Sequence record: DRR723986_3096 | Strand: one strand, 5' to 3' | DNA length: 64,000 nucleotides | Shown here: positions 1 to 64,000 of the stretch, in pieces | Position numbering within the stretch: position 1 is the stretch's first letter | How the letters are laid out: each line of letters starts with the position of its first letter | Notes under the pieces: model-generated | What the model was told of the DNA's origin: nothing | Databases searched by the model: none | Seen by the model: the letters and a program-made list of their open reading frames with translations, nothing else | Program-made: the position numbers and the translations under genes

Positions 1-1863
1 GCACCTGAGGAAAAGGCACCTGAGGAAGAGCCAAGCGAACACCATGCGGCCGAGCTGCTGGAGAGCATCGCGGGAACCATCAAGGGGCCGGCCAAGTGGG
101 CAGACTCTCAATCGGGCAAAGGGCTTGAGTTTTCCGGGAAGACCTTCGTCGACTTTGGCGATATTGGAGACTTCGAACGCGACCAAGCCTTCTCGCTGAG
201 CGCTTGGGTGAAACCAACCGGAGGTGTCGGTGCTGCCATCGCCAGAATGGACGACGCCAATGGCTTCCGAGGCTACGACTTGTATGCAGGCGCTTCGTCG
301 GTCTCAATGCACATCATTAACACTTGGCCTTCGAATGCGATCAAGGTCACCACCAAGAAGAAACTTCCCAAAGGCAAGTGGTCGCACATCGTCGCAACCT
401 ACGACGGCAGCTCCAAGGCGTCAGGAATCAACATTTATATCAACGGCCAGCAATGGGAATGGGCCATCGAACAGGATGGACTATCTGGATCGATCCGTAC
501 CGAGAAGTCGCTGCTAGTAGGAAGTCGACATCCGGGATCGCGGTTTTCTGGCGTGATTGATCAAGCAAGCATTTTCGATTCCGAACTCTCTGCCGCACAG
601 GTGCAACAGCTCGCCAGCCCAATTCGCCATCTGCTTAGCTTGCCGGCCGAAGAACGAAGCGAAGAACAGTCTAAGCAATTGCTTGATCACTTCCTGAGGG
701 AAAACAACCATGACTTTGCTGATCTTGAAAAAACACTTTCGCACCACCAAAAGAAACTGTCCGAACTTCGCAAGCCGCTGACGACAGTGATGGTGATGGG
801 GGATCAAGCGAAACCGCGTGATACGTTCATCCTCACGCGCGGGGCCTATGACTCACCCTCGGATGTAAAGGTTAGCGCGGCGACTCCAGCGGCGCTACCA
901 CCGATCTCTCCGGACCTGCCGACCAACCGACTTGGGTTGGCAAAGTGGCTCTTCCAAGACGATAATCCTTTGGTAGCTCGTGTTGCGGTGAATCGTTATT
1001 GGCAGATGCTCTTCGGTAAGGGAATCGTTGTTACTCCAGCGGATTTCGGCGCACAAGGCTCATTCCCAACGCATCCGGAGTTGCTTGACTGGCTTGCGGT
1101 TGAGTTCCGCGAAAGTGGTTGGAATGTGAAGCGGCTACTGAAGCTAATGGTCATGTCGGCCACCTATCAACAAACGAGTGCAACCGGTAGTAGTAGCTAC
1201 AACGACGATCCAGAAAACACGTGGCTCAGTCGTGGCAGCCGATTCCGTTTGCCTGCAGAATTTGTTCGAGACTCTGTGCTCTATGCCGCCGACATTTTGA
1301 ATTTGAAGGTCGGAGGTCCGGGAGTAAAACCTTATCAACCACCCGGCCTTTGGGTTGAAGTTGGGTTGAGCGGCAAGCCTGCGTTTGTGCAGGATCATGG
1401 CGACAAACTGTATCGCCGCAGCCTCTACACGTACTGGAAGCGATCCGCTCCTCCGCCGTCACTGCAAATTTTTGACGCCCCAACTCGAGAGAAATGCACG
1501 TTGACGCGTGCAAGAACAAACACACCGCTACAAGCTCTTGTGTTGATGAATGACATTCAATACATAGAAGCGGCCCGGTGTTTGGCTGATCGAGTTACGT
1601 CGGTTTGCGAAGACGACGATGAGCGAATCAAGCTGATTATGCGCTTAACCACTACCCGAACACCGAGCGTTCATGAAGCTCGCGTTCTGCACAATTTGCT
1701 TCAGCAGCAGCGAAACGCATTCAAAGCCGACGAGCAGGCTGCTAAGGAGCTTCTCGCAATTGGCGAGCTTCCACTGCGGGAGGATGTCGATGCGGTCGAA
1801 CTAGCTGCCTGGACCATCGTTTCGAGTGCAGCGATCAACCTAGACGATGCAGTCACGCGTTAG
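1..1863 (+). CDS. DUF1553 (PSD1) domain protein with LamG/concanavalin-like domain, 5'-truncated by window edge
   Basis: Frame 1 is open from base 1. It shows a LamG-like segment (FSLSAWVK...WSHIVATYDG...FSGVIDQ) followed by PSD1 motifs NRLGLAKWL, ARVAVNRYWQ, THPELLDWLA, YRRSLYTYWKR and NTPLQALVLMND. Confidence 0.88.
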   Translation, partial: APEEKAPEEEPSEHHAAELLESIAGTIKGPAKWADSQSGKGLEFSGKTFVDFGDIGDFERDQAFSLSAWVKPTGGVGAAIARMDDANGFRGYDLYAGASSVSMHIINTWPSNAIKVTTKKKLPKGKWSHIVATYDGSSKASGINIYINGQQWEWAIEQDGLSGSIRTEKSLLVGSRHPGSRFSGVIDQASIFDSELSAAQVQQLASPIRHLLSLPAEERSEEQSKQLLDHFLRENNHDFADLEKTLSHHQKKLSELRKPLTTVMVMGDQAKPRDTFILTRGAYDSPSDVKVSAATPAALPPISPDLPTNRLGLAKWLFQDDNPLVARVAVNRYWQMLFGKGIVVTPADFGAQGSFPTHPELLDWLAVEFRESGWNVKRLLKLMVMSATYQQTSATGSSSYNDDPENTWLSRGSRFRLPAEFVRDSVLYAADILNLKVGGPGVKPYQPPGLWVEVGLSGKPAFVQDHGDKLYRRSLYTYWKRSAPPPSLQIFDAPTREKCTLTRARTNTPLQALVLMNDIQYIEAARCLADRVTSVCEDDDERIKLIMRLTTTRTPSVHEARVLHNLLQQQRNAFKADEQAAKELLAIGELPLREDVDAVELAAWTIVSSAAINLDDAVTR

Positions 1864-1935
1864 CCGACTACTCCCCCAATTGAATTCGCAGCCGCAATTT
1901 TCCCTGCACGACAATAGTCATCACTTGAGCAAGCC

Positions 1936-3438
1936 ATGAGAATACCGCACGCTTCACAAGAGTGCTCCAGTCGCCGCAGCTTTCTGGCTAGCGGTTTGTC
2001 TTCTTCGGGAAGTGCGATGCTTTCGGCGGCAGCCCTCAGCACGCTTCTCGGGCGTGAAGCAAACGCTGGAGGAGTCGTCGACGCATCGGCAAACGATCTG
2101 CCGGGTGGTAAGAGCAATCCTGGGCTTCCGGAGTTGCCACACTTTCGCCCGACAGCCAAGCGTGTGATCTACCTGTTCATGGCGGGCGGCCCCAGCCACA
2201 TCGACATGTTCGACTACAAGCCCGAGATGCGAAAGCTTCACGGTACGGAGCTGCCCGATTCGATTCGGCAAGGCCAGCGACTAACCGGGATGTCTAGCGG
2301 CCAAGCTAGTTTTCCGTGCGTTGCACCTATGTTCAAATTCAAGAGGTTCGGCGAACGCGGCACCTGGGTCAACCCGGAACTGCTGCCCGAAACTGCGAAG
2401 ATTGTTGACGATCTGACGATCATTCGCACGATGAACACGGAGGCGATTAATCACGACCCCGCAATGACGTTCATCAACACCGGCACGCAGCAACTCGGTC
2501 GGCCAAGCATGGGATCGTGGCTGAGTTACGGTCTTGGCAGCCCCAACGATGACTTGCCCGCATATGTGACCATGATCTCGGTGGGAGCCAAACCTGGACA
2601 GGCACTTTTTTCTCGGTTGTGGGGCAGCGGATTCTTGCCGTCTAAGCACCAGGGCGTCCAATTCCGAAGCGGCAATGAACCGGTTCTCTACCTCAACGAC
2701 CCCAAGGGGCTGCCACGAGCCAGCCGGAGGCAGATGCTGGATGCTGTGAGCAGTATGAACTCGAGTCGATACGAACAGGTGGGTGACCCGGAGATTCAAA
2801 CGCGAATCGCCCAGTATGAAATGGCCTATCGGATGCAAACCTCGGTGCCCGAGCTCATGGAAGTTGAGCAGGAAACTGAGGCGACATTCGATATGTATGG
2901 TCCTGAATCTCGGAAACCAGGCACCTTTGCCGCAAATTGCATTTTGGCCCGACGCTTGGCAGAACGCGGGGTCCCCTTTATCCAGTTGTTCCATCGCGGC
3001 TGGGACCAACACGGTAATTTGCCCAAGGAGATCCGCCGCAACTGCGCCGGCGTCGACCAGCCCGCTGCGGCGCTCGTTCGCGACTTGAAACAGCGCGGAA
3101 TGCTAGACGACACGATCGTCATCTTTGGCGGGGAGTTTGGCCGAACGATCTACAGCCAAGGCAAACTGACAAAGGACAATCACGGCCGGGATCACCATGG
3201 CCGCTGTTTTACTACGTGGGTTGCTGGCGGCGGCTTCAAGCAGGGCTTCGATTACGGCGAAACCGACGAGTACGCTTACAACATCGTCCGCGATCCGGTG
3301 CATATCAACGACTTTAGTGCCACGGTTTTGCACGCTCTCGGAATCGATCACAAGCGGTTCAGCGTTAAGTACCAGGGGCTCGACTGGAGGTTGACCGGCG
3401 TTGAGGACGCGCATACCGTCCACGACGTACTCGCTTAA
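1936..3438 (+). CDS. DUF1501 family protein with Tat-like N-terminus
   Basis: SRRSFL N-terminus plus [35 protein letters not shown] and GRDHH. It follows a DUF1553 gene, which is the usual planctomycete pairing. Confidence 0.9.
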
Positions 3439-3721
3439 AACCTGCGTAAGCCGGTGGGAGGACAGCTTGTTCCTCTGAGCAGGCCGTATCATGCCCGCTC
3501 AGTTCCCGGTATCTTGTAGCTTGCAGGGGTGTCGGAGTGTGTCTTTGGTGTCAGCAAGAGGCATCAGAAAAACGATGATCGCTCGACAATGAGTTCGGGG
3601 CGACTCCAAGCCGAAGTCAAAACTGAACACCTAGTTCGTCCCCCACGGAAATCCTCTCTGGCGAAGTCGGTGTGTTTCGAACGACCAGCCAGTTCTACTT
3701 GTCACGTTGAGGTGAAATAAG

Positions 3722-5419
3722 ATGTGTTTTGCGATTCGCAGGCCCTTGCTTGTAATGCTGCTGGGCCTTCAAGCTTGTCTGGTTTGGAACTTGGGTCTCC
3801 CTGCGGCTTCCGCCCAGTGGAAGCCAACGCCTCAAGCAAAACTCGCTGGTGAACAAGTCGCTGAACACGAGCTGCGTGCCCACATTCGCTACTTGGCAGA
3901 CGATCTACTCGAGGGCCGCGGTCCGAGCTCGCGCGGCGACCGCCTTGGGCAACTCTATATTTCTTCGCAACTCCAAGCCGCTGGGATTCAGCCCGGTGCC
4001 TCCGACGGTTCCTGGTTCCAGTCCGTACCGCTTCGAGGGCTCAAGACAACTCCACCGACCAGCGTAACATTCACTGGGCCCAAAGGCGAGCAACTGCACC
4101 TGAATCATCGAGATGATTTGATGACGGTCAGCGGTCAGGCTCAACCGACTGTTTCGGTCGAGGATTGCGAACTAGTTTTTGTTGGCTACGGAATCCAGGC
4201 TCCCGAATACGACTGGGACGACTTCAAGGGCATGGACATGTCGGGCAAGATTTTGGTCGTCATGAACAATGATCCAGAAGACGATCCTGATCTCTTCGCT
4301 GGCCGACGCCGATTGTACTACGGACGTTGGGATTACAAGTATGAAATGGCTGCCAGGGTCGGCGCTGCCGGGGCGCTCATCATTCACACTACACCATCGG
4401 CTGGGTATCCCTATCAAGTTGTTCAAACGTCATGGAGCGGCGAGGAGTTTGAACTGGCCAATTCAACCGGACCTCGTACAAACTTGAAAGGCTGGGTGAC
4501 TGAGGATTCGGCTTACAAACTGATGAATCTAGCTGGCAAGAATCTTGATGAAATGCGAAAGGCAGCCCAGTCGCGAGATTTTCAGCCGGTACCGCTGGGC
4601 GTAAACCTATCGTGCACGCTGCAGTGCGACGTCCGAGAGCAGACAACAGGGAACGTTCTTGGGGTTCTGCCCGGCAGCGATCCACAACTCAAAGACGAAT
4701 ATGTCGTCTTCATGGCGCACCACGACCACCTAGGACTCGCAGAATCTCGCGATGAAAATGGTGACATGATTTACAACGGCGCCATCGACAATGCATCTGG
4801 AACCGCATCGCTGTTGACGATCGCGCGAGCCGTTGCGGCAATGGAACCTCGGCCAAGACGTTCCATTTTGTTTGCGTTTGTCGGTGCTGAGGAGCAGGGC
4901 CTATTGGGGAGCGAATACCTAGCGGCCAACCCTCCCATGCCAGCGGGGTATATGGCGGCCGTCGTCAACATTGATGGGATCAACCACCTCGGCAAGACAC
5001 ACGACATCAACCTGATCGGAAACGGCAAATCGGATCTCGACGCAATTGTCGAATCGGTTGCTCAGTGGCAAGGGCGAACCGTTGTGCCAGATTATTTCCC
5101 TGACCGCGGATACTATTACCGCAGCGATCAATTCTCATTGGCGAAAGTCGGTGTTCCAGGAGTTTACCTGCACAGCGGGATAAACGTTGTCGGCAAGCCC
5201 GATGGGTGGGGGAAGAAGCGGCTAGACGAATGGGTTGAGAAGACGTACCATCAGCCCAGTGACGAATACGATGCGGACTGGGATCTGGCCGGTGCAATTG
5301 AAGACGCTCAGCTCCTCATGCACGTGGGGCTGGCCGTTGCCGACTCAGACAAGATGCCTGCCTGGGTCGCTGGCGATGAGTTCGAGGCGGCTCGAAAGGC
5401 GGCTATTGCGGACCGTTAA
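3722..5419 (+). CDS. M28 family metallopeptidase with PA domain, secreted
   Basis: Signal peptide; AHHDHLG, NGAIDNASG, GAEEQGLLGS, RSDQFS and YHQPSDE zinc-peptidase motifs; PA insert (LVFVGYGIQAPEYDWDDF). Confidence 0.9.
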   Translation: MCFAIRRPLLVMLLGLQACLVWNLGLPAASAQWKPTPQAKLAGEQVAEHELRAHIRYLADDLLEGRGPSSRGDRLGQLYISSQLQAAGIQPGASDGSWFQSVPLRGLKTTPPTSVTFTGPKGEQLHLNHRDDLMTVSGQAQPTVSVEDCELVFVGYGIQAPEYDWDDFKGMDMSGKILVVMNNDPEDDPDLFAGRRRLYYGRWDYKYEMAARVGAAGALIIHTTPSAGYPYQVVQTSWSGEEFELANSTGPRTNLKGWVTEDSAYKLMNLAGKNLDEMRKAAQSRDFQPVPLGVNLSCTLQCDVREQTTGNVLGVLPGSDPQLKDEYVVFMAHHDHLGLAESRDENGDMIYNGAIDNASGTASLLTIARAVAAMEPRPRRSILFAFVGAEEQGLLGSEYLAANPPMPAGYMAAVVNIDGINHLGKTHDINLIGNGKSDLDAIVESVAQWQGRTVVPDYFPDRGYYYRSDQFSLAKVGVPGVYLHSGINVVGKPDGWGKKRLDEWVEKTYHQPSDEYDADWDLAGAIEDAQLLMHVGLAVADSDKMPAWVAGDEFEAARKAAIADR

Positions 5420-5475
5420 TCAGCCTTGTCGTTCTCGCTCTATCGCTTTCAGATTCGCTTTTCAACGTTTATCCA

Positions 5476-5934
5476 ATGGACCTCAAGCTCATGACCGAAC
5501 ACGAAGAAGACCTTGGCGAGAAGATTATCGCAGCGATTGATGCGAACGATCCTGTACTGCTTGAGAGCCTGTTTCGGGGCGGTGAGTTTATCCTGTATCA
5601 GCAAATTGATACCGAGACGGGTTCCATCGATGAAGACGACGAAGGCAACTTTAGCGTAGTGCTCGCTGAACTCGAAGACTCGGTAGCAGTCGTGTGTTTT
5701 ACGAGCAGCGAAATTGCCGACAGCTTTGTTCAAACGCAAGTGACAGACCTTCCAGAAGGAGCCGTTTTGCCGTCAGTTATGGTCGACGGTGAGTCGCTAC
5801 TGGAGGGCCTGCCGGAAGACTGTGGGCTATTGCTGAACCCTGCCTCGGAGCGGGAGTGCTTCTTTCCGCCCGGGAGTTTCGATCCAGAAGATGGCGACTC
5901 AAGCGATGAGTCAGACGGCGACTTGGAAGCCTGA
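5476..5934 (+). CDS. SseB-like acidic protein
   Basis: AVVCFTS...GLLLNP pattern typical of the SseB N-terminal domain; very acidic. Confidence 0.55.
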   Translation: MDLKLMTEHEEDLGEKIIAAIDANDPVLLESLFRGGEFILYQQIDTETGSIDEDDEGNFSVVLAELEDSVAVVCFTSSEIADSFVQTQVTDLPEGAVLPSVMVDGESLLEGLPEDCGLLLNPASERECFFPPGSFDPEDGDSSDESDGDLEA

Positions 5935-5972
5935 ACACAAGACCGCGGCCGCAGTCTTGCTGCTGCCGCACT

Positions 5973-6036
5973 TCATGACAAGGCGAGTCATGACAAGACT
6001 GAGAACTTAGCGAAGAATCAACTTAGCGAAGAATCA
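5973..6036. repeat. Two pairs of short intergenic direct repeats
   Basis: TCATGACAAG at 5973-5982 and 5988-5997; ACTTAGCGAAGAATCA perfect tandem at 6005-6020 and 6021-6036. Confidence 0.85.
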
Positions 6037-6053
6037 CTGGGAGTTCGATAACG

Positions 6054-6593
6054 ATGAGCGATCAACCACCGATGGGAATGTCTGACCAGGATTTCCTGAG
6101 CAATCAACCACCTGCACCTGGCGGGATGCCACCTTCGGGTTCGAATGCCAAAGCACGATTGACGCCACCAGCTATCGCACTGATTGTTGTGGGTGTAATC
6201 GGCTGCTTGTTCGGGCTGTGGAACGTGGCATCTTCAACGATGAACTACTTGAATCCTGAAGCAGCGCTTGCGGCGCAACAGCAGGCCATCGATGACCTGC
6301 AGAATTCAGAATTACCTGAAGCATACAAAGAGATGCTCAGTGACTGGCTCTCCGCTCCCCCAGGACCGATACCAATCATCATTGGTGCACTCGGGGTGTT
6401 ATGCAGTGCGCTCAGCATTCTCGCTGGTGTTTCAATGCTCCAGCAAAAGCGATACGGCATTTGTATCACGGGTGCAATTGCCGGGATGCTCCCGATATCG
6501 GGCTGCTGTTGCCTTGGCGTGCCATTTGGCATTTGGGCAATTGTCGTTCTGATGAACGCCGACGTTAAGGCCGCATTCCGTAACAGGGCCTAG
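6054..6593 (+). CDS. Planctomycete-type membrane protein (Pro-rich N-terminus, CCCLGxPxGIWA motif)
   Basis: Several hydrophobic helices; C-terminal SGCCCLGVPFGIWAIVVL...VKAAF. Confidence 0.7.
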   Translation: MSDQPPMGMSDQDFLSNQPPAPGGMPPSGSNAKARLTPPAIALIVVGVIGCLFGLWNVASSTMNYLNPEAALAAQQQAIDDLQNSELPEAYKEMLSDWLSAPPGPIPIIIGALGVLCSALSILAGVSMLQQKRYGICITGAIAGMLPISGCCCLGVPFGIWAIVVLMNADVKAAFRNRA

Positions 6594-6597
6594 GGCT

Positions 6598-7821
6598 TTG
6601 ACTGACGGCGATTCACAACCGTTGGTTAGTCGTTTGACGGCGCCGATTCCCGCCGGGATAGCCACTCTGGTCGTTCGCGGCGTGAGTGCTATCGAAGAAG
6701 CGGTGCCGCTGCTCGGACTCCGGACGCAAACGCCAGAGCTAGGGCGTGTCTACTTTGGAGCGGTCAACATCACCAGTGGCCAGGAGCATGCGGTCGTCTG
6801 CCTAACGGAGCCCGACGTGCTTGAGATCCATTGCCATGGCGGCAGGGCAGTTTCACAAGCCATCCTCGACATACTCGGAACGACTTCGGCTCAGGTCGCC
6901 GCGCCCGACGACTATCTTCGGCAAGTCGCATCACTGGTGCAGTATGACGCTCGGTGTGGACTGATCGCGGCCCAGACTGATCGCGCAGCAGCCTATATGC
7001 TTGACCAAGTCAATGGCGCACTTGAGTCTGCGATCGAGCGCCTCATCGCGTCGCTGTCCAGTCGCAACGTTCCCGGTGCACTGCAGTTGCTCTGCGAGAT
7101 GGAAGCCCAATCGACTTTCGCCGATCGTCTGATTGGCGGGTGGGACGTAGTCATCGCTGGTCCCCCAAACGTCGGCAAGAGCAGTTTGCTCAACGCAATC
7201 GTTGGGCGTCAGCGGTCGATTGTGAACCCAGAAGCTGGCACGACTCGGGATTGGGTCGAGGATACGACGGCCATTGATGGTTGGCCAATTCGAGTCTCCG
7301 ATACCGCTGGCGTTCGAAGTAATGCCGGCAGCATCATTGAAAGTGAGGGCATTGCGTTTGCCCAAGACCGGATCCGCGAGGCCGATATCGTGCTCATCGT
7401 TGTCGACCTGACTAAAGCCTGGACGGATGTACATTCTCAAATCGTGAAGGAGCGGATCGACGCACCGAAAAAGGGCGGCTCCAGCGGGGCTCAAGACGCC
7501 TCGAAAATCGTTTGCCTTGCCAACAAAGCTGACCTAGTCTCGGAAGCTGAGCTGTCAGAGGCGCTCCACCGGCTTGGCGAAGCGTTCCCGCAATCGCCCC
7601 CGATCGTCTGCAGTTGCCTGGTCGCAGGTGGCGTCGACGAGGCCATTCAACGCATTGCAAGCATCATCAGCAGCGGTGCGCCGCCCGAGGGTGTTCCTCT
7701 TGCTTCGTCTCCGCCGCTGCAAGCACGAATTCGTGACGCAATCGCTGAGTTGAATGCTGGCAATACCAAAGCAGCCACTGCAATACTGAGCCACTCACTT
7801 GAGAAACCAAGAGCCAACTAG
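6598..7821 (+). CDS. MnmE/TrmE-like GTPase, short, lacking the C-terminal FCxGK
   Basis: N-terminal TrmE-like LEIHCHGG; G1 GPPNVGKS, G2 GTTRD, G3 DTAG, G4 NKAD. Confidence 0.8.
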   Translation: MTDGDSQPLVSRLTAPIPAGIATLVVRGVSAIEEAVPLLGLRTQTPELGRVYFGAVNITSGQEHAVVCLTEPDVLEIHCHGGRAVSQAILDILGTTSAQVAAPDDYLRQVASLVQYDARCGLIAAQTDRAAAYMLDQVNGALESAIERLIASLSSRNVPGALQLLCEMEAQSTFADRLIGGWDVVIAGPPNVGKSSLLNAIVGRQRSIVNPEAGTTRDWVEDTTAIDGWPIRVSDTAGVRSNAGSIIESEGIAFAQDRIREADIVLIVVDLTKAWTDVHSQIVKERIDAPKKGGSSGAQDASKIVCLANKADLVSEAELSEALHRLGEAFPQSPPIVCSCLVAGGVDEAIQRIASIISSGAPPEGVPLASSPPLQARIRDAIAELNAGNTKAATAILSHSLEKPRAN

Positions 7822-7830
7822 CCGGGGAGC

Positions 7831-7865
7831 AAGCCGAGCGGAGAATCCGCTCGAGCTTCTTTATG
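7831..7865 (+). terminator. Candidate intrinsic terminator after the GTPase gene
   Basis: Hairpin CGAGCGGA-GAA-TCCGCTCG with AAGC/GCTT extension, followed by CTTTAT, about 10 bp after the stop codon. Confidence 0.4.
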
Positions 7866-8066
7866 CAGCCTTCCAACCGGTAGCGATTGCTGTAATGGTA
7901 AAGGCGTAGGGATTGCATAGCTTCGGTTGCGTTTTGGCCGCACTGGAGATTCAGCAGCCCGAGAACACCTCAGCTTGAGATACCGCGGAAGTACCAGAAT
8001 GGGTATATTCACACGTCTTGTTCTCGACCTCCCGAATTTCCGCTATCTACTCGACGTGAGTAACCT

Positions 8067-10352
8067 GTGATGATTTCTGCTCAAAGCAACCGTGTGCTCC
8101 TGCTATCTGCGGTAGCTATCGGCGTGATGATGGCCACCACAGTCCGTGGACTGGCCCAATCCAACTACGCAACCAGCGATAGCATGAGCGGCTATGTTCA
8201 TTGGATCGACCTGTACGATGCGGACAACAAAAAGATTGATCCCGAGGGTGAATTCCCGCGTCCTTATTCTCCCGAAAAGACCTGCGGGCGCTGCCATGAC
8301 TACAAACAGATAGCCCACGGCTGGCACTTCAACGCGGTCGATGCCGATTCAATCCACGGGCGGCCGGGGCAGCCATGGATATGGGCAGACGAGCGCTCGG
8401 GCACGTTTCTTCCGCTTTCCTACCGAGGCTGGAAGGGGACGTTCAACCCCGACGACCTCGGGCTGTCCCGATGGCAAGTCGCTGCCAAACTAGGTGGATT
8501 TCTGCCCGGCGGCGGACCAGGATCAGAAGAATCCTTGGCCGAGGCTGCCGAGTTGCTTAAGAAGCTGAAGGCAACACGTAAAGTTACACCAGTGGATGGT
8601 GAAGAGGACGAGCTCCCGCCGGGCTACGAAGACCGCAGTAACGTCACCGGCCCCTTGCCCGTGGACTGCATGATGTGCCACCATCGCTCGGGTAGCGGCT
8701 ACAGTCCGTTTGTGTGGACAGAACAGGTCGAAGAGGAGAACTTCGCGTACGCCCCAACAGCCGCTCTGGGGATTGCGGTTGTTAGCGGGAATTCGAGGCG
8801 TTTGAAGGATGACTTTGATCCGACTGCCGAAGGTGCTCAAGAGAAACTGCCGAAAGTCGACTATTCAAAACAGAAATTCCGAAGTGACGGAAAAGTCTTC
8901 TTTGATTTGATTCGCAAGCCCGACAACGACGCTTGCTACTACTGCCACACCAACTCGCCAACCGAGACCGTTGGCGGTGGACGCTGGCTTCACGATGAAG
9001 ACATCCATGTTCGGGCAGGTATCAAATGTGCCGACTGCCACCGCAACGGCTTGGATCACCATACCGTTCGTGGCTTTGACGGTGAGAACCATCCTTCGGG
9101 TGACGTCGTTTCACTCTCTTGTGCAGGATGCCACCTTGGCACGGACCAGTCTACTGGGCGGCTTGGAGCTCCGCGGCCACTGCACAAAGGCCTTCCGCCG
9201 CTTCACTTTGAAAAGATGACCTGTACCGCTTGCCACGCTGGCAGCATGCCCGCTGACGAAATTGGCTTCCAAATCAACTCAATCGCTCACCGACTTGGGG
9301 AGCACGTCAAACGAACCGGAGAAGAGGCCCCGGGAATCGCCCACTCGATTATCATCCCGATGCAATCCTCCGTCATCGATGACGATCAAGCAAAAGGTAG
9401 CGAGGAGCCAGAACCGGCGGACAAGTCGAACGCGGAAGATGCAGAAGATGTAGCAGAGGCGAACTCGGACGCCAAATCAGACGCGGACGCAAGCCCGAAT
9501 GCTTGGCAGGGTGACGGGCGGTTTGCACCGCATCGAATGATGTGGCCCTCCTACTGGGCCATAAAGCAAAATGATGAGATCACACCGCTCAACCCCGAGA
9601 TGGTTTACGACCTTGTCCGCCGCTCGTTGAAAGTCCGTCGAGAATTCACCGAGGAATTGGGCGATGCGAAACTCTCGCTAAGCGAGCGCAAGAAGCTCTT
9701 GGGCGACGATAGGGCCCGCGTGAAGGAAGACGAGCGAACCGACGAAGAGGCTGCGATTATTGCCAAAGCCGAAGCAGAAGCTCGGACTTTGCAGGTCAAC
9801 GAACGAATCGCAAAGTCGCTAGCCGACATCGAAGAAGCCTTCCCGGGGGCTCAGGCAATCTTCATCAGCGGTGGCATGGGCTTTGTGCGCGATCAAGACG
9901 CCAGCACTGAGGACCGCGGTGAGGAAAATGCTGAGGAAGGTGACGCAGGGAACGACGAAGAAGACGAGGAACCTGTCTGGAAGATTAAGACGCTGGATGC
10001 CTCCCAACTAGGTGATGCGGCAGCACCGTATGCCTGGCCCCAGGCACACAATGTGCGGCCCGCTCAGCAATCTCTGGGTGTAAGCGGATGCACTGAATGC
10101 CACAGTGAAAAATCTAAATTCTTCGGTTCTGTACTTACGCCCGTTGGATTGCTTCCCGACCAAGAAACTCAACCCATCGCGATCCGTGATCTACAGCAGG
10201 TCGACCAAGTCAAACTGGCTGGGTGGAACAGTTTGTTCCAGGGCCGCTCGCTGTTCAAAGTCCTGGGCCTGATCGCTCTTGGGCTCACCTGTGTTGTTGC
10301 CGTCGCCTTTATGGCAATCAACTTAAACGACATGTTCCGGCGCAACAGCTAG
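8067..10352 (+). CDS. Multiheme cytochrome c (7 CxxCH), signal peptide and C-terminal membrane anchor
   Basis: CGRCH, CMMCH, CYYCH, CADCH, CAGCH, CTACH and CTECH; N-terminal signal peptide; hydrophobic C-terminal helix. Confidence 0.88.
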   Translation: MMISAQSNRVLLLSAVAIGVMMATTVRGLAQSNYATSDSMSGYVHWIDLYDADNKKIDPEGEFPRPYSPEKTCGRCHDYKQIAHGWHFNAVDADSIHGRPGQPWIWADERSGTFLPLSYRGWKGTFNPDDLGLSRWQVAAKLGGFLPGGGPGSEESLAEAAELLKKLKATRKVTPVDGEEDELPPGYEDRSNVTGPLPVDCMMCHHRSGSGYSPFVWTEQVEEENFAYAPTAALGIAVVSGNSRRLKDDFDPTAEGAQEKLPKVDYSKQKFRSDGKVFFDLIRKPDNDACYYCHTNSPTETVGGGRWLHDEDIHVRAGIKCADCHRNGLDHHTVRGFDGENHPSGDVVSLSCAGCHLGTDQSTGRLGAPRPLHKGLPPLHFEKMTCTACHAGSMPADEIGFQINSIAHRLGEHVKRTGEEAPGIAHSIIIPMQSSVIDDDQAKGSEEPEPADKSNAEDAEDVAEANSDAKSDADASPNAWQGDGRFAPHRMMWPSYWAIKQNDEITPLNPEMVYDLVRRSLKVRREFTEELGDAKLSLSERKKLLGDDRARVKEDERTDEEAAIIAKAEAEARTLQVNERIAKSLADIEEAFPGAQAIFISGGMGFVRDQDASTEDRGEENAEEGDAGNDEEDEEPVWKIKTLDASQLGDAAAPYAWPQAHNVRPAQQSLGVSGCTECHSEKSKFFGSVLTPVGLLPDQETQPIAIRDLQQVDQVKLAGWNSLFQGRSLFKVLGLIALGLTCVVAVAFMAINLNDMFRRNS

Positions 10353-10400
10353 TATGATAACGATCAAGCAATCGTCGACGACAATACGGACAGAATCGAA

Positions 10401-11018
10401 ATGGGACTACTGAATATCATAGCTGCGGTCGCTGGCACGCCTGTAGAACCGACCGATCCACTCGGGCGATTCTTGCAGTACGCCACATTTGACATGGGCA
10501 TGCTGGCCGCTTTGGCTTGCACCATCGCAGGCTTAGTCATTCTTGGCGGATTTAGTCTCATGACCGGGCGCGGCGTTTCAACACACTCACCGCACCATTG
10601 GTTCTCGAAACTGCTTTATGCAGGATTCCTCGCGACGGTGATCGTCTTATCCGTCAGTTCGTTTGCGTCGATCTTGTTATTCGATCACATGCTTGGCTAC
10701 ATGCTATTGGCCCACATCGGCGCTGCAGGCGGTTTTGTCTTCCTTCTACTAGCGATCGCTTTGTTCTATCTCCCTCGTGGCAAGAGCCAACGTGGCGGTA
10801 CGGAGCATCGTTGGTGGGTCGCCCGCTGGTCCGCCTGGATCATGGTGGCGGCTGGAATCGTGACCGCTGCCACAATGTTCCTCAGCATGCTGCCGATCCT
10901 CGGCTCCGATGGCTTGCACGAAGCGGTGGCCATTCACCGCTGGTCAGGACTGATCGTAGTTGTTTCCGCAATCTTTCACCTCTTCGCACTTTGCCTTACA
11001 CGTACCGGCCTACGCTAA
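10401..11018 (+). CDS. Integral membrane protein, cytochrome b-like partner of the multiheme cytochrome
   Basis: About 5 transmembrane helices with intramembrane His (LLAHIG, AIHRWSG, IFHLF); co-oriented 48 bp downstream of the multiheme gene. Confidence 0.6.
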   Translation: MGLLNIIAAVAGTPVEPTDPLGRFLQYATFDMGMLAALACTIAGLVILGGFSLMTGRGVSTHSPHHWFSKLLYAGFLATVIVLSVSSFASILLFDHMLGYMLLAHIGAAGGFVFLLLAIALFYLPRGKSQRGGTEHRWWVARWSAWIMVAAGIVTAATMFLSMLPILGSDGLHEAVAIHRWSGLIVVVSAIFHLFALCLTRTGLR

Positions 11019-11117
11019 TCGGCCACAACAAATCCCGGTTCGGGGCCCGATGCGGATCATTTGGGCACCAAGCTGGAAACGCCCAACCGACGAGTCCATA
11101 CTCTAGAGAGATTTACA

Positions 11118-13049
11118 ATGCCCGTTCGAAGTCTCTTTCGTAAACAACCGTCCAAGAATACGTTTCGGACATTACAGTCAGAAGAACTTGAAAGCCGCAG
11201 GCTCCTGGCCCTCAACCCAACGGCCATGGAGCAAGAGTTTCTTCAACGCGTCAATCGGATTCGAACCGATCCGGCTGGTGAGTTCAGTCGCATGTTCTCG
11301 CGCGTCAGCCCGCTAACTGCTCGTGATAGCTCCGTCCAAACGGCAGTCGACTTCTTCGACGTCAACGGAACTACGCTTCGGAATGAACTCGCCGCCTTGC
11401 CTGCAACTCATCCTCTCATGTGGAGCGAAGGCACTTACGACTTCGCGGCAGCACACAACCAGCGAATGATAGCCTCCGGCAGCCAATTCCACTCCAATAC
11501 ACTCCAGCGGCGGCAGGCGCTGCTTGATGCTGGGGTGAATCTGAGGTTTGCCAGTGGTGAAAAGATCAACTCCGAGAACGTGTACGCGTACGCCGAGTCT
11601 GCCGACCACCTGTTTGCAAGTTACATTGTGGATTGGGGCAACGGCCCGGGGGGCATGCAGCCTCAACGTGGCCACCGAACGGCAATCATGAACCCAGATT
11701 TTGAACAGGTCGGACACAAAATCAGCCCCTACAGCGGCAACGGTCTTGGCCCCAATATGAATACCCAGGTGCTGGTCAATATTCAAGATCCTCCAGCGAT
11801 GGTTGGTGGAGCATTGTTTGAAGACAAAGACGACTCTGGATGGTACGACGGTGGCGAAGGGATCGGTCGGGCGACGCTAACCTTTGAGGGAGAAGCGGGG
11901 ACGTTCCAAACGACCACGATGAACGCGGGCGGTTATCAATTAGAGTTACCAGCCGGGATCTATCAAGTAACTGCTACCGGAGGCGGGATGCGGCATCCGG
12001 TCGTGAAAAGCGGCGTTGTGGTCAGCGACACGAATGTCTGGCAGAACTTGATCTACGATCCTGACGCAATCCCGGCAGATGGGCGGGAAGCAAACAACTC
12101 GACCGCAACTGCGACTGAGCTGTCTGGCTCAAATCAATCGTTGACTCAATTGTCAATTCACTTGGCCAGTGATCGCGACTACTTCAAATTGGTTTCGCCA
12201 AGCAGCGGCAATGGGTTGTTCCGAATCACGTTTAACAACTCATCAGGCAACCTGGACCTATACCTGCTTGATTCAAGCGGACGGGTCTTGGATTCATCAA
12301 CGGGCAATGGCAATAGCGAACAACTCCAAGCTCAATTGACTCGCGACACGACCTACTACGCAATGGTGCGTGGCAAGAGCACCGCGACCAACGGCCAGTA
12401 CACCTTACGCGTCGAGCCCCCGCAACCGATCCCACCTGTTGCGGCATCTGATCGTGCTTCAGCCGTCAACGCTACTCGATCCAGCACCATTCGCGTGCTG
12501 GACAATGACAACGACCCAGACGGACCGAACAGCGCTTTGCAGGCCGAGCTTGCACCTGGCACGCACAGTGCCTTTAGCTTAGATGGCTCTGTTGTGCAAT
12601 ACGCCGCACCGGATGGATACAGCGGTGTTCATCGAGCTAGCTATACGCTTCGTGATGATCAAGGACTCACGGCGACGGGACGCATAGAAGTGCTGGTTGT
12701 TGACTTTTCGGCCAGCTTTCCGTGGCTGAACGAGCAGCTAAATACGGACGTTAACGACGACGGTTTGACCACGCCATCGGACGTCTTGACGATCATTAAC
12801 GACTTGAACAGCACCGGCTCCCGCACGCTGCCTAGCAGCCATGTTGGTGCGGCTGGCCTCCAAGGCTTTGTTGACACCAATGCGGACGGCTTCATCTCTC
12901 CAATTGATGCGCTACTGGTCATCAACTTGTTGAACTCTGGCAGTGGCGAAGGCGAAGCGGCCCCACCTGCGACCACCGACCAGGCCCTCGCCCAGTTGTC
13001 GGCCTTCGACTATCACGAGACGCTCCGACGACGACGCGCAATTCGCTAG
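11118..13049 (+). CDS. Secreted multidomain protein: planctomycete extracellular signal, CAP/SCP domain, PPC-like, Ig/cadherin-like, dockerin
   Basis: ELESRRLLA signal; EQEFLQRVNRIR...GHRTAIMNPDFEQVG (CAP); DRDYF...NLDLYL (PPC-like); VLDNDNDPDG; DVNDDGLTTPSDVL and DTNADGFISPIDAL (dockerin). Start placed at ATG 11118. Confidence 0.8.
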   Translation: MPVRSLFRKQPSKNTFRTLQSEELESRRLLALNPTAMEQEFLQRVNRIRTDPAGEFSRMFSRVSPLTARDSSVQTAVDFFDVNGTTLRNELAALPATHPLMWSEGTYDFAAAHNQRMIASGSQFHSNTLQRRQALLDAGVNLRFASGEKINSENVYAYAESADHLFASYIVDWGNGPGGMQPQRGHRTAIMNPDFEQVGHKISPYSGNGLGPNMNTQVLVNIQDPPAMVGGALFEDKDDSGWYDGGEGIGRATLTFEGEAGTFQTTTMNAGGYQLELPAGIYQVTATGGGMRHPVVKSGVVVSDTNVWQNLIYDPDAIPADGREANNSTATATELSGSNQSLTQLSIHLASDRDYFKLVSPSSGNGLFRITFNNSSGNLDLYLLDSSGRVLDSSTGNGNSEQLQAQLTRDTTYYAMVRGKSTATNGQYTLRVEPPQPIPPVAASDRASAVNATRSSTIRVLDNDNDPDGPNSALQAELAPGTHSAFSLDGSVVQYAAPDGYSGVHRASYTLRDDQGLTATGRIEVLVVDFSASFPWLNEQLNTDVNDDGLTTPSDVLTIINDLNSTGSRTLPSSHVGAAGLQGFVDTNADGFISPIDALLVINLLNSGSGEGEAAPPATTDQALAQLSAFDYHETLRRRRAIR

Positions 13050-13315
13050 CAGCCGCATCGACCGGCAAGCTAGTTGCACGTTCTTGCAAACGCAGTGAAC
13101 GAGTCCTGACAGTAAGCAGTAGGCAGAGTCGCCACGCCGTAGTGCAGGCAGCCCGCCTGCAGCCGCTTTATCACGCGATCCCAACTTAGCAGGCTCAGGA
13201 CAATTGGCATTCTTCGCAGTGCAGGTTCGCCTGCGGAGACCAGGGATCATCCCAACGCAACTTGGCGTAAACCACACTTCCACCAACCGGCGCAATGCGA
13301 GGGCCTTGGCTGTAG

Positions 13316-14311
13316 TCAACGAGGGCCACGGTCGCCTCCTGCAATGGGCCGGAGCTGCTCCGTCTCAGCCTTCTGTGCTTGGCGTAGCATCTCGGCCATG
13401 CTGGGCCCCTGGGCGGCTTCCTGGATGGCTCGGCGGCGTTGTTGGCGGTAGTCGCTTGGTGGCTTCTTCGGTCGCCGGCGTGGCAGCGGGTCGCCCTGGA
13501 GCCAGCCTTTGTGAGCCGCGACACTCGGATGAGCTTGCATGAGCCGCGAGTAGAGAACGTTGGCTGGAATTCGCCAACGCGACGGGTTGAGACGCAGCGA
13601 TCGTTGGTACCAACGGGCGATGGCCATCAGGTGCCGAGTAGAGCAGCCTTTGCCGAGGGCGTCGGCGACGACGCGGTTGGCTGTTGCGATGCCAAGATCC
13701 ACAAAGACACTCACCACCACTTCGCGGGGCACGGCTTTGGCGTGAGAGTGCGAATCACAGTGGTGGTTTTCTTTTAGTCTTCTGTGGTGTTCCCTGGACA
13801 CAGTGTCCGATGCCCTGGACAAAGTGTCCGATACCTCCCGGCTAGTGTCCGCTACTTCCGGACAGGTGTCCGATGCCTCTCGGCTGGGCAACACTGGCTG
13901 CGGTCGTGGTGAAGTTGTTGGCTGGGGGTGATCAACTCGCAGCAGTTTGAGCTCGTTCCAAACGATCCGATAGTGATTGAGCACGCCGCTGCAGCAGGGC
14001 TTGGGTGTCACGATCAGCAGGCTGAGTCGCTGGAGTGCGTCGCAGGCCCTTTTGACCGTCTTGGTACTGCGTTTCATCCGCTGGGCGATGTGCTTCTGGC
14101 TTGGCCAAGCTTCGGCGTTGTTACCGAGGTGGGCGTTGATCGCACTGAGGACACCGGCCATTGCGTTTGCCGAAACGGGGCGTCCGTCCGACGCGATGCC
14201 GGTCGGCAGTTTGGATTGTACGATAAGTTCTTCGCGCTCCACCCATGTCCAGTCAAATTCCGCCTGCGCAGCCTGGTCGGCTTGTTGTTCGTTCATTCGG
14301 TTCGCATCCAA
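13316..14311 (-). CDS. Helix-turn-helix protein, phage or integrative-element replication initiator-like
   Basis: AWPSQKHIAQRMKRSTKTVKRACDAL...NHYRI is a winged-HTH pattern; the central linker carries 7-aa repeats (SREASDT/CPEVADT/SREVSDT/LSRASDT). Confidence 0.75.
   Translation of the reverse strand: MDANRMNEQQADQAAQAEFDWTWVEREELIVQSKLPTGIASDGRPVSANAMAGVLSAINAHLGNNAEAWPSQKHIAQRMKRSTKTVKRACDALQRLSLLIVTPKPCCSGVLNHYRIVWNELKLLRVDHPQPTTSPRPQPVLPSREASDTCPEVADTSREVSDTLSRASDTVSREHHRRLKENHHCDSHSHAKAVPREVVVSVFVDLGIATANRVVADALGKGCSTRHLMAIARWYQRSLRLNPSRWRIPANVLYSRLMQAHPSVAAHKGWLQGDPLPRRRPKKPPSDYRQQRRRAIQEAAQGPSMAEMLRQAQKAETEQLRPIAGGDRGPR
13792..13875. repeat. Four tandem 21-bp iteron-like repeats (putative origin) inside the HTH gene
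   Basis: CCCTGGACACAGTGTCCGATG, CCCTGGACAAAGTGTCCGATA, CCTCCCGGCTAGTGTCCGCTA and CTTCCGGACAGGTGTCCGATG. Three of the four contain the dyad GGACA-N2/3-TGTCC. Confidence 0.8.
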
Positions 14312-14542
14312 TTTGCTTCAATCGACTTTGCTCATCCAAGCTAGGTCGACACCAAATCTAGTTCCGCGCGGGTCCAACCCGCAGCAACTTCCAACGGTCC
14401 AGACAGTTCCTCCTTCGAGGCCGCATCCAGCGGCAGAACGGGCGGTTGCAAACGATTCGGGCTTCGCCCTTTTTGTATTGCCAAAGCCTTTTCTCCCTGA
14501 CCGTGCGGACCGCTGCCCGTTATCTAGCCTCAAGCGGCGTGG

Positions 14543-14570
14543 TTGACTCGAAGAATTTTTCGACTAGTCT
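14543..14570 (+). promoter_or_regulatory. Candidate sigma70-type promoter for the PEP-CTERM gene
   Basis: TTGACT-N16-TAGTCT, with an imperfect palindrome TCGAAGAATTTTTCGA across the spacer. Confidence 0.35.
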
Positions 14571-14617
14571 CTAAAACTCGTCCAACTACTGCTCATGAAG
14601 TAAGGTACATACACACC

Positions 14618-15220
14618 GTGACGCGTTGTAATTCCAACCTTTTGCTCGTTGTTTTCTTGATCCTTGCGACTACTGGTGAAGCTAGGGCCGACCTGATCTA
14701 CAGATTGCGAGACGGTACCATTAGCCCACAGGGGCGCAACCCGTTAAATCTAAGCGGAACCTTGCCCCTGGAAATATCTTTCACGATCAAAAGTGGTGTA
14801 GTTGATACAAGCTCAAATGTCGAATCTGCCGTATTTCAAGCTTCCAATATTACCGTACTTATCGACGGAATCGCGGCGACGATTGTGAATCCTGCACCAG
14901 TTCAATTTCGAGATAATGCAGGACCGACTGATTTCATAAGTTGGAGTCATAGTACGATCGAGTATCAAGGTCATCAGGGGATAATGGGCTTCATGGTTCG
15001 TTTTGACGACGACTTGTTTCATTTCCCGAACGCACAAGCGGTTGCGCCGAACTTTGGAAACACGACGACCGACTTCCAGGGTGGTAGTGGCTTCGCTGAG
15101 AACACCTTCTCTGACTTTCAGGCTGGTTCTCGTGTGACTGTTTCAGCCGTACCTGAACCATCCAGTTTTTCTCTTCTTGCAATGGTTGCTTTTGTCGGCT
15201 GCAATCGGCGAAAACGCTGA
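14618..15220 (+). CDS. PEP-CTERM sorting domain protein
   Basis: Signal peptide ending ARA-DL and C-terminal VPEPSSFSLLAMVAFVGCNRRKR. Start placed at GTG 14618; the ORF is open from 14543. Confidence 0.85.
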   Translation: MTRCNSNLLLVVFLILATTGEARADLIYRLRDGTISPQGRNPLNLSGTLPLEISFTIKSGVVDTSSNVESAVFQASNITVLIDGIAATIVNPAPVQFRDNAGPTDFISWSHSTIEYQGHQGIMGFMVRFDDDLFHFPNAQAVAPNFGNTTTDFQGGSGFAENTFSDFQAGSRVTVSAVPEPSSFSLLAMVAFVGCNRRKR

Positions 15221-15413
15221 AGTCATGTCGTTCAATGCATGAACCCAGCGGTGGTCTGTTGGTCGGCAGCGAATTCGAACTCTGAGTCCGTAGACTCGAG
15301 CTGCGATGACAGATTTCACCTCGTCAATTGGGGTTCGGCAGGACCACGGACGGGACCACGGCGTGCGGATTACCCTGCGTTTGCAGGGCCCGCCGAGTCT
15401 TAGGAAGACTCGT

Positions 15414-15910
15414 TTACCCGGTCGCTTCCTTCCACGTTTCGTCGGTCACCATCGCATAATTGCGAGTGGCCACCTCCGGGGAATTGCCCACCCATTCGCA
15501 AGCAGCGTGGAGCGAGAAGCGAGTGATCAACTCGGTTTCACGCGTCGCACGGATTCTGGTGAACAGCCTGGGCCAGTCGTAGTTCAAGTCGTCGCGAGCC
15601 TGGCGGACAAACCGCTGTGGATCGCTGGCAACGCTGGGTAACAAATGATCGCTCGGAGAGTCGCTTCTCCGCTGCCCCCACAGCCTTTCCAGGTATGGCG
15701 ACAGTTCTTCAAACAGTGGCGTCTCGCGTACGATCGGCGGGCCCCGGCTACTCAGCTTGCTGTCGGGAACATGCAGCCGCTTGTTCTCCCAGTCGACGTG
15801 CGACCATCGGAGCGTCTGCAGTTCACTGGGGACGTGAACTCCCGACCAACGAGCGATGGCCTGGCCGCATGCAGTTCTGCATCGCGACGAAAGGCGTCAA
15901 TCAGGTTCTG
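15414..15910 (-). pseudogene. Tyrosine recombinase/integrase, catalytic-domain remnant (frameshifted, 5'-truncated)
   Basis: Reading upstream in frame from the 76-aa ORF gives AIARWSGVHVPSELQTLRWSHVDWENKRLHVPDSK...RETPLFEEL...WPRLFTRIRATRETEL...CEWVGNSPEVATRNY, a planctomycete integrase pattern. The box I Arg reads His, and the preceding LIDAFRRDAELHAA lies in another frame (shift near 15861). Confidence 0.8.
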
Positions 15911-16034
15911 CAGATACCAATGGCAGTGGTGTTGTGCCAGACTCGTACTCCAGCGAAAAGCACCGGCAACACCGCGTGATGCCAAGCGGTCGCGAAAGCC
16001 CAAAAAACATTTGGGAAACGCTGCAGTCACCAAG

Positions 16035-16107
16035 TACCCCGTAAAGGATTCGAACCTCTGTTTTCGGACGGATAGTCCGATGTCCTGGGCCGCTAGACGA
16101 ACGGGGC
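16035..16107 (-). tRNA. tRNA with AUC anticodon (nominally Asp) on a tRNA-Glu-type body; CCA not encoded
   Basis: Reverse complement: GCCCCGT TC GTCTAGCGGCCCAGGAC A TCGGA CTATCCG TCCGA AAAC AGAGG TTCGAAT CCTTT ACGGGGT A. It folds into a full cloverleaf with anticodon loop CT-ATC-CG. Confidence 0.88.
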
Positions 16108-16175
16108 GGGATGTGTGAGCAAGAGTTTGTTGTGTCGTCGAGTGAATAACGCGAGGGAGGAACAAGACAAGGCAT

Positions 16176-16952
16176 CTAATACGAGCTGGGCGACTGGGTC
16201 TCCTGGCCGTCTTTGGTGACGAGCATTTCGGCAATGTCCGCTGCCTCAGAGGCAAACGTTTGAACTGCACCATCAGCCATCGCCACGTTGGTAACTCCAC
16301 CAGCGTGGTTGGTTCTCCCCTGCAGCGAGCTTACGAACTCTGGCAGCGTCGTGTCTGCCGGTTCCATCCAACGAACCGCTAAGTTCTCTGGGACTTCAAC
16401 AAGCAAAATCGTATTGGGCGATCCATCGATGATCTCCCTGTAGCGCGTTGACCCCGAACCGGAAAAAACCCCTTGTGGGTGAACGACAGCTACGTAATTG
16501 GTGTACCCCTGCGGGATTGGCGACGACGGACAGCGATAGGCTTCAATCTCCATCGATTGCAAGAATGAATTCGCAGGGTCGTCCCACGGCTTAGTCAAGT
16601 CAATCTGCTCGTACAGCGCCATTTGTCCCATGTAGGGCAGAATGAGCGTTCGCCACGAGTGCAACTTGCGGCCATTTTCACCGACCGTGTATGCGGGTGG
16701 TAAGGCCCGGTAGACCGACTCATAGTTCAGCAACGCCAGCGCGATCTGCTTTTCATTGTTGGAACACTGCATCCGGCGAGCAGCCTCTCTTGCCGCCTGA
16801 ACTGCCGGAAGTAGAAGGCCGACCATGATTCCGCCACAAACTAGCAGGACGGGCACGGCGACAGCGGCGATAACGATTATCGAGATACCTGCGCCGGACT
16901 TTGTAGGACGCGGCGAGTTTTCGGGGTATAGCTGCGGAGGTGTGGTCGACAT
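16176..16952 (-). CDS. DUF1559 family protein
   Basis: LLLPAVQAAREAARRMQCSNNEKQIALAL, HSWRTLILPY, DGSPNTI and the C-terminal HAGGVTNVAMADG motif. Confidence 0.9.
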   Translation of the reverse strand: MSTTPPQLYPENSPRPTKSGAGISIIVIAAVAVPVLLVCGGIMVGLLLPAVQAAREAARRMQCSNNEKQIALALLNYESVYRALPPAYTVGENGRKLHSWRTLILPYMGQMALYEQIDLTKPWDDPANSFLQSMEIEAYRCPSSPIPQGYTNYVAVVHPQGVFSGSGSTRYREIIDGSPNTILLVEVPENLAVRWMEPADTTLPEFVSSLQGRTNHAGGVTNVAMADGAVQTFASEAADIAEMLVTKDGQETQSPSSY

Positions 16953-17405
16953 TCGAAGGATCCGTGAGCGTTTAGTTTGTCAGGGCGTTTGGTTGTTCGG
17001 GAAGCAGAGTTCGCGTTTTAACGAGCTATTGGACTAAATCACTTTGAAACGACCAATATCGCAGCCTGGCCTACGAATGCAATGCCGCCAGAAGTGTTCT
17101 GCGCCAGCCCGCGAATCCGTCTGGAAATCGGGCACCGAGCTTGCTCTCCCTGCAAAAACCATCAGCGTGCGTCAGGCTGCTGCCTCGACTTCAAATTCTG
17201 ATTGCCCAAGGAAAGCACTTGGCTCATTAACGGCATGGTAACAGCGCGATTGTTCGGCGATATTCTACCAAGGTTGCTTGACGTCGAGCACCAACAGTAA
17301 TCGAGGCACACAAGTAGCTTTGATCCGCACGAGTCTCGATGGTCAGCTCGTTGCCACCGTAATCAGTTCGTCCCACCTACTTCACCAAGTTAGACGCATC
17401 AACTA

Positions 17406-18155
17406 ATGGTCGCATTACTTAACGTTGAAAAACTGAAATATTGCTACGGCAAACGCGTGGCTGTGGAGGAAGCTAGCCTCCAGGTGGAGCAAGGCCGAGT
17501 GCTCGGGCTGCTTGGACCGAATGGTGCGGGAAAAACAACGACAATATCATGCATCGCAGGACTGCTAAGCCGGTGGACTGGTGCGATGCAGTTCTGTGGT
17601 GAGAATTTTCAGCCAGCTAAACGATTGCAAGATCGAAAGTTGCTAGGGTATGTGCCACAAGAATTAGCCATCTACGAAAATTTAACAGCCGCCGAGAACC
17701 TGAAGTTCTTCGCCAAGATTACTGGCGTATCCTCATCCGAGCGAGCAGACGCTGTTGAGCGGAACCTTGATTTGGCCGGATTGGAAGGACGCAGAAACGA
17801 CCTTGTAAAGACATTTTCTGGCGGGATGAAGCGGCGATTGAATCTAGCGGTCGGGTTGCTGCACAATCCGAAGTTGATCTTGCTGGACGAACCCACCGTT
17901 GGCGTCGATCCGCAAAGTCGGAACCATCTCTTTGACACGCTGTTGCGTCTGAAGTCTGGAGGGCATTCGCTCTTGTATACGACTCACTACATGGAAGAAG
18001 CTCAGAAGCTGTGCGACACGATCGCGATCATGAATGAAGGGAAGGTAGTTGCAACCGGCACCGCCGACGACTTGGCCTCACAAGCAGGAACACCTGGGGC
18101 TGACCTTGAAAGTGTGTTCCTTCACCTAACGGGGCGCAAGCTGCGTGACGATTGA
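17406..18155 (+). CDS. ABC transporter ATP-binding protein (ABC-2/drug exporter type)
   Basis: Walker A GPNGAGKT, signature FSGGMKRR, Walker B ILLDEPTVGVD, and TTHYMEEA. Confidence 0.93.
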   Translation: MVALLNVEKLKYCYGKRVAVEEASLQVEQGRVLGLLGPNGAGKTTTISCIAGLLSRWTGAMQFCGENFQPAKRLQDRKLLGYVPQELAIYENLTAAENLKFFAKITGVSSSERADAVERNLDLAGLEGRRNDLVKTFSGGMKRRLNLAVGLLHNPKLILLDEPTVGVDPQSRNHLFDTLLRLKSGGHSLLYTTHYMEEAQKLCDTIAIMNEGKVVATGTADDLASQAGTPGADLESVFLHLTGRKLRDD

Positions 18156-18188
18156 TCGCGGCCCGCACCGCTACTCTTCTGAATCGTT

Positions 18189-19724
18189 TTGGCAATTTAC
18201 TGGACATATACTGTGCTTCAATCTGCATTCACTTTGATGCAAAAAGACTTGCGGGGATTCTTCCGTGATCGGGGAGCTCTACTGGCAAGTCTCTTGCTGC
18301 CAATTGCCTTGGTGACGGTCTTCGGTGTCATCATGGCCTACGCATTTGGGGGCGGCTCCGGTGGTATGCCCAAAGTGAGTCTCCATGTTCTCGACGTCGA
18401 TCAGTCGGAGGCGAGTCGTGCGTTCGTGAAGAGCCTCTCGGAAGTGGACATGATTCGTGTGCGAGAAGTGACGACTGCTGCCGAAGCGGATCAGTCAGCC
18501 GCCACCAATGACACAGCGGCGGCGAATGAAAACGCCACAGAACGTCTGTCGAAACTGATTTTGGAAGGCGACTCCCACCATGCCCTGTTACTGGAAAGTG
18601 GCTTTGGAGAAACCTTCAAGGAAACTGGCACGCCTCCGCTGAAGATGTTTCGCGATCCAGGCCGGAGCATGGAGGATCAAGTAATTTCGATCGCTCTTAT
18701 GCAAGCTGCATTTCAGCAGTCTGACGGTCGAATCTGGACCGGAGCGATGACCGACATGCTGAGCGAACAAGGAATGGACAACGGTTCGCTGCAACAGATT
18801 GAAACCTGGATGGGCAATATCAGTAGCACCATCGGTGACTTCACTTCAACGACCGAGGACGAATCCGAGAGCGAAAGCACTTCGGAAGCGTCAGACGCTT
18901 CGCCAACGGCTGACGCGGCAGCCAATGCGACGGCCGCGCCTACCGGGCGTGGATCTGGCACGAGTTCTGGTGATGCAGTCGCGAGTGACGGCGAAACCTC
19001 TTCAACACAGTCGCCGGGTGGCATGAATGCGATGCTGGATTTTTTCCAGAATGCCATTCCGGTTGAGACTGAAGACATCAGCCCGCCCGGTCGCGAGGTT
19101 CAGGTGACTTATCAGCAAGCGCAGAGTGTGTCGGGAATGAGCGTGATGATGCTTCTGTTTGCGTTGACCAGCAGCGCAAGCATCTTGCTGCGTGAGCGGG
19201 AGGACGGCACACTTCGCCGGCTGTTTGCTCAACCAATCCCTAGAAGCAGTGTGTTGCTCGGGAAGTTCTTCTTTGTTTTCGCCGTTGGTGCGCTGCAGTT
19301 GAGCGTTCTTTTCGTGTACGGCGAATGGATGTTTGATGTGGGGCTGTTCCGCGATCCGGTCACACTAGTTGTTCTCGCAGCAACATGGATAGCGACGGGC
19401 GGAGCATTCGGCATGTTTCTCGCTTCGGCGTGCAAATCGGCCAAGCAAGCGGAAGGGCTGGCAACACTGTTGATCCTGTGCATGAGCGCCCTGGGTGGAT
19501 GCTGGTTTCCGATGCAACTGTTCACGCTGCCAACCTGGCTCGATATCCTCAGCAAGTGTACGCCCACGTACTGGGCAATGAGTGGGTTCCAGGGAATGCT
19601 GTGGAACCAGCTTGCGTGGTACAGCCCCAAAATCCTGCAAGCAGTCTCCGTGCAACTCATCTGGGCGGTGGTACTTTCCGGGCTGAGCGTTTGGCTCTTC
19701 CGACGAAATTACACCACCGGTTAA
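18189..19724 (+). CDS. ABC-2 type transporter permease
   Basis: N-terminal TM helix, large extracytoplasmic loop, ERxDGTLRRL motif, C-terminal TM bundle with LGGCWFP and PTYWAM. The true start may be 18213 or 18237. Confidence 0.88.
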   Translation: MAIYWTYTVLQSAFTLMQKDLRGFFRDRGALLASLLLPIALVTVFGVIMAYAFGGGSGGMPKVSLHVLDVDQSEASRAFVKSLSEVDMIRVREVTTAAEADQSAATNDTAAANENATERLSKLILEGDSHHALLLESGFGETFKETGTPPLKMFRDPGRSMEDQVISIALMQAAFQQSDGRIWTGAMTDMLSEQGMDNGSLQQIETWMGNISSTIGDFTSTTEDESESESTSEASDASPTADAAANATAAPTGRGSGTSSGDAVASDGETSSTQSPGGMNAMLDFFQNAIPVETEDISPPGREVQVTYQQAQSVSGMSVMMLLFALTSSASILLREREDGTLRRLFAQPIPRSSVLLGKFFFVFAVGALQLSVLFVYGEWMFDVGLFRDPVTLVVLAATWIATGGAFGMFLASACKSAKQAEGLATLLILCMSALGGCWFPMQLFTLPTWLDILSKCTPTYWAMSGFQGMLWNQLAWYSPKILQAVSVQLIWAVVLSGLSVWLFRRNYTTG

Positions 19725-19974
19725 GCGGCTGAGGAACCAAACCCGTTCTGCAGATCGCCAATCCGAGCGTGAAAGTCCGCTATGCCGCGGCGGGCGACTT
19801 GCTTCGATGGCATCGGACTGGTTCAGCAGTGGCTGTAAACTACTTGGCTGTAGGTGTTTAGGGCTTCGAGCTGCTGACCAAGTGAGTAGGCTTTGGGCTT
19901 TTCAAAGTCCGGTTTATGATATCTGATGCGCTCCCCAGTGGCCTAACTTCAATGTCGCGGCAGGTTTCCCTCGT

Positions 19975-20796
19975 ATGAGTCAGCTAAAAACGGTCCAAAA
20001 ACGCCCGGTTCCAGATGGTGTGTGGGTGAAATGCCCAGGCTGCAAGGCAACGGTCTACCAAAAGGAATCGCAGCGGCTTCAGAACGTTTGCCCCAAGTGC
20101 GATTACCACTTCTATGTGTCAGCTCGCGAACGCATCATCCAGGTTCTGGACGAGGGCACGTTTCAGGAGTGGGACACGAGTCTCAAACCAACAGATCCGC
20201 TCGGTTTCGCAGACAAGAAGCGTTACGCCGACCGGCTCAAGGACGAACAGAACCGCACTGGTCTGACGGACGCGGCACTGACCGGCTGCGGCATGATTCG
20301 AGCCCGGCGCGTTGCAATCGGTGTAACCGACAGTGCCTTCATTATGGGTAGCATGGGCTCCGTAGTTGGCGAGAGATTGACGCGATTGGTCGAGCGCGCG
20401 ACGGCTCAAGGGCTGCCGCTGATTATTATCAGTGGTTCTGGCGGCGGTGCTCGCATGCACGAAGGCATCTTGTCACTGATGCAGATGGCCAAAGTGTCCG
20501 CAGCGCTCTCACGTTACAGTGAGTCGGGTGGGCTATACATTTCGGTGCTAACCAATCCGACAATGGGCGGAGTTGCCGCCAGCTTCGCTTCGCTAGGTGA
20601 TTTGGTGTTCGCTGAGCCGAAGGCCTTGATCGGATTCGCCGGGCCGCGAACGGTGAAAGCGACGATCAAAATTGAGCTGCCGCCAGGGTTCCAGACAAGT
20701 GAGTTTTTGTTGGAACATGGTTACATTGATAGAATTGTTCACCGCAATCGACTGAAGAATGAAATTGCGCGAGCGATTGACTACTGCGGGAAGTAG
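19975..20796 (+). CDS. accD: Acetyl-CoA carboxylase carboxyltransferase beta subunit
   Basis: [12 protein letters not shown]...CPKC zinc finger, [29 protein letters not shown] and [12 protein letters not shown]. Confidence 0.96.
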
Positions 20797-20887
20797 CTCT
20801 CTTGGCACGATGACCGAGAAGCTACTTCGATAGACTTCTCGCCTCTGTTCGAAGAACCTCGTCTCTTAGAGAAAAACGGGTGTTGCC

Positions 20888-21805
20888 ATGGGACTGCTGG
20901 ACAAGCTTGGATTTGGTAAAAAATCGTCTGGCAATCAGTCGAAATCTGCGAGCTTGAAGAACAAATCACGCGTCGATATCGATGCCAGGTTCGAGCGATT
21001 GCGAACGGCCGTGAACGGCACGATGAGCAAGTTCTTTGCCGCGCGAGATCGCGAACTAGACCAAGTTGTCGGCTTAAAGCTGTGCGATCTGGAGAAGTTC
21101 AGCTTCTTCGAAAGCCGGTTTAAGGGCATGGATAAGCCGCCCGAGGGGGAAGTGGCCGCGGCCATGGATCACCCCAACATCATCAAGACGCTCGAATACG
21201 GTTTGACGAACAAGAAAGAACCGTACCTGCTGATGGAGTTCGTCGATGGGCCGGGGCTGAATACTCTGATTCAAAACAAGGACATTGAACGACTGGGCGA
21301 TCGAAGGCTGCCGCTGATCAAGCAAATGGCTGACGCCCTGGCGTATGTCCACTCAAAAGGATTTATCCACCGGGACATTTGTCCGCGGAACTTTATTTGC
21401 ACCTCGGACATGTCGACCATCAAGTTGATCGATTTTGGGCTAACCGTCCCAGCAACCGAGCCATTTATGCGGCCTGGGAACCGAACCGGAACGCCGCTTT
21501 ACATGGCACCCGAAATCGTGCGTCGACGGCCAACAGACCAGCGATTGGATATATTCGCATTTGGAGTCAGTTGCTACCAGTTGTTAACCTTTGATCTTCC
21601 GTGGCCCGGCGGTGAGACCAGCGGCTTGGCAGCACTCAATCACGACACATCGAACCCGCGAGATATCTTCGAGTATCGACCCGATTTGAACAAACAGCTT
21701 GGCGGATTGATCATGCAGTGCGTCCAATCGAATCCGGAACAACGAGTCCAGTCGATGGAGAAGTTTGTTTCGGCATTGCGACAAATTCCATCGGAAACGG
21801 TATAG
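20888..21805 (+). CDS. Serine/threonine protein kinase (catalytic domain only)
   Basis: HPNII, HRDICPRN, DFGL, GTPLYMAPE and DIFAFG. Confidence 0.9.
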   Translation: MGLLDKLGFGKKSSGNQSKSASLKNKSRVDIDARFERLRTAVNGTMSKFFAARDRELDQVVGLKLCDLEKFSFFESRFKGMDKPPEGEVAAAMDHPNIIKTLEYGLTNKKEPYLLMEFVDGPGLNTLIQNKDIERLGDRRLPLIKQMADALAYVHSKGFIHRDICPRNFICTSDMSTIKLIDFGLTVPATEPFMRPGNRTGTPLYMAPEIVRRRPTDQRLDIFAFGVSCYQLLTFDLPWPGGETSGLAALNHDTSNPRDIFEYRPDLNKQLGGLIMQCVQSNPEQRVQSMEKFVSALRQIPSETV

Positions 21806-21853
21806 CCTCGCCAGCCGCCACTCTTAGTGAAAACGCCCCACGGAAAGGGAATC

Positions 21854-22201
21854 ATGGGATTGTTTGACGGAACTGCCCTCGAGCGACCGGTACTCTGCGA
21901 GCAGTGCGGTGGCAACGTGAAGGAGTGCGATTGCGCTCCGCCCGAACCGGAAAAAGCACCGGATACGCCCCCGGAAAAACAACGGCTTAAGGTGCGTGTC
22001 GAGAAACGCAAACGCGGCAAAATGATGACCGTTGCGGCCGGATTCTCTTGCCAGCCACAACAACTTCAGGACGTCTTAACTGGACTGAAGAACCACTGCG
22101 GAGCTGGTGGGACGATTGACGGCGAGCAGGTCGAAATCCAGGGCTCGCACGCTGGCCGGGTGACTGAATTTCTTAAGCAACGCGGTTACAAAGTGTCCTG
22201 A
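21854..22201 (+). CDS. SUI1/YciH translation initiation factor family
   Basis: KRKRGKMMT...LKNHCGAGGT...VEIQGSH, with an N-terminal CxxC...CxC. Start placed at ATG 21854. Confidence 0.85.
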   Translation: MGLFDGTALERPVLCEQCGGNVKECDCAPPEPEKAPDTPPEKQRLKVRVEKRKRGKMMTVAAGFSCQPQQLQDVLTGLKNHCGAGGTIDGEQVEIQGSHAGRVTEFLKQRGYKVS

Positions 22202-24267
22202 GTGGGCGACGGGATGTCGCTGTCCGTATTATGCCTGGGCCAATGCAAACGAAACGATGCACCGCCAGAGCTAAGATTGCGGACAGAAATGTCACCGCCG
22301 TGTTCGCGAAGCACCTTCCGACTAACCGGTAGCCCAAGACCTGTGCCTCGAGCTCCTTTGGAGGATTCGAAAGGTACAAAAATCGACTCTGCGTCGGCCG
22401 CGGGAATTCCTGGCCCCGAGTCGTCGACTTCGATGAAGACGTGTTCGTCCGATTCATCCAAGCCAACCCGAACGATGACTGCGGGCCCGCCAAATGACCC
22501 TTTGGCATCCAGCCCGGATTCCGAATCGGTTGTGGCCGGTTGGACTTCGTCGGATACAGCCGCGGCCTCCGCACTTGCATCGATGGCGTTGGTGATCACA
22601 TTCAAAAGAGCTTGATGCATCCCATCGCGATCAAAATCGGCGAGCAGATTGTCTCCGTCTAGCAGTTGAAGCGAAATCCCCATATCACTCGCCCGAGTGG
22701 ACATCAGTGAAACGACCTCTTGAACCACCTGGCGGAGATCGCTTTCCTGCACCTGTGGTTCGCGTTCCTTGCTGAAACTGAGCATGTCCATGACCAGGTT
22801 GCTGATCCGCTGCTGGTTGCGGTCCACAATCGCCCAACCGCGTTGCACGACATCAAGTTTTTCTTTGTCGATACCATCTTCGACCAGGAAGCTCCCGCCT
22901 TTGATTCCTTGAAGAATGTTTTTGACATGGTGGGAAAGATTGGCAATCGTCTGACCCATTGCCGCTAATCTTTCACTCTGCAGCATCGCTCGATAGAACT
23001 GCGTATCCTCGATAGCCAACGCTGCTTGACCAGCGATGGCCAGCATGATCTTCATGTGTTGGTGATTGAATGCCGCCTGCTGTCGCTGAGCGTATTCGCC
23101 GGGCGACGTTCGGGTGTCGACATAGACGATTCCGACCAGTCCATATCGCCCCAGCATGGGAACGCAGATGGCTTCATGGACACCAATGCTGGCGATGCTT
23201 TCTGCATTCTCCCAACGAGAATCATCCTGAGCATTGCTGGTCATGACCGACTCACGCGTCTCGGTAACATGGTCCAAGATCGTCTTGCTGATTCGAATCG
23301 GTTCCCGTGACGGCGAGCTCTTCACACGGCGATTATCTGAGCTAAACGCTGGCCGCAAGTTTCCGGTCGCTTCATCGATCAGGAGGATACAACCGCGGTC
23401 GCACTGAATCCAATCGAATATGAGCTGAGCAACTTGATGCAGCAGCTCGTCCAGGTCAAGCGTCCGCCGAACGGCTTGTGAGACTTCGTAGACGATCTCC
23501 CAGTCGCTTTGTTCGCGTGGTGCGCCGCTATCCCGTTCGTCTCCAGCAGCAGAACCATCGTCAGAAACACTGCCAGTGTGAGCGATCGTCTCGGCGCTCG
23601 ACACAACTCGCTCAGGAACAACGCCCCCTGAAACGGTTCCCCCTGAAACAGCTTCCTCTGAGGCAGTTCCTTTTGAGACATTGTCCGCTGAGATTGAGCT
23701 TTCAGGAGCGACTCGACCAGGTGCAATTCGATTGGAGTCTTTCGCCGGATCCGGTGGCTGTGTTGTTGAAGGCGGCTTAGATTTGGATGTTGCCGATGAA
23801 CTGGCACGTGTACTTAACCGCCAGGCCGCGTGACTTTCCAGTGAGCCGGTAATTCGCGAGAGGTCCTCAGTCCCCTGTCCGGCGACAACTTCGACATTTG
23901 CTTTCTCGGACGAGCTGTGGCCGGGGCTTTGACTGGAGTCTGCACCTGCGACCTCTCGAGTCGATCCGCCAGGTTCGGGGCCGCCGGTGTAGATCAACAG
24001 CGTGCGTCCGATTTGGACACGGTCACCACTGTTGAGCGTCGCGCGGGTGATCCGACGACTGTTCAGGTAAGTGCCATTGCTACTCGAATTGTCGACGATG
24101 TCATGCTCGGTCTCACTGGTTCGGACGACCATCGCATGCTGCCGCGAAACTTCGGTATCGTTCAACTGAATCGCACAGTTGCTTCCGCGACCGATTTGTG
24201 CGGCACCGCCTCGGATCGGGAAGTGCTTGCCGTTGTCTTTGCCTCGAATGACGTAGAACGACGACAT
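22186..24267 (-). CDS. FHA-GAF sensor histidine kinase
   Basis: FHA (IGRG...VSRQHA...SSNGT), GAF (ICVPML...GIVYVD), H-box LSHHVKNIL, N-box NVITNAID, DSGPGI and GTGLGL. Confidence 0.9.
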   Translation of the reverse strand: MSSFYVIRGKDNGKHFPIRGGAAQIGRGSNCAIQLNDTEVSRQHAMVVRTSETEHDIVDNSSSNGTYLNSRRITRATLNSGDRVQIGRTLLIYTGGPEPGGSTREVAGADSSQSPGHSSSEKANVEVVAGQGTEDLSRITGSLESHAAWRLSTRASSSATSKSKPPSTTQPPDPAKDSNRIAPGRVAPESSISADNVSKGTASEEAVSGGTVSGGVVPERVVSSAETIAHTGSVSDDGSAAGDERDSGAPREQSDWEIVYEVSQAVRRTLDLDELLHQVAQLIFDWIQCDRGCILLIDEATGNLRPAFSSDNRRVKSSPSREPIRISKTILDHVTETRESVMTSNAQDDSRWENAESIASIGVHEAICVPMLGRYGLVGIVYVDTRTSPGEYAQRQQAAFNHQHMKIMLAIAGQAALAIEDTQFYRAMLQSERLAAMGQTIANLSHHVKNILQGIKGGSFLVEDGIDKEKLDVVQRGWAIVDRNQQRISNLVMDMLSFSKEREPQVQESDLRQVVQEVVSLMSTRASDMGISLQLLDGDNLLADFDRDGMHQALLNVITNAIDASAEAAAVSDEVQPATTDSESGLDAKGSFGGPAVIVRVGLDESDEHVFIEVDDSGPGIPAADAESIFVPFESSKGARGTGLGLPVSRKVLREHGGDISVRNLSSGGASFRLHWPRHNTDSDIPSPTQDTL

Positions 24268-24350
24268 AGAAAAGACTTTGCTGGTTCGAACTAAGGAAAA
24301 CCCTACGTGCTCTGCCCCGAGAGCATCAACGCATTAAGCAAATTGACGCC

Positions 24351-25871
24351 TTAGCAATTCTCTGCAATTTCCGAGAACGTCTTTTGAAGCGCCGGATAAA
24401 GCGACTGATACACGGAGAAGGCCTTGTTGTAGGTCTTCACAGCCGGCCGCTTGGGAGGAGTCTTCTGGACGACTTCAATGGTTGCTTTGCAGGCTTCTTC
24501 GATGTTGGAAAACTGCCCTGTTCCGACAGCGGCTAGCAGGGCCACTCCGTAAGCAGGTCCTTGTTCTGCGTTGATCGTGCAAGCAGCCTGGTCCATCACA
24601 TCGGCAAAAATCTGCTTCCACAACTGACTCTTCGCACCACCGCCACTGAGTCGCATTTCTCGGACTGGCACGTCCAGCGACCGGATGATCTCCAGGCTCT
24701 CCCGCAGACTCATTGCGACGCCTTCCATGACTGCTCGAGCCATGTGACCGCGCGTATGCTTGCTGGTCAGCCCAACAAAACAACCGCGTGCATTTGGATC
24801 GGCGTGCGGTGTTCTTTCGCCAGCCAGATAGGGAGCGAACAAGAGCCCCTCCGCGCCGGCCGCGACAGCGTTTGCTTCGGAATTGATCGTCTGGTACGGA
24901 TCGGCACCGCGTCTGGTTGCGAGTTCAGTGCAAATGTTCTCGACAAACCACTGCAGCGAACCAGCCGCCGATAGAGTAACGCCCATCATGTGCCACTTGC
25001 CGCGGACGGCATGGCAGAATGTGTGCAAGCGTCCCTGCGTGTCATACTGGGGTTCATCACTGTGCATGAACATGACGCCGGATGTTCCCAACGAGGCGGT
25101 CAGGATGCCGCGTCGAACAATCCCATTGCCAACCGCGCCCGCAGCACAGTCCCCGGCTCCGCCAACGACGATGCAGTCTGTCGTCAGGCCGAGCTTCTTG
25201 GCAATTTCGGGAGTCAGTTTCCCGGTCACATCTTCGGATTCGTAGACTGGCGCAAGAAGGCTTTCGTCCAATTGCAGCTTGCTTAACAGCGGCTTCGACC
25301 ACTTCCGTTTCACGACATCAAGGAACAGCATTCCGCTCGCATCGCTGACTTCCGTAGCCAGCTCGCCCGTTAGCCGTCGACGAATTTCATCCTTGGGAAG
25401 GAGCACGGTCTTCAGTCGGTCGAAACGCTTCGGTTCATTGTTTCGCAGCCAGAGCACCTTCGGCGCAGTGAAGCCGGTTAGCGCCGGGTTGGCGACCATC
25501 TTGATCAGCTTCTTACGGCCGCCGGCGGCTTCAGTGATCTCTTCACATTCCTTTGCGGTCCGTTGATCGTTCCACAGCAAGGCGGGGCGAATGACTTTCC
25601 CTTTAGCGTCCAAGAAGACCGAACCGTGCATTTGCCCCGAAAGCCCAATGCCCTTAACGTCAGCCGGTTTGACCCTAGACTGCTTTACAACCGCACGAAT
25701 CGTTTTGACAGTTGCATTCCACCAGAGCTCTGGATCTTGCTCTGTCCACATTGGTTTAGGCATCGAAACGTCGTAGGCCGACGACGACTCGGCGAGGATG
25801 TTACCATCGGGATCAATCAGAAGACTCTTTGTCCCACTCGTCCCAATGTCCACTCCGATTGTGAATCCCAC
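24351..25871 (-). CDS. xylB: Xylulokinase
   Basis: IGVDIGTSGTK, GLSGQMHG, LWNDQRT, GAGDCAAGAVG, PYLAGERTP and SGGGAKS. Start placed at GTG 25871. Confidence 0.9.
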   Translation of the reverse strand: MGFTIGVDIGTSGTKSLLIDPDGNILAESSSAYDVSMPKPMWTEQDPELWWNATVKTIRAVVKQSRVKPADVKGIGLSGQMHGSVFLDAKGKVIRPALLWNDQRTAKECEEITEAAGGRKKLIKMVANPALTGFTAPKVLWLRNNEPKRFDRLKTVLLPKDEIRRRLTGELATEVSDASGMLFLDVVKRKWSKPLLSKLQLDESLLAPVYESEDVTGKLTPEIAKKLGLTTDCIVVGGAGDCAAGAVGNGIVRRGILTASLGTSGVMFMHSDEPQYDTQGRLHTFCHAVRGKWHMMGVTLSAAGSLQWFVENICTELATRRGADPYQTINSEANAVAAGAEGLLFAPYLAGERTPHADPNARGCFVGLTSKHTRGHMARAVMEGVAMSLRESLEIIRSLDVPVREMRLSGGGAKSQLWKQIFADVMDQAACTINAEQGPAYGVALLAAVGTGQFSNIEEACKATIEVVQKTPPKRPAVKTYNKAFSVYQSLYPALQKTFSEIAENC

Positions 25872-26135
25872 GCCAATCCCCCAAAATACAGTCCGAATGT
25901 GTAATCTACGATGTGTTTTGTGATGACCTTTGATCCACTTGCAGATCACGTGCCGATCCACTCGCAGGGCCACCAATTCCCGGCCCACTATACCGCACTG
26001 GCTGACGAATTCATACTGTATGGACGGTAATGCCAGGTAGGCGATCAATGCAGTTGGATTATCCGTTAAGTGGTTTGTTGTTGATGCAACGCGCCCGTTG
26101 AAGCGTGTTTTGGGAAGCGTTCGGAAGCAAGTGGA

Positions 26136-26804
26136 ATGACAGAAGATCCGAAAGTTGTTTGGCACGCCGAATCAGTCGGCCGTGAGGCTCGGCAGGCACA
26201 CCTAGGGCAGCGTGGTTGTGTCATTTGGTTCACGGGACTGAGTGGATCTGGCAAGAGCACGGTTGCCAACGAGGTGGATCGTTTGCTCAGCGAGAACGGC
26301 CGACACACGTGCCTGCTGGACGGTGACAACGTGCGGCATGGTCTATGTGCCGGCCCGAATTTGCTCGAGCCCGAACATGGCAGCGATTTTGCACAGCGGT
26401 TCGGGCTTGGCTTCGGTGCACAAGACCGCGCGGAGAACATTCGCCGCATCGGAGCAGTCGCACAACTGTTTGCGACAAGTGGCCTGATTGCCTTGACCGC
26501 GTTTGTGAGTCCCTATCGAATCGATCGCCAACGCGTGCGGAAGTGGGTCAACTCACAAGGCACTCAGGGAGATTTCGTCGAGGTCTTTGTTGACACGCCA
26601 CTAGAGGTGTGTGAGTCGCGAGACCCGAAAGGTCTGTACAAACTGGCTCGTGAAGGCAAGATTGCCAACTTTACGGGAATCAGCGATCCGTATGAAGCAC
26701 CGGAGAATCCTGAGTTGCATTTGGCGGGTGCAGATGGCACGCCAACGGAACTCGCACAGCAGGTCGTCGACTACCTTACAACGGGAAACTACCTTCACCA
26801 GTAG
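26136..26804 (+). CDS. cysC: Adenylyl-sulfate kinase
   Basis: [37 protein letters not shown] and [11 protein letters not shown]. Confidence 0.95.
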
Positions 26805-26814
26805 TTTGCGACGG

Positions 26815-29800
26815 CTAGCTGGATTTCGAGGCCTGGAACTGCTCTTCACCCGTTGTGAGGTGACGCTGGAGTGCCCGGGCCAAGTGTTCTACGTTGGGCG
26901 ACTGGACCATGCTATGGTGATGCCCCGGCACAAACTCGACGGCCACTTGATCGACCAAGTAGCCCCACCCGCGATCTTCTGAGGGACGAGGCCCATTGAT
27001 CTGCACCGGTGTTTCGCTGGGCCGGAACAACAGGATGTTGCACTCGATCGGCTCCAATTTGAAGATCGTGGATAGTTCGACATGACGGTGAAACAACCCT
27101 TGAAGGTCTTCCAGCGTTTGTGCTACCACCTCGGGAGGAGACTCCTCGGTCAGGACGCCAAGCTTCTTAACGTGCTCGAACAACAGCGGCAATTGCTCTT
27201 TGGCAGAAAGCTCGCCCAACTGTTCCAGCGTCATCTCGATACCGTACTCAAGCCCAACGTTGACGCGTTCATCCTTGGGCACCAACGGTGTCGACTCTTC
27301 CGGGATTGTCGTGTCGAGTAGCAACAGCCGCTCGATCTCGACACCACTGGCCAAGCACTGTCGTGCCATCTCGTAGGCGATCAATCCTCCGAGCGACCAA
27401 CCACCAACAATGTATGGCCCCTCAGGCTGAACGGTTCGAATGGCTTCGATGTATTCCTCCGCCATCGATTCAATTGATGTCGGCAACTCTTCATCGCCGT
27501 GCAGCCCACGCGAGCGAATCCCATATACAGGTTGGTCGTCGCCTAGGCACTTCATCAAGTCTTGATAGCAGATAACGATTCCACCAGGCGGGTGAACCAA
27601 GAAGATTGGCCGCTGGCTCCCACCGGTGCGAAGCGGCGTTATCAGCGACGCAGCCCCATGACGCGCCGCCGAGCTGACTGCGGCAGCGCCGAATCGCTTC
27701 GACATGGTCTCGTCGTGCAACTCGTAGAGGCTGCAGGCCATTGATCGAATCGTCGCTAAGTCGAAGATGAGCGCAGCGGGGACTCGAATTCCAAGTTCTT
27801 CAGATAGCCTTGTCGTCAGCATGGCGGCTTGCAAGGAGGTGCCACCTGCTGCGAAGAAATTCTCGTCGATCGATATCGCATCACAACCGATGACTTCAGC
27901 CCAGCTATCATGCAGGAACTGCTCTGCCGCGTTCTCGGGTGGAAGAACTTGACGACCGACTGTCAGCGAGTCGATAGTGCTGGGTAATTGTTTGCGATCG
28001 ACCTTGCCGCTGGTCAACATGGGCATGGTGTCGACTGGCAAAATGGCGTCCGGTCTCTTGAAAGCTGGCAGTTTCGCGGCAAGTTCGACACGAATCTGTG
28101 CGATGGCCTGTTGTTGATCAGCGTCGGCTGCAAGCTGGACAAACAGGGCAAGCGTGCTGTTGGCTCCTGGCCCCTCGACAACTTTAGCCGCACATCGAAC
28201 GGCCTTGGAACACTCCGCTGCGGCCGACTCAACCTCGCTGAGTTCGATCCGATAGCCGCGCACTTTGACCTGGTGGTCGGATCTTCCTAGGAATTCGATA
28301 GCTCCGGAGGTTAGCTTGCGACCTCGATCGCCAGTCAGATAGACTCGCCGCGTCGGATCGAGCGGATGCGATACAAAACGCTCGGCGGTCAACTCAGGTG
28401 CACCGACGTACCCATTGGCCAGGCCGTTTCCACCGATGGCGATCTCGCCAGGAATGGTATCAGGGACCGGCATTCGGTCTCTGCCGAGTATCAGAACTTC
28501 GCAACCGGCAATCGGAGGGCCAATCGGAATCGTTCGACGAGCGTCATGATCCAACAACTCAATTGCAGTTGCCTCAACTGCAGCTTCGGTAGGGCCGTAA
28601 AAATTCCAGAACTTGCTCGCAGTCTTGGTGGCTTGGATCTGGCTAGGAAGTTCCGTCGGCATACTCTCACCGCCGGTCCACACGTACCTTAGCGACTTGC
28701 ATTGACTGAACTGCGGCTGTTCAACGAGCAGACTAAGAAGGCTCGGCACGGCTGGCAAAACACTAATGCGTTGCTCGCGGATGAATTCTACCAACAGGGC
28801 TGGATCGCGCACTGTCTCGTCATCGGGCCATACCAGCGTGGCCCCTTGGGTGAGAGTCGTCCAGGCGACGCCCAGTGCGGCATCAAACTGGTGCGAGAGC
28901 AACATGAGAACGCGGTCACCCTTTTCAAGTGGTACCGCCTGAGCCCGCCAGTTGAGCGTATTACCAATCGCGGCAAACGGCACTTCGACGCCTTTGGGGC
29001 GTCCTGTTGAACCGGAGGTATAGACTACGTATGCAGCAGCATCGTCCTGAATCTGTTGCATAGCTTCATTGGCAGCAGTTCCAATCTCAGTAGATTCACC
29101 GGAAGCAGATGCTTGATTACTCGAGACGACGGATGCTGCTGATGCGGGCAGCGTGCGGGTATCGATTTGAGCGACAGAGGGCAACGCCCAGTCACTCGTC
29201 GTATCGCAAACGCAGCGTTTTGCTCCCGTGTCGGCGGCTAGGTCTGCCCATGTGACTGATGGCTGTCGAGCATCAATCGGAATCGGGACCGCGCCGACTA
29301 ATTGCACGCCGAGCATCGCAGTGAACGCAGAGCGGCCGCCTTTACAAAACACCGGCAAGCGTTCCCCGGGTTGGACGCCGACCTTTGTTAGCTCACTAGC
29401 CAGTTGCATCGCGGAGTTGACTAAGTCAGCGTACGACGTTTGGTCATCGCCGAGGGTGAATGCTGTAGCGTCAGGTGCATCCACTGCGTGGCCAATGATT
29501 TTCTTCGCAACGTTGAATTCTGGTGTGTCACCATTGAGCACCGGTGCAGTGGCAGCAACGGAAGAAACGATTGCTGGCAACCTAGTGTCTGGACGACTTA
29601 GGCCAGCATCCAAAATCTGCGAAAAAACGCGGGCGAACTGCTGCATTGTGTCTGCGGCGAAGAGGTCTTTGCAGTAGCAGACCATGCCCTTCAGTTCATC
29701 GGCACTGTGTTCAAAAATGAACTCGACGTCGTAGTGGCAGGTTGGGTGCTCGAAGTAAAAACTCTCCTGCCGCATTCCTGCAAACGTCCAAGACTGCTCT

Positions 29801-31005
29801 TCACCAGGGAACAAAAACGAAGCACGACCAGCCTCACTTTTGACCTGAGCCTTCTCAAATGTGCAGGAAACTTGGAAGAGCGGACTTCGGCTGCTATCGC
29901 GAATCACATCGCTCTGGGCGACAATCTGACTGATCGGGTACTCTTCATTCTGAAGGGCGTCGATCAGAGTTCGGCCGCAACGCTGCGCTTGCTCTGCAAA
30001 TGTTGGATTGTTCCGAACATCGAAAAGCAGCGGTAATACATTGACAAAGAAGCCAACCGTCGTCTCAAAATCGCGTTGACTGCGTCCTGTAAATGGACTG
30101 CCGACGAAGAACGCCTCTTGGCCACTGTAGCTGGACAAGGTTGCTGCGATGGCGGCGTGGACGATAGCGACGGGAGTCACCTTTAGCTTGCTGGCTAGTT
30201 CGCTTAGCCTTCGCCCGCTGCCAGCAGAGATTTCCAGGCTCGCCACTGAGGCTCTGCCCGTGAATTTCGCCGGTCGCAGAAAATCCGTCGGCAGCTCAAG
30301 GGCGCTATCTCCCTCGGCGAGCTGGTTCATCCAGTATTGTCGCTGTCTCTGACCCCCCTCAGAGTCGAGCAATGCCGATTGCCGCTGAACGAACTTGCCA
30401 TAGTTGTTCTGCGGATCAGGCAAATGCACCGGTATGCCATCAGCGAGCCTTGGATAGCTTTCACGCAATTCGCCAAGAATCAGGACAAGCGACCAGTAGT
30501 CGACAACAATGTGATGCGCTTGGGCAAAGACAATCCAGTCATCATCAGCAATCCGGTAGACGTTCAAACGCAGAAGTGGACCGCTGCGAAGGTCGAAAGG
30601 AACGGCCGCCTGCCTAGCTAGTGCACTGTGGATTTCGGCATCACTGGCGCCCAGCAAATCTTCGACCTGAAAGCCTGGTGGCAGGTCATCGTGGATCGTT
30701 TGCAGGGGCCGACCGTCTTCGTCAGAGAATGTCGCTCGCAAACTGCTGTGACGTCGCGCGACTTGGTTCAGTGCCTCGCGCAGAACCTTGGGCTGCAATC
30801 TGCTGCGCAGACGTGTTGGCAGAAATACATTGAACGAGGTCGCTTCGGGCGCCCGGCGAAAGTCATGCCAAAGGCCTTGCTGACCATGAGACATGGGGAA
30901 CTGCTTGCTGCGGCGAGACTTTTCTTCCAACAGCTTTGCAAGCAGCGTCCTCTTTTGCTCGGGCGAGAGTTTTGAAACGTCCAAACCGTCTACTCTATCG
31001 CCCAC
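26815..31005 (-). CDS. Single-module NRPS: docking-C-A-PCP-TE
   Basis: C domain HHIVVDYWS; A domain YTSGSTGRPKG, YGPTE, YLTGD and GKVDRK; PCP FFAAGGTSL; TE GWSLGG...GHH. Confidence 0.95.
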   Translation of the reverse strand: MGDRVDGLDVSKLSPEQKRTLLAKLLEEKSRRSKQFPMSHGQQGLWHDFRRAPEATSFNVFLPTRLRSRLQPKVLREALNQVARRHSSLRATFSDEDGRPLQTIHDDLPPGFQVEDLLGASDAEIHSALARQAAVPFDLRSGPLLRLNVYRIADDDWIVFAQAHHIVVDYWSLVLILGELRESYPRLADGIPVHLPDPQNNYGKFVQRQSALLDSEGGQRQRQYWMNQLAEGDSALELPTDFLRPAKFTGRASVASLEISAGSGRRLSELASKLKVTPVAIVHAAIAATLSSYSGQEAFFVGSPFTGRSQRDFETTVGFFVNVLPLLFDVRNNPTFAEQAQRCGRTLIDALQNEEYPISQIVAQSDVIRDSSRSPLFQVSCTFEKAQVKSEAGRASFLFPGEEQSWTFAGMRQESFYFEHPTCHYDVEFIFEHSADELKGMVCYCKDLFAADTMQQFARVFSQILDAGLSRPDTRLPAIVSSVAATAPVLNGDTPEFNVAKKIIGHAVDAPDATAFTLGDDQTSYADLVNSAMQLASELTKVGVQPGERLPVFCKGGRSAFTAMLGVQLVGAVPIPIDARQPSVTWADLAADTGAKRCVCDTTSDWALPSVAQIDTRTLPASAASVVSSNQASASGESTEIGTAANEAMQQIQDDAAAYVVYTSGSTGRPKGVEVPFAAIGNTLNWRAQAVPLEKGDRVLMLLSHQFDAALGVAWTTLTQGATLVWPDDETVRDPALLVEFIREQRISVLPAVPSLLSLLVEQPQFSQCKSLRYVWTGGESMPTELPSQIQATKTASKFWNFYGPTEAAVEATAIELLDHDARRTIPIGPPIAGCEVLILGRDRMPVPDTIPGEIAIGGNGLANGYVGAPELTAERFVSHPLDPTRRVYLTGDRGRKLTSGAIEFLGRSDHQVKVRGYRIELSEVESAAAECSKAVRCAAKVVEGPGANSTLALFVQLAADADQQQAIAQIRVELAAKLPAFKRPDAILPVDTMPMLTSGKVDRKQLPSTIDSLTVGRQVLPPENAAEQFLHDSWAEVIGCDAISIDENFFAAGGTSLQAAMLTTRLSEELGIRVPAALIFDLATIRSMACSLYELHDETMSKRFGAAAVSSAARHGAASLITPLRTGGSQRPIFLVHPPGGIVICYQDLMKCLGDDQPVYGIRSRGLHGDEELPTSIESMAEEYIEAIRTVQPEGPYIVGGWSLGGLIAYEMARQCLASGVEIERLLLLDTTIPEESTPLVPKDERVNVGLEYGIEMTLEQLGELSAKEQLPLLFEHVKKLGVLTEESPPEVVAQTLEDLQGLFHRHVELSTIFKLEPIECNILLFRPSETPVQINGPRPSEDRGWGYLVDQVAVEFVPGHHHSMVQSPNVEHLARALQRHLTTGEEQFQASKSS

Positions 31006-31008
31006 AGA

Positions 31009-34000
31009 CTACTCGCTTTCTCGCAACAACTGTCCAAGCAGCTTGTTTACTTCGTCGTCATTTAACTCTGGCAACTGCGCCAGCAACTGCTCTGCATCAC
31101 CAGCATGCTCGGGCGACGATTCATGCGCCGAACCATCCTGATCCGAATTTGCTTTAATCGAATCATCGGCCGAGGTGACCGCGACTTGGGGAGTGCTACC
31201 GCCAATGAGCTCACTAACGCCTTGAACCAATTCACCGTAGGACTCGCTTCTCATCAGCAAAGCGATCGGCATGCTAATTTCCATGTGACTCTCGATCCAA
31301 TTTCGCATCTCGACCGCCATCAGCGAATCCAAGCCAAGTTCCAGCAGAGCTCGATCGGCCGGAATATCTCCTGGAGCGACGCCTAGCAGGCTGCCCGCTT
31401 TGCTGCGAAGTCCTGTGTCGATCATCTTCAGACGCTCTTCCTCCGATGCACTACGAAGCGAAGCCGCGGTCGCCAGGCCGCCATCTTGTGATTCGCCGGG
31501 AGCGTGAACGAGCAAGTGTTCAAACCGCGGCGACACGCGATTGGTAATGCCCAGCCCACGCCAGGTTGACCAGTCTATGCGGAGTACGCTCATTTGCACA
31601 ACCCGCTGTGACAATGCATAGTCGAGGCAATCGGTGGCCTGCTTAACAGTAAAGCTCAGCACGCCTTGCCGCTGGAGTCGCTGCCCCAGCTCATCACGCT
31701 CGGCAAGATAACCAACCTCGCCCAAGTGGCCCCAGTTCATTACCAATCCAGGCAATCCCTGAGCCCGTCGATAGAACGCCAGGCTATCCAGCAGCGCGTT
31801 TGCTGCAGAGTAGTTGGCTTGGCCCGCGTGCCCAAAGACACTGGAAAGCGAGGAGAACAAAATGAAGCAGTCGAGTTCCCGTCCGAGCGTCTGTTGGTGC
31901 AGGTTCCAACCACCCAGAACTTTTGGATAAAGAACACGATCAAGCGTCTCGCGATCTAGGTCCGGAATGAGCTTGTCTTCCAAGACCATTGCCGTATGGA
32001 TGACACCAGCCAGTGGCGGCAGATCTTCGTCGATGATCTTTAGAACCCGCTGAACTTCGTCAGCGCTTGTAACGTCAGCCGGGATTAGTTCAACTCTAAT
32101 GCCTTGCCCACGTAGTTGCTCGATCACCTCCGCCGCAGCGTCTCGCGGAGTTTTACTTCGACCGGTGAGCACTAGATTCTTCGCGCCGCGCTGACACAAC
32201 CACTTTGTGATTTCCAGTCCGAAACCTCCCAGACCACCGACCACCCAGTAAGTTCCGTCTTCACGCATCTCAGCAGGCGAGTGCTCTCCGGGGAAAACGG
32301 GCTCGGGCCGACCGTCGAATGTGACCGCGATCTTGCCAATGTGTTGCCCACTTTGCATATACTTGAATGCGTCGACGGTCTCCGGTGCAGCAAAAGACTT
32401 GACAGGGATGGGCTTGAGTTCGCCCGAAGCAAACCGCTGCATCAGCTCCCTGAGCATCGTCCCCATCCACTGAGGCTTTCGCTTGAACAGTTGATCAAGG
32501 TCGATAGCGTGTAACGCGAGATTGTTTCGGAACGGGTAAAGCCCCAGCGGTGCATCCGAATAAATATCGCGTTTTCCAATCTCGAGGAAATGACCTCCGG
32601 TGCGAAGTGTTGACAATCCGACCTTGATTGCCTCACCTGGCAGGCTGTTCAGAACGGCGTCCACGCCCTCGCCATCGGTCGCGGCCAGCGTTTCAGGGCC
32701 AAAGTCGAGTGACCGCGAGTTCATAATGTGCTCAACGCCCAAACTGCGAAGATAGCGGCGTTTTTCGTCGTTTCCGGCCGTTGCGAAGACTTCAATCCCC
32801 TTCAGTTTCGCAAGCTGCAGCGCCGCCAGCCCAACTCCCCCACTGGCTGAATGAACCAGCAGACGATCCCCTCGTTCCAAATGAGCGCAGTTCTCCATCG
32901 CGTGCTGAGCTGTCAGGAAAGCGATTGGAATCGCACAAGCTTGTTCGAAGGTGAGGTTCTCTGGCATCTTAGCAACCAGAGCTTCGTCGACAACGACGTG
33001 CGTCGAAAATGCGCCAGGTGCGATGGCGACCACCGGATCGCCCTCGCTGAACCGGCAACCAGAGCCAACACGCGTGACGACGCCAGCACACTCGGCCCCC
33101 AAATCCACCGGGCCATCAGCCATGCCTGGATAAAGGGCCAACGACTTCATTACGTCCGCGAAATTCAATGCGCCGGCGCGAACCTCAATTTCCAACTCGC
33201 CGGATTCCAAGTAGCCTGGATCAAACCCGTGCACTCCGAAGCGACCATCGCGGATCGTGGTGTATCGCATCTCCTCGATACTAGCCGACTTGCCGGGCGT
33301 CAGGCGGCTTGGCAATTCATTCGCAACTGAGGTCGGCAATGCTTTTTCATCCTGCCGTCCAAAACGACGAACGAACCTGCTGCCGTCACGCCACATAATC
33401 TCGTCTTCGCCATCCCAGCATGCCAGCTCGTCAACCAAGCAGTCGAGGTCCGTTGTGGCGGGCTGCGAGGGCAAGTCGATCAGCTTGGTCTCGAGGGCTG
33501 CGTACTCGCTGACGATAACACGCGCCATTCCGATAAGCGGTCCAGCGGCAACCGACACCAGTTCTGGTTCATCTTCCATCGATTGCGCACCGGCGGTCAC
33601 CACGCTCAGGCGGGCTGTGGGCGAGCCAGACAGCTTCTCCCAGGCTTGCACTAGTGAAACGGGTGCGACGGAAGTCAGATGGGTGCTTTCCTGAAGAGCT
33701 GTGCAGTTCAGCAAATGCGGCTGAGGCACATCGTTGCCCCAGAGGTAGACAACGGAATCGATCGTTCCGCCCGCGTCATCAAAGACTGCCCGCAGGGCGT
33801 CCGTAAAACTCTCAACCGATTCCGGATCGGCCTGATAGAAGCGTGACGTGGCCGTCTTGGCTACTTGTGAATCATGTCGGTACACTTCGAATACTTGTCC
33901 GCCCCGGCGAACCAAACGCTCGGTGATCTCGCGTCCCACGCCACCTTCGTCCATGAAGATCAGCCACTTCGGCGACGGTGGCAGAGTGTCTTCGGCTGGG

Positions 34001-37000
34001 GCCGCAGCACTGGCCTGTGAATCAAGTGGGTTCTCGATCCACGAATAGGCATACGCCATGTCCTGGAGCGTTTCCTTGCCCGTCGAATGACCTACTTTCT
34101 GACTAACAAAAGACTCGATCGAAATACAGAGCCTTTCATCGGCGTCATAAATGTTGACGTCGCAGCGCATCTTTCGATCTGTCTTTGAGATCAACTGGCA
34201 GTGGACGATTGCAGCCGCTCCCGGGTTGCCATAGTATCGAAATTCTTCGATCTCGTTGGGTAAGTAGAGGCCACTGTTGGTGTGATCGAAGTCTGGATCC
34301 GCTGCGATCATCGCGTGAAAGCAACTGTCCAATATGGCTGGGTGGACAACATGCTCTGCCGAGCTAGCGTCCAGCTCCGGCAACGAGACTTCAGCAACCG
34401 CCTCGCCGACACGACGCACGCCGTGTTGAATTCCCTTGAACAACGGCCCGTACTTCAGGCCAATCGATTGGCAGTAATCATACAGCCGGTCTTGGTCGAA
34501 CTGCTCATTGCACCGGCTTCTTGCCTCTCGCAAAATTGACGACGATTCCAAGGGGCGTTTGGCAGCCAGCGAACTCAAATCGGCTACAGCCATTGGCTGC
34601 CAGTGCTCGTTGTCACAATCGCGAAATGCAAGTTCCACCATTCGCCGATCTGGAACATACCGCGTTTGTATCCACTTCGAGTTGGCATCGGTCAACGTGC
34701 AAGCTGCTTGAAAGCGAACTCGTTGGACCATGAATGGCTTGGTCGAAGAGGCATCGTCGGAGTCCCCAATTTCTGCGGGCCGACCGTTGTCGCCGGCCAT
34801 GTTGATCTCGCGTCCGGCGGCAACAATCGTGTCCAGCATGGCCGCCGCCGGGTACATAATTGCATCACGGACCGAGTGGTCAGACAGATAGCGTTGCAGA
34901 CCGAGGTCAATCCGAGATTGCCAAACCGGCGCGTCGGTGTCAGCTCGTTCCCCAAGCAGTGGGTGCACCGGTGTAGCCGTCCTGGAAAGGCGGCTTTGTA
35001 GCGATTCGGACCAACAGACCTGCTGTTCGAACGGATAAATCGGCAAATCGATTCTTCGCGTCGGCTTGTTGTAAAAGCCAGACCACTTGATATCAAAACC
35101 CATTGAATAGAGGTCACCCAGCGACTTGGTGATTACCTGCAAATCGTCTTGCTGTCGATTGAGCGATGCGACGGTGCGGACGTTACTCCCAGCCGCCTGA
35201 AAACATTCGTTGATCGAGTAGGCCAGGACTGGGTGCGGCCCAACTTCGACGGCTACACCAATGCCGCGCTGAGCGACGCTAGCCATTGCATCGGAGAATC
35301 GCACGCTGTGGCGAACGTTTTGCCACCAATAGTCTGCCCCAACTTCTTTGCCGCAAATCTCTTTTCCAGTCACCGTCGAGATCAACGGAACCTTGGTTTC
35401 CGATGGCCGAATGCCGCCGAGCGATCGAAGCAACTCCTCTCGGACCGGCTCCATCTGCGGGCTATGGAATGCATACTCAACGGTCAATCGGCGCCAGAAA
35501 ATCCCCGCCTCCTGGAGCCGACTTCCGATTTCATCGATAGCATCTTGCGCCCCGGAGATCGTTACCGAAGTCGGCCCGTTGATGGCCGCAATCGAAACAA
35601 CGTTTTCCAAACCTTGAATCCATTGCGGGACTTCTTCCGCACTCAGGCCAGCGGCTAGCATGCCGCCGTGCGAGCTCGCAAGGTCCATCGTTCGTCCACG
35701 ATGGAACGCAACCAACGCAGCGTCCTCGAAAGACAGTGCACCGGAGAGGTGGGCGGCGGCGATCTCACCGACACTATGCCCAACCAAAACGGCGGGACGC
35801 ACACCCCAGCTTTCCCAAACGGCGGCGAGTGCAACTTGGATCGCAAAAATACTCGGCTGAGCGATGGAGGTTTGATTCATCCTCGATTCCGACTCAGGCC
35901 GTGTGAGCTCCTCCATCAGGGACCACGACGCGTACTTCGAAAGCTCTCGGTCGCAACGCTTGATGGCCGAACGGAAAGCGGGCGAGTACTTGAGAAGCCC
36001 GCGGCCCATGCCCCACCACTGCGGCCCTTGCCCACTGAGCACGAACGCCACGCCAGAGCTGAGCCGTTGAGCACTTACTTCGTCACCAAGTTCACTGTGG
36101 TTGGACGCCGCAATCTCACGCAATTGCTCAATCATCGAAGAGCGATCTGCAGCAGAGGCGGTCGTGCGTTGGCTGTGATGCGAACGTCGATGTGCGATAT
36201 AGCCGGCAATCTCCGCCAGATGCATTCCCGGATCCAACGACTGGAGAGCATCCGCATATTCGCCAGCGAGAGCTGCAAGCGATGTTTTGCTGCGAGCCGA
36301 AAGCGGCAAAAGGACCGGAGCTTCGAAACTCGGCGGTTGGTTGTTTTCTTTACCGCGTGTGGTTGGCTTTGCTGATTCAGCAGAATCTTGTCGCAGAGAG
36401 TCCGATGCAGCCTCCTGTCTTCGACCGGCTGGTGCAGTTGCTTTTCGCGAAGACTGCGGAGCGGACTCAAGGACGATATGTGCATTTGCACCACCGTACC
36501 CAAATCCGTTAATACCAGCCAAACGCGGACTGTCGCTGGACCAATCACATAACTCAGTTGGAAGTTGCAGACGCAGCGCTTCAAAGTCGATTGCAGGATT
36601 GGCAGATTGGAAATGCAAATGCGGCGGAATAGCACTATGGTGCATCGCCAGAGCGACTTTGATCACACTGGCGATTCCGGCTCCCGCCTCAAGGTGGCCG
36701 ATGTTGGTCTTTACCGAGCCAATCCAGCACTTCGAATTCCGGTTACGCTCCGCGCCGAGAACGGAGCCAATCGCATTGGCCTCAATTGGGTCGCCAACGG
36801 GCGTCCCTGTCCCATGCGCTTCGACGTACTGAATGTCACCGGGCTCCACTTGAGCTTTTTCGCAGGCAGCCTTGATCAGTGACTCTTGGGCCGACTGGCT
36901 TGGCACGGTCATGCCTGGTGTTCGACCATCTTGATTGAGTGCCGTCGAGCGGACGACCGAGTAGATCGGATCACCGTCGCGCATCGCAGCAGCCAATGGT

Positions 37001-37785
37001 TTAAGCATCACCATTCCTGCGCCTTCGCTGCGCACATATCCGTTCGCTCGAGAGTCGAAGGTCTTGCAGCGACCGTCGGGCGAAAGCACGCCGAGCTGAC
37101 TGAACGCGACGTAGAAATCCGGCAGAATTAGAGCGTTGACTCCACCAGCTAGTGCCATTTCGGCGTCGCCTCGCCAAATGCTCTCGCAGGCCATGTGCAT
37201 GGCTACCAACGATGATGAACAGGCCGTGTCGACGGCGACACTGGGGCCACGTAGGTCAAAGCAATAGGAGATCCGATTGGCAGCGATACTGCTTGATCCA
37301 CCGGTGTTGCTGTATGCATCGATAACGCCACGGTCCTGGTAGCTCAATCCAGCGACGGCGTAGTCAAAGCTTGAGATCCCGGCGAAAACCGAGACGCTTC
37401 GCCCGGCTAGCCTGCCGACTTGAACCCCAGCGTCTTCTATCGCCCGATACGTACACTCCAACAGCATTCGCTGCTGCGGATCCATGCTGGCTGCCTCGCG
37501 AGGCGAAATCTTGAATAGCTGCGGGTCGAACAAATCGATGCCCTCAACGTACCCGCCCCACTTGCTTTGCGTCTTGCTGACCGTCGTGTCACCAGGGGAA
37601 TAGAACTTATCCAAGTTCCACCGCGCCGGTGGCGTTTCGGTGATGCAGTCTTTTCCGGAGCGAAGGTTGCTCCAGTACGCCTGCCAGTCGTTCGCGGCGC
37701 CGGGGAAACGACAACCAATGCCGATAATCGCAATTGGCTCGTTGGCGGTCGCGGCGTTGATGTTTCGATATTGTTGTTTGCTCAT
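31009..37785 (-). CDS. Type I PKS, single fully reducing module: KS-AT-DH-ER-KR-ACP
   Basis: KS DTACSSS, HGTGT and KTNIGH; AT GHSVG and YAFH; DH HPLLG...DHSVRDAIMYP...DSCFH; ER HSASGGVG; KR GGLGGFG, LED and YSAAN; ACP LGLDSL. Strong RBS CAGGAGG. Confidence 0.95.
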   Translation of the reverse strand: MSKQQYRNINAATANEPIAIIGIGCRFPGAANDWQAYWSNLRSGKDCITETPPARWNLDKFYSPGDTTVSKTQSKWGGYVEGIDLFDPQLFKISPREAASMDPQQRMLLECTYRAIEDAGVQVGRLAGRSVSVFAGISSFDYAVAGLSYQDRGVIDAYSNTGGSSSIAANRISYCFDLRGPSVAVDTACSSSLVAMHMACESIWRGDAEMALAGGVNALILPDFYVAFSQLGVLSPDGRCKTFDSRANGYVRSEGAGMVMLKPLAAAMRDGDPIYSVVRSTALNQDGRTPGMTVPSQSAQESLIKAACEKAQVEPGDIQYVEAHGTGTPVGDPIEANAIGSVLGAERNRNSKCWIGSVKTNIGHLEAGAGIASVIKVALAMHHSAIPPHLHFQSANPAIDFEALRLQLPTELCDWSSDSPRLAGINGFGYGGANAHIVLESAPQSSRKATAPAGRRQEAASDSLRQDSAESAKPTTRGKENNQPPSFEAPVLLPLSARSKTSLAALAGEYADALQSLDPGMHLAEIAGYIAHRRSHHSQRTTASAADRSSMIEQLREIAASNHSELGDEVSAQRLSSGVAFVLSGQGPQWWGMGRGLLKYSPAFRSAIKRCDRELSKYASWSLMEELTRPESESRMNQTSIAQPSIFAIQVALAAVWESWGVRPAVLVGHSVGEIAAAHLSGALSFEDAALVAFHRGRTMDLASSHGGMLAAGLSAEEVPQWIQGLENVVSIAAINGPTSVTISGAQDAIDEIGSRLQEAGIFWRRLTVEYAFHSPQMEPVREELLRSLGGIRPSETKVPLISTVTGKEICGKEVGADYWWQNVRHSVRFSDAMASVAQRGIGVAVEVGPHPVLAYSINECFQAAGSNVRTVASLNRQQDDLQVITKSLGDLYSMGFDIKWSGFYNKPTRRIDLPIYPFEQQVCWSESLQSRLSRTATPVHPLLGERADTDAPVWQSRIDLGLQRYLSDHSVRDAIMYPAAAMLDTIVAAGREINMAGDNGRPAEIGDSDDASSTKPFMVQRVRFQAACTLTDANSKWIQTRYVPDRRMVELAFRDCDNEHWQPMAVADLSSLAAKRPLESSSILREARSRCNEQFDQDRLYDYCQSIGLKYGPLFKGIQHGVRRVGEAVAEVSLPELDASSAEHVVHPAILDSCFHAMIAADPDFDHTNSGLYLPNEIEEFRYYGNPGAAAIVHCQLISKTDRKMRCDVNIYDADERLCISIESFVSQKVGHSTGKETLQDMAYAYSWIENPLDSQASAAAPAEDTLPPSPKWLIFMDEGGVGREITERLVRRGGQVFEVYRHDSQVAKTATSRFYQADPESVESFTDALRAVFDDAGGTIDSVVYLWGNDVPQPHLLNCTALQESTHLTSVAPVSLVQAWEKLSGSPTARLSVVTAGAQSMEDEPELVSVAAGPLIGMARVIVSEYAALETKLIDLPSQPATTDLDCLVDELACWDGEDEIMWRDGSRFVRRFGRQDEKALPTSVANELPSRLTPGKSASIEEMRYTTIRDGRFGVHGFDPGYLESGELEIEVRAGALNFADVMKSLALYPGMADGPVDLGAECAGVVTRVGSGCRFSEGDPVVAIAPGAFSTHVVVDEALVAKMPENLTFEQACAIPIAFLTAQHAMENCAHLERGDRLLVHSASGGVGLAALQLAKLKGIEVFATAGNDEKRRYLRSLGVEHIMNSRSLDFGPETLAATDGEGVDAVLNSLPGEAIKVGLSTLRTGGHFLEIGKRDIYSDAPLGLYPFRNNLALHAIDLDQLFKRKPQWMGTMLRELMQRFASGELKPIPVKSFAAPETVDAFKYMQSGQHIGKIAVTFDGRPEPVFPGEHSPAEMREDGTYWVVGGLGGFGLEITKWLCQRGAKNLVLTGRSKTPRDAAAEVIEQLRGQGIRVELIPADVTSADEVQRVLKIIDEDLPPLAGVIHTAMVLEDKLIPDLDRETLDRVLYPKVLGGWNLHQQTLGRELDCFILFSSLSSVFGHAGQANYSAANALLDSLAFYRRAQGLPGLVMNWGHLGEVGYLAERDELGQRLQRQGVLSFTVKQATDCLDYALSQRVVQMSVLRIDWSTWRGLGITNRVSPRFEHLLVHAPGESQDGGLATAASLRSASEEERLKMIDTGLRSKAGSLLGVAPGDIPADRALLELGLDSLMAVEMRNWIESHMEISMPIALLMRSESYGELVQGVSELIGGSTPQVAVTSADDSIKANSDQDGSAHESSPEHAGDAEQLLAQLPELNDDEVNKLLGQLLRESE

Positions 37786-37841
37786 GTTGTCTTCCTCCTG
37801 GCGGAGAATTCTCTGGCTGGTTTCTCAGCGTTGCTGGCGGG

Positions 37842-39062
37842 CTAGTTACCAGATCGAAAGGCCTCGCTAGGCAGCATCCTCGACGCTCGAACGGCCGGCA
37901 GGATCGCACCGATCAAGCCAATGCACAGCGAAAGGATGACGCCCTGCAGGATTACCGTTGGGGCGATCGAGGGTGAAAGGATCCCCTTCGCAGCGGGTGC
38001 TTCGCTGAGCAGCCGTACTAGTACGACCGCCACGACACATCCGATGGCGCTGGCGATAATTGCCAAGCCGCATGATTCACACATCACCATGGCAACGATC
38101 CGCTTCTTTGGCCAACCAATTGCACGCAGGATGCCAATCTCACGAGTTCGCTCCATGACACTGGTCAACATGGTATTGAGCGTTCCGATCGAACCGATGA
38201 TCAGGGCAATTGCTGACGTCATCCAGGCCATGGCTCCAGCCATCTGCATCCGTAGATCCGTCTCCACAAATTCGCTGGTAGCGAGCGCCAGGAGCCGAGA
38301 ATCCAGCGCTTGAATTCCCGCGATAGCGTCATCTGCACTGGCCGCACCGCCACCGGCGATAACTGTTTTGTCCAGGATTACGTTGATGTAGGTGACCTGG
38401 CCCTTGCGATCGGTCAGACTCTGCAGCAGTTCAAGCGGCAGAATCATCGATCCGTTTTCCCAAGTGCTCGGGCTCTCAAATACGCCCTCGACGCGATATG
38501 TTTCATCGAAAAGCAGAATTTCTCCTCCCGCTTTTTGCCCAATTCGTTCGGCCAGGTGAATTCCCAGGAAAACGATCTTGTCGGCAGCGCCGCCCGCTCC
38601 CTCTGTTGCGGTCGTTTCGACATCAGCCGCCGGGCTCTCGCTGTCACCTTGACTGCTAGCATTGGGCGCATCAGAGGCGATCACGCGGTCGATGGAATAA
38701 TCTTCGAGCAGCCAGGAATCGAGTGCGATGCCCATCGTGGGCAGCCCGTAAACGCCTTCCTCTTCGAGCGAAAGGGTTTCCAGGAGGACTCCCGCGGCAC
38801 GGTCTACTTCGGCAAGCTGTTCGATTTCGCCAACCATTGCCGCATCCACACTGCTACTCAGGCGATCAGCGGACCCGTCTCGCGACACAACGACGTCGAC
38901 CGAGTGGGCTGCGTAAATATCCGCGAAAGAGCTACTGAAACCATTTGCTACGCCAATCAACGCAACCACGCTGGCGATTGCCGTGGACAGAGCCAATAGG
39001 GTTAGTAGAGTCCGAGCGGGGCGTCGCGTCAGATTCTTGATGACCAGCGAACTGAATCGCAT
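37842..39062 (-). CDS. ABC transporter permease, MacB/FtsX-like
   Basis: KNLTRRPARTLLT N-terminus, a periplasmic loop, and SVMERTREIGILRAIGW. AGGAGG precedes ATG 39062. Confidence 0.88.
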   Translation of the reverse strand: MRFSSLVIKNLTRRPARTLLTLLALSTAIASVVALIGVANGFSSSFADIYAAHSVDVVVSRDGSADRLSSSVDAAMVGEIEQLAEVDRAAGVLLETLSLEEEGVYGLPTMGIALDSWLLEDYSIDRVIASDAPNASSQGDSESPAADVETTATEGAGGAADKIVFLGIHLAERIGQKAGGEILLFDETYRVEGVFESPSTWENGSMILPLELLQSLTDRKGQVTYINVILDKTVIAGGGAASADDAIAGIQALDSRLLALATSEFVETDLRMQMAGAMAWMTSAIALIIGSIGTLNTMLTSVMERTREIGILRAIGWPKKRIVAMVMCESCGLAIIASAIGCVVAVVLVRLLSEAPAAKGILSPSIAPTVILQGVILSLCIGLIGAILPAVRASRMLPSEAFRSGN

Positions 39063-39525
39063 CCCGCCTCCTTCTATGCTCTTAGTCTCACGAATACTGG
39101 CCATCTATGGGCCGGCGCTATAGGTAGCACTTGCAGGGGGCGATTGTACACCAGCAGGAGCGACCTTTTAAAGCTGGTATTAGAACACTCTGCCCGATGA
39201 CAGTTCACCGCACCTCGGTAGTTTTCGGCTTTCCGAATCTCCGACCTGAGCGAGTTTGTTGGACTGCGTGGATTCTAGCGACCGTCAGCGGCATTGAGGC
39301 CCGGGGACTTTTCCTATCGGGCGAACTCAAACGCCTAGGGGGACTAGGTGCCTGCCGGGGACGCTCCCGAGGATAACGCCTCTGCAGTGAACCGGAATTG
39401 TGGCGAATGGGAGTGTGGCACCAAACCGATCCAATATTCAGGAGTTGCCGTTTTCGACGCCTGCGAACACGCAACAAGCGGAATCAAAATGCGGCTCTCC
39501 GGCCAACCCTTGCTGAGAATCAACC

Positions 39526-40608
39526 ATGCGTACTTTGCTGATCGTACTCCTTGCCGCTTCAAGCACCCTGGTTCTGGGTTGTCGGAGCAGGCCGATCAAA
39601 ACGATCATGAACGGCAGCATGAATATGGTTGGCCGCATGGACATGTCCGGCGGCATGGACATGACGGGGCAGTTGGCAACTGCGTTCAGGACAGACAACA
39701 CTGCGTCGCGTCTCAGCGCTGTCCCGGTGTATCGAAATGTTACAAGTGGTGGTAGCGTGGCCGTTCTAGACGTGGACGGCCTGCTGGTAAATAAGAACAT
39801 GGCTGGCATGGGTTCGATGGGAGAAAATCCCGTTGCGCTCTTTCGCGAAAAGCTAGACCAACTTACCCGTGAACCTTCGGTGAAGGCAATTGTGCTGCGC
39901 ATCAACAGCCCCGGAGGAGGCGTTACGGCCTGCGACATCATGCTCCGCGACCTCCTTGCTGTGAAGCAGCAGCGCGGCGTACCGGTCGTCGCTTGTATCA
40001 TGGACGTCGGCGCTGGTGGAGCCTATTACTTGTCGACTGCCGCGGATGCCGTCGTAGCGCATCCCACATCGATTCTTGGCGGACTCGGGGTAATTCTGAA
40101 CGTCTACAACCTGGAACTGACCATGAATCAGGTGAACATCGCCAGCATTCCAGTCAAAGCTGGAGAGCACGTCGATATGGCTTCACCGGAGAGGATGATG
40201 GAACAGGTCGAGCGCGAGCAGCTTCAAGCGATGGCGGACGACCTACACCAACGATTGATCGATCGCATCACCGCCTCTAGGCCATCGATCTCCGCCCATG
40301 CGGACGATATCTTCAGTGGAAAAATCATGACCGGAGAGCGAGCTGCGGAATTGTCCTTGGTCGACGACTTGGGGTATCTCGACGACGCAGTTGGCCTAGC
40401 GCGCGAGCTCGCCGGTCTGCCGGCAGACAGCTCTGTCGTCATGCTTAGGCGAGATAACGACCGAGCGTACACGCTACTGGATGTGACGCCAAACTCGCCT
40501 ACAATGTCGTCCTTGATTCCGCTCAACGTGCCCGGGTTGGATCGTCAATCGTTGCCAACCTTTCTCTATATGTGGCAGCCGGAATCGAAATTGGTTGCAG
40601 GCAATTAA
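39526..40608 (+). CDS. S49/SppA-fold lipoprotein, probably catalytically inactive
   Basis: Lipobox-like LVLGC; VKAIVLRINSPGGGV, PVVA and VDDLGYLDDAV. Catalytic motifs are altered (see findings). Confidence 0.8.
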   Translation: MRTLLIVLLAASSTLVLGCRSRPIKTIMNGSMNMVGRMDMSGGMDMTGQLATAFRTDNTASRLSAVPVYRNVTSGGSVAVLDVDGLLVNKNMAGMGSMGENPVALFREKLDQLTREPSVKAIVLRINSPGGGVTACDIMLRDLLAVKQQRGVPVVACIMDVGAGGAYYLSTAADAVVAHPTSILGGLGVILNVYNLELTMNQVNIASIPVKAGEHVDMASPERMMEQVEREQLQAMADDLHQRLIDRITASRPSISAHADDIFSGKIMTGERAAELSLVDDLGYLDDAVGLARELAGLPADSSVVMLRRDNDRAYTLLDVTPNSPTMSSLIPLNVPGLDRQSLPTFLYMWQPESKLVAGN

Positions 40609-41795
40609 CCATCGCAGGAACACTCAGGTTGAACCCTAACGAACAAACTGAGTTACCGACCGAGGGTGATGCTCCCCGAACAGCGATTGATAACGCGAAG
40701 CAGCCCGACGGCCTTATTGTCCGGGGATTACGAAAGTGCCTCGGGCTCGCCGCGGTGCTTTTGCTGATTCAGTTTCTCTTCACCCTAGTCGCTCGATTCG
40801 GCGATACCATCGAGCTCGCTAGCCACTTCAGCATGCACGCCCTGGTGGCCTCTTGCCCAGTTGTGCTCGGTGCATTGATTCTGCGCAGCCGAGCGTCCCT
40901 CTGGATGGGCCTCACTGTATTGCTTGGGCACCTGATAATCGTACAGCCCTGGAGTTTGTACCTAGCCACACCGACCAGCCTGACGACCAAGTACGAACGC
41001 TCGTTGACGGTTCTTTCATGGAATGTGCTCAGTTCCAACTATCAGTTCGAAGCGGTTGACGAAGTTATTCGTAATGCCGATGCTGACTTGTTGATATTGA
41101 TCGAAGTGCGGCCAGGATTCCTAGACGACCTGAGCGCCATTGAAGAACTCGGTTACCAACGACGGCTTGTGCGACCTAGTTGGCGTGGCGGAGGAATCGC
41201 TGTCTTCGCCCGCGATAGTTCCATCGAGCTTGAGGCCATGGACTTCGGCTACGAGACATACCCGGTGATCGTTGCGAAGATCCCACGCGAATCTGGGCTG
41301 CGCAGCGAAGCGGTCCCGGCCCTAAGCTCTGACGATCTGGAAGCACCAACGGAAAGTGGCTCTAAGCCCAGCGGACCGGAGAGCCCTGCCGAGAATCCCG
41401 CCGAGAGCTTTGCCGAGAACCACGAACAACCCGTCTACTTGATTGCACAGCATACGTTTTCCCCCATGCCGATCTCCCGCACGCCACACCGAGACAATCA
41501 ACTGCTGGCGTCCGTGCAATTCGCTCTTGAGCACTCAAGTGCACCGACACTTCTGGTTGGGGATCTCAACGTAACGCCTTGGGCTCCGGTCTTTGGTGAG
41601 TTGCTTGATGCTGGCTTCGAGGACTCTCGGGTCGGTAAAGGAAATTGCCCAAGCTGGCCTGCTGGAGCCGGACCAGTAGGAATTCCAATTGACCATGTGC
41701 TGCACCGCGGAAAGTGCGCTGTTTCTCAGCGAGTGGTGTTGCCGACTGCCCCCGGTTCAGACCACCGTCCAGTCAGTTTTACGTTGCACTACTGA
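40572..41795 (+). CDS. Endonuclease/exonuclease/phosphatase family protein with N-terminal TM helices
   Basis: LSWNV, LIEV, GDLNVTPW, IDHVL and GSDHRPV. Exact start uncertain. Confidence 0.85.
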   Translation: MAAGIEIGCRQLTIAGTLRLNPNEQTELPTEGDAPRTAIDNAKQPDGLIVRGLRKCLGLAAVLLLIQFLFTLVARFGDTIELASHFSMHALVASCPVVLGALILRSRASLWMGLTVLLGHLIIVQPWSLYLATPTSLTTKYERSLTVLSWNVLSSNYQFEAVDEVIRNADADLLILIEVRPGFLDDLSAIEELGYQRRLVRPSWRGGGIAVFARDSSIELEAMDFGYETYPVIVAKIPRESGLRSEAVPALSSDDLEAPTESGSKPSGPESPAENPAESFAENHEQPVYLIAQHTFSPMPISRTPHRDNQLLASVQFALEHSSAPTLLVGDLNVTPWAPVFGELLDAGFEDSRVGKGNCPSWPAGAGPVGIPIDHVLHRGKCAVSQRVVLPTAPGSDHRPVSFTLHY

Positions 41796-41888
41796 GTTGC
41801 GCTGCGCTACTGGTTTTTGGGGGTGCGCTAGTTTTTGGGCTCGCTGAGTCTTGGACTGCCGTACTGGCCGGCTCAAGCAGCCCTTCGA

Positions 41889-42752
41889 CTACGCCTGCTT
41901 CGGAAGTGCTTGTTGGATGCGTTTCATCACGCGCGTCCAGCCCAGACATTTTGCGAGCGCTAGTGGCGTCATGCCATTGCCTGCTGGCTTGGCGGGATCC
42001 GCTCCATGAGTCAGGCAGACGTCAACGCCGTCGAGCGATCCGGCGAGTGCAAGTTGGTGTATGAAGGTAAAACCTTTGTCGTCGGGCTCGTGAACCATCT
42101 CAGGTTTTTCTTTCAGTTGCGATTCGAGCGACTCGCGCATGTTGACTGACATCGGGTGCTCCGCCGCAGCCACTTCGGCGTAGTCCTGTGGTTTGCTACT
42201 GCCGCCGAGAATCTTGCCAAGCAACCCGCCCTTGGGAGCTTTTCCGCCGATGTACTGTGGTGGGACCAAGTTGACGATTCCTACCTTTCCGAAGTTCATC
42301 CCCCAAGCATCGTCGTGCTGCTTTCGTTCCGACTTTCCCAACCGCGAACGCATCAAGTCGACAGTGAATCCGCCGTAGACGTGACCTGCCTGAACATACA
42401 TCCAGTCTGTGAGCCGCTTGCCAGGCACGCTGACTCGGTCACCCTCGCTAACGCTGCGGAGTGAATTGGGGGAGTTGATCAGTTGTCCAGTGACCTCCTT
42501 TCCATCGAAGTTCACATCGACCATCCACATGTGCTCGACTTCCAGGCCGCCGGGGTTCTCCGCTCGCACCTCTTCGGGATCCGAGAAAGCGGCTTTTACC
42601 GCAGACATCTCAAGCCCGGGGATGATGCGTCGGTAATCCCAGGCCAGCTCACGCCAAAAATAGCGAAACGTCTTTCTTGCTTTTGCAGCGGCTTGTGCCA
42701 TCTCCTTGTCGTCACCCTCGAAAAGCATGACGGTAGATTCGCTCTCAGACAT
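41889..42752 (-). CDS. DUF2314 (YegJ-like) protein with C-terminal ankyrin repeat
   Basis: FRYFWRELAW...EHMW...GQLINSP...DWMY...GGFTV, followed by an ankyrin-like GFTFIHQLALAG...HGADP...GMTPL. Confidence 0.75.
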   Translation of the reverse strand: MSESESTVMLFEGDDKEMAQAAAKARKTFRYFWRELAWDYRRIIPGLEMSAVKAAFSDPEEVRAENPGGLEVEHMWMVDVNFDGKEVTGQLINSPNSLRSVSEGDRVSVPGKRLTDWMYVQAGHVYGGFTVDLMRSRLGKSERKQHDDAWGMNFGKVGIVNLVPPQYIGGKAPKGGLLGKILGGSSKPQDYAEVAAAEHPMSVNMRESLESQLKEKPEMVHEPDDKGFTFIHQLALAGSLDGVDVCLTHGADPAKPAGNGMTPLALAKCLGWTRVMKRIQQALPKQA

Positions 42753-43066
42753 CTTGACCAGACCCAAATAAAACCAGAGTTATCGATCGCCCTCATTCGG
42801 CAAGCGCAAAACGATTTTACAAATCGCGACACCGGATTTCAAGCAGCCTCGAACTCCCCAGTCTTAGAGTGAAAACCGACGGCGTAGTGCTACTGCGGCT
42901 CAGTTGAACGTCGTTGCCCGTCCAAGCCCTCTCGACTTGCCGCAAACCAGCCGATCCATTTTGCAAGGCCTTCATGTCCAGGCCCGTCACCGACACGGTG
43001 GTGGAAGCTGGCCTAATTTTGCACTAAGCTAGTCGGTCCACTCCACTCAATCCTGATCACGAAGTC

Positions 43067-45088
43067 TTGGTGTCCTCCGCCGCCGTGCATAGGTGTCGCG
43101 TCGCTAAGAATTGGCAACTGAGAATAGGCAATTCGTCGATGACTCGCTCCAAGCTTTGCACTCTGCCAATCGCCTCGAATTCCGAAGGCAGGGTGGCTTA
43201 TCGCCGATTACCAACAATCATGCGGCTGGTTGAACTGCCCCTGCTGGCGTTAGTGACGTGCCTTTCCTCGCTGCTCGCATCACATGGGCTAGCTCAAGAT
43301 CCGCCGACGATGACGCACGGCCCGATCCTAGGGCATCCAGACTCGCACGGCATGAAGATATGGGCGCGAACCAGTCGACCGACAGCATTTCAAGTGCGGT
43401 ACGGCACCGATCCGAATAATCTTGATTCGCAGGCAATTGCACCGGAAACCAAGTTCGGTGATGACTTGACGGGCATAGCCGAGCTAGAGAAACTGCGACC
43501 CGACACACGTTACTTCTACCAAGTGTTTATTGCAGACTTTCCGCAGGGTAGCGTCAGTTCGTTTCGGACCTTGCCTGACTCCACCGAGTTAGCCGATCCA
43601 GAATACAATCCGCGAGGTCTATTCAACTTTAAGTTCGAAGTTGGCTGTTGTTCAAACCAGAATCCCATGCACGGCATTGGGCACTCACTGCCAACTTACA
43701 AGACGATGAACCGCACGCTTGCTGGCGATGTTGATTTTGCCATCATGAACGGCGACTGGCTCTACGAAGAACTTCGCGAAACGCCTCCTGCTGCTTGGTT
43801 GACCGCCAATGGGCTGAACGCTGAATCAGCCCCAGATGAAGTTTCCGTGATGCCGTCGATTGTTGGCGTTTGGGAGAACTACAAACTCTATCTTTCCCGC
43901 GGCGTACCACTGGCCAAGTGGCACACCCAGGTCCCAAGCATGTTCACCTTCGATGATCATGAACTGGTCAATGATATCTGGGGCGCAGGCTCAGCCGGAC
44001 GGCGACACCGGCGTACAGTGTTTAGAGATATCGGAACCCGTGCGTGGTACGACTATCTTGGATGGGCCAACCCAACCGAACACGACCGGAAAATGCACTT
44101 CGGTGTAGCCGAGCTGAAGAAAGGAAGCGATTTGCTCGTCGACGCATCGGCTGACTTTACCAAACTCTCGTTGCAGCAACTGTCGAATTTGCACGTCCAC
44201 TGGGGCACTGCTACCGCTGGTGTCAACGACATGAAATTTGATGACGACAGCGGTGATCCCAATTCACGCGTCTACGATATCGCAGAAGTCGTTGATGCTC
44301 ACACGCTGCGGCTCCATATGCCAGCAGTTGCGTCGGGGAAGTCGAGTTATTCGATCGGCCGTCGTAGTTATGGCTCGATGCGAGTTGCCAACTGCGAAAT
44401 CTTCCTGCTAGACACGCGATCACATCGTGAAATGCACGATACGAAGAATCCAACCAAACCAGGGCTCACGATGCTTGGCAAGCAACAGCGTCAGTGGCTG
44501 GAACAATCGATGGCTGCCAGTGATGCAGATTTTTTCTTCGTCGTTTCCAGTGTCCCAATGATGATTCCGCACTCGGGAGCAGGCGGATTCGAATTCGAAG
44601 AGGGGAACAAGGAAGAGGCCTGGGTGGCGTTTCTTGATGAACGCGAATCACTCGTAGATTTCTGGGACGATCTCGGAAAACCCGTCTTGGTAATGACCGG
44701 TGACTTGCACAACAGTTTCGCAATCCGAGTCACAGACAACGTTTATGAATTCTGCTGTGGCCCGCACAACTCGGTGAATCATGTTCCTTCGTTGGATGAA
44801 GACGATCGACCGGCAACAGGATGGTACGACTCGGGGCCCCGGCGCTGCGACATCCGCTGGTCGAGCTACATTCTGCCGGACCTTCCGCGGCTTGAGCGTT
44901 GCTATCCGTACTACTGCGTTGTACAGGTGAACAACGTTTTCAACATGCCTCAGAAACTTGGCGGCAAGCGGTTGGTCGAATACCCTCACCCGCAGGTCAT
45001 CTTGCAGTACTACGAAGGCCGCACTGGTAAACTGGCCTACTCGGAAACGATCACCGTTGACCACGGACCACGCGACGGCAAGAAGTAA
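43067..45088 (+). CDS. Alkaline phosphatase D (PhoD)-family metallophosphatase, secreted
   Basis: HGPILG...IWART FN3-like N-domain, MNGDWLY, FDDHE, LLDTRSHR, LGKQQRQWL and TGDLH. The start is probably further downstream (43139 or 43220 region). Confidence 0.82.
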   Translation: MVSSAAVHRCRVAKNWQLRIGNSSMTRSKLCTLPIASNSEGRVAYRRLPTIMRLVELPLLALVTCLSSLLASHGLAQDPPTMTHGPILGHPDSHGMKIWARTSRPTAFQVRYGTDPNNLDSQAIAPETKFGDDLTGIAELEKLRPDTRYFYQVFIADFPQGSVSSFRTLPDSTELADPEYNPRGLFNFKFEVGCCSNQNPMHGIGHSLPTYKTMNRTLAGDVDFAIMNGDWLYEELRETPPAAWLTANGLNAESAPDEVSVMPSIVGVWENYKLYLSRGVPLAKWHTQVPSMFTFDDHELVNDIWGAGSAGRRHRRTVFRDIGTRAWYDYLGWANPTEHDRKMHFGVAELKKGSDLLVDASADFTKLSLQQLSNLHVHWGTATAGVNDMKFDDDSGDPNSRVYDIAEVVDAHTLRLHMPAVASGKSSYSIGRRSYGSMRVANCEIFLLDTRSHREMHDTKNPTKPGLTMLGKQQRQWLEQSMAASDADFFFVVSSVPMMIPHSGAGGFEFEEGNKEEAWVAFLDERESLVDFWDDLGKPVLVMTGDLHNSFAIRVTDNVYEFCCGPHNSVNHVPSLDEDDRPATGWYDSGPRRCDIRWSSYILPDLPRLERCYPYYCVVQVNNVFNMPQKLGGKRLVEYPHPQVILQYYEGRTGKLAYSETITVDHGPRDGKK

Positions 45089-45171
45089 GCCGCCGCGAGT
45101 GAAAACCATAAACGCACAATCTCTGACTACAAATTTAGCTAAAACTGACAAAGCGACTGGGTAGAACACCG

Positions 45172-47907
45172 ATGAAATTCCATGCAAAACGAAGCCGTGC
45201 ATTAAGCTACTTTGGCTTAGCTTGTACGGCACTAATGCTGGCAAGCCAAGCAACGATCGATGTAGCAATTGGGGCCGAACCAAGTAGCGGCGTTGCGCTC
45301 CAGTCAGGCGACCATGTCTGTATCGTTGGCAACGAACTTGGTGAACGACTGCAGCATCACAACCACTTTGAAAGCTTGCTGCACGCCTCGGCCCCCGAAT
45401 TGAAGTTGGTGGTCCGCAACCTGTGCTTCCCAGGCGACGAGGTGGTGACCAGAATTCGTTCAATGAACTTTGGCTCCCCGGATTCGCACCTGCAGCACAG
45501 CCAAGCTTCGGTCATTCTTTATTTCTTCGGATACAACGAATCGTTCGGTGGCAAAGCGAACGTTGAGCAGTTTGCAAACGATTATCGCAACTTGCTCGGC
45601 GAAAACGCTCAGCAGAATTTCAGCGGCAAGGGCGCGCCACGGATCATCCTGGTTTCACCGATCGCATTCGAAAACACCGGTGACCCACTGCTGCCAACTG
45701 GCGAAGCGGAAAATGCGAACCTCGCACTTTACACCGATGCAATTAAAAGAGTTGCCGCTGCGACGGGCGCTGGCTTCGTCGATCTCTTCACACCTACGAA
45801 GGAGCTCTTCGAATCAAGTGACCAGCGGCTCACGTTCAATGGTTGCCACCTAAACGATCTTGGCTATCGCAAGCTCGCACCGATCTTGGTGGAAGCGCTG
45901 CTCGGCAAGGCAGCTCAAGACGTTTCGCCCGAGTTGACAAGCGTCGTTGATGACAAGAATTTCCACTGGTGGCACCGTTATCGCGCCGTCAATGGCTACT
46001 CGATCTACGGAGCGCGTGGTAAAGCTGGCTCCGACGGCACCTACAACAATACGGATGTCATGGAACGCGAACGTGCGATCCTAGACCAGATGACCGCCAA
46101 TCGTGATGAGCGGATCTTTGCCATCGCCTCTGGTGAGAACGTTGAAGGACCGATCGACGACTCGAACACGCTTCCCTTCATCAATCCACGCACTAACGTT
46201 GGCGGTCCAGATGACAAACAAGCCAAGCTTGGGAAACTTGGGTCGCTCGATTATTTGCCTGCCGAAGAGCAACAGAAGCTCTTCAAGCTTCCCGACGGAT
46301 ATGAAATCCAGCTAGTTGCATCTGAGCAGCAGTTTCCCGAACTTGCCAATCCAGTGGCCTTGGATTTCGATGGACAAGGCAGGCTCTGGGTCTCGACCAT
46401 GGCTTCTTACCCGCAGTGGAAACCAAAGACGAAGCTGGACGATAAACTGCTCATCCTGGAAGACAGCGATGGCGATGGCGTTGCCGATGAGTGCAAGGTG
46501 TTTGCCGATGGTCTGCACCAACCGACAGGTTTTGAGATTGGAAACGGCGGCGTCTATATCGCACAACAGCCCGACATCCTTTTCATGCAAGACACCGACG
46601 GTGACGACGTTGCCGACACACGCATCCGTCAGATCGTCGGCCTTGACTCGGCTGATTCGCACCATGGCATCTCTGCTTTTGTCTGGGGCCCTGGCGGCAA
46701 CCTTTACTTCAATGAAGGCACGTTTAAGTTCTCGCAAGTCGAAAGCCCGTACGGCGTAACACGACTGGGCGAGGCAGGAGTCTGGAAGTACAACCCCAAG
46801 ACGCAAAGCTGCGACGTGCATGCTTCGTTTGCCTTTGCTAACCCTTGGGGACACGTCTTCGACTACTGGGGGCAAGACTTCATTGCAGATGCATCCCCCG
46901 GCTTCTCCTACTGGGCCGCCCCGATAACAGGACACATTGAATACCCAAACAAACACCCCGGTGGCGCCCAGCACAAGAGAGTGGCTGACTTTGGCGGCGG
47001 AGATCCGAAGTATCGCCACCCAACCTTTTACCCAAAGCGGACGCGGCCAAGCGCAGGGGCCGAATTCGTCTCCAGCGAGCATTTCCCAGATGACATCCAG
47101 GGCAATTTCTTACTAACGAACTGCATCGGTGATCGAGCAGTGCTTAATCACCAAGTCAGCGAAGATGGAACTGGTCTAAAGGGCGAAGAAACCACACCGC
47201 TCGTCTACTGTGAAGACGGAAACTTCCGTCCTGTAGATGTTCAATTCGGCCCCGACGGCGCACTCTACATCGTCGACTGGCACAACGCGCTTATCGGTCA
47301 CTTGCAGCATAACTTGCGAGAACCCAATCGCGACACATCGCACGGGCGAATCTGGCGCGTGACCTACAAGGGCCGGCCGCTCACGGAGTACAAGAACGTC
47401 GAAGAGCTCACCACTGCCGAGTTGCTGGATGAATTGAAGCTTTCGGCAGATCGTTTGCGATACGCGGCCCGGCGAGAATTGGCAACGCGAGACGCGGAAG
47501 AGGTTGTCCAGGCAACCGCCCAGTGGTTACAGAACATGGATACCGCCGACCCCGACCTCGAGCACCACAAGCTAGAAGCCCTGTGGGTTCACCAGACGCA
47601 ACAGATTGTCAACGAAACGCTTCTTAAGGAAGTCCTCGCCTCCGATGACCACCGGGCTCGTGCTGCCGCGGTTCGGGTTCTTTCGGCCTGGATGCCACGC
47701 TTACCATCTTCGATGGAACTGCTCGCCAAAGCGGTTGCGGATGAAAATCCACGCGTTCGGCTGGAAGCCGTCAGGGCTTTGAGTTTTGCCGGTCCCGACC
47801 AAGTCGACGCGGCGATAGAAACCGCCCTGGAAGTCCTCAATGGCGACATCGACGACTACCTTCAGTACACGCTTGATGAAACCATGCGGACACTAGAGAA
47901 CCTGTAA
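45172..47907 (+). CDS. PVC-type putative membrane-bound dehydrogenase: SGNH-like domain, beta-propeller, HEAT repeats (no own CxxCH)
   Basis: SGNH-like N-domain; FKLPDGYEIQLVASE...NPVALDFD...LEDSDGDG...FRPVDVQFGPDGALYIVDW; HEAT-like PRVRLEAVRAL. Confidence 0.8.
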   Translation: MKFHAKRSRALSYFGLACTALMLASQATIDVAIGAEPSSGVALQSGDHVCIVGNELGERLQHHNHFESLLHASAPELKLVVRNLCFPGDEVVTRIRSMNFGSPDSHLQHSQASVILYFFGYNESFGGKANVEQFANDYRNLLGENAQQNFSGKGAPRIILVSPIAFENTGDPLLPTGEAENANLALYTDAIKRVAAATGAGFVDLFTPTKELFESSDQRLTFNGCHLNDLGYRKLAPILVEALLGKAAQDVSPELTSVVDDKNFHWWHRYRAVNGYSIYGARGKAGSDGTYNNTDVMERERAILDQMTANRDERIFAIASGENVEGPIDDSNTLPFINPRTNVGGPDDKQAKLGKLGSLDYLPAEEQQKLFKLPDGYEIQLVASEQQFPELANPVALDFDGQGRLWVSTMASYPQWKPKTKLDDKLLILEDSDGDGVADECKVFADGLHQPTGFEIGNGGVYIAQQPDILFMQDTDGDDVADTRIRQIVGLDSADSHHGISAFVWGPGGNLYFNEGTFKFSQVESPYGVTRLGEAGVWKYNPKTQSCDVHASFAFANPWGHVFDYWGQDFIADASPGFSYWAAPITGHIEYPNKHPGGAQHKRVADFGGGDPKYRHPTFYPKRTRPSAGAEFVSSEHFPDDIQGNFLLTNCIGDRAVLNHQVSEDGTGLKGEETTPLVYCEDGNFRPVDVQFGPDGALYIVDWHNALIGHLQHNLREPNRDTSHGRIWRVTYKGRPLTEYKNVEELTTAELLDELKLSADRLRYAARRELATRDAEEVVQATAQWLQNMDTADPDLEHHKLEALWVHQTQQIVNETLLKEVLASDDHRARAAAVRVLSAWMPRLPSSMELLAKAVADENPRVRLEAVRALSFAGPDQVDAAIETALEVLNGDIDDYLQYTLDETMRTLENL

Positions 47908-47910
47908 ATA

Positions 47911-49851
47911 ATGTGCATTATGAATCGATTCTGTAGCAAGTTGTTGTGCATTGTAGTCAGTTTGTCACTTGGCCAATTTGCACACTGTCAACATGACCAT
48001 TCGTCGGGGAATGACAAGCCGCAGGTGCCCAAGATCTACTTGGACAAGAGCCCGCGGATTGTCTCCTACCAGCTTGGTCGTTTGAGCAATGAGCAACTGT
48101 TGTTGGTACCAACGGCGACGGATGACCCGAAGTACCGTCCCGTTCTTGAGGCGATCCTCTCTCGAGTTGGAATGTCACAGGCTGACCGAGAAGACGCATT
48201 GGCGGGGCTGGTTACCATCAGCAGCTCAAGTCCCGTTGCCGAGCTCATCGCGGTCATTGAAGGAGTGGATGGTGAGGACGAGAATTCAGAGCTAACAATG
48301 CGGTCGCTGGCTAGCATGCTGCTCGAACAACCTCGTGAGAATTTGCTGGCTGCTAAAAACGAGTTAGTTGGGCTGGCCAAGTCGGCGTCTGGACTGCAGG
48401 CCATTGCCGGTTGCGCTGCCCTCATCACAGCCAACCAAGCAGAACTGGCCCGGTCGGCAGCCACCGAAGGAGCTGGGTTGGAAGTCTACCTGCAGTCGAT
48501 TGCACTGGTCAAAGCACCGGAACAACGCAATGATCTAGCTGGTTCAGTGCTCCGGCTGGCAATTGATTCCAAGGAGCCCAATTCGGTCCGCCGCGCTGCC
48601 ATCACTTCGTTAGCTTCGACAACAGCCGATCAAACTCGAGTGTTTTCAGAACTAGCAGATATCCTGATCGAATCGAAGGAGCTCCGCCCCGCGGCCATTG
48701 GAACGCTGCTCTCAATCCCGCCAAGCAAGCGCGACTCAGAGCACTCAGAAAAACTGACTGGGTGGTTGGTCGACTTCGCCGAATCAACGCCTGCTGCAAA
48801 GCGGACGGAGGACTTCTTCGTCGACGCGATGCAGCTCGTTGATCAACTGCTCGCTGCATCACCCGGTGCCAAAGCTAGGGCCTACCGCGGGCGACTGCGT
48901 GAGACCGTCGTTCGTGTCATTCGCATTCACACCGTCGAAGAAGAAATGCGGTACGACATTCCATACTTTGCGGTGGAGGCAGGAAGACCTGTTCAAATCG
49001 TTTTGGTCAATGAAGACCTGATGCCTCACAATTTGGTTATCACCAAGCCCGGCACACTGCAGGCGGTTGCCGAAGCAGGGTTTGAAGCTGGCACCAAGGG
49101 AGGCTTAGACGGAAAGCAATACGTTCCGGTTTCCGATGACGTCTTGCACGCCACGACGATGATTCCCGCTCGCGAAACCGAGCGACTGACTTTCACGACC
49201 CCCGATGCCCCCGGCGAATACCCTTACGTTTGTACTTTCCCTCGGCACTGGATGCGGATGTACGGCGTGATGATCGTGGTCGACAACTTAGACGAGTGGA
49301 ACGCCAATCCAACCAAACCCACTGACCCAGTTGGCAGCAACCGGAATTTTGTACAAAAATGGACGGTTGCCGACTTAGCGGGCGACTTGGATCAAGGCAT
49401 CGTCGGACGCACGCCCTCGATCGGTAAGAAGCTCTTTGAGGAGGCGAGCTGCGCTGGCTGCCACTACGCGGGCGAACTGCGTGTTGGGAACGTTGGCCCT
49501 GAACTGGACACGCTTTACCAGCGCAGGAAGAGCGATCGCCGAGCCATCTTGCGTGAGATTCTGGAACCATCACATCGAATTGATGACGCTTATGCCGTCC
49601 AGTTGTTTCTTACACTCGACGGCGACACAGTTAGCGGCCTTGTGGTAGAGGAATCGAAAGATACGATCTCTATTCTCGAAAACCCTGAAGCCAAGGAGCC
49701 GACCATCCTGGCGACAGAGGACATCGAACAGCGAGTTCGTACGGCTAATTCAATGATGCCCAAGGGGCTTCTCGATCGCTTCAGCAAAGATGAAATCATG
49801 GAGCTGATGGCGTTTATCGAATCGATTCAGAAATCGCAACCCGCGCCCTGA
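47911..49851 (+). CDS. HEAT-like, azurin/plastocyanin (type-1 Cu) and cytochrome c domain protein
   Basis: Type-1 copper ligands MPHN...CTFPRHWMRM; CAGCH followed by VGPELD and SMMP. Confidence 0.85.
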   Translation: MCIMNRFCSKLLCIVVSLSLGQFAHCQHDHSSGNDKPQVPKIYLDKSPRIVSYQLGRLSNEQLLLVPTATDDPKYRPVLEAILSRVGMSQADREDALAGLVTISSSSPVAELIAVIEGVDGEDENSELTMRSLASMLLEQPRENLLAAKNELVGLAKSASGLQAIAGCAALITANQAELARSAATEGAGLEVYLQSIALVKAPEQRNDLAGSVLRLAIDSKEPNSVRRAAITSLASTTADQTRVFSELADILIESKELRPAAIGTLLSIPPSKRDSEHSEKLTGWLVDFAESTPAAKRTEDFFVDAMQLVDQLLAASPGAKARAYRGRLRETVVRVIRIHTVEEEMRYDIPYFAVEAGRPVQIVLVNEDLMPHNLVITKPGTLQAVAEAGFEAGTKGGLDGKQYVPVSDDVLHATTMIPARETERLTFTTPDAPGEYPYVCTFPRHWMRMYGVMIVVDNLDEWNANPTKPTDPVGSNRNFVQKWTVADLAGDLDQGIVGRTPSIGKKLFEEASCAGCHYAGELRVGNVGPELDTLYQRRKSDRRAILREILEPSHRIDDAYAVQLFLTLDGDTVSGLVVEESKDTISILENPEAKEPTILATEDIEQRVRTANSMMPKGLLDRFSKDEIMELMAFIESIQKSQPAP

Positions 49852-49938
49852 CGTCAATTCAGCACAAGTTCGAAGACGGCACTGCTGACATTGGCAGTCC
49901 GGCCGTCGTTACCGCTTCACTAGTTTGGAAACACGCCG

Positions 49939-50754
49939 ATGATACGCTCCGCAATCACAGTCAGTCTTGTTGAAGAAGCCCGTGGTGGACCGTTCGTCTA
50001 CTGGGACGGTATTTCCAAGGCGTTCGAGGATGCGGCCGCACTGGGATTCGACGCAGTCGAAATCTTTGCTCCAGGCCCAGACGCCGTTTCCGCCTCCGAG
50101 GTCAAGGAGCTTTGTGAGAAGCATTCATTGCGCGTCGCCGCCGTTGGAACCGGTGCTGGCATGGTTAAGCACGGATTGAGCTTAACTGATGAAGACGCGC
50201 AGCAGCGTCAAAAGGCAAAAGAGTTTGTTCGCAGCATGATCGACTTCGGTGGGCAGTTTGCTGCACCGGCTATCATCGGGTCAATGCAGGGCAAGTGGAC
50301 AAGTAGCGTGTCCCGGGACCAAGCATTGAGCTGGCTCGGCGAGTGCCTGAAGGAATTGGGGGATCATGCGAAGCAATACGATGTGCCGCTTATTTACGAA
50401 CCGCTAAACCGGTACGAGACGAACCTATTCTGCACAGTCGCCGACGGAGTGGACTACCTAAAGAGTTTGGGAAGTCCAAACGTAAAGCTACTCGCAGACC
50501 TGTTCCATATGAACATTGAGGAAGCCAACATTGCCGATGGTCTCCGCTCTGGGGCCGGCTACATTGGGCACGTTCATTTTGTAGACTCCAATCGCAGAGC
50601 TGCAGGGATGGGGCACATGGATTATGAGCCCATAGCGTCAGCACTGAAGGAGATTGGTTTCGATGGATACGCTTCAGTCGAAGCCTTTCCGTTGCCAGAC
50701 TCCGCCACAGCCGCAAAGGCGACGATGGATGCGTTCAATCGTTACCTGGCGTAA
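49939..50754 (+). CDS. Sugar phosphate isomerase/epimerase (xylose isomerase-like TIM barrel)
   Basis: GFDAVE, EPLNRYE, DLFHMNIEE, HVHFVDSNR and SVE. Confidence 0.88.
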   Translation: MIRSAITVSLVEEARGGPFVYWDGISKAFEDAAALGFDAVEIFAPGPDAVSASEVKELCEKHSLRVAAVGTGAGMVKHGLSLTDEDAQQRQKAKEFVRSMIDFGGQFAAPAIIGSMQGKWTSSVSRDQALSWLGECLKELGDHAKQYDVPLIYEPLNRYETNLFCTVADGVDYLKSLGSPNVKLLADLFHMNIEEANIADGLRSGAGYIGHVHFVDSNRRAAGMGHMDYEPIASALKEIGFDGYASVEAFPLPDSATAAKATMDAFNRYLA

Positions 50755-50759
50755 CAGGG

Positions 50760-51038
50760 CTAGCCTGCGATCGTAAACCCTGGCTCTGCGTTCTGTTCTG
50801 CCGCTTCGCGGTTGGATGCAGAATCTTCGGGCCAATCGCAATCGGCCATAACTTCCCACAGCAGAGATTCGAGCTCGTCTCGGCGACGTTGCCCCTCTGC
50901 AGCCCGAGCTTTGGCAGTATCTTCGTTCCAGCCGCCTTTTATCTTGGCGACCCGACGACGAATCTCACCAAGTGGGACAAATCGAGACATGCCTTCAGTA
51001 GTCGAACGTCGTTGTTCACCGTGTTGAGTTAACTTCAT
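50760..51038 (-). CDS. Small hypothetical protein (92 aa)
   Basis: AGGAGGA RBS shortly before ATG 51038; EIRRRVAKIKGGW...RR helix; sigma54-type promoter upstream. Confidence 0.7.
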   Translation of the reverse strand: MKLTQHGEQRRSTTEGMSRFVPLGEIRRRVAKIKGGWNEDTAKARAAEGQRRRDELESLLWEVMADCDWPEDSASNREAAEQNAEPGFTIAG

Positions 51039-51193
51039 GGCTGTCCTCCTTGGGATGACAATTACTTTGAATTGTCGATCGTAAATGACTGGGCATCGAA
51101 TCAGCGATTCCGATTCGCAGCCCGGGATCAAGCAACCGCCTGTTACACTTTAGTAGTCGTTGCAACCGGCAAGTTCCTTACACCCGATGAGGA

Positions 51194-51210
51194 TGCAACA
51201 ACCGTGCCAA
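51194..51210 (-). promoter_or_regulatory. Sigma54 (RpoN) -24/-12 promoter
   Basis: The minus strand reads TTGGCACG-GTTG-TTGCA, matching TGGCACG-N4-TTGC, about 155 bp upstream of the small gene. Confidence 0.75.
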
Positions 51211-51483
51211 ACGGAACTTATCCACCTGGGATTGCGGCACGCCGCTTCCTAAGTCATTCATGGATAGGCACTTAGGTGGGTTGGCTGTTGGCGATGATCC
51301 GCCTGCATTTGTCGAGAATGGAAGTCTGGTTTGGCAGTTTTTTCAAACCCAGACGACATCTGGTGTCTCAAATAGGAACATACCAGCCTCTTCGGGGGGG
51401 GGCAGGGCGTCGGCCAACGCTACCAGTTTTGACTCAGGACCGAGTCGTTGATTCGTGGCTTACCCAATGGGCTTAAACTCAGC

Positions 51484-53214
51484 TCATTCTAAAGACGCTG
51501 GTGTTTCGAGTAGGCTCGACAATTCGAAGTCGAGACCTTCTTTGCTGCCAATAAAATCAGTCAGGAAATTCTCACCGCCGTTGTCAATTCCGTCGGGTCC
51601 AACGCTGTATAGCTTGATATTCTGCTCCGTCGTGCCGTACCGAAATGGTTGACCGGAAGCTGAGAATGGATCTATGAAAACACCTGCATCGAAAGCATCC
51701 AACTGGTCAAGGCGAACCGGTGCACTTCCATGTTGTTCAACGAAGTCATCGATCATAAGCTGAATCGCGAGAAGTCGCCTAGTTGCTAAGTCGCGAAGAT
51801 AGGCTTGTTCGACAGTTTCATCGGGATCCAAACTCAAGTCTCCAGTTGTAAACTCACTAAGCAATAAACAGACATGGCTGTGCCAGCCCGATTTGATGAT
51901 CCATGTTCGTTCGCGATCGTGGACTCGCTGGATCGGCTCCGGAGGTTTACTGAGTAGCCTTGCGAGTCGTTGGCGTGTGGCGGATGACAAGTATCTTCGC
52001 TCCGAGTAGATTTCATAGGTCGCAACACCGCTAATGGCGATACCGACAAGGCGATGAATCCAAAGTCCATTGCGTTCGATACCTTGAGCAATTCTAAGGA
52101 TTGCCGCATAGGAGTTTGCGGCAGCCGGCTGGTCGTCGTAGTACACCTCCTCACGTGCGCGGGCTGCAAGAGCTCGCACCGCGGATCTGATCCAGGTTAC
52201 GCTGTCAATTCCAAGACTATCCCAAGAACCGTCTCCAAGGTCAGACCAGAGTTCCTTGTCGGCAGCCACAATCAGTGCGTCAAGCTCTTCTGCTATCGCT
52301 TCTAAGGCTTCCACCCGTTGGTCGAGGGGAATGTCCCCTATCGAATTATACTTGTTTTCGAGTCTCTCAAAATCGGAGCTCGCAATCTTTTTCGAAAGCG
52401 AGACAACTTGCGGCATTGAATTTTCGCCGGCTATCGTTGGCATTGCCGGTTTGGGCCAACACAAGGTGGCGGTCACAACTAGAAATAGAATCAGCGCCGC
52501 CGACAATGCGATGCCACCAACGAAACGCCCTATTCTCCGTTCACGGGCGTACCAAGTACATAGTGTTAATGCTGTAGCACCGCCAATGGCCAACCACATC
52601 AACTGAGCCAGGTCGCCATCAACGACCATCGAGAACATCCCAGTGTATCGCGGCCAACTGTCGCCGTAGGCAATCGAAGTGTAAAGCTGGTCAAAGCAAA
52701 CAGGTGCGACCGCTGGGACCAGTGCGATTACGACGCAGAGCGGAATCCGACAACGATGCCTCAGAGTGCTGTGTTTTAAGAAGTATGCGCTACCGATGCA
52801 TCCTGTAGCCGCCACACTCATCGATGCAAGAGCGCCCCACGATTTCAAGTCGAGCGCTGGCGTAGCGAGGCCGACGGCTACAGCGATCCCGACCAATGCG
52901 GTTGCCGCCATCAGCGCCAGAATTGAAATTCGGTTCGTGATTGGAGGCTGGATAGCAGGGGCACGTGAAGCGAACAGTCGGTCGGTTGCGAATATCAAAC
53001 CGGTTGCCATCGCAACGCTGACCACGCAAAACCAGAATATTTCCTGCGCCCCGGCCAACGCTGCGGGGCAGAAGCATAACGCCACGCTGAAGCAGTAGGC
53101 GTACCATTTCATTGGTCGCGCATACAGAGTGAGAGTAACGACGCCGACCCAAACCAACAAACCGCACAACAACCAGGCAGGAAGCAACAGCCGTGCGATC
53201 AGGATGGCATCCAT
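51484..53214 (-). CDS. Hypothetical membrane protein with pseudopilin-like C-terminal motif
   Basis: Multiple N-terminal TM helices, then a helical domain ending DPFS..QPFRY...LYSVGPDGIDNGG. Start placed at ATG 53214. Confidence 0.65.
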   Translation of the reverse strand: MDAILIARLLLPAWLLCGLLVWVGVVTLTLYARPMKWYAYCFSVALCFCPAALAGAQEIFWFCVVSVAMATGLIFATDRLFASRAPAIQPPITNRISILALMAATALVGIAVAVGLATPALDLKSWGALASMSVAATGCIGSAYFLKHSTLRHRCRIPLCVVIALVPAVAPVCFDQLYTSIAYGDSWPRYTGMFSMVVDGDLAQLMWLAIGGATALTLCTWYARERRIGRFVGGIALSAALILFLVVTATLCWPKPAMPTIAGENSMPQVVSLSKKIASSDFERLENKYNSIGDIPLDQRVEALEAIAEELDALIVAADKELWSDLGDGSWDSLGIDSVTWIRSAVRALAARAREEVYYDDQPAAANSYAAILRIAQGIERNGLWIHRLVGIAISGVATYEIYSERRYLSSATRQRLARLLSKPPEPIQRVHDRERTWIIKSGWHSHVCLLLSEFTTGDLSLDPDETVEQAYLRDLATRRLLAIQLMIDDFVEQHGSAPVRLDQLDAFDAGVFIDPFSASGQPFRYGTTEQNIKLYSVGPDGIDNGGENFLTDFIGSKEGLDFELSSLLETPASLE

Positions 53215-53590
53215 TGGGCGAATTCTCTTGGCTAATTTGGTGCAGTACAACGAAGGTTCGGTGCAGTTAATCGTATCCCGCCCACGACACTCTCTCCAGT
53301 GGTCGTAACAGTGAAATTGGGAAGTCGTAACTTCCGTCGGTTGCTGAGAATACGAGTCTTTCTCCGAGTGCAAAACCGCCAGACGGACTGACACCGCGAC
53401 TTCACCACGATCTGCCGTGAACCCAAACGCGCTCGGGCAGCGTTAGAAGTATCTCTAGATCGATCGGAGAATAGGTTCGCTACTGGTGGCGGATACAGGC
53501 TGACAGGGCGAAATCAGGGCAGAAGACGCAAAAACCACTGCAAAAGTCGCTTTCTGAGGAATGCGATTTTCCCTCAGGGAGCGGATCAGG

Positions 53591-53596
53591 TATAAT
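53591..53596 (+). promoter_or_regulatory. Possible -10 element
   Basis: Perfect TATAAT in the divergent intergenic region; no good -35 element. Confidence 0.3.
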
Positions 53597-53664
53597 GTTT
53601 CGCGGTGGTTGATATGTCGGCCACGCCTTCCGCCAAGATTTTTGATCCCTCCCGCCTTTCTAAA

Positions 53665-54579
53665 ATGCGAATTCCCACCTACACGCTCTCGAAGTGTTGT
53701 GCGCTCATTTTTTCAGCGCTCCTGCTCAGTAGCTTTGCGTCCCCTGCGGATGCTCAGTCCAATCGCGGTGTCTTCCAGCGCGGTCCTTTCCAGGTGCGTA
53801 GTTCCGCTCAAAAGGGCGGTTTGCTGCAGCGGCACGTCGCGTTTCAACAACGCCAAGCAACCCAAAAATCAGTGGCGGAAAAGCAATCGGTCTATCTGAT
53901 TGGCAATTCGCTAACTTGGGATACCCTACCCGGACTGCTAGACGGCGACGTCATGTGGCACGTCGACTGCGGAAAGAATCTGGAATACATCTACAACAAT
54001 CCGACGAAGCCATGTGTCCGCACGAGCGTCCCGTGGACGAAAGCACTCCGCGAGCACAAATTTGAATACCTTTGCGTTCAGCCGCACTTTGGTACCACCG
54101 TCGATCGCGATAGTGAGGTCATTGCCAAGTGGGTCGAGATGCAGCCGCAAGCTAAACTGGTCATTCACACCGGTTGGACGCACCACAAGAACGTCAGGCA
54201 TCACTTTGCAGCAGACTGTTCTGACCAAAAGATGAAGCACTCTCCGGCGTACTTCGAAATGCTTGCGGGACGTCTCAAAGAAAAATTCCCGAAGCTGGAA
54301 ATCCGTTCGACTGGTGCGTTTTCAGTTATGCATGAGATCTGCCAAGACATCACCAGTAAGAAGGCGCCGATGCAGTCCATCGACACGCTCTACCGGGATG
54401 ACATTCATGTGACGACAGGTGCCGGACGATTCTTGATGCACAACTTGATGCGTCGTGCTCTAGGCCAGGAAATCAGCCAGCAGGGATTCCACGTAGAAGA
54501 GCCACTGCATTCCTATCTAACCAGCAAACTGGAATCGGCCGACGAACATGCGACCCGCCTCACGTCGCGCCGCAAATAA
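53665..54579 (+). CDS. Secreted SGNH-hydrolase-like protein
   Basis: Signal peptide, LIGNSLT block I and YRDDIH (DxxH). Start placed at ATG 53665. Confidence 0.6.
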   Translation: MRIPTYTLSKCCALIFSALLLSSFASPADAQSNRGVFQRGPFQVRSSAQKGGLLQRHVAFQQRQATQKSVAEKQSVYLIGNSLTWDTLPGLLDGDVMWHVDCGKNLEYIYNNPTKPCVRTSVPWTKALREHKFEYLCVQPHFGTTVDRDSEVIAKWVEMQPQAKLVIHTGWTHHKNVRHHFAADCSDQKMKHSPAYFEMLAGRLKEKFPKLEIRSTGAFSVMHEICQDITSKKAPMQSIDTLYRDDIHVTTGAGRFLMHNLMRRALGQEISQQGFHVEEPLHSYLTSKLESADEHATRLTSRRK

Positions 54580-54632
54580 GTGTAGCACCGCACTGATATC
54601 TACTACTCATCTTTCGCAAAGGGGTCGCTCCG

Positions 54633-57600
54633 ATGCGATCTAGATCAGTCGTCTATGTCCGCCTAATTGTTCTATTGGCCGCAACAGTTCAGCTTCTGCC
54701 AATCGCTTATTCGCAGCACACGCCGCTGGAGTATTCGAAGTGGAGTGGCAAACTAAACGTACCCGATCCAGTTGCCTTGTCGGTCGATGATCAAGGGCGA
54801 GTGTTCATCACGCAGACTCGTCGTCGAAAAATCCAAGATCTCGACATTCGCCAGCACTCGCTGTGGATTCCAGCGGACGTTGGGCTATCAAGCGTTCAGG
54901 ACAAGAGTGACTTTCTCCGGCGCGTCTTGGCCATCGACGGAGACCAAGCGGTGCAGTCGGAGCACGTTCAGGATCTCAATGGTGATGGTGAGTACGATTG
55001 GCGCGACCTTACAGTGGTGAGCGAAGCCATCTATCGCTTGGTGGATACTTCCGGTGACGGCAAGGCGGATCAGATCACCACTTTTGCTGAGGGCTTCAAT
55101 ACGGAGGTCACCGGAATTGCCGCAGGGGTGCTTGCGCATGAAGGCAGCGTCTTCGCGACCGTCGCGCCGGACCTTTGGAGGCTGAGTGATTCTGACGATG
55201 ACGGCAAAGCAGACTCAAGAGAGAGTGTTGCCCATGGTTTTGGTCTGCACATCGCCTACGCAGGCCATGACATGCACGGTCCGATCGTTGGCCCCGATGG
55301 ACGAATTTACTGGTCCATCGGCGACAAGGGAATCAGCGTAACTGACAAAGCTGGAAAACACTGGCACTATCCGAATCAGGGCGGTGTTATGCGGTGTGAG
55401 CCCGACGGAAGCAACTTTGAAGTGTTCGCTCATGGGCTGCGCAACGTCCAAGAGTTCGACTTTGACCAATATGGAAACATCTTTGGCATCGACAATGATG
55501 CCGACAAACCTGACGAACGCGAACGTTTCGTCTGGATCGTCGCGGACATGGACGCAGGTTGGAGATGCAATTATCAGTATCGCTCGGGGGAATACAGCCC
55601 CTGGACCGACGAAGGGCTGTGGAAAGTCCAGGTGCAAGGCAAGGCTTCGGGGACGGCCGAGATTTCACTGGATGACAGCGCCGCTTACTTGGTGCCACCA
55701 ATCTCACATTACATCGACGGTCCAGCCGGATTCAAGTTCAATCCCGGCAGTGCTCTCAGTGAGGATTACGAGAACTACTTCTTTTCAACCGGTGCACCCG
55801 AGGGGATTCAACACGCGTTTCGCGTCGAGCCGACAGGTGACACTTTCAAGATGGTGGACGACCATCGCATTGGTTCAGGTGTTGCGATTGTTGGCATTGC
55901 GTTCGGGCCAGACGGTGCTTTGTATGGTGCCGATTGGGACGGTGGTTATCCGCTGGACCAAAAAGGCTCGGTCGCAAGAATCGATACTGCTGAACAAGAT
56001 CGGCATCCACTGCGAGCGGAAGTCCAGAAGCTATTGCGGAACGGATTCTCAAATGTGGAAACGCAGAGTCTAGTGACCTTTCTCGGGCATCAGGATCGTC
56101 GCATTCGTCTTGCCGCACAATTTGAGTTGGTCGCTCGCGATGATATGTATTCCCTTTCCTCGATTGCCTTGGATACGACCGCTAGTACGCTGGCCCGTTT
56201 GCATGGCATCTGGGGCGTTGCGATGCTTGGCCGCCGCGGCACGGATACGTTTCCGCGAGACACACTCGGGGGGCTACTGCGTGACTCTGATGAAGCAGTT
56301 CGCTCGGTTGCGGCAGCTTCATACGCTGAGATGCCCAGAGCATATGGCTTCGCGTTGATCAACTTGCTCAAAGACAAGTCGCTGAAGGTTCGAATTCAAG
56401 CCGGGCTTGCACTCGGCCGGTTTCCAACTTCGCAGGCGAAGAAGCCGCTGCTTGAAGCGTCCAAAGAACTTCAGCCGGACCAGCATTATTTGCGCCACTC
56501 AATCGTAACTGCGATGGCTAGCTGCATCGACGAAGCGGGGTTGGCTGAGCTAGAATCGAACGAGAGCGAAAGCACTCGAGTCTGTGCTGTTTTAGCTCTC
56601 CGTCGCCTAGAATCGCCAGAAACGAAGCGATATCTCATCGATGCATCGGCGAAAGTAGCTACAGCCGCCGCTCGAGCGATTCACGATGATCAGTCCATTG
56701 CACCGGCAATGGAAGCGTTGGCTAGCACGCTCGGCAAGGTCGAATCGCTACCCAAGAACGAAGCTTTTGTTCGACGAGCCATCAATGCGAACTTCCGCCT
56801 AGGCAACGCCTCTGCGGCTCAGCGATTGGTGCGTTTCGCGGCAAATGAGAAGTGTAGCCCTGCCATGCGAGAGGTGGCCTTAGAGACGCTTGCACTCTGG
56901 TACACGCCCCCAAAGTTGGATTTGGTCGATGGGCGAGCACGCGAGCTTCCACGCGCGGATCGACTACTGCCGGAGAAGCCTGTCGCCAATCAACTGGGCG
57001 TCATCATTGGATCCGCATCAGCAGGACTGCAGGCCACAGCACTTCGAACTGCAACAAAACTTGGCCTCGAATTGCCACTTCCTGTGTTGCTGGGGCTGCT
57101 AGACAATCAAGAGGCAGCGCCGGACTCCAAGGCGGCAGCTCTGGACGCAATTCTCGTACAAACCCAACAGTTGGTCATCGATGCGGCTGAATCTGAACCG
57201 CCAGTTCAACTAGCAGCTATCAAGAACTTGTCGCGTTTGGCAGACAAGCAGCAGCAAGTGTTTGTCGACAAAGTGCTCGCACAGAAAGATGCAGACATTC
57301 GAGTCCTTCGAGAGTTGATTCGATTCTTGGCAAACCAAGGGGCAAACTTCTCTGGCGAAAAACTACGACTCATCGCCAAGCAAGCTGCGAAGCATGAACT
57401 TCCCGCGGGCTTGCAGTTGGACGTCGTGCTAGCGTGTCAGAAACGCGACCTGGCACGGAAGGAAGTTGCAACCATATTGGCCAGAGGAAATAGCATCGCC
57501 GAAGATGAGGCGTTCGCAGTATTCGGGCTTGCGATTCAGGGCGGTGATCCGGAAGCGGGGAAGGACATCTTCAACAATCACGTTGTTGCACAGTGCAGTC

Positions 57601-57956
57601 GATGCCATCGAGCGGGAGGTTCCGGCAGCAATATCGGGCCTAACTTGGCAAACGTCGTTAAGAAACGGGATGACAAACACCTGCTCCGGTCTCTTCTAAA
57701 TCCCTCAGCCGATATTGAAGACAAGTATCAGAGCAACTCGTACTTGTTGTACACCGGCAACGTTGTCCAAGGGGTTCCGGTCCGCGAGACTAAGGAGACT
57801 GTGACGATCGCGGATAGCAACGGCAAAGAAATCGAATTGCTCAAGGAGGACATAGAAGAGTCAGTCGTTCAAAAGAACTCGCTGATGCCTTCCATGTCGG
57901 AAGTGCTCAAGCCCGAGCAGATGCGTGATCTGATTGCATTCCTCAGATCGCTCTAG
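54633..57956 (+). CDS. PVC-type heme-binding CxxCH protein / putative membrane-bound dehydrogenase
   Basis: Signal peptide; beta-propeller (GHDMHG, GPDGRIYWSIGD, GLRNVQE); HEAT repeats; CSRCH...GPNL...SLMP. Confidence 0.85.
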   Translation: MRSRSVVYVRLIVLLAATVQLLPIAYSQHTPLEYSKWSGKLNVPDPVALSVDDQGRVFITQTRRRKIQDLDIRQHSLWIPADVGLSSVQDKSDFLRRVLAIDGDQAVQSEHVQDLNGDGEYDWRDLTVVSEAIYRLVDTSGDGKADQITTFAEGFNTEVTGIAAGVLAHEGSVFATVAPDLWRLSDSDDDGKADSRESVAHGFGLHIAYAGHDMHGPIVGPDGRIYWSIGDKGISVTDKAGKHWHYPNQGGVMRCEPDGSNFEVFAHGLRNVQEFDFDQYGNIFGIDNDADKPDERERFVWIVADMDAGWRCNYQYRSGEYSPWTDEGLWKVQVQGKASGTAEISLDDSAAYLVPPISHYIDGPAGFKFNPGSALSEDYENYFFSTGAPEGIQHAFRVEPTGDTFKMVDDHRIGSGVAIVGIAFGPDGALYGADWDGGYPLDQKGSVARIDTAEQDRHPLRAEVQKLLRNGFSNVETQSLVTFLGHQDRRIRLAAQFELVARDDMYSLSSIALDTTASTLARLHGIWGVAMLGRRGTDTFPRDTLGGLLRDSDEAVRSVAAASYAEMPRAYGFALINLLKDKSLKVRIQAGLALGRFPTSQAKKPLLEASKELQPDQHYLRHSIVTAMASCIDEAGLAELESNESESTRVCAVLALRRLESPETKRYLIDASAKVATAAARAIHDDQSIAPAMEALASTLGKVESLPKNEAFVRRAINANFRLGNASAAQRLVRFAANEKCSPAMREVALETLALWYTPPKLDLVDGRARELPRADRLLPEKPVANQLGVIIGSASAGLQATALRTATKLGLELPLPVLLGLLDNQEAAPDSKAAALDAILVQTQQLVIDAAESEPPVQLAAIKNLSRLADKQQQVFVDKVLAQKDADIRVLRELIRFLANQGANFSGEKLRLIAKQAAKHELPAGLQLDVVLACQKRDLARKEVATILARGNSIAEDEAFAVFGLAIQGGDPEAGKDIFNNHVVAQCSRCHRAGGSGSNIGPNLANVVKKRDDKHLLRSLLNPSADIEDKYQSNSYLLYTGNVVQGVPVRETKETVTIADSNGKEIELLKEDIEESVVQKNSLMPSMSEVLKPEQMRDLIAFLRSL

Positions 57957-57974
57957 AGGGCAGCTTTGGGGGCG

Positions 57975-59390
57975 TCACGCGCCGATCAGCTTACTGTTGA
58001 ATCGGCCTTCGTTGATAGTCGGGCGTTCAATCCGCCCCTTGTGGTTGAAGGTCAATTTCATATTGTCGATACCAAGCAACCAGAGGATCGACGCGTGTAT
58101 ATCATGTACATGCATCTTGTCCTCTACGGCGTACAAGCCGAGCTCGTCGGTTGAGCCGATTGTTTGGCCGCCCTTCACTCCGCCGCCAGCCATCCAGATT
58201 GAAAAACCGGTTGGATTGTGATCCCGGCCATCGCCTTTTTCGCTCATCGGCGTACGTCCAAATTCACCACCCCAAATGACCAGCGTGTCGTCAAGCATTC
58301 CGCGTTGCTTCAGGTCTTTCAGCAGGCCAGCAACTGGTTTGTCCATCGATCGACACAGCCGACTGTGATTCTTCTCGATGCCTGCGTGCGAGTCCCACTT
58401 GCTGCCAGTACCTGAATAAAGCTGCACGAAACGAACTCCGCGTTCAACCAGGCGGCGGGCGAGCAGGCAATTGCGGCCGAAGGTCTCGGTCTCTTTCTGC
58501 TCAAGCCCGTAGAGTTCACGGGTGGCCTGAGTTTCAGTCGCCAGATCAACAGCCTCAGGGGCATCGGATTGCATTCGAAACGCAAGTTCGTAGCTGCGAA
58601 TGCGTGCTTCGAGTTCGGATTGTTGGCGACGGCTAGCGGCGTACTCTGCGTTGAACTTGTTTAATAGTGAGAGTTTTCCAGCGACCCGCTCGTCCGAGTA
58701 GCCCTTCGGTGAACTTAGATTGGGAATGGGCTGTGTCGAGGTACCGCTGATTCGAACACCTTGATGCGTTGCCGGCATGAATCCACTGCCCCAGTTGCGA
58801 GGGCCATTCACTGGCCGACCATTGCTGTCGCACACTACGACAAATGACGGCAAGTTCTCATTCGCACTACCCAGCCCATAATGGACCCACGAACCCAGGG
58901 ATGGCCGGCCAGCAAAATTGATGCAGGTATTCATCTGACAAACACCGCCGGCATGGTTGATCCCATTGGTCCAACACGACCGGACGACGGCAATGTCATC
59001 CATCATCTCGCCGATGTGGGGGATCCAGTCCGAAGCCCACAAGCCGCTTTGCCCGCATTGTCGCCACTTGCGAGGCGAGGCAAGAAGCGGCGAACCTTTC
59101 TCGCCCATGGCGGTGATCGGTTCCTTGAAGGAGGGCGGCAGTGGCTTGCCGGAAAGTTTGTTCACGAGTGGTTTGGGATCCACCAAGTCCAAGTGGCTTG
59201 GACCGCCTTCCATGAACAGCCAGATGACATTCTTGGCACGCGGAGCATGGTGCAGCCCGCGTGTGGTGTCGGCATTGAGTGCGTCAGATGCCTGCGACTC
59301 ACTGTGCAGCATACTCGCCAATGCCAAAGAGCCAATGCCGGTGCTGCCGGCTCGCAAAAAGCCTCGGCGGTCAATAAAGTCGGACATCAC
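57975..59390 (-). CDS. DUF1501 family protein
   Basis: DRRGFL, AKNVIWLFMEGGPSHLDL, WDSH, WGGEFGRTP and GRDHNP. Confidence 0.9.
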   Translation of the reverse strand: MMSDFIDRRGFLRAGSTGIGSLALASMLHSESQASDALNADTTRGLHHAPRAKNVIWLFMEGGPSHLDLVDPKPLVNKLSGKPLPPSFKEPITAMGEKGSPLLASPRKWRQCGQSGLWASDWIPHIGEMMDDIAVVRSCWTNGINHAGGVCQMNTCINFAGRPSLGSWVHYGLGSANENLPSFVVVCDSNGRPVNGPRNWGSGFMPATHQGVRISGTSTQPIPNLSSPKGYSDERVAGKLSLLNKFNAEYAASRRQQSELEARIRSYELAFRMQSDAPEAVDLATETQATRELYGLEQKETETFGRNCLLARRLVERGVRFVQLYSGTGSKWDSHAGIEKNHSRLCRSMDKPVAGLLKDLKQRGMLDDTLVIWGGEFGRTPMSEKGDGRDHNPTGFSIWMAGGGVKGGQTIGSTDELGLYAVEDKMHVHDIHASILWLLGIDNMKLTFNHKGRIERPTINEGRFNSKLIGA

Positions 59391-59441
59391 AAAACCTCGT
59401 ACTTCAAACAGTGTTCATCATTCGAGCAACACGATCTGACG

Positions 59442-61982
59442 CTATTCGATGTAAAGAAACTGGTTGGAGTTGAACAAAATGTGGCAGAAGTCGGCGAGCC
59501 GCTCTACCGAGGGAGGCTCGCTATCCTCACCGATTCCAATTTTCATATAGTCCAGCGCACTGGCCAGTTCGTCACCGGTAGGACTACGTCCCCATGTCCT
59601 CAGAAAGGCGCGTTCTGCAAGTTCCTCTGGCGTGCTGTACTGCTTCATCAACTGTTCAGCCATCTTCTTGGCTCTTCCAAGAGCATAGGAACCATTGATC
59701 AAGAGTAGGGCTTGAGTGGGCGTCGTCGTTGAATCGCGGACGGCGACGCTACGCAAGCCCGCTGCAGTGTCGAAGCCGTGGAGGAACGTGTCGTTCTTAT
59801 TGCGGAAACTCTTGACGTAGATCGAACGCCGCGGTTCGGACTCGCCCACACTGGGACCGCCCAGCTTCTTCCGCAGTTCGCCGCTGGCCAGCAACATGGA
59901 GTCGCGAATTTGCTCAGCCGACTGACGGCGTATTCCCCAACGCCAGAACAAGTCTTCACCAGGGTCGACCTGACTGTACTCGGATGCTCGCGTATGATCA
60001 GCAGACAATTTCCACGTTTTCGAATTCAGAATCAGCCGATGGAGGCGTTTCATTTTCCAGCCGCCATCGACGAAATACGCTGTAATGAAATCTAACAACG
60101 CTGGATCCGTCGGTCGTGCTCCCTGTGCCCCAAAGTCACTGGACGTTTTGACGACACCGCGACCAAAATGCTGCTGCCAAATTCGATTTGCAATAACTCG
60201 CGTCGAAAGAGGGTTGTCGGCGTCACCGATCCACTTCGCCAATGCTGTCCTACGTCCCGTCGTGTCAGGGCGGATTTCGTCGGTTGCAAAACTGGACAGA
60301 CCGTCATCACCCATTACAGTCAAGAAACCGGGGGCTACCGGTGGAGCGGATGAATCGGGAATCCGTGTTGGTGAAGGAATGCCGCTGAAATCCGTGGCAG
60401 TCATCAACTTGGGCAGCGGTTTGGGTTTCAGTTTGTCGAACTCGGACAGTTTCTTCAGGAGCTCGTCACGCCGCGTCTTGTCCTCCTTCTTCAAACTCTT
60501 GAAAGGTCCGCCGCCTTCCTCGAGGAACTGTCGTTCGACAAGGTAGGCCATCTGATTCTGCCAGCTTGTACGGTCTGCTTTTGGCATGTGGAAGCAGGCT
60601 TGAATGTCGAGCGGAAACTTGTCGACGGTGGATTCCCACTTCTTATCGATGTACTTCCGTTCAAGCTCCTCCAATTCCGCCCGCAGCTCAGCAGTTGCCT
60701 CCAAGTATGCTTGATTGTCTTTCGCAAACTTCTGCTTCTGGGCCTCGGTTGCCCCAAGCAAATCATCACGCCAGCTAATGGGTTCAAAAAAAGCACGCAG
60801 TTTGAAATAGTCACGCTGCAGGATTGGGTCAAATTTATGGTTGTGGCAACGAGCGCAGGACATGCTCAGGCCGAAAAAGACGTCACCGGTCACGTCCGTC
60901 ATCTCATTCATGATGTCGTTCCAGTGCCCGCGTGCGTCCCGCTGGTTGTACTCGTAAATTCCGAGCCTCAGGTAGCCAGCGGCGATGAGTGCCGCAGGGT
61001 TGTCATCGGGGCGTTCATCGCCGGCCAACTGATCTCGAACGAATTCAGGGTAGGCTTTGTCTTCGTTGAATGCATCGATCACGTAATCGCGATATCGCCA
61101 AATGTGTGGGCGATACGCGTCTTGGTTCCACCCGTCGGATTCCGCATAACGGACGAGATCAAGCCAGTGGCGTGCCCAGTGCTCACCGTACCGCGGGTCT
61201 TCCAGTAGCTTATCAACAAGTTGCGCCCAGCGGCATTCGGGTGGCCCGCTATAGTAATCTGCAATCTCTTCCTCTGTCGGAGGCACGCCAACAATATCGA
61301 AGTAAACCCGACGCAGCAGCACGGACTCGTCAGCTTGGTCTGCCGGTTGAATCCCCTTCTCAGTCAAACTGGCGAATACAAATTGATCAATCGGGTTCTC
61401 GTTCCATGCAGCATTGCTGGCAGTTGGCGGGTCGTCGCGGCGAACGGGTTGGAAGGCCCACCACTGCTTGTCGGCATCGGTCACGCCAGCTTCTTCGCGG
61501 ACTACCGAACTTGCCGGCCAGTGCGCACCTGACTCCACCCATTGCTCGAACAGGTCGATTGTCTTTTCGTCAAGCTGTCCGCTCGGGGGCATTTCGAAGC
61601 CTTCGTAGCGAAGAGCCTCGATGATTAAACTGCCATCGGTATCGCCCGGCGCAAGAGCTGCACCGCTTTCGCCACCCGTGGTGATGGACTCGAATGAATC
61701 AAGCCGCAAACCGCCCTCTTGTTTCGTCTCGCCGTGGCAACTCACACACTTGTTAGCCAGTACCGGTCGAATACTCTCTTCGAAGAACTCGGCTTGAGCT
61801 TTCTCGCTCGCAGAGCTGGCGTTCTGGACACTCTCATCTTCCGCCCCCACGACTGGTACAACACACGACAGCACCAGTGCTGCCGCCGCCATCAGCCTTA
61901 ATGCAACAGGTTGCGATGCCGCTCGAGAGAGACGAAAGCACATTGACGTCAATCGATCGATTTTGAAACGATGAACATTCAT
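59442..61982 (-). CDS. Planctomycete cytochrome c (PSCyt1), DUF1549 and DUF1553 protein
   Basis: CVSCH...GGLRLD, WWAFQP, YGEHWARHWLDLVRYAES, CARCHNHKFDPI, RVIANRIWQQHFG and TPTQAL. Confidence 0.9.
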   Translation of the reverse strand: MNVHRFKIDRLTSMCFRLSRAASQPVALRLMAAAALVLSCVVPVVGAEDESVQNASSASEKAQAEFFEESIRPVLANKCVSCHGETKQEGGLRLDSFESITTGGESGAALAPGDTDGSLIIEALRYEGFEMPPSGQLDEKTIDLFEQWVESGAHWPASSVVREEAGVTDADKQWWAFQPVRRDDPPTASNAAWNENPIDQFVFASLTEKGIQPADQADESVLLRRVYFDIVGVPPTEEEIADYYSGPPECRWAQLVDKLLEDPRYGEHWARHWLDLVRYAESDGWNQDAYRPHIWRYRDYVIDAFNEDKAYPEFVRDQLAGDERPDDNPAALIAAGYLRLGIYEYNQRDARGHWNDIMNEMTDVTGDVFFGLSMSCARCHNHKFDPILQRDYFKLRAFFEPISWRDDLLGATEAQKQKFAKDNQAYLEATAELRAELEELERKYIDKKWESTVDKFPLDIQACFHMPKADRTSWQNQMAYLVERQFLEEGGGPFKSLKKEDKTRRDELLKKLSEFDKLKPKPLPKLMTATDFSGIPSPTRIPDSSAPPVAPGFLTVMGDDGLSSFATDEIRPDTTGRRTALAKWIGDADNPLSTRVIANRIWQQHFGRGVVKTSSDFGAQGARPTDPALLDFITAYFVDGGWKMKRLHRLILNSKTWKLSADHTRASEYSQVDPGEDLFWRWGIRRQSAEQIRDSMLLASGELRKKLGGPSVGESEPRRSIYVKSFRNKNDTFLHGFDTAAGLRSVAVRDSTTTPTQALLLINGSYALGRAKKMAEQLMKQYSTPEELAERAFLRTWGRSPTGDELASALDYMKIGIGEDSEPPSVERLADFCHILFNSNQFLYIE

Positions 61983-64000
61983 TGTTTGTCCGCTCCATCT
62001 TTTAGACTCGTCGCCGGCGCAGAGAAGGTCACGTTCTCTGCCTGCAAACGCAGTGCCTCAGGCAAGTCCCGCGCGTCCAATCGCACTAGGACTAGATGAT
62101 CTCCGGCTGACAGCGTTGTCGTGAACCTGGCTGCGTTCTTTGAGTTGTCCGGCTCTGACGGAGCCGACTCCGCTCTTTTTCGTTCGACTTCAACTCCGTC
62201 GATCCACAGAGCGGCCGCTGGGGAGTTGACCGTAAATGTCACCGTGCTTTCTTGAGCAACCTGCGCCGTTGTTCGAGCATAAACGTGCACCAGGGCAATG
62301 TTTCTGGGCTGCTTGGTCAGCTCCACGATGGTCTCGCTGGGGAGGTCACCACTGACCAATGCCGTCGCTGGCTTCCAGCCCGATCGTAACTCCCCGCTGG
62401 TAATCCGTTCTGACCCAAGTTGTTCGATTCGGTGCGTTCCGGCAAAGATATCGTACTGACGGGCAACTCCACCGCGTGATGCGTCGAAGCGACCGGGCTT
62501 GCCAAGCTGCGATAGGAAGGCGACCAGGTCGACACGTTCTTCGTCGGTCAAGCGATCGACTACACCGCTGGGCATCAAGCTCGAAGCAGCCTTCTTCCCA
62601 ATGATGTCGATCTGCGGCACTTCAATGAGTTTGCCATTGGCATCGCGAAGCACCAGTTTGTCATCATCGCTGGAAACTTGGATTCCAGTGAACACTTGGC
62701 CCTCCTCGGTCGCGACGCTCACCGAATGGTAGCCCTCTTTGACTTTTGCAGCGGGGTCAACAAGCGACTCGATGATGTAGTCGACCGGAGCACTTGCCCC
62801 AAGGCTGGTCATATCTGGCCCAACTTTTCCGCCGACTCCACCGATCGCGTGGCAAGTAACACATGCCAACTCGTTGCGACGATAGACGAGTTCACCGCGA
62901 GCGGGATTCGCAGCCTCGAGTCCTGCAGTAATTTTGGCCACCAACTCGGGTGAATAGATTAGTTTTTCAGCTTGAGTGCCCATCTGGTCAAGAACGCTCT
63001 TAAGGCTTGCGAAGGCCTCGCCACGAGTTGAAACAACTTGACGTCCTGCATCGACTACGAAATCGTCTAGGTTCGCTTCTGGCAAAGCCGCACCGACCTT
63101 CTCGGTGAAGCCTGGTGCGCCGAGGTACTCACGCCAAATCGCTTGAGCTGCAGCGGTGTCCGTTGCTCGGCTCAGCATTGCGATGAATGGCTCGACGGCG
63201 TTCTCGGGTGCCAGCTCGGTTAGCGACCGAAGAGCCGATTTCTGGATTGTTCGAGCCGCCTTAGGATTGCTGGCAAGCTTGGTGAGCAGATCGACCGACT
63301 GCGCCGCCCCAAGGACACGAAGTGTGTCGATCGCTGTTGCTCGAACTCCTACAGGTGCATCCGCGTTGCTGGCGATTCGGATGAGCCTTGCGGCCTGCCC
63401 CTTCATTCGCCAACTGCCAATCAGCTTCATCGCCGACTGTACCGTTTTCTCCGCATGAGAGCTGGGGTCGAGCAGTTGTGCGACCGAGGAGACGTTGGTC
63501 GGGCGTTGCTTTCGAAGGCGATTTGCCACTTCGAGCGATTCGAGAGCGCGTAGTGTTGCGGATTCTGAAAGTTCACCAGCAACGGTAGCTTCGAGCAACT
63601 GCTGCAACTCCGCTCGACCTCCAGCCTTTCCGATCAACTCAATCCAAGGGCCATCGGTGCTCTCTGCCAATTTGTTCGAAGCCAAGAAATTAGATAGCAG
63701 TCCTGACGCAAGCGATGGTTCGATCTTGGTGACGATGAACTCCAGTTTTCGACTGGCAAGATCACCGTCTTTTTCGCTGGTCGCTTGCGTCTTTAGCCAG
63801 TCGCCTGATTCTATTTCGTGTGCCAATTCCTCCGCGACTTCATTGACCGTCAGTGTAAGAGCATGTTCAATGAAGCGGTCCATAGGCAGCGACAATACGT
63901 CGAGCGCTCGGGTCGCATTGGCAACCGAAGCATCTCGCGAGAGTGCGCGAATCGCTTCCAATCGTACGCGCGGGAATTCGTCAGCTAGCGCGTTGACCAA
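61979..64000 (-). CDS. C-terminal part of a PVC-type heme-binding protein (HEAT repeats and CxxCH), 5'-truncated by window edge
   Basis: PRVRLEAIRAL HEAT-like repeat; CVTCH...VGPDMT...SSLMP. Confidence 0.82.
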   Translation of the reverse strand: MVNALADEFPRVRLEAIRALSRDASVANATRALDVLSLPMDRFIEHALTLTVNEVAEELAHEIESGDWLKTQATSEKDGDLASRKLEFIVTKIEPSLASGLLSNFLASNKLAESTDGPWIELIGKAGGRAELQQLLEATVAGELSESATLRALESLEVANRLRKQRPTNVSSVAQLLDPSSHAEKTVQSAMKLIGSWRMKGQAARLIRIASNADAPVGVRATAIDTLRVLGAAQSVDLLTKLASNPKAARTIQKSALRSLTELAPENAVEPFIAMLSRATDTAAAQAIWREYLGAPGFTEKVGAALPEANLDDFVVDAGRQVVSTRGEAFASLKSVLDQMGTQAEKLIYSPELVAKITAGLEAANPARGELVYRRNELACVTCHAIGGVGGKVGPDMTSLGASAPVDYIIESLVDPAAKVKEGYHSVSVATEEGQVFTGIQVSSDDDKLVLRDANGKLIEVPQIDIIGKKAASSLMPSGVVDRLTDEERVDLVAFLSQLGKPGRFDASRGGVARQYDIFAGTHRIEQLGSERITSGELRSGWKPATALVSGDLPSETIVELTKQPRNIALVHVYARTTAQVAQESTVTFTVNSPAAALWIDGVEVERKRAESAPSEPDNSKNAARFTTTLSAGDHLVLVRLDARDLPEALRLQAENVTFSAPATSLKDGADKQ

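What the first reader, a model, noticed from the sequence alone, without database searches (positions are those of the whole stretch)
16035..16107. Chimeric tRNA: Glu-identity body with an AUC (Asp) anticodon and C37
Seen: an intact cloverleaf with anticodon loop C-U-A-U-C-C-G, U11:A24, U13:G22, a 4-nt variable loop (A46, no 47), G1:U72 and A73. Known: U11:A24, U13:G22:A46 and the missing base 47 are E. coli tRNA-Glu determinants. tRNA-Asp normally has G34, C38 and G73, all absent here. A34 is rare in bacteria outside tRNA-Arg(ACG), and position 37 is almost always a purine. Inference: it could be a GAU-specific decoder, a Glu-charged missense tRNA reading Asp codons, a non-ribosomal or stress tRNA-like RNA, or a decaying tRNA-Glu kept as an integration site. 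Intact stems argue for selection.
Basis: partly seen in the sequence, partly recalled or inferred. Interest (0 to 1): 0.78.

Follow-up and report, generated by a model that had tools for sequence, protein, structure and literature searches.

The report
Glutamate tRNA with aspartate anticodon
This is a real, well-folded planctomycete tRNA gene: the lineage's ordinary second glutamate tRNA (anticodon CUC) with two changed letters in its anticodon loop, so it now carries an aspartate-type anticodon, and its function, if any, is not shown.

Summary
A 73-nt tRNA lies on the minus strand at 16107..16035 (Rfam tRNA 51.2 bits; ARAGORN Asp-atc) with anticodon loop CUAUCCG (A34, C37).

It is not an assembly error. 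The same loop is in a contig of another planctomycete MAG (L003/G001), and two Logan contigs from different studies match it with 0 differences.

It is not a chimera. The closest, syntenic relative (G562; AccD 97% aa) has at the same place a normal tRNA-Glu(CUC) that differs at only four positions: 16, 26, 34 and 37. G1:U72, A73, G38, U11:A24, U13:G22 and the 4-nt variable loop are traits of this family's tRNA-Glu(CUC), and C37 recurs in 4 of 58 normal CUC copies.

So it is the tRNA-Glu(CUC) gene with C34>A and A37>C. G001 also has Asp(GUC) and Glu(UUC) but no CUC copy was found. No dedicated synthetase paralog was seen. No RNA data exist.

Best reading: a tolerated variant of a dispensable isoacceptor, still Glu-like, at most a weak reader of GAU. 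A selected Asp-to-Glu mistranslator remains possible. The variant's distribution conflicts with the protein-based tree, and this is unexplained. Interest is moderate.

The parts
16035..16107 (-). 73-nt tRNA gene. It has the tRNA-Glu(CUC)-lineage body (G1:U72, A73, U11:A24, U13:G22, 4-nt variable loop) with anticodon loop CUAUCCG. CCA is not encoded.
   Evidence: ARAGORN; Rfam RF00005 51.2 bits; 69 of 73 identical to the syntenic tRNA-Glu(CUC) of G562; all stem pairs standard.
16071..16073 (-). Anticodon A34-U35-C36. A34 is the T at 16073 on the + strand. Relatives have C34.
   Evidence: Sequence. The same A34 is in L003 and in Logan contigs X1 record 2 and X4 record 13 with 0 differences. It is C in G562 and in 58 family copies.
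16070..16070 (-). C37, a pyrimidine 3' of the anticodon. It is A in G562 and in most relatives.
   Evidence: Sequence. C37 is also present in L003 and in 4 of 58 normal CUC copies of the family (L013, L033, L088, L111).
13050..16034 (.). Window-specific 3-kb segment at the tRNA's 3' end. It holds an HTH_36 / replication-initiator-like ORF (13316-14311, minus strand), a PEP-CTERM ORF (14543-15220) and two small ORFs. It is probably the remnant of a mobile element.
   Evidence: It has no counterpart in G562, whose contig C15 is collinear with window 82-13030 only. Pfam HTH_36; PHROG replication-initiation hits at 1.5e-06 and 4.4e-06. No integrase remnant and no repeat of the tRNA 3' part.
16176..16952 (-). 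DUF1559 (planctomycete) gene directly upstream of the tRNA, 68 nt away. It is the first gene of the block syntenic with G562.
   Evidence: Pfam PF07596, 3.3e-44. blastn window 16342-16882 vs G562:C116 364-904 at 70%, followed by the ABC transporter, AccD and kinase at 71-84%.

Best explanation
The gene is this lineage's second glutamate tRNA, tRNA-Glu(CUC), carrying two substitutions in the anticodon loop (C34>A and A37>C). This part is shown. How it works is inferred. It keeps the whole Glu-type body, so it should be transcribed, processed and folded like its CUC parent. If it is charged at all, the amino acid should be glutamate, probably less efficiently, because positions 34 and 37 are GluRS determinants in E. 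coli. With an unmodified A34 it would pair best with GAU, so at most it inserts a little Glu at Asp codons in competition with the normal tRNA-Asp(GUC). C37 and a possible C32:G38 pair should make it a poor decoder. GAA and GAG can be read by tRNA-Glu(UUC), and GAU and GAC by tRNA-Asp(GUC). That makes the CUC isoacceptor dispensable, and the variant is a tolerated, near-neutral or mildly hypomorphic allele rather than a new dedicated system.
For: Orthology: G562 is the nearest relative by three markers. AccD is 97% aa against 90% for G001. FGGY kinase is 94% against 83%. S49 peptidase is 85% against about 63%. G562 is syntenic from the tRNA through DUF1559, the ABC transporter, AccD and the kinase. 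Its tRNA is Glu(CUC) with loop CUCUCAG and is 69 of 73 identical to the window's; the differences are at 16, 26, 34 and 37.

Lineage traits: G1:U72 in 23 of 23 aligned members. 499 of 499 stem cells pair, and 10 of 21 pairs show compensatory changes, with 0 of 500 shuffles as high.

C37 is tolerated: it occurs in 4 of 58 normal CUC copies, and G37 in 1 of 58.

Redundancy: G001 has Asp(GUC) and Glu(UUC), and no CUC copy was found.

No dedicated partner: no aaRS gene beside the tRNA, and no GluRS-family paralog specific to G001 among the 5 genomes compared.

Identity sets come from the passages read in PMC9976931. U35, C36, U11-A24, U13-G22:A46 and the missing 47 are present. Y34 and A37 are absent. 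Of the Asp set, only U35 and C36 are present.

Background: ANN tRNAs of split codon boxes occur sporadically in bacteria and always beside the GNN tRNA (section 14 of preprint 10.64898/2026.05.15.725136). Six other sporadic Glu-body/AUC genes were found in unrelated lineages.

Rarity: no other AUC copy among 151 family genomes or 49 genus genomes searched.
Against: The identical loop, plus C16, is shared by the window, the G001 contig and a third context (X4 record 13, which has a different upstream flank). The window and G001 copies differ at four other positions (26, 43, 45, 73), and none of these breaks the cloverleaf, so the allele has persisted and stayed intact. Four-fold sites between the two genomes are saturated: 140 of 216 differ. 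If the allele is old, it has been kept by selection.

This tRNA lineage shows other stable oddities: G33 with a G1-A72 mismatch in 4 genomes, and 8-9-nt loops in 4 genomes. This hints that the gene may serve something other than plain decoding.

Both loop changes hit GluRS determinant positions, which could mean redirection rather than drift.

No expression, charging or proteome data exist either way.
Confidence: 0.5

Rival explanations
1. A selected dual-identity tRNA. It is charged with Glu by the ordinary GluRS through its body determinants and reads GAU through A34, giving regulated low-level Asp-to-Glu mistranslation. This would be analogous to the Streptomyces tRNAProX family.
For: The Glu body with an Asp anticodon and A34 parallels tRNAProX, whose anticodons AGC, AUU and AGU all begin with A34 (passages of PMC10404621 and PMC11415595). 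The allele is shared by three sequence contexts and has only structure-neutral differences. The body is under strong structural constraint. Asp-to-Glu is a conservative change. In some bacteria GluRS identity rests mainly on the augmented D helix and the missing 47 (PMC9976931 passage on A. ferrooxidans GluRS1).
Against: No dedicated synthetase paralog is next to the tRNA or specific to G001. It lacks the other tRNAProX hallmarks: it has U33 where they have A33. It is rare: 1 of 49 genus genomes, and the closest relative has CUC. C37 and C32:G38 predict weak decoding. No expression data.
Confidence: 0.2
2. A Glu-tRNA kept for a non-ribosomal use, for example as Glu donor for glutamyl-tRNA reductase in tetrapyrrole synthesis or for another tRNA-dependent enzyme. 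The body is then constrained and the anticodon loop is free to drift.
For: Across the family the body is highly conserved while the loop is unusually plastic. Position 37 is A, C or G. Four genomes have 8-9-nt loops, four have G33 variants, and there is the AUC variant. That glutamyl-tRNA reductase reads the tRNA core and not the anticodon is recalled knowledge, not from a call.
Against: 58 of 68 family copies keep a CUC anticodon in a 7-nt loop, as expected of a working GAG decoder. No tRNA-dependent enzyme gene is adjacent. Charging would still need GluRS. The expanded loops are single-genome observations in MAGs and may include indel errors.
Confidence: 0.12
3. A by-product of mobile-element traffic at a tRNA attachment site. 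The allele was introduced or spread by site-specific or homologous recombination with an island's tRNA-like att segment. This would explain why it appears in non-sister genomes.
For: In L003 a tyrosine-integrase gene starts about 140 nt past the tRNA 3' end (Pfam 3.6e-11, PHROG integrase 5.8e-21). The window has a specific 3-kb segment with a replication-initiator-like gene at the same side. The 3' flanks differ in all three genomes. Contigs break at the tRNA in both G001 and G562. The tRNA gene tree groups the window with G001 through C16, A34 and C37, against the protein tree.
Against: No direct repeat of the tRNA 3' part in the window or in L003. No integrase remnant in the window. The shared derived sites lie in the 5' two-thirds of the tRNA, whereas islands normally supply the 3' part. 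The 3' parts of the window and G001 copies differ at 43, 45 and 73. Mis-binning of the 6.3-kb accessory contig C756 would explain the tree conflict more simply.
Confidence: 0.08
4. A true tRNA-Asp(AUC): a Glu tRNA gene recruited to Asp identity, charged by AspRS and decoding GAU.
For: The anticodon has U35 and C36. The G001 copy has G73.
Against: Only 2 of the 5 strong Asp determinants are present (G73, G34 and C38 are absent), and it lacks G1-C72 and G2-C71. It is 46 of 74 identical to G001's real tRNA-Asp but 69 of 73 identical to Glu(CUC). G73 also occurs in normal CUC copies. A normal Asp(GUC) is present in G001.
Confidence: 0.05
5. A sequencing or assembly artefact.
For: None was found. 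The Logan support is from low-depth contigs (depth 2-2.9), and X1 may be the source sample.
Against: The same loop is in an independent MAG contig and in a contig of a different study with 0 differences over 72 nt.
Confidence: 0.02

Closest known systems
Bacterial tRNA-Glu(CUC), the second Glu isoacceptor, as found in the same planctomycete family
   Same: Syntenic position and 69 of 73 identical to the nearest relative's copy. Same acceptor stem with G1:U72, the same augmented D helix (U11:A24, U13:G22, A46, no 47), T arm, G38 and A73.
   Different: A34 instead of C34 and C37 instead of A37. The Rfam tRNA score is 51.2 bits against 58-60 for four normal copies.
tRNAProX family of Streptomyces and Kitasatospora (tRNAProA, tRNAProN, tRNAProT): natural dual-identity mistranslating tRNAs
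   Same: The body of one amino-acid identity is combined with an A34-starting anticodon of another amino acid, and it is annotated by its anticodon (passages of PMC10404621 and PMC11415595).
   Different: tRNAProX genes sit beside a dedicated ProRSx, have A33, G21 and A15:A48, and are shown to mistranslate in E. coli. Here there is no dedicated synthetase, U33 is normal, and no functional data exist.
Sporadic ANN-anticodon tRNAs of split codon boxes in bacteria (survey in preprint 10.64898/2026.05.15.725136)
   Same: A rare A34 anticodon in a two-fold box, sporadic distribution, and co-occurrence with the GNN tRNA (section 14 read; G001 has Asp(GUC)).
   Different: Those are described as B34A changes within the cognate backbone (Asp-tRNA-AUC). 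Here the change crosses the box boundary: a Glu backbone acquires the Asp anticodon. It is accompanied by A37>C.
tRNA genes used as attachment sites of integrative islands
   Same: Variable, mobile-type DNA starts within a few bases of the tRNA 3' end. An integrase is adjacent in L003.
   Different: No att direct repeat and no integrase in the window. This explains the surroundings, not the anticodon.

Membership tests
tRNA (Rfam RF00005) | Cloverleaf scoring above the gathering threshold of 29 bits, full length | tested here: met
   51.2 bits, model positions 1-71. ARAGORN call. All 21 stem pairs are standard.
tRNA-Glu (E. coli identity set, PMC9976931) | U11-A24, the U13-G22:A46 triple and absence of nucleotide 47 (augmented D helix) | tested here: met
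   Read from the sequence. These columns are invariant in 24 aligned family members. Identity set from the passage.
tRNA-Glu (E. coli identity set, PMC9976931) | Anticodon-loop determinants U34 (C34 in CUC isoacceptors), U35, C36 and A37 | tested here: not met
   U35 and C36 are present. Position 34 is A and position 37 is C. C37 is, however, tolerated in 4 of 58 CUC copies of this family.
tRNA-Glu(CUC) ortholog group of this planctomycete family | Sequence similarity and synteny with bona fide CUC copies | tested here: met
   69 of 73 identical to the G562 copy at the syntenic place. The 30 best family matches apart from L004 (L012-L040) comprise 28 Glu(CUC) and one copy with an 8-nt loop.
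tRNA-Asp (bacterial identity set, PMC9976931 section 29) | G73, G34, U35, C36 and C38, plus G1-C72 and G2-C71 | tested here: not met
   Only U35 and C36 are present. The tRNA has A73, A34, G38, G1:U72 and C2-G71. It is 46 of 74 identical to G001's tRNA-Asp(GUC).
tRNAProX-like dual-identity tRNA | Body identity differs from anticodon identity, with A34 | tested here: met
   Glu body with AUC anticodon.
tRNAProX-like dual-identity tRNA | A dedicated synthetase paralog encoded beside the tRNA | tested here: not met
   The neighbours are DUF1559, small ORFs, ABC transporter genes and AccD. PF00749 counts: G001 2, G312 3, G204 4, G269 2, G380 2, with none specific to G001. The window's own genome is not held.
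tRNAProX-like dual-identity tRNA | Demonstrated mistranslation | not testable with these tools
   No RNA run holds the stretch. No proteome data.
tRNA pseudogene | Broken stems or lost invariant loop nucleotides | tested here: not met
   No unpaired stem cell. The D-loop and T-loop columns that are invariant in the family are all kept.
Island attachment site in a tRNA gene | An adjacent integrase and a direct repeat of the tRNA 3' part at the far end | tested here: inconclusive
   An integrase is adjacent in L003, but no repeat lies within its 6.3 kb. The window has no integrase and no repeat within 16 kb, although the 3-kb flank is window-specific.

The most novel reading that the evidence does not exclude
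A naturally maintained Glu-charged tRNA with an AUC anticodon that puts glutamate at GAU (Asp) codons. It would be a second bacterial class of deliberate sense-codon mistranslators after tRNAProX, working without a dedicated synthetase. It would be one case within a planctomycete tRNA-Glu lineage whose anticodon loop is repeatedly remodelled (C37 or G37, G33, 8-9-nt loops) on a fixed body.
Probability: 0.2. Interest if true: 0.8.

Novelty: new variant of a known kind. Interest (0 to 1): 0.45.

Why it matters
Natural bacterial tRNAs whose body and anticodon specify different amino acids are very few, and tRNAProX is the one described family. A34 anticodons in split codon boxes are almost absent in nature, for reasons still debated. 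This gene is a clean case. The parent allele (CUC/A37) and the derived allele (AUC/C37) sit at the same syntenic place in sister species, so the effect of exactly two substitutions on charging, decoding and fitness could be tested directly. If the tRNA proves inert, it illustrates how a redundant isoacceptor drifts, and it warns that anticodon-based annotation mislabels it as tRNA-Asp.

Tried and rejected
1. One search was a mistake. The pattern had 16 N instead of 14 between the anticodon and the T loop, and even G001 gave 0 hits.

2. No whole genome is held for the window, so its full tRNA and synthetase sets could not be checked. G001 was used as a stand-in.

4. Expression: no RNA holder was listed for the stretch. 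This says nothing about expression.

5. Promoter and terminator scan of 15800-16400: 0 sites of either kind. It is a sigma-70 consensus scan and is not informative for planctomycetes.

6. Search for a displaced tRNA 3' fragment (attR) in the window and L003: only chance-level matches of 14 nt or less.

7. tblastn of the L003 integrase against the window: nothing below E 4.5.

8. Placing contig C756 phylogenetically by its own genes: no orthologs in G562, G312 or G520, with one 42% partial hit. Its binning to G001 could therefore not be verified.

9. Metagenome scan for more window-type copies: 4 hits, all other lineages with A37.

10. Using the low tRNA divergence between the window and G001 as proof of selection on the AUC state (4 of 68 against 140 of 216 four-fold sites) was dropped as decisive. 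The closer relative G562 has CUC, so the time spent in the AUC state is unknown.

11. Literature: a full-text search for 'AUC anticodon' + tRNA + bacteria gave 1 paper, which was not opened and looks unrelated by its title and abstract. I found no report of a Glu-body AUC tRNA. This rests only. Supplementary tables of the ANN survey preprint could list such genes and were not available.

12. One search was rejected for a badly formed search term and was not repeated.

13. Rfam did not list L013's C37/CUC tRNA at gathering threshold although ARAGORN calls it. This was not followed up.

Full report
**1. What is there**

The window carries one tRNA gene, on the minus strand at 16107..16035. ARAGORN calls it tRNA-Asp with anticodon atc. 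Rfam's tRNA model scores it at 51.2 bits over its full length, E 4.6e-08.

Read in its own orientation, it has the following features:
- a 7-bp acceptor stem beginning with G1:U72, and discriminator A73
- a D stem of G10-C25, U11-A24, C12-G23 and U13-G22
- an anticodon stem UCGGA/UCCGA with loop C-U-A-U-C-C-G
- a 4-nt variable loop and a standard T arm
- no encoded CCA

One further point is that C32 and G38 can pair. The minimum-free-energy fold draws a 6-bp stem with a 5-nt loop (-25.7 kcal/mol, z -1.97, which is not remarkable for a single tRNA). The surrounding genes (DUF1559, PSD1/PSCyt, DUF1501, PEP-CTERM, dockerin) fit a Planctomycetota genome.

**2. Not an artefact**

I scanned the species-representative genomes for a Glu-type D arm, a YTATC anticodon loop and the T loop. 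This gave 3 hits. One, L003, is a contig of a planctomycete MAG (genome handle G001). It carries the same CUAUCCG loop and differs from the window at four other positions: 26, 43, 45 and 73.

I then laid Logan contigs of four public DNA runs on the region.
- X1 record 2 covers 16064-16498 with 0 differences.
- X4 record 13, from a different study, covers 16040-16111 with 0 differences and then continues into an upstream flank unlike the window's.
- Both span the anticodon and position 37.
- Other contigs in these runs show C34 and A37. They have other flanks and belong to co-occurring relatives with normal tRNA-Glu(CUC).

These are contigs at depth 2-3, not raw reads, and X1 may be the window's source sample. 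No RNA run holds the stretch.

**3. What it derives from**

BLAST of the tRNA against 151 genomes of G001's family matched 95 of them. The 30 best matches apart from G001 itself are tRNA-Glu(CUC), except for one copy with an 8-nt loop. After fetching 40 more matches, ARAGORN gave 68 calls on 69 loci:

| Class | Count |
|---|---|
| Glu(CUC) with 7-nt loop | 58 |
| Glu(UUC) | 6 |
| Expanded loop (8 or 9 nt) | 4 |

This lineage has G1:U72 in 23 of 23 aligned members. It has A73 or G73, usually G38, and the augmented D helix. On an alignment of 24 distinct members including the window, 499 of 499 stem cells pair and 10 of 21 pairs show compensatory changes, with 0 of 500 shuffles as high.

So G1:U72, A73 and G38 are lineage traits, not peculiarities of this gene. 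C37 is not unique either. It occurs in 4 of 58 normal CUC copies (L013, L033, L088, L111), and G37 in one more.

**4. The parent allele**

In G001's genus, 25 of 49 genomes matched. One of them, G562, has a tRNA 69 of 73 identical to the window's, with loop CUCUCAG. The differences are at positions 16, 26, 34 and 37.

G562 is the window's nearest relative by three proteins:

| Marker | G562 | G001 | G312 |
|---|---|---|---|
| AccD | 97% | 90% | 86% |
| FGGY kinase | 94% | 83% | 86% |
| S49 peptidase | 85% | about 63% | 65% |

G562 is also syntenic. Its tRNA, DUF1559, ABC transporter, AccD and Ser/Thr kinase follow in the same order at 70-84% DNA identity. On the other side, its contig C15 is collinear with window 82-13030.

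The window's gene is therefore the ortholog of tRNA-Glu(CUC) with C34>A and A37>C. It is a doubly point-mutated Glu tRNA, not a chimera. Normal copies score 58-60 bits on Rfam's tRNA model, against 51.2 here.

**5. Surroundings**

The tRNA's 3' flank differs within a few bases in all three genomes.
- In L003, a tyrosine-integrase gene lies about 140 nt downstream. The rest of that 6.3-kb contig has no orthologs in G562, G312 or G520.
- In the window, the 3 kb between the tRNA and the dockerin gene (13050-16034) has no counterpart in G562. It encodes an HTH_36 / replication-initiator-like protein.
- I found no integrase remnant and no repeat of the tRNA's 3' part in the window.

The tRNA is thus a hot spot for accessory DNA, as tRNA genes often are. 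That does not by itself explain the anticodon.

**6. An unexplained distribution**

By proteins the tree is ((window, G562), G001). By the tRNA, the window and the G001 contig share three derived states (C16, A34, C37). G562 keeps the outgroup states, and position 26 is a window-specific change.

Four explanations are possible:
- the allele is ancestral and G562 reverted
- it arose twice
- it moved laterally
- the short accessory contig C756 is mis-binned in a MAG of more than 800 contigs, and really comes from a sister of the window's organism

I could not decide between these.

This matters for the selection argument. Four-fold degenerate sites are saturated between the window and G001 (140 of 216 differ) and between the window and G562 (84 of 138), while the tRNAs differ at 4 positions in each comparison. 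The tRNA lineage is therefore under strong purifying selection. How long the AUC state itself has been maintained is unknown.

What can be said is this. The four differences between the two AUC copies (A26G, A43G which keeps a U:G pair, A45G, A73G) leave the cloverleaf intact. The allele is seen in three different flank contexts.

**7. Which amino acid, which codon**

The passages I read in the identity review (PMC9976931) give these sets.
- E. coli tRNA-Glu: strong determinants U34, U35, C36 and A37, plus U11-A24, U13-G22:A46 and the missing 47.
- tRNA-Asp: G73, G34, U35, C36 and C38, plus G1-C72 and G2-C71 in bacteria.

The window tRNA has the whole structural Glu set with U35 and C36, but not position 34 or 37. 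Of the Asp set it has only U35 and C36. It is 46 of 74 identical to G001's real tRNA-Asp(GUC). Glutamate is therefore the likelier charge, if the tRNA is charged at all.

According to the start of the abstract of PMC11066159 shown in the listing, unmodified A34 pairs most strongly with U, modestly with C, and weakly with G and A. A Glu-charged form would thus mainly touch GAU. In the window's long ORFs the usage per 1000 codons is GAU 27.6, GAC 36.0, GAA 33.0 and GAG 27.3.

That bacterial TadA is specific for the ACG loop of tRNA-Arg is my recollection. The preprint I read notes that some other ANN tRNAs are edited, so I34 cannot be excluded.

G001 has a normal Asp(GUC) and Glu(UUC), and no CUC copy was found. 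G001 is an incomplete MAG.

**8. Comparison with known cases**

The nearest described parallel is the tRNAProX family. These are Pro-type bodies with AGC, AUU or AGU anticodons, all beginning with A34. They are encoded beside a dedicated ProRSx and are shown to mistranslate in E. coli (passages of PMC10404621 and PMC11415595).

Here no synthetase gene is nearby. No GluRS-family paralog is specific to G001 among the five genomes compared. U33 is normal.

A 2026 preprint (10.64898/2026.05.15.725136; abstract, passages and section 14 read) reports the following:
- 695 non-ACG ANN genes among about 246,000 bacterial tRNAs
- those of split codon boxes occur sporadically and always beside the GNN tRNA
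- overexpressed Asp-tRNA(AUC) mildly slows E. coli growth

The present gene fits that sporadic pattern, with the twist that the backbone is Glu and not Asp. Six other Glu-body/AUC genes turned up in unrelated lineages, all with A37.

**9. Verdict**

The 'chimera' reading is replaced by 'tRNA-Glu(CUC) ortholog with C34>A and A37>C'.

| Reading | Confidence |
|---|---|
| Tolerated, probably weakly active allele of a dispensable isoacceptor | about 0.5 |
| Selected Asp-to-Glu mistranslator | about 0.2 |
| Non-ribosomal Glu-tRNA role | about 0.12 |
| Recombination by-product at an island attachment site | about 0.08 |
| True tRNA-Asp | about 0.05 |
| Artefact | about 0.02 |

The wider plasticity of this tRNA's anticodon loop in the family may deserve its own look. 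It includes C37 or G37, G33 with a G1-A72 mismatch in four genomes, and 8-9-nt loops in four genomes.

Noticed in passing
L039 (G450), L087 (G413), L116 (G454), L092 (G453): Four family genomes carry, in place of a normal tRNA-Glu(CUC), a copy with the same conserved body but an expanded anticodon loop: 8 nt in three and 9 nt in one. ARAGORN reports 4-base or undetermined anticodons. Each is seen in a single genome, so indel errors are not excluded.
   Followed up: partly
L127, L129, L130, L131, L140 (G528, G521, G557 twice, G556): Genus members carry a UUC version of this tRNA with G33 in place of the near-universal U33, and a G1-A72 mismatch at the top of the acceptor stem. It recurs in four genomes, so it is likely real.
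   Followed up: no
L013, L033, L088, L111, L086; L118, L119, L121: Position 37 of otherwise normal tRNA-Glu(CUC) genes is C in four family genomes and G in four others. A pyrimidine at 37 is very unusual for tRNAs in general. Rfam did not list L013's copy at gathering threshold.
   Followed up: partly
L001, L002 (genome contigs); L044-L047 (metagenome contigs): Six other Glu-type tRNA bodies with an AUC anticodon and A37 occur in unrelated lineages (a Saccharibacteria MAG, an alphaproteobacterial MAG and four metagenome contigs). L047's copy sits in a Lys / AUC / Asp(GUC) / Phe tRNA cluster.
   Followed up: no
L071 = G001:C141:2200-2970: A cluster of four low-scoring, unusual tRNA genes (Ala-tgc, Glu-ttc, Leu-taa, Ser-tga) in G001. 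It looks like a phage or mobile-element tRNA array.
   Followed up: no
L147 18879-19697 = G562:C15 about 54.9-55.7 kb: A tight array of six tRNA genes (Glu-ttc, Gly-gcc, Met, Asn, His, Ser-gct) lies in the more than 20 kb of G562 DNA that follows the dockerin gene and has no counterpart in the window.
   Followed up: no
window 13316-14311 (minus strand): A 331-aa ORF with an HTH_36 domain and weak PHROG hits to phage replication-initiation proteins lies in a 3-kb segment absent from the closest relative. It is probably the remnant of a small integrated element.
   Followed up: partly
G001:C572:4126-4983, G312:C4:205561-206523, G204:C332:38406-39257: A roughly 350-aa truncated GluRS-family ORF, the size of a GluQRS/YadB-type paralog (that name is recalled, not from a call), is present in G001, G312 and G204 but was not found in G269 or G380.
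   Followed up: no

Follow-up and report, generated by a model that had tools for sequence, protein, structure and literature searches.

The window, by which we mean the whole 64-kb stretch of DNA that was analysed, carries three co-directional genes on the minus strand, encoding an NRPS, a PKS and a permease, and two genes on the plus strand, encoding an S49-fold lipoprotein and an EEP-family protein. The genes and the region between the two groups are the following.

26815..31005, minus strand: NRPS, 1396 aa, C-A-PCP-TE (Pfam C, AMP-binding, PP-binding and Thioesterase, E 3.5e-82 to 3.1e-14)
31009..37785, minus strand: PKS, 2258 aa, module KS-AT-DH-ER-KR-ACP (Pfam KS, AT, PS-DH, ADH_zinc_N, KR and PP-binding, E 5.8e-93 to 9.5e-12)
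37842..39104, minus strand: MacB-type FtsX permease, 420 aa
39105..39525: intergenic stretch separating the divergent permease operon and S49 gene, from ORF coordinates
39526..40608, plus strand: pseudo-SppA lipoprotein with the S49 fold, 360 aa (Pfam Peptidase_S49 3.2e-31)
40572..41795, plus strand: EEP, 407 aa

The Pfam scores of all five genes lie far outside the range expected by chance. The ORF coordinates bear out that the permease, PKS and NRPS genes form one minus-strand run with gaps of 56 bp (permease-PKS) and 3 bp (PKS-NRPS), and that the S49 gene stands head-to-head with this run, both of which had been proposed in the initial annotation. The promoters of the permease operon and of the S49 gene presumably both sit in 39105..39525. 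An Rfam search of this intergenic region gave no match, and promoter-like sites were not commoner in it than in shuffled sequence. The true start of the permease may lie 42 bases downstream of 39104, because the family alignment begins at Met15 of the ORF.

The locus was found to be a member of a large Pirellulaceae family, for which species-representative genomes yielded 300 matches; 65 loci were examined. The gene cluster is real and is common to many Pirellulaceae planctomycetes. We performed gene-family clustering on 634 ORFs from the 65 loci plus the window, in which only four families besides the PKS and NRPS recurred in at least eight loci, namely the permease, the S49 protein, an ABC ATPase and a generic Ser/Thr kinase. 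Of 58 evaluable loci, 45 had the PKS immediately upstream of the NRPS; the permease gene preceded the PKS in 27 of 32, and 22 of 26 had a linked S49 gene (divergent from the permease in 20, and downstream beside a PPTase in 2). The S49 gene was absent from all 13 loci that had the NRPS alone. The expected synteny in relatives was thus observed, and the S49 lipoprotein can be counted as part of the unit, as had been suggested.

The PKS is, as read from its domain matches, a single-module fully reducing type I PKS. Its domains were located as follows, all on the minus strand.

36610..37740: KS, residues 16-392, active-site Cys in DTACSSS, His motifs EAHGTGT and NIGHLE
35128..36045: AT, residues 581-886, GHSVGE, substrate motif EYAFHS
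34087..34965: DH, residues 941-1233, catalytic His in HSVRDAIMYP, DxxxH motif
32323..33204: ER, residues 1528-1821, NADPH motif HSASGGVG (Pfam ADH_N, ADH_zinc_N and ADH_zinc_N_2)
31723..32256: KR, residues 1844-2021, GGLGGFG and YSAAN (Pfam KR 7e-65)
31222..31410: ACP, residues 2126-2188, phosphopantetheine Ser in GLDSL (Pfam PP-binding 9.5e-12)
31012..31113: acidic C-terminal tail AEQLLAQLPELNDDEVNKLLGQLLRESE, putative docking helix

Reading of the translation showed that all six domains of the window PKS keep their catalytic motifs, and these motifs are widely conserved. Among the 36 PKS ORFs examined, the window PKS included, DTACSSS and both AT motifs were present in every one, EAHGTGT in 34, and the ER NADPH motif and the KR pattern Y[SA]AAN in 35 each; the DSL serine motif of the ACP was likewise found in 36/36. 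The His...Pro of the DH, and the Asp and final His of its DxxxH motif, were each kept in 36 of 37 aligned sequences, again including the window. By the HAFH/YASH rule for the AT substrate, the Phe of EYAFHS points to malonyl, but its Tyr is atypical; the AT may be of the malonyl type. Since the KS begins at residue 16, the PKS has no loading domain. No locus with a loader was found among the 65 loci plus the window, so that the earlier observation that no loader is encoded extends to the whole family and the loader-less state is a family trait.

Comparisons with solved structures placed the PKS closest to mycocerosic acid synthase (MAS). Its top PDB match was the M. tuberculosis enzyme (9d2z), which aligned in one colinear stretch over residues 16-2191 with 987 bits, whereas for the KS-AT part by itself modular PKSs were the better match (679.5 bits for CurL, compared with 570.8 bits for the MAS-like KS-AT of M. 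smegmatis). The NCBIfam model for mycobacterial Pks2 aligned end to end with the window PKS at 1177.7 bits, below its equivalog cut-off of 2400, which argues that the window PKS is not a Pks2 orthologue despite the like architecture. MAS and Pks2 share with it a single KS-AT-DH-ER-KR-ACP module that starts with the KS and lacks a loading domain. PapA-type condensation-domain acyltransferases offload the acyl chain in MAS/Pks2 systems, and an enzyme of the C-domain fold would also do so here. Apart from the Pks2 score, the two systems differ in the acceptor, which would be an amino acid on the PCP of an NRPS module rather than a polyol or sugar, in the phylum, in the lack of a FAAL near the window cluster, and in the AT motif EYAFHS, which by the rule given above is probably not of the methylmalonyl type.

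The NRPS is, on the same kind of evidence, a single terminating module. A database search gave 820 homologues at E <=0.001, and among the 120 listed were many full-length Pirellulaceae proteins with 40-70% identity. The domains, all on the minus strand, are as follows.

29578..30906: condensation domain, residues 34-476, HHIVVDYWS (Pfam 3.5e-82)
28003..29484: adenylation domain, residues 508-1001 (Pfam and TIGR01733)
27736..27918: PCP, residues 1030-1090, GGTSL (Pfam PP-binding 3.1e-14)
26866..27612: type I thioesterase, residues 1132-1380, GGWSLGG and GHHHSM (Pfam 1.7e-28)

The four domains are in order, and the HHxxxD motif, the A-domain Asp and Lys, the PCP Ser and the TE GxSxG are all there. 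In the 44 NRPS-containing ORFs listed, HH...D.[WFY]S of the C domain, F..GG.SL of the PCP and GGWSLGG of the TE were always present, and GHHHSM was found in 43. The closest structures of the C domain are of the elongation type (TycC 2jgp, 169.5 bits), which fits a carrier-bound acyl donor. A lipo-initiation (starter) C domain was considered and rejected, as the surfactin starter C domain (8f7f/8f7h) reached only 48.7-51.7 bits. The ten pocket residues of the A domain, in columns taken from the alignment and with positions numbered by the GrsA convention, read D-A-G-P-W-G-F-V-E-K, and the pattern D-A-[GAC]-x-[WF]-G-[FLC]-[VI]-E-K fits 40 of 45 family members, including the window. We infer from this pocket that almost all members of the family activate one and the same amino acid. 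In overall similarity of the A domain to solved structures, no single substrate stands out.

The same four-domain order is found in stand-alone terminating NRPS modules such as AB3403 of Acinetobacter baumannii (PDB 4zxh), which is of similar length (1320 aa, compared with 1396 aa). The acyl donor of AB3403 is carried on a separate carrier protein. The two proteins are distant in sequence (104.3 bits for the C domain, 171.8 for the A domain and 96.3 for the TE), and they differ in their neighbouring genes and in the carrier of the donor; for the window NRPS this would be the ACP of a complete reducing PKS, to which the NRPS is joined through docking tails or, in some relatives, by fusion.

The coupling of the PKS to the NRPS is further supported by fusions and by terminal helices. 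Nine single ORFs of >3000 aa in which the PKS and NRPS are fused were found among the related loci. Each of the 28 separate PKS proteins listed, that of the window among them, terminates in a tail of the form LL..L(P).M.D..V..LL, which is most divergent in L032 and L043; the acidic tail of the window PKS probably serves as a helix that docks onto the NRPS. The basic N-terminal helix of the window NRPS, LSPEQKRTLLAKLLEEK, is probably the matching docking element. Such a helix is found in the separate NRPSs, whereas the fused forms have a linker instead. Together with the conserved synteny, the fusions and matching tails agree with the proposal that the permease, PKS and NRPS are one functional unit. 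An NRPS orthologue without an adjacent PKS was found in 13 of 58 evaluable loci, which are scattered over the tree and require at least four changes, so that the PKS and NRPS need not be coupled in cis.

One reducing PKS followed by one NRPS module, fused in some relatives, is also the arrangement of iterative PKS-NRPS hybrids, and the window PKS matches the fungal highly reducing enzymes PsoA (9x29, 654.4 bits) and LovB (7cpx, 603.3 bits). These scores are below that of MAS, which is the best structural parallel, and the comparison with fungal HR-PKS-NRPS logic made in the initial annotation is the poorer fit. The fungal and polycyclic tetramate macrolactam hybrids differ in that the ER of the window PKS is in cis and looks active, and in that release would be by a TE rather than by a reductase or Dieckmann domain. 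No tetramate would be formed, in keeping with a fully reduced chain without a beta-keto group. A polycyclic tetramate macrolactam PKS-NRPS was rejected as an assignment, given the ER with its NADPH motif and the lack of clustered FAD-dependent oxidoreductases in the window.

The permease matched FtsX (2.7e-18) and MacB_PCD (2.8e-10) in Pfam and is built of a transmembrane helix at the N terminus, a periplasmic core domain at about residues 32-247 and a C-terminal FtsX membrane domain at 295-410. The profile of its family matched MacB structures best (5gko, 5lil and 5nik), and LolC/E were far weaker. The FtsX domain and the MacB periplasmic core are shared with the MacB, LolCDE and DevBCA systems, of which DevBCA exports a polyketide-derived glycolipid. 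The window permease differs from these systems in having no fused ATPase and no linked gene for a membrane-fusion protein or a TolC-like protein. We know of no description of an S49 pseudo-peptidase lipoprotein as a partner of type VII ABC exporters.

Partners of the cluster were sought in the window by a Pfam scan of 36 large ORFs, followed by a second round that covered 18 small intergenic ORFs of at least 55 aa and in which 6 of the 36 large ORFs, those with few or no matches, were re-scanned at a looser threshold. None of these large and small ORFs matched a FAAL, a stand-alone ACP, a PPTase or a tailoring enzyme, in agreement with the earlier reading. The sole ABC ATPase in the window (17406-18155) is of the DrrA/NodI type and lies beside an ABC-2 permease; it was rejected as the cognate ATPase, since it shares 29% identity with the ATPase that relatives have beside their clusters, and the reported lack of a cognate ATPase thus holds within the 64 kb. 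In 11 related loci, an orthologous MacB/LolD-type ATPase is located directly after the NRPS. It is 56-73% identical among loci, and in NCBIfam it comes closest to MacB, LolD and DevA. An Sfp/HetI-type PPTase lies inside the cluster in 4 related loci. The absence of the ATPase and PPTase is therefore a feature of the window and not a trait of the system. Since both are found in-cluster in some relatives, the window holds a dispersed version of the cluster. The concern that the rest of a larger cluster might lie elsewhere, which would make the locus a fragment, was borne out in part, through the ATPase and PPTase genes inside the clusters of relatives.

The product of the divergent gene carries a lipobox-like LVLGC with the lipobox Cys at position 19, followed by a Met/Gly-rich linker at about residues 27-48. 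It shares the fold and domain length of SppA (MEROPS S49), with about 215 residues aligning to Bacillus subtilis SppA at E 5e-35 and an alignment also to E. coli protease IV, and it scored 151.2 bits against TIGR00706, just under the cut-off of 155.45. Unlike SppA, it is lipid-anchored by the lipobox, has the linker, lacks the Ser/Lys dyad and is tied to a PKS-NRPS cluster. In the alignment with B. subtilis SppA (3rst/4kwb), Gly is found where SppA has its nucleophile Ser, and Val occupies the place of the general base; there the deposited chains, which we take to be Lys-to-Ala mutants, have Ala. The nucleophile site is Gly in the window protein and in 22 of 22 locus orthologues covering the site, and of 120 database homologues, the 101 that could be matched by pattern all lack Ser there. 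Across the family, Val or Ile takes the place of the general base. The description as a pseudo-peptidase lipoprotein is thus well founded, and judged by these residues the S49 protein is catalytically dead throughout the family.

On these comparisons we hold, with moderate confidence, that a saturated acyl chain from the PKS and one amino acid would be joined, released by the TE and exported. It seems somewhat more probable than the contrary that the locus is a member of an uncharacterised biosynthetic and export system spread across the Pirellulaceae, and an N-acyl amino acid would be the simplest reading of its product. The KS would be primed directly, either out of fatty-acid metabolism, with an acyl-CoA or acyl-ACP, or with an acetyl group derived from malonyl. 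The PKS module, acting for one round or several, both of which the proposal allows, would then carry out malonyl extension with full reduction to give a saturated acyl-S-ACP, in much the same way as mycocerosic acid synthase. The elongation-type C domain would take this acyl-S-ACP and form an amide bond to the alpha-amino group of the PCP-loaded amino acid, and the TE would free the N-acyl amino acid. The permease, together with a MacB/LolD-type ATPase encoded elsewhere in the genome, may remove the amphiphile from the cytoplasmic membrane or the periplasm. The pseudo-SppA, with a peptide-binding fold that would not cleave, might serve as a periplasmic binder, acceptor or adaptor for the product. 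No published characterisation of the cluster or of any family member, and no product, expression or phenotype data on any member, were found in the literature that could be searched.

The same chemistry could instead make a specialised metabolite for secretion, for instance a signal, a biosurfactant or a lipoamino acid resembling an antibiotic, with the permease and ATPase as a pump for export or self-protection and the pseudo-SppA as an immunity or sequestering protein. N-acylated tyrosines with biofilm effects offer a precedent in Stieleria, and are attributed to a different, NAS-type cluster (PMC7293339, PMC12078418). The cluster is missing or rearranged in some relatives, as is typical of accessory metabolism, and MacB-type pumps, to whose structures the permease is closest, export small molecules. 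Nevertheless, we regard this explanation as rather unlikely, because the wide spread of the family and its nearly invariant pocket both look more like conserved physiology than like diversifying secondary metabolism, and because no tailoring genes were found in the window or as recurrent families in the related loci. The cluster may work like an NAS system without being a member of that group; an NAS-type enzyme, a small GNAT-fold N-acyltransferase, was rejected as the source, as none is present in the cluster and the amide bond would come from the NRPS C domain.

Less probable still is that the TE transfers the acyl-aminoacyl group to a sugar, lipid or protein acceptor, or cyclises it, so that the product would be a more complex envelope lipid made with enzymes encoded elsewhere. 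The TE of Pks13 is an acyltransferase to trehalose, and the PCP-TE part of the window NRPS matches the C-terminal end of Pks13 in NCBIfam (5.3e-34) and the Pks13 TE in the PDB (65-68 bits); genes for two conserved families of secreted proteins are also found with the cluster, f5 in 9 related loci and f8 in 6. However, ordinary NRPS TE domains are closer (7crn, 105.8 bits, and 4zxh with the score given above), and the related loci show no conserved glycosyltransferase or acyltransferase gene beside the cluster.

That the window locus is a decaying or incomplete, non-functional remnant is very improbable: orthologues of the cluster ATPase, PPTase, f5 and f8 are absent from the 64-kb window and an APS kinase gene occupies the place after the NRPS, but the three long ORFs (3.9 kb, 6.8 kb and 4.2 kb) are uninterrupted with all catalytic motifs intact, only 9 of 38 evaluable PKS-linked loci have an ATPase beside the cluster, and a PPTase encoded elsewhere in the genome is usual for PKS/NRPS systems.

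The flanks of the conserved unit vary. The EEP gene encodes a membrane-anchored EEP-family protein (Pfam Exo_endo_phos 4.1e-24), but it had no tblastn match in the 65 related loci at E <=1e-5 and formed a singleton family in the clustering. In the 9 loci whose sequence runs on for about 450 bases or more past the S49 gene, the genes found there are unrelated. The inclusion of EEP in the unit was therefore not upheld, and it is a neighbour in the window only. In the closest relative (L001, 70-84% identity), a LuxR-type gene, and not the S49 gene, is located upstream of the permease.

The ORF listing and Pfam agreed with the initial annotation in its genes, domains and coordinates. A permease, a polyketide synthase (PKS) and a nonribosomal peptide synthetase (NRPS) lie in line on the minus strand, head-to-head with a gene for an S49-family lipoprotein. 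The genes in this part of the window are as follows.

Genes at and around the PKS-NRPS locus (window coordinates, strand, description)
24351-26165, minus: xylulokinase ORF, its 5' end overlapped for 30 bp by the APS kinase gene
26136-26804, plus: APS kinase gene, convergent with the NRPS gene, its end 10 bp from the NRPS stop
26815-31005, minus: NRPS, 1396 aa; C, A, PCP and TE domains; 3 bp beyond the PKS
31009-37785, minus: PKS, 2258 aa; KS, AT, DH, ER, KR and ACP domains; 56 bp beyond the permease
37842-39104, minus: permease, 420 aa; MacB periplasmic core domain and FtsX C-terminal domain
39526-40608, plus: S49-family protein gene, 360 aa; 421 bp from the permease gene, in divergent orientation
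40572-41795, plus: EEP-family protein gene, 407 aa; overlaps the S49 gene by 37 bases

Between positions 26000 and 42200, 7 promoter-like sites were observed versus 5.8 expected, and 7 terminator-like sites versus 15.6 expected; no Rfam family was recognised within 24000-44000. The FGGY domain of the xylulokinase ORF begins only at residue 102, and its true start is therefore probably further downstream than the annotated ORF start. The nearest related contig carries the label Pirellulaceae.

Active-site motifs were found in the translation of every domain of both enzymes. In the PKS these are the Cys and both His motifs of the KS, GHSVGE and EYAFHS of the AT, His...Pro and DxxxH of the DH, HSASGGVG of the ER, GGLGGFG and YSAAN of the KR, and DSL of the ACP; in the NRPS they are HHIVVDYWS of the C domain, the core Asp and Lys of the A domain, GGTSL of the PCP, and GGWSLGG and GHHHSM of the TE. 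Counting the window's own proteins, the motifs are kept in 34-36 of 36 PKS ORFs and in 43-44 of 44 NRPS ORFs, and 36 of 37 sequences retain the DH His. The PKS and NRPS are shown to be intact and physically coupled.

The KS opens the PKS at residue 16, with no carrier or ligase domain N-terminal to it. The mycobacterial NCBIfam model Pks2 aligns with the PKS end to end (1177.7 bits versus an equivalog cut-off of 2400), and the best solved structure, the mycocerosic acid synthase (MAS) of M. tuberculosis, matches in one colinear stretch (residues 16-2191, 987 bits). The PKS appears to work like MAS and Pks2, yet it is no orthologue of them. For the KS-AT alone, CurL from a modular PKS scored higher (679.5 bits) than the MAS-like KS-AT of M. 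smegmatis (570.8 bits), PDB bit scores being a weak proxy for placing the KS among iterative and modular references. In its architecture the NRPS matches stand-alone C-A-PCP-TE modules, AB3403 (4zxh) being one example. Its C domain scored 169.5 bits with the elongation-type TycC versus 48.7-51.7 bits with the surfactin starter C domain, and an elongation-type C domain fits a donor that would be delivered on a carrier protein. The pair as a whole resembles iterative PKS-NRPS hybrids but differs from them in its TE and its active-looking ER.

The ten positions of the adenylation pocket were taken from an alignment of A domains, with a numbering that we take to follow the GrsA convention. They read D-A-G-P-W-G-F-V-E-K in the window, and the pattern D-A-[GAC]-x-[WF]-G-[FLC]-[VI]-E-K fits 40 of 45 members of the family, counting the window's sequence; the other five, from a clade with Stieleria loci, read D-A-P-Q-W-G-[FY]-C-Q-K. 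The conserved pocket Asp and Lys indicate that the substrate is an alpha-amino acid. Glycine specificity, as read from the top PDB match LgrA, was rejected: the 390 bits of that match sum two A domains, the Gly domain by itself reaches 227 bits and does not outscore other PDB matches, and the LgrA score carries no specificity signal.

To place the cluster among its relatives, an alignment of 24 NRPS homologues was searched against one genome per species, which gave 300 matching stretches, and 65 loci from the best 80 of these were examined; nearly all of their labels were Planctomycetota or Pirellulaceae. Linkage was scored by tblastn with the window's proteins and a count script, using for each neighbour the loci in which its presence could be scored. 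The PKS was directly upstream of the NRPS in 45 of 58 such loci and absent within reach in 13, another 7 loci being not evaluable. Among PKS-positive loci the permease was upstream in 27 of 32, and among permease-positive loci the S49 gene was found in 22 of 26 (20 divergent as in the window and 2 downstream), with 2 further loci, cut short upstream, carrying it downstream. No S49 match was found in the 13 stand-alone NRPS loci. These counts show that the linkage of permease, PKS, NRPS and S49 gene described in the initial annotation extends to relatives, and the PKS-NRPS is thereby shown to be co-inherited with a MacB-type permease and an apparently dead SppA-like lipoprotein.

In 9 loci, including Rhodopirellula europaea 6C, the PKS and NRPS are fused as one ORF of more than 3000 aa. 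Each of the 28 separate PKS proteins listed, that of the window among them, ends in an acidic C-terminal tail of one kind, and separate NRPSs start with a basic helix, LS..QQRELLAKLL, which is replaced by a linker in the fused proteins and retained by the stand-alone NRPSs. Adjacency, fusions, acidic tails and basic helices together show that the product of the PKS passes to the NRPS, and the retained helix suggests that stand-alone NRPSs continue to dock with a partner whose gene lies elsewhere. Stand-alone forms are scattered in a tree of 59 NRPS sequences, requiring at least 4 changes, which means that the PKS-NRPS linkage came apart repeatedly and that the stand-alone NRPSs do not form a paralogue group of their own.

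The 13 stand-alone NRPSs (related loci L002, L006, L008, L009, L012, L014, L017, L021, L026, L038, L042, L045 and L054) keep the same pocket code and docking helix and have genes of housekeeping type (uvrB, flagellin and aldolase, for instance) as neighbours. In the window, genes for an accD-like carboxyltransferase and a Ser/Thr kinase (19975-21805, plus strand) lie about 5 kb off the end of the NRPS gene. L014 has this pair as well (4480-6306; 87% and 73% identical to the window's), upstream of its stand-alone NRPS orthologue and next to a different KS-KR-DH synthase. The pair could reflect shared regional ancestry or a link to malonyl-CoA supply. Two loci from records titled Phycisphaera sp. 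RhM (L047) and Chitinophagaceae (L060) bear the cluster and fall inside Pirellulaceae-type clades of the NRPS tree, L047 adjoining Stieleria magnilauensis; their labels may reflect mis-binning or mislabelling.

To define membership of the cluster, 634 ORFs, drawn from all 65 loci plus the window, were grouped into gene families. Beyond the PKS and NRPS, only four families recur in at least 8 loci: the permease, the S49 protein, ABC ATPases and a generic Ser/Thr kinase. Neither a FAAL nor a loading ACP was among the recurrent families of these loci and the window, so the loader-less state, reported at first for the window, is a trait of the whole family. The EEP gene, described with S49 as head-to-head with the minus-strand unit, has no tblastn match in any of the 65 loci, is a singleton in the clustering, and is replaced by other genes beyond S49 in relatives; it was ruled out as a member and is a chance neighbour. 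The APS kinase likewise had no tblastn match in the 65 loci, and therefore no link between it and the cluster was found.

Directly after the NRPS, on the opposite strand, 11 loci carry an orthologous ATPase (56-73% identical between loci) with MacB, LolD and DevA as best NCBIfam matches. Two families of secreted proteins, f5 (about 310-340 aa, 9 related loci, always beside a MacB/LolD-type ATPase) and f8 (about 300 aa, 6 related loci), have no Pfam or NCBIfam match and could be additional periplasmic components of the exporter. In L058 they lie at 14999-15946 (plus) and 18100-19041 (minus), and counterparts occur in L019, L020, L023, L032, L039, L043, L055, L059, L060 and L062. In one clade (L055, L058, L059, L060) an Sfp/HetI-type PPTase is located between f5 and S49. 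None of the cluster ATPase, PPTase, f5 and f8 was found in the 64-kb window, where the site after the NRPS is taken by the APS kinase gene; the window thus has the cluster in dispersed form, and some relatives keep a fuller one. The reported lack of an ATPase and a PPTase accordingly holds for the window and fails for the system, with the ATPase in 11 loci and the PPTase in 4. The window's own ABC ATPase (17406-18155) was rejected as the missing partner, being of DrrA/NodI type, with an ABC-2 permease as its partner and sharing only 29% identity with the cluster ATPase; the window's permease is MacB-type. An ABC ATPase fragment adjoining S49 in L010 proved to be an ABC-F (Uup-like) protein unrelated to the cluster.

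B. subtilis SppA (E 5e-35) and E. coli protease IV (E 1.2e-29) both align with the S49 protein, which shares the SppA fold but, unlike SppA, fails the test for a catalytic dyad. In the alignment, Gly lies under the nucleophile serine and Val under the general-base position. All 22 locus orthologues that span the site likewise have Gly in place of the nucleophile. Of the 120 top-ranking database homologues (55-68% identity), none of the 101 matched by the pattern has Ser there, the other 19 being unscored. With its lipobox cysteine, these residues uphold the description of the protein as a pseudo-peptidase lipoprotein. The public record names of its homologues ('S49 family peptidase', 'protease IV', 'SppA') overstate what their residues support. 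The cysteine follows the signal peptide and is itself followed by a conserved Met/Gly-rich stretch, present in 114 of the 120 homologues. The repeat (M.G.M.M.GDM..., window 39604-39669, S49 residues about 27-48, between lipobox cysteine and S49 domain) is also present in orthologues from L005 through L061, and is reminiscent of Met-rich repeats that bind Cu(I), or of the 'methionine bristles' by which hydrophobic peptides are bound. A complex prediction of the permease periplasmic domain (55-288) with the S49 protein (55-360), run without controls, scored 0.00, a value that bears on binding in neither direction.

The locus is a genuine orphan cluster, clearly delimited and conserved in many relatives, and is a new form of known PKS-NRPS lipoamino-acid logic. 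In the mechanism that we consider most probable, the KS would be primed directly, and malonyl extension with full reduction, over one or several rounds, would give a saturated acyl-ACP. The C domain would couple the acyl chain to the PCP-bound amino acid, and the TE would free an N-acyl amino acid. Together with an ATPase whose gene lies elsewhere, the permease would take the product out of the inner membrane, and the pseudo-SppA lipoprotein would bind or receive it in the periplasm. The product could instead be a secreted signal or surfactant, with the permease as a self-protection pump, which is unlikely though not far-fetched. A fuller version of the proposed mechanism is a hitherto unrecognised pathway of Lol-like trafficking for a small lipid in Pirellulaceae, where the loader-less MAS-like PKS is a dedicated fatty-acid synthase for the single-module NRPS, giving one envelope lipoamino acid, and the MacB-type transporter pulls this lipid from the inner membrane to the dead SppA-like lipoprotein, whose kept substrate groove and Met-rich tether make it a periplasmic carrier or receptor; we consider this speculative and distinctly unlikely. 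That the TE passes the product to another acceptor seems very unlikely, and that a locus with these kept motifs is a non-functional remnant is highly improbable.

The passages of a 2025 review drawn on here (PMC12078418) name five compound classes from planctomycetes, none of them credited there to a PKS-NRPS, and discuss genetic tools for these bacteria. A link of the cluster to the stieleriacines was rejected, the source proposed for them in the relevant part of PMC7293339 being an NAS cluster. Hybrid NRPS-PKS clusters in Pirellulaceae were reported by Graca et al. 2016, where the part consulted gives NaPDoS guesses only, such as epothilone or HSAF (PMC4982196), and species descriptions, as excerpted from PMC13241502, merely tally 'mixed type I PKS-NRPS' clusters. 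Full-text searches of openly available papers turned up no description of the cluster family or of its link to an S49 pseudo-peptidase.

The main points of interest are the breadth of the cluster within Pirellulaceae and its conserved pseudo-protease partner. What emerges as a testable target is an orphan PKS-NRPS family that is widespread and close to invariant in its amino-acid pocket, its true neighbours told from chance ones, and cultured carriers among the matches include Stieleria, Novipirellula and Rhodopirellula. The conserved association between a MacB-type permease and an inactive SppA-like lipoprotein may indicate a new pseudo-protease role in amphiphile export or trafficking; the locus stays a well-delimited orphan cluster even if the trafficking proposal is wrong.

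The rest of the window includes members of the planctomycete-typical families DUF1501, DUF1549/DUF1553, PSCyt and DUF1559. Two ORFs, 51484-53394 (minus, 636 aa) and 53605-54579 (plus, 324 aa), had no Pfam match even at E 0.01. Large proteins combining DUF7133, HEAT repeats and cytochrome c domains are encoded at 45172-47907, 54633-57956 and 61979-64000, alongside pairs of DUF1501 and DUF1549/DUF1553 genes and a multihaem cytochrome (8067-10352), all of them function-unassigned families typical of planctomycetes.

Follow-up and report, generated by a model that had tools for sequence, protein, structure and literature searches.

The stretch of DNA analyzed here (64,000 nucleotides from sequence record DRR723986_3096, hereafter the window) encodes a homolog of the signal peptide peptidase SppA (family S49) in which both residues of the catalytic dyad and a second conserved serine are replaced. 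These replacements extend across a monophyletic clade that is subject to strong purifying selection and in which no new conserved Ser or Lys has appeared. Judged from its sequence and that of its relatives, the protein is a non-proteolytic pseudo-enzyme kept by selection with a probability of about 0.9, in line with what had been proposed when only the letters of this DNA were considered (the sequence-only reading).

The reading frame runs uninterrupted from an ATG start to a TAA stop, and its product was identified as a single-domain S49/SppA homolog by Pfam, PDB-chain and fold searches (Table 1). It matched PF01343 over residues 148-298 with an E-value of 3.2e-31 (108.8 bits, the cut-off being 24.9) and, in HMMER searches of PDB chains, the SppA of Bacillus subtilis (4kwb, 3.2e-35; 3rst, 5e-35) as well as that of Escherichia coli (3bez, 1.2e-29). 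Among the NCBIfam models, the cut-off of the equivalog TIGR00706 (SppA_dom) was missed (151.2 vs 155.45 bits) and the scores for the full-length equivalogs TIGR00705, NF008195 and NF008745 (SohB) were far under their cut-offs. The AF2 model (pLDDT 86.2, pTM 0.81) predicted a ClpP/crotonase-like alpha/beta fold, and in Foldseek this model matched 4kwb_B with an E of 2.5e-21 and 31% identity (231 columns aligned at an rmsd of 2.2; TM 0.87 relative to the target). Complex prediction for a dimer of residues 62-360 yielded scores of 0.00 and 0.01, the mark being 0.42, values that speak neither for nor against self-association. A search for longer relatives, aimed at fused forms, returned one protein of 661 amino acids containing S49 domains only. 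The match to the prophage head-maturation protease phrog_53 (PHROG, 1.8e-30) was considered family kinship only, the window having no phage context and the protein carrying a lipoprotein signal, and PADLOC gave no anti-phage defense match for the S49, the endonuclease/exonuclease/phosphatase-family (EEP) or the DUF2314 proteins.

Table 1. Features of the S49 gene and its neighbors (positions in the window; amino acid residues refer to the S49 protein).
Feature	Position	Strand	Basis
S49/SppA homolog ORF, 360 aa plus stop	39526..40608	+	ATG start, TAA stop, uninterrupted
Lipoprotein signal peptide MRTLLIVLLAASSTLVLGC; lipobox Cys19 codon TGT 39580-39582	39526..39582	+	Sequence, homolog column; predicted by pattern
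Met/Gly/Asp-rich periodic linker, residues 20-54, MxMxG[D/E/K]-like hexads	39583..39687	+	Composition, pLDDT
Conserved N-terminal motif [RK][TS]DNxASRL..VPVY, residues 55-69	39688..39732	+	Homolog columns, model
S49/ClpP-fold core domain, residues 70-300	39733..40425	+	pLDDT mostly 95-98; Foldseek 4kwb_B
Gly164 (GGT), position of the nucleophile Ser	40015..40017	+	HMMER alignments, homolog columns
Gly186 (GGA), Ser position of the TGS(I/L)G motif	40081..40083	+	HMMER alignments, homolog columns
Val216 (GTC), general-base Lys position (B. subtilis K199)	40171..40173	+	HMMER alignments, homolog columns
Strongly conserved C-terminal tail, residues 301-360, VVMLRRDNDRAYT...PGLDR..LPTFLYMWQPE	40426..40605	+	Sequence, entropy, columns
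Intergenic region, 421 bp, divergent, between the permease-PKS-NRPS operon and the S49 gene	39105..39525		ORF positions
FtsX/MacB-type (type VII ABC) permease, first gene of the PKS-NRPS operon	37842..39104	-	FtsX PF02687 2.7e-18, MacB_PCD PF12704 2.8e-10
Type I PKS, KS-AT-DH-ER-KR-ACP, 2258 aa	31009..37785	-	Domain search
NRPS module C-A-PCP-TE, 1396 aa	26815..31005	-	Domain search
Membrane-anchored endonuclease/exonuclease/phosphatase-family gene, downstream	40629..41795	+	PF03372 4.1e-24

In HMMER alignments to 4kwb, 3rst and 3bez, G164 pairs with the Ser of AASGGYY, G186 with the Ser of TGS(L/I)G and V216 with the fifth residue past the Lys of KSG, the corresponding motifs of the protein being GAGGAYY (starting at residue 162), LGGLGV (184) and KAGEHVD (211). 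The Ser of TGSIGV, the second conserved one, has the role of orienting the Lys. Both B. subtilis chains carry KSGAHAD at the base motif, which fits K199A constructs; this replacement is the standard active-site mutant of B. subtilis SppA and is described as proteolytically inactive in the relevant sections of PMC7568657. Wild-type column states were set from the query and 162 domain rows that came from the representatives search: 62 rows read S-S-K, corresponding to single-domain SppA, 19 rows read S-S-A and are C-terminal domains of two-domain SppA (their matching N-terminal domains being x-x-K), and 32 rows, the query not counted, read G-G-[I/V]. When the query was compared with its 120 best homologs, column 164 was Gly in 119 and Ala in two of the 121 sequences, column 186 Gly in 120 and Ala in one, and column 216 Ile in 89, Val in 31 and Thr in one; such near-uniform columns indicate that the substitutions are not private to the query. 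Column 186 is Ser in all 44 active rows compared. Ser is kept at the nucleophile column in the proteins encoded at four of the orthologous loci (L019, L023, L024 and L037) and in the representatives P0130, P0139, P0155, P0174 and P0211. Comparison of the columns of 81 clade rows with those of the 44 active rows revealed no conserved Ser or Lys gained in the dead clade, and SPGGG, D174, G185/G188, D217, R252 and D280 are intact and common to active relatives. The undisrupted frame, the three substitutions (Ser to Gly, Ser to Gly and Lys to Val) and the preservation of the remaining fold motifs, all of which had been claimed from manual inspection, were confirmed.

The protein is similar to B. 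subtilis SppA (36K-type; 3RST, 4KWB) in fold, domain layout, N-terminal membrane tether and the presence of a tail after the core, and shares with it the SPGGG, GxGG-YY, G-x-G-V and KxG-x-x-x-D frameworks, but it has G164, V216 and G186 where the bacillar enzyme has the Ser, K199 and the TGS Ser. Also, B. subtilis SppA is anchored by a transmembrane helix and its tail is self-processed, whereas the protein of the window has a lipobox Cys and a Met-rich linker and a tail that would be incapable of self-cleavage; unlike in B. subtilis, no sppI/yteJ-like partner was seen adjoining the gene. With respect to E. coli SppA/protease IV (67K; 3BEZ, 3BF0), the protein aligns to the Ser-bearing C-terminal domain (Foldseek 1e-15); the dyad of this enzyme is split between an S-S-A C-terminal domain and an N-terminal domain that provides the Lys, whereas the S49 protein has one domain and neither residue. 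SppA enzymes form rings, an octamer in B. subtilis and a tetramer of two-domain chains in E. coli.

All of the 31 representatives without the Lys fall in one clade nested among active S-S-K SppAs, in trees built with the catalytic columns excluded (support 99 in FastTree with 119 rows; SH-aLRT 96 in IQ-TREE with 72 rows after thinning). As read from these trees, the Lys and the second Ser were lost once, in a single planctomycete-wide clade whose records span Pirellulales, Isosphaerales and entries labeled Planctomycetales; the clade is large, the analysis having covered at least its 120 top-ranking clusters (90% identity) and 31 full-length rows from the representatives (50% identity). Between the query and the ortholog of the closest locus (L001), pS was 0.72 (saturated) and omega was about 0.03-0.08 in linker, core and tail alike. 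An intact reading frame, clade-wide substitutions, monophyly and a dN of 0.118 with saturated dS are those of a maintained pseudo-enzyme and not of a decaying pseudogene. Within the protein, conservation is highest in the former active-site loops and in the C-terminal tail, the mean entropy being 0.30 bits in SPGGG, 0.42 in the former TGS motif, 0.74 in the former nucleophile motif and 0.82 in the tail vs 1.21 in the core, while conservation of the base loop (residues 208-221) is merely average (1.13 bits).

Concerning the N-terminal region, the predicted signal peptide ends in LVLGC, in accordance with the lipobox pattern rule for bacterial lipoproteins, and the Cys19 column is Cys in 112 of the 121 sequences and a gap in the other nine. 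The lipobox does not set the dead clade apart, as it is also found in the nearest active SppAs, which are ordinary lipoprotein-type SppAs. The linker between Cys19 and residue 55, probably flexible given its pLDDT of 51-65 in the model, contains 22.5% Met vs 3.1% in the remaining protein, with 0.5% His and 0.7% Cys; its median length among close homologs is 41 amino acids (range 23-53) and at least two MxM motifs are present in 106 of 112 sequences. In distant clade members the linker is periodic and almost without Met. The lipobox-like Cys and the Met/Gly-rich periodic segment described in the sequence-only reading are both real, the Met richness being a feature of the Pirellulales subclade of the query only. 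The motif that follows is nearly invariant (D57 in 119, N58 in 118, and A60, S61 and L63 each in 120 of the 121 sequences), and in the AF2 model a predicted strand (residues 64-69) packs onto the core, block 61-70 having a pLDDT of 93. In the C-terminal tail, F346, Y348 and W350 are common to active relatives, while the residues specific to the clade are D312, P322, P325, G337, D339, R340 and Q351.

The S49 gene diverges from an operon composed of the permease, PKS and NRPS genes, which are separated by 56 nt (permease-PKS) and 3 nt (PKS-NRPS), and the 421-bp divergent region is presumed to be a shared control region. Its sole promoter-like match (39172-39143, minus strand) was inside the range of shuffled controls; the terminator scan gave nothing above shuffled controls and no Rfam match was obtained for positions 37700-42000. 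The permease was under every NCBIfam cut-off, with a weak LolC/E-like match (TIGR02212, 9.7e-9) that was far under its own. No ABC ATPase gene adjoins the permease, the sole match in the window (17406-18095) being part of an ABC-2 system, and no gene for the secreted, putatively START-like protein described below (c1) was found in the window. Downstream of the S49 gene, the PF03372 gene may start at GTG 40572 (the longest ORF, overlapping the end of the S49 gene) or at TTG 40629, 20 nt past the S49 stop, and it is probably co-transcribed with the S49 gene; it is kept in the closest locus L001 only.

Synteny was analyzed in 40 orthologous loci, 21 of them with full 10-kb flanks, and the counts cover the flanks that were fetched. 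The recurrent neighbors were c1 (17/40), an FtsX/MacB-type permease (14/40), an ABC ATPase (11/40, adjoining the permease in just five loci) and PKS/NRPS genes (14/40), with at least one of c1, FtsX and PKS/NRPS in 27 of the 40 loci. Enrichment of PKS/NRPS genes, present in eight of the 21 full-flank loci, was gauged only against a rough expectation for a random planctomycete locus. They were missing from the fetched flanks of 26 loci, several of which are short contigs, and six of the 21 full-flank loci (L008, L009, L029, L031, L032 and L035) have unrelated neighbors and none of the associated genes. The linkage to PKS-NRPS genes, raised in the sequence-only reading, proved real and at the same time facultative, and the steadier partners, the FtsX/MacB-type permease and c1, had not been mentioned in it. 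The roles put forward there, an oligomeric binding or export scaffold or a self-protection protein, are putative. Since the megasynthase types differ among Pirellulaceae, Lacipirellulaceae and Isosphaeraceae, the PKS/NRPS link is not merely an inherited gene order. In addition, the S49 gene of L003 and L004 has a PPTase gene next to it, and that of L019 and L024 is followed by an SDR/thioester-reductase-like gene. A candidate tandem active paralog in these last two loci (and in the long ORFs of L030 and L037) turned out to be the downstream NAD-dependent epimerase/SDR gene, and the occurrence of S49-SDR as a single ORF is probably an assembly or frame artefact.

The c1 protein had no Pfam, NCBIfam or PDB-profile match and only a weak Atlas lead to SRPBCC/START (0.80-0.81). 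The leading Foldseek matches of its model (pLDDT 82.9) were nearly all START/helix-grip lipid-transfer domains (best E 1.5e-5), but the TM of this predicted fold was modest (0.45-0.51 on the target) and the rmsd high. A second neighbor family of no named kind (c6), present in six loci, had no Pfam or NCBIfam match and its Atlas result was uninformative.

The loss of catalytic residues in a clade that is nonetheless strongly conserved, and that often lies beside genes for lipid or lipopeptide synthesis and export, suggests that the protein probably binds its target instead of cutting it. As the former active-site loops and the C-terminal tail are best conserved, the old substrate groove has most likely been kept as a putative binding site. 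Based on these considerations it can be hypothesized, with somewhat less than even odds for the mechanism as a whole, that the dead SppA lipoprotein, no longer a protease, binds cargo in the periplasm in cooperation with an ABC exporter that handles lipidic PKS/NRPS products. The protein would face the periplasm, tethered by its lipid anchor and the flexible Met-rich linker, and would retain the SppA (S49, ClpP-like) fold with no peptide cleavage; the ABC permease would extract the acyl-peptide or lipid product from the membrane and the dead SppA would act as a non-catalytic receiver or holder of this amphiphilic molecule at the outer face of the cytoplasmic membrane, possibly assembled into an oligomeric ring like the SppA octamer. 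Such a receiver role is suggested by the recurrent neighbors, namely the MacB/FtsX-type permease, the predicted START-like helix-grip protein and PKS/NRPS for lipid-like products, and in the window it would be exerted on the product of the divergent permease-PKS-NRPS operon. Several observations speak against this mechanism: the window has neither c1 nor an ATPase adjoining the permease, six full-flank loci are devoid of associated genes, PKS/NRPS genes are missing from the fetched flanks of 26 loci, the START-like assignment of c1 is a fold prediction with modest scores, the base loop is of average conservation, and the four locus-encoded members and five representatives named above retain the nucleophile-column Ser. 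Moreover, the C-terminal tail of B. subtilis SppA is described as lying in the groove before self-processing (PMC7568657, in the part dealing with the tail), and by analogy the tail of the dead SppA may itself fill the old groove, leaving the cargo no room.

With regard to known export systems, the sections of PMC8788793 on lipopeptide export indicate that each Pseudomonas lipopeptide cluster has its own MacB-like exporter, which takes up its substrate from the periplasm and needs a periplasmic partner, and the DevBCA/HgdBC glycolipid exporters are presented as comparable type VII systems in excerpts of PMC5985334 and PMC6161253. As in the MacAB-TolC-type system PleABC of Pseudomonas, which is assisted by an oligomeric partner in the periplasm, a type VII permease with a MacB periplasmic core is encoded here together with NRPS/PKS genes. 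In contrast to the MacAB-TolC and DevBCA systems, the planctomycete permeases have no adjoining MacA/HlyD adaptor or outer-membrane factor, and no HlyD or OEP family was found among the recurrent neighbors in the 40 loci; the periplasmic proteins that recur near them instead are the dead SppA lipoprotein and the START-like protein, as putative partners. The Lol pathway comprises the extractor LolCDE, the carrier LolA and the lipoprotein receptor LolB, and thus follows a like logic of an FtsX-family extractor, a soluble carrier of hydrophobic cargo and a lipid-anchored receiver. This analogy is purely conceptual, since the dead SppA is not homologous to LolB nor c1 to LolA, and the permease is weakly LolC/E-like. 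A hitherto unrecognized planctomycete envelope route for PKS/NRPS lipids and lipopeptides, in which a MacB/FtsX extractor, a START-like carrier and a dead-SppA ring receptor would form an analog of LolCDE-LolA-LolB built of unrelated parts, is a speculative and rather doubtful extension.

Other explanations were weighed against the receiver mechanism. A general role in envelope housekeeping, e.g., as a holdase of signal peptides, lipoproteins or membrane lipids or as their receptor, in which case the PKS-NRPS operon would be unrelated and the neighborhoods only loosely meaningful, is unlikely; it agrees with the spread of the clade over Pirellulales, Isosphaerales and Planctomycetales-labeled records, the lack of PKS/NRPS in 26 loci and of any associated gene in six full-flank ones, the ordinary lipoprotein-type SppAs as nearest active relatives and the weak LolC/E-like match of the permease, but not with the finding that 27 loci have at least one of the three partners in the fetched flanks, that PKS/NRPS recur with differing enzyme types in distant families and that a PPTase gene adjoins the S49 gene in two loci. 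The lipoprotein could instead sequester a membrane-active lipopeptide of the producer itself at the membrane, as LanI does beside LanFEG, in which case it would serve self-protection and not an export step. A lipoprotein and an ABC permease next to biosynthetic genes are what this would require, LanI and LanFEG being the standard producer immunity pair (PMC4828448) and active B. subtilis SppA conferring resistance to lantibiotics and cationic peptides according to portions of PMC7568657. This option is nevertheless considered unlikely: there is no LanI homology, the antimicrobial nature of the product is an assumption, the gene is also kept in loci without PKS/NRPS and in those without any associated gene, and the putative START-like carrier seen in 17 loci better fits trafficking than sequestration.

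Three further possibilities have less weight than these. That the protein is an inactive regulatory subunit or inhibitor which co-assembles with an active SppA paralog, as ClpR does with ClpP, is quite improbable: no second, active S49 domain was detected with phmmer among 480 ORFs of the 40 loci plus the window segment and the recurrent neighbors are transport and lipid genes, not proteases, even though the ring-fold motifs are kept and mixed rings would offer simple regulation, SppA active sites combining residues of two adjacent monomers (PMC7568657, in its structural part). Very little probability is given to the binding of Cu(I)/Ag(I) by the MxM-rich linker with the S49 domain merely as a carrier. 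MxM and MxxM are Cu(I) ligands in Ctr1, CusF and PcoC-type proteins, and the Met content and MxM frequency of the linker in close homologs would fit such a function; however, the linker is poor in His and Cys, its periodic counterpart in distant clade members is almost Met-free and none of the recurrent genes in the 40 loci is concerned with copper homeostasis, a cupredoxin/cytochrome c gene of the window (47911-49851) being 7 kb off and non-syntenic. The most improbable option is that the protein is still a hydrolase through other residues, such as S128 with K211, S61 or H241. K211 (113/121), S61 (120/121) and H241 (94% of 81 clade rows) are conserved, as is S128, but S128 and K211 are found equally in active SppAs and in the inactive K199A mutant of B. 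subtilis, no Ser or Lys has been gained specifically in the clade, and the replacements are Gly and aliphatic residues and not conservative alternatives.

The retention of a fold after the loss of catalysis has precedents. Pseudo-proteases of other families (iRhoms, CspC/CspA, SERA5 and ClpR) have likewise been kept under selection, and iRhom, CspC and SERA5 are described, in the excerpts of the literature concerned, as having acquired new non-catalytic roles. Within the S49 family, no description of inactive SppA homologs, of a pseudo-protease clade or of the planctomycete protein itself was found in full-text literature searches, and for planctomycete PKS-NRPS clusters the literature matches were general genome papers. 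ClpR is a pseudo-protease of the same clan that co-assembles with ClpP, and non-peptidase homologs have a category in MEROPS. Members of the clade appear in public databases as "S49 family peptidase," "signal peptide peptidase SppA" or "protease IV," which almost certainly misdescribes the clade in its entirety.

The protein would represent a bacterial pseudo-protease of the ClpP/SppA clan whose gene context is conserved and non-random. Its study may offer a handle on how planctomycetes get lipidic natural products across an envelope as unusual as theirs, and on the products and needs of their widespread PKS/NRPS clusters. The clade would also constitute a natural experiment on the uses of an SppA chamber without catalysis.

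The S49 gene forms an uninterrupted open reading frame of 360 aa, with exactly the position and frame proposed in the sequence-only reading. Its product matched Pfam Peptidase_S49 (3.2e-31) and, among solved chains, SppA of Bacillus subtilis (~3e-35) and Escherichia coli (1.2e-29), and scored slightly below the cut-off of the NCBIfam SppA domain model TIGR00706 (151.2 vs 155.45 bits). In alignments to solved SppA chains, G164 aligned with the Ser of AASGGYY and G186 with the Ser of TGS(L/I)G, while V216 aligned with the Ala of KSGAHAD in both B. subtilis crystal sequences, K199A being reported as the standard inactive active-site mutant (PMC7568657). The wild-type states of these columns (nucleophile Ser, TGS-motif Ser, general-base Lys) were obtained from an alignment of the query with 162 S49 domain rows from a whole-library representatives search. 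Single-domain SppAs (62 rows) showed S-S-K, and the C-terminal domains of two-domain SppAs, in which the N-terminal domain carries the Lys, showed S-S-A (19 rows); the query group showed G-G-[I/V]. The three substitutions first read by eye are therefore real. An AlphaFold2 (AF2) model (pLDDT 86.2, pTM 0.81) superimposed on B. subtilis SppA with a TM of 0.87 and an rmsd of 2.2 Å, followed by E. coli SppA, the 1510-N NfeD protease, ClpP and crotonases, evidencing an SppA fold without the catalytic dyad.

The substitutions are shared by a large group of proteins. Among the query and its 120 best homologues, column 164 contained G in 119 and A in 2, column 186 G in 120 and A in 1, and column 216 I in 89, V in 31 and T in 1. 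In a tree built from 119 full-length domain rows without the three catalytic columns, all 31 rows lacking the Lys formed a single clade (support 99) nested within active single-domain S-S-K proteins, and the same branch was recovered with IQ-TREE (SH-aLRT 96) on 72 rows, a set thinned to alternate S-S-K rows and one in three two-domain rows. Catalytic-residue loss in this clade was one ancient event. The second Ser was also absent from 31/31 of these rows, yet the nucleophile Ser was retained in 4/31, a pattern that fits loss of the base first and later drift of the nucleophile. Likewise, neither the Lys nor the TGS Ser was found in any of the 33 S49 ORFs called in 40 orthologous loci; four of these ORFs (L019, L023, L024 and L037) keep the nucleophile Ser, and that of L027 is truncated at this column.

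The old active-site loops and the C-terminal tail are under strong constraint. Compared with the closest orthologue (locus L001, 85% identical), dN was 0.118 with saturated synonymous sites (pS 0.72), and omega was ~0.03-0.08 and alike in linker, core and tail, its exact values being unreliable through this saturation. Mean entropy was 0.30 bits in the SPGGG loop, 0.42 in the former TGS loop and 0.74 in the former nucleophile helix, among the least variable regions, against 1.21 for the whole core and 0.82 for the tail; the exception was the former base loop, average at 1.13. Residues specific to the clade (81 clade vs 44 active rows) are D84, F106, R107, N192, Y194 and H241, together with a group of tail residues.

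Features of the S49 protein, its genomic surroundings and selected orthologous loci
Feature	Position	Strand	Remarks
Multihaem cytochrome-like protein	8067-10352	+	
Adenylyl-sulphate (APS) kinase	26136-26804	+	
NRPS, C-A-PCP-TE	26815-31005	-	operon member
PKS, KS-AT-DH-ER-KR-ACP	31009-37785	-	operon member
FtsX/MacB-type permease	37842-39104	-	operon member
S49 gene	39526..40608	+	
Gly164 codon GGT	40015-17	+	
Gly186 codon GGA	40081-83	+	
Val216 codon GTC	40171-73	+	
Membrane-anchored endonuclease/exonuclease/phosphatase (EEP)-family gene	40572-41795	+	likely start TTG 40629; PF03372, 4.1e-24
Cupredoxin + cytochrome c fusion	47911-49851	+	
Lipoprotein signal peptide, ends LVLGC	residues 1-19		Cys in 112/121 homologues, gap in other 9
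Linker of MxMxG[D/E/K]-like hexads	residues 20-54		low model confidence
[RK][TS]DNxASRL..VPVY motif	residues 55-69		near-invariant; predicted strand packs on core
S49 core	residues 70-300		
Tail	residues 301-360		strongly conserved
c1 example	L017:8532-9548	-	
c6 example	L004:3491-4477	+	
Permease-S49 spacer	L001:5965-9829		
S49-epimerase/SDR ORFs	L030:6227-8401; L037:9971-12079		
Over-long S49 ORF	L039:10408-12093		

The window is planctomycete in character (DUF1559, DUF1501, PSD1/PSCyt and DUF7133 genes). The S49 gene diverges, across 421 bp, from a tight operon encoding the permease, PKS and NRPS (intergenic gaps of 56 and 3 nt), and no ABC ATPase gene adjoins this permease. In L001, 3.8 kb with four small ORFs separates the permease from the S49 gene, apparently through gain of sequence in L001 or its loss from the window. 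The APS kinase gene converges on the NRPS gene, with 10 nt between their 3' ends, and may point to sulphation chemistry near the cluster or be a coincidence. The EEP-family gene begins 20 nt after the S49 stop if the TTG is its start; its product has hydrophobic N-terminal segments and is conserved only in L001 (63% identity). Lipid phosphodiesterases are known among EEP-fold enzymes, and such an activity would fit a lipid theme. At other loci, neither of the two cytochrome-containing genes is syntenic with the S49 gene.

The 40 related loci retrieved, all titled Planctomycetota, were searched for recurrent neighbours by clustering their called ORFs, counting occurrence within the fetched flanks and in the 21 loci whose flanks reach at least 9 kb on each side. 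A secreted protein family, c1, usually directly adjacent, was the most frequent (17/40 loci; 11/21 with full flanks), followed by the FtsX/MacB permease and by PKS or NRPS genes (each 14/40; 8/21) and an ABC ATPase (11/40); any of c1, FtsX or PKS/NRPS occurred in 27/40 (15/21). The assembly lines differ by lineage: a fully reducing PKS with C-A-PCP-TE in Pirellulaceae, KS-AT-DH-ACP with C-A-PCP and a KASIII-like gene in one Lacipirellulaceae locus, a PfaD-like ER-KS-AT-KR protein in Isosphaeraceae, and an A..C-A-MT-PCP-TE NRPS in L014. A PPTase gene adjoins the S49 gene in L003 and L004, and an SDR/thioester-reductase-like gene lies downstream of it in L019 and L024. Based on the raw counts in fetched flanks, the recurrence of the association with differing assembly lines argues for a functional link rather than just inherited gene order.

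Some loci deserve separate mention. L030 and L037 each have one long ORF whose N-terminal part is S49-like and which continues into an NAD-dependent epimerase/SDR domain, while in L019 and L024 the S49 and epimerase/SDR genes are separate and adjacent; frame errors in the MAG assemblies probably account for the fused forms. The S49 ORF of L039 is over-long. L002 and L004, from MAG records titled Candidatus Kuenenia stuttgartiensis, encode orthologues 61% identical to the query, and their nearly identical structure to L003, labelled Planctomycetia, suggests mislabelled bins.

Family c1 (L003, L004, L006, L012-L015, L017, L019, L023, L025, L028, L034, L036-L039) is planctomycete-specific, ~300 aa long and without matches in Pfam, NCBIfam or PDB-profile searches; its invariant residues include E297, E304, P305, W308, F309, G311, S317 and R331-R332. 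The leading Foldseek matches of its AF2 model (pLDDT 82.9) were, with few exceptions, START or helix-grip lipid-transfer domains, including StAR, CERT, STARD3, PCTP and a carotenoid-binding protein (best E 1.5e-5, with TM on target only 0.45-0.51), and Atlas independently gave weak SRPBCC/START leads (0.80-0.81). As a lead, c1 may be a START-like lipid binder. A second family, c6 (L003, L004, L006, L022, L024 and L037), of ~330 aa with a twin-arginine-like N-terminus, recurs between the PKS/NRPS and S49 genes; Atlas and family searches were uninformative for it. Both families are absent from the window.

It can be hypothesized that the probably inactive SppA homologue resides at the periplasmic membrane surface, probably, by analogy with the SppA octamer, as a ring with active sites formed between neighbouring monomers (PMC7568657). 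The former substrate groove would hold, without cutting, an amphiphilic acyl-peptide or lipid extracted by the permease. MacB-type exporters of Pseudomonas lipopeptides are reported to be encoded in each biosynthetic cluster, to take up substrate from the periplasm and to require a periplasmic oligomeric partner (PMC8788793); in contrast, no MacA-type adaptor was seen among the genes neighbouring the planctomycete permeases. One caveat to this holding role is that the C-terminus of B. subtilis SppA is described as sitting in the active site until self-cleaved (PMC7568657); in an enzyme without activity, the conserved tail could permanently occupy the old active site.

Other explanations have to be weighed against this holding role. 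Residual catalysis would call for other active-site residues; the column comparison (81 clade vs 44 active rows) detected no clade-specific gain of a Ser or Lys, speaking against the alternative Ser/Lys dyad contemplated earlier, and the conserved S128 and K211 are shared equally by active SppAs and the inactive K199A mutant. A ClpR-like regulatory subunit would act with an active SppA, and no active S49 copy was present among 480 neighbouring ORFs. A general role in the envelope, independent of the PKS, would be compatible with six of the 21 full-flank loci (L008, L009, L029, L031, L032 and L035), which have unrelated neighbours and neither c1, FtsX nor PKS/NRPS; the PKS-NRPS linkage initially proposed thus recurs, but not in every locus.

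Two further rivals are a LanI-like immunity lipoprotein and copper binding by the linker. The lipobox-like Cys and the Met-rich segment of the sequence-only reading are both present. The lipobox is not unique to the clade, occurring also in its nearest active relatives, and lipid anchoring is therefore older than catalytic loss. Copper binding via the linker could draw on its Met content (22.5% vs 3.1% elsewhere); His is nearly absent, linker length ranges from 23 to 53 aa, and distant clade members have a periodic linker without Met, so that Met richness is a Pirellulales-subclade trait and not clade-wide.

Pseudo-proteases are already known as a kind. Full-text literature searching turned up no account of either an inactive S49/SppA clade or the planctomycete protein studied here, and database names of clade members are S49 peptidase, SppA or protease IV. 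The genes of this clade recurrently lie beside genes for a type VII ABC permease, lipid-type PKS/NRPS enzymes and a secreted protein that may be START-like.
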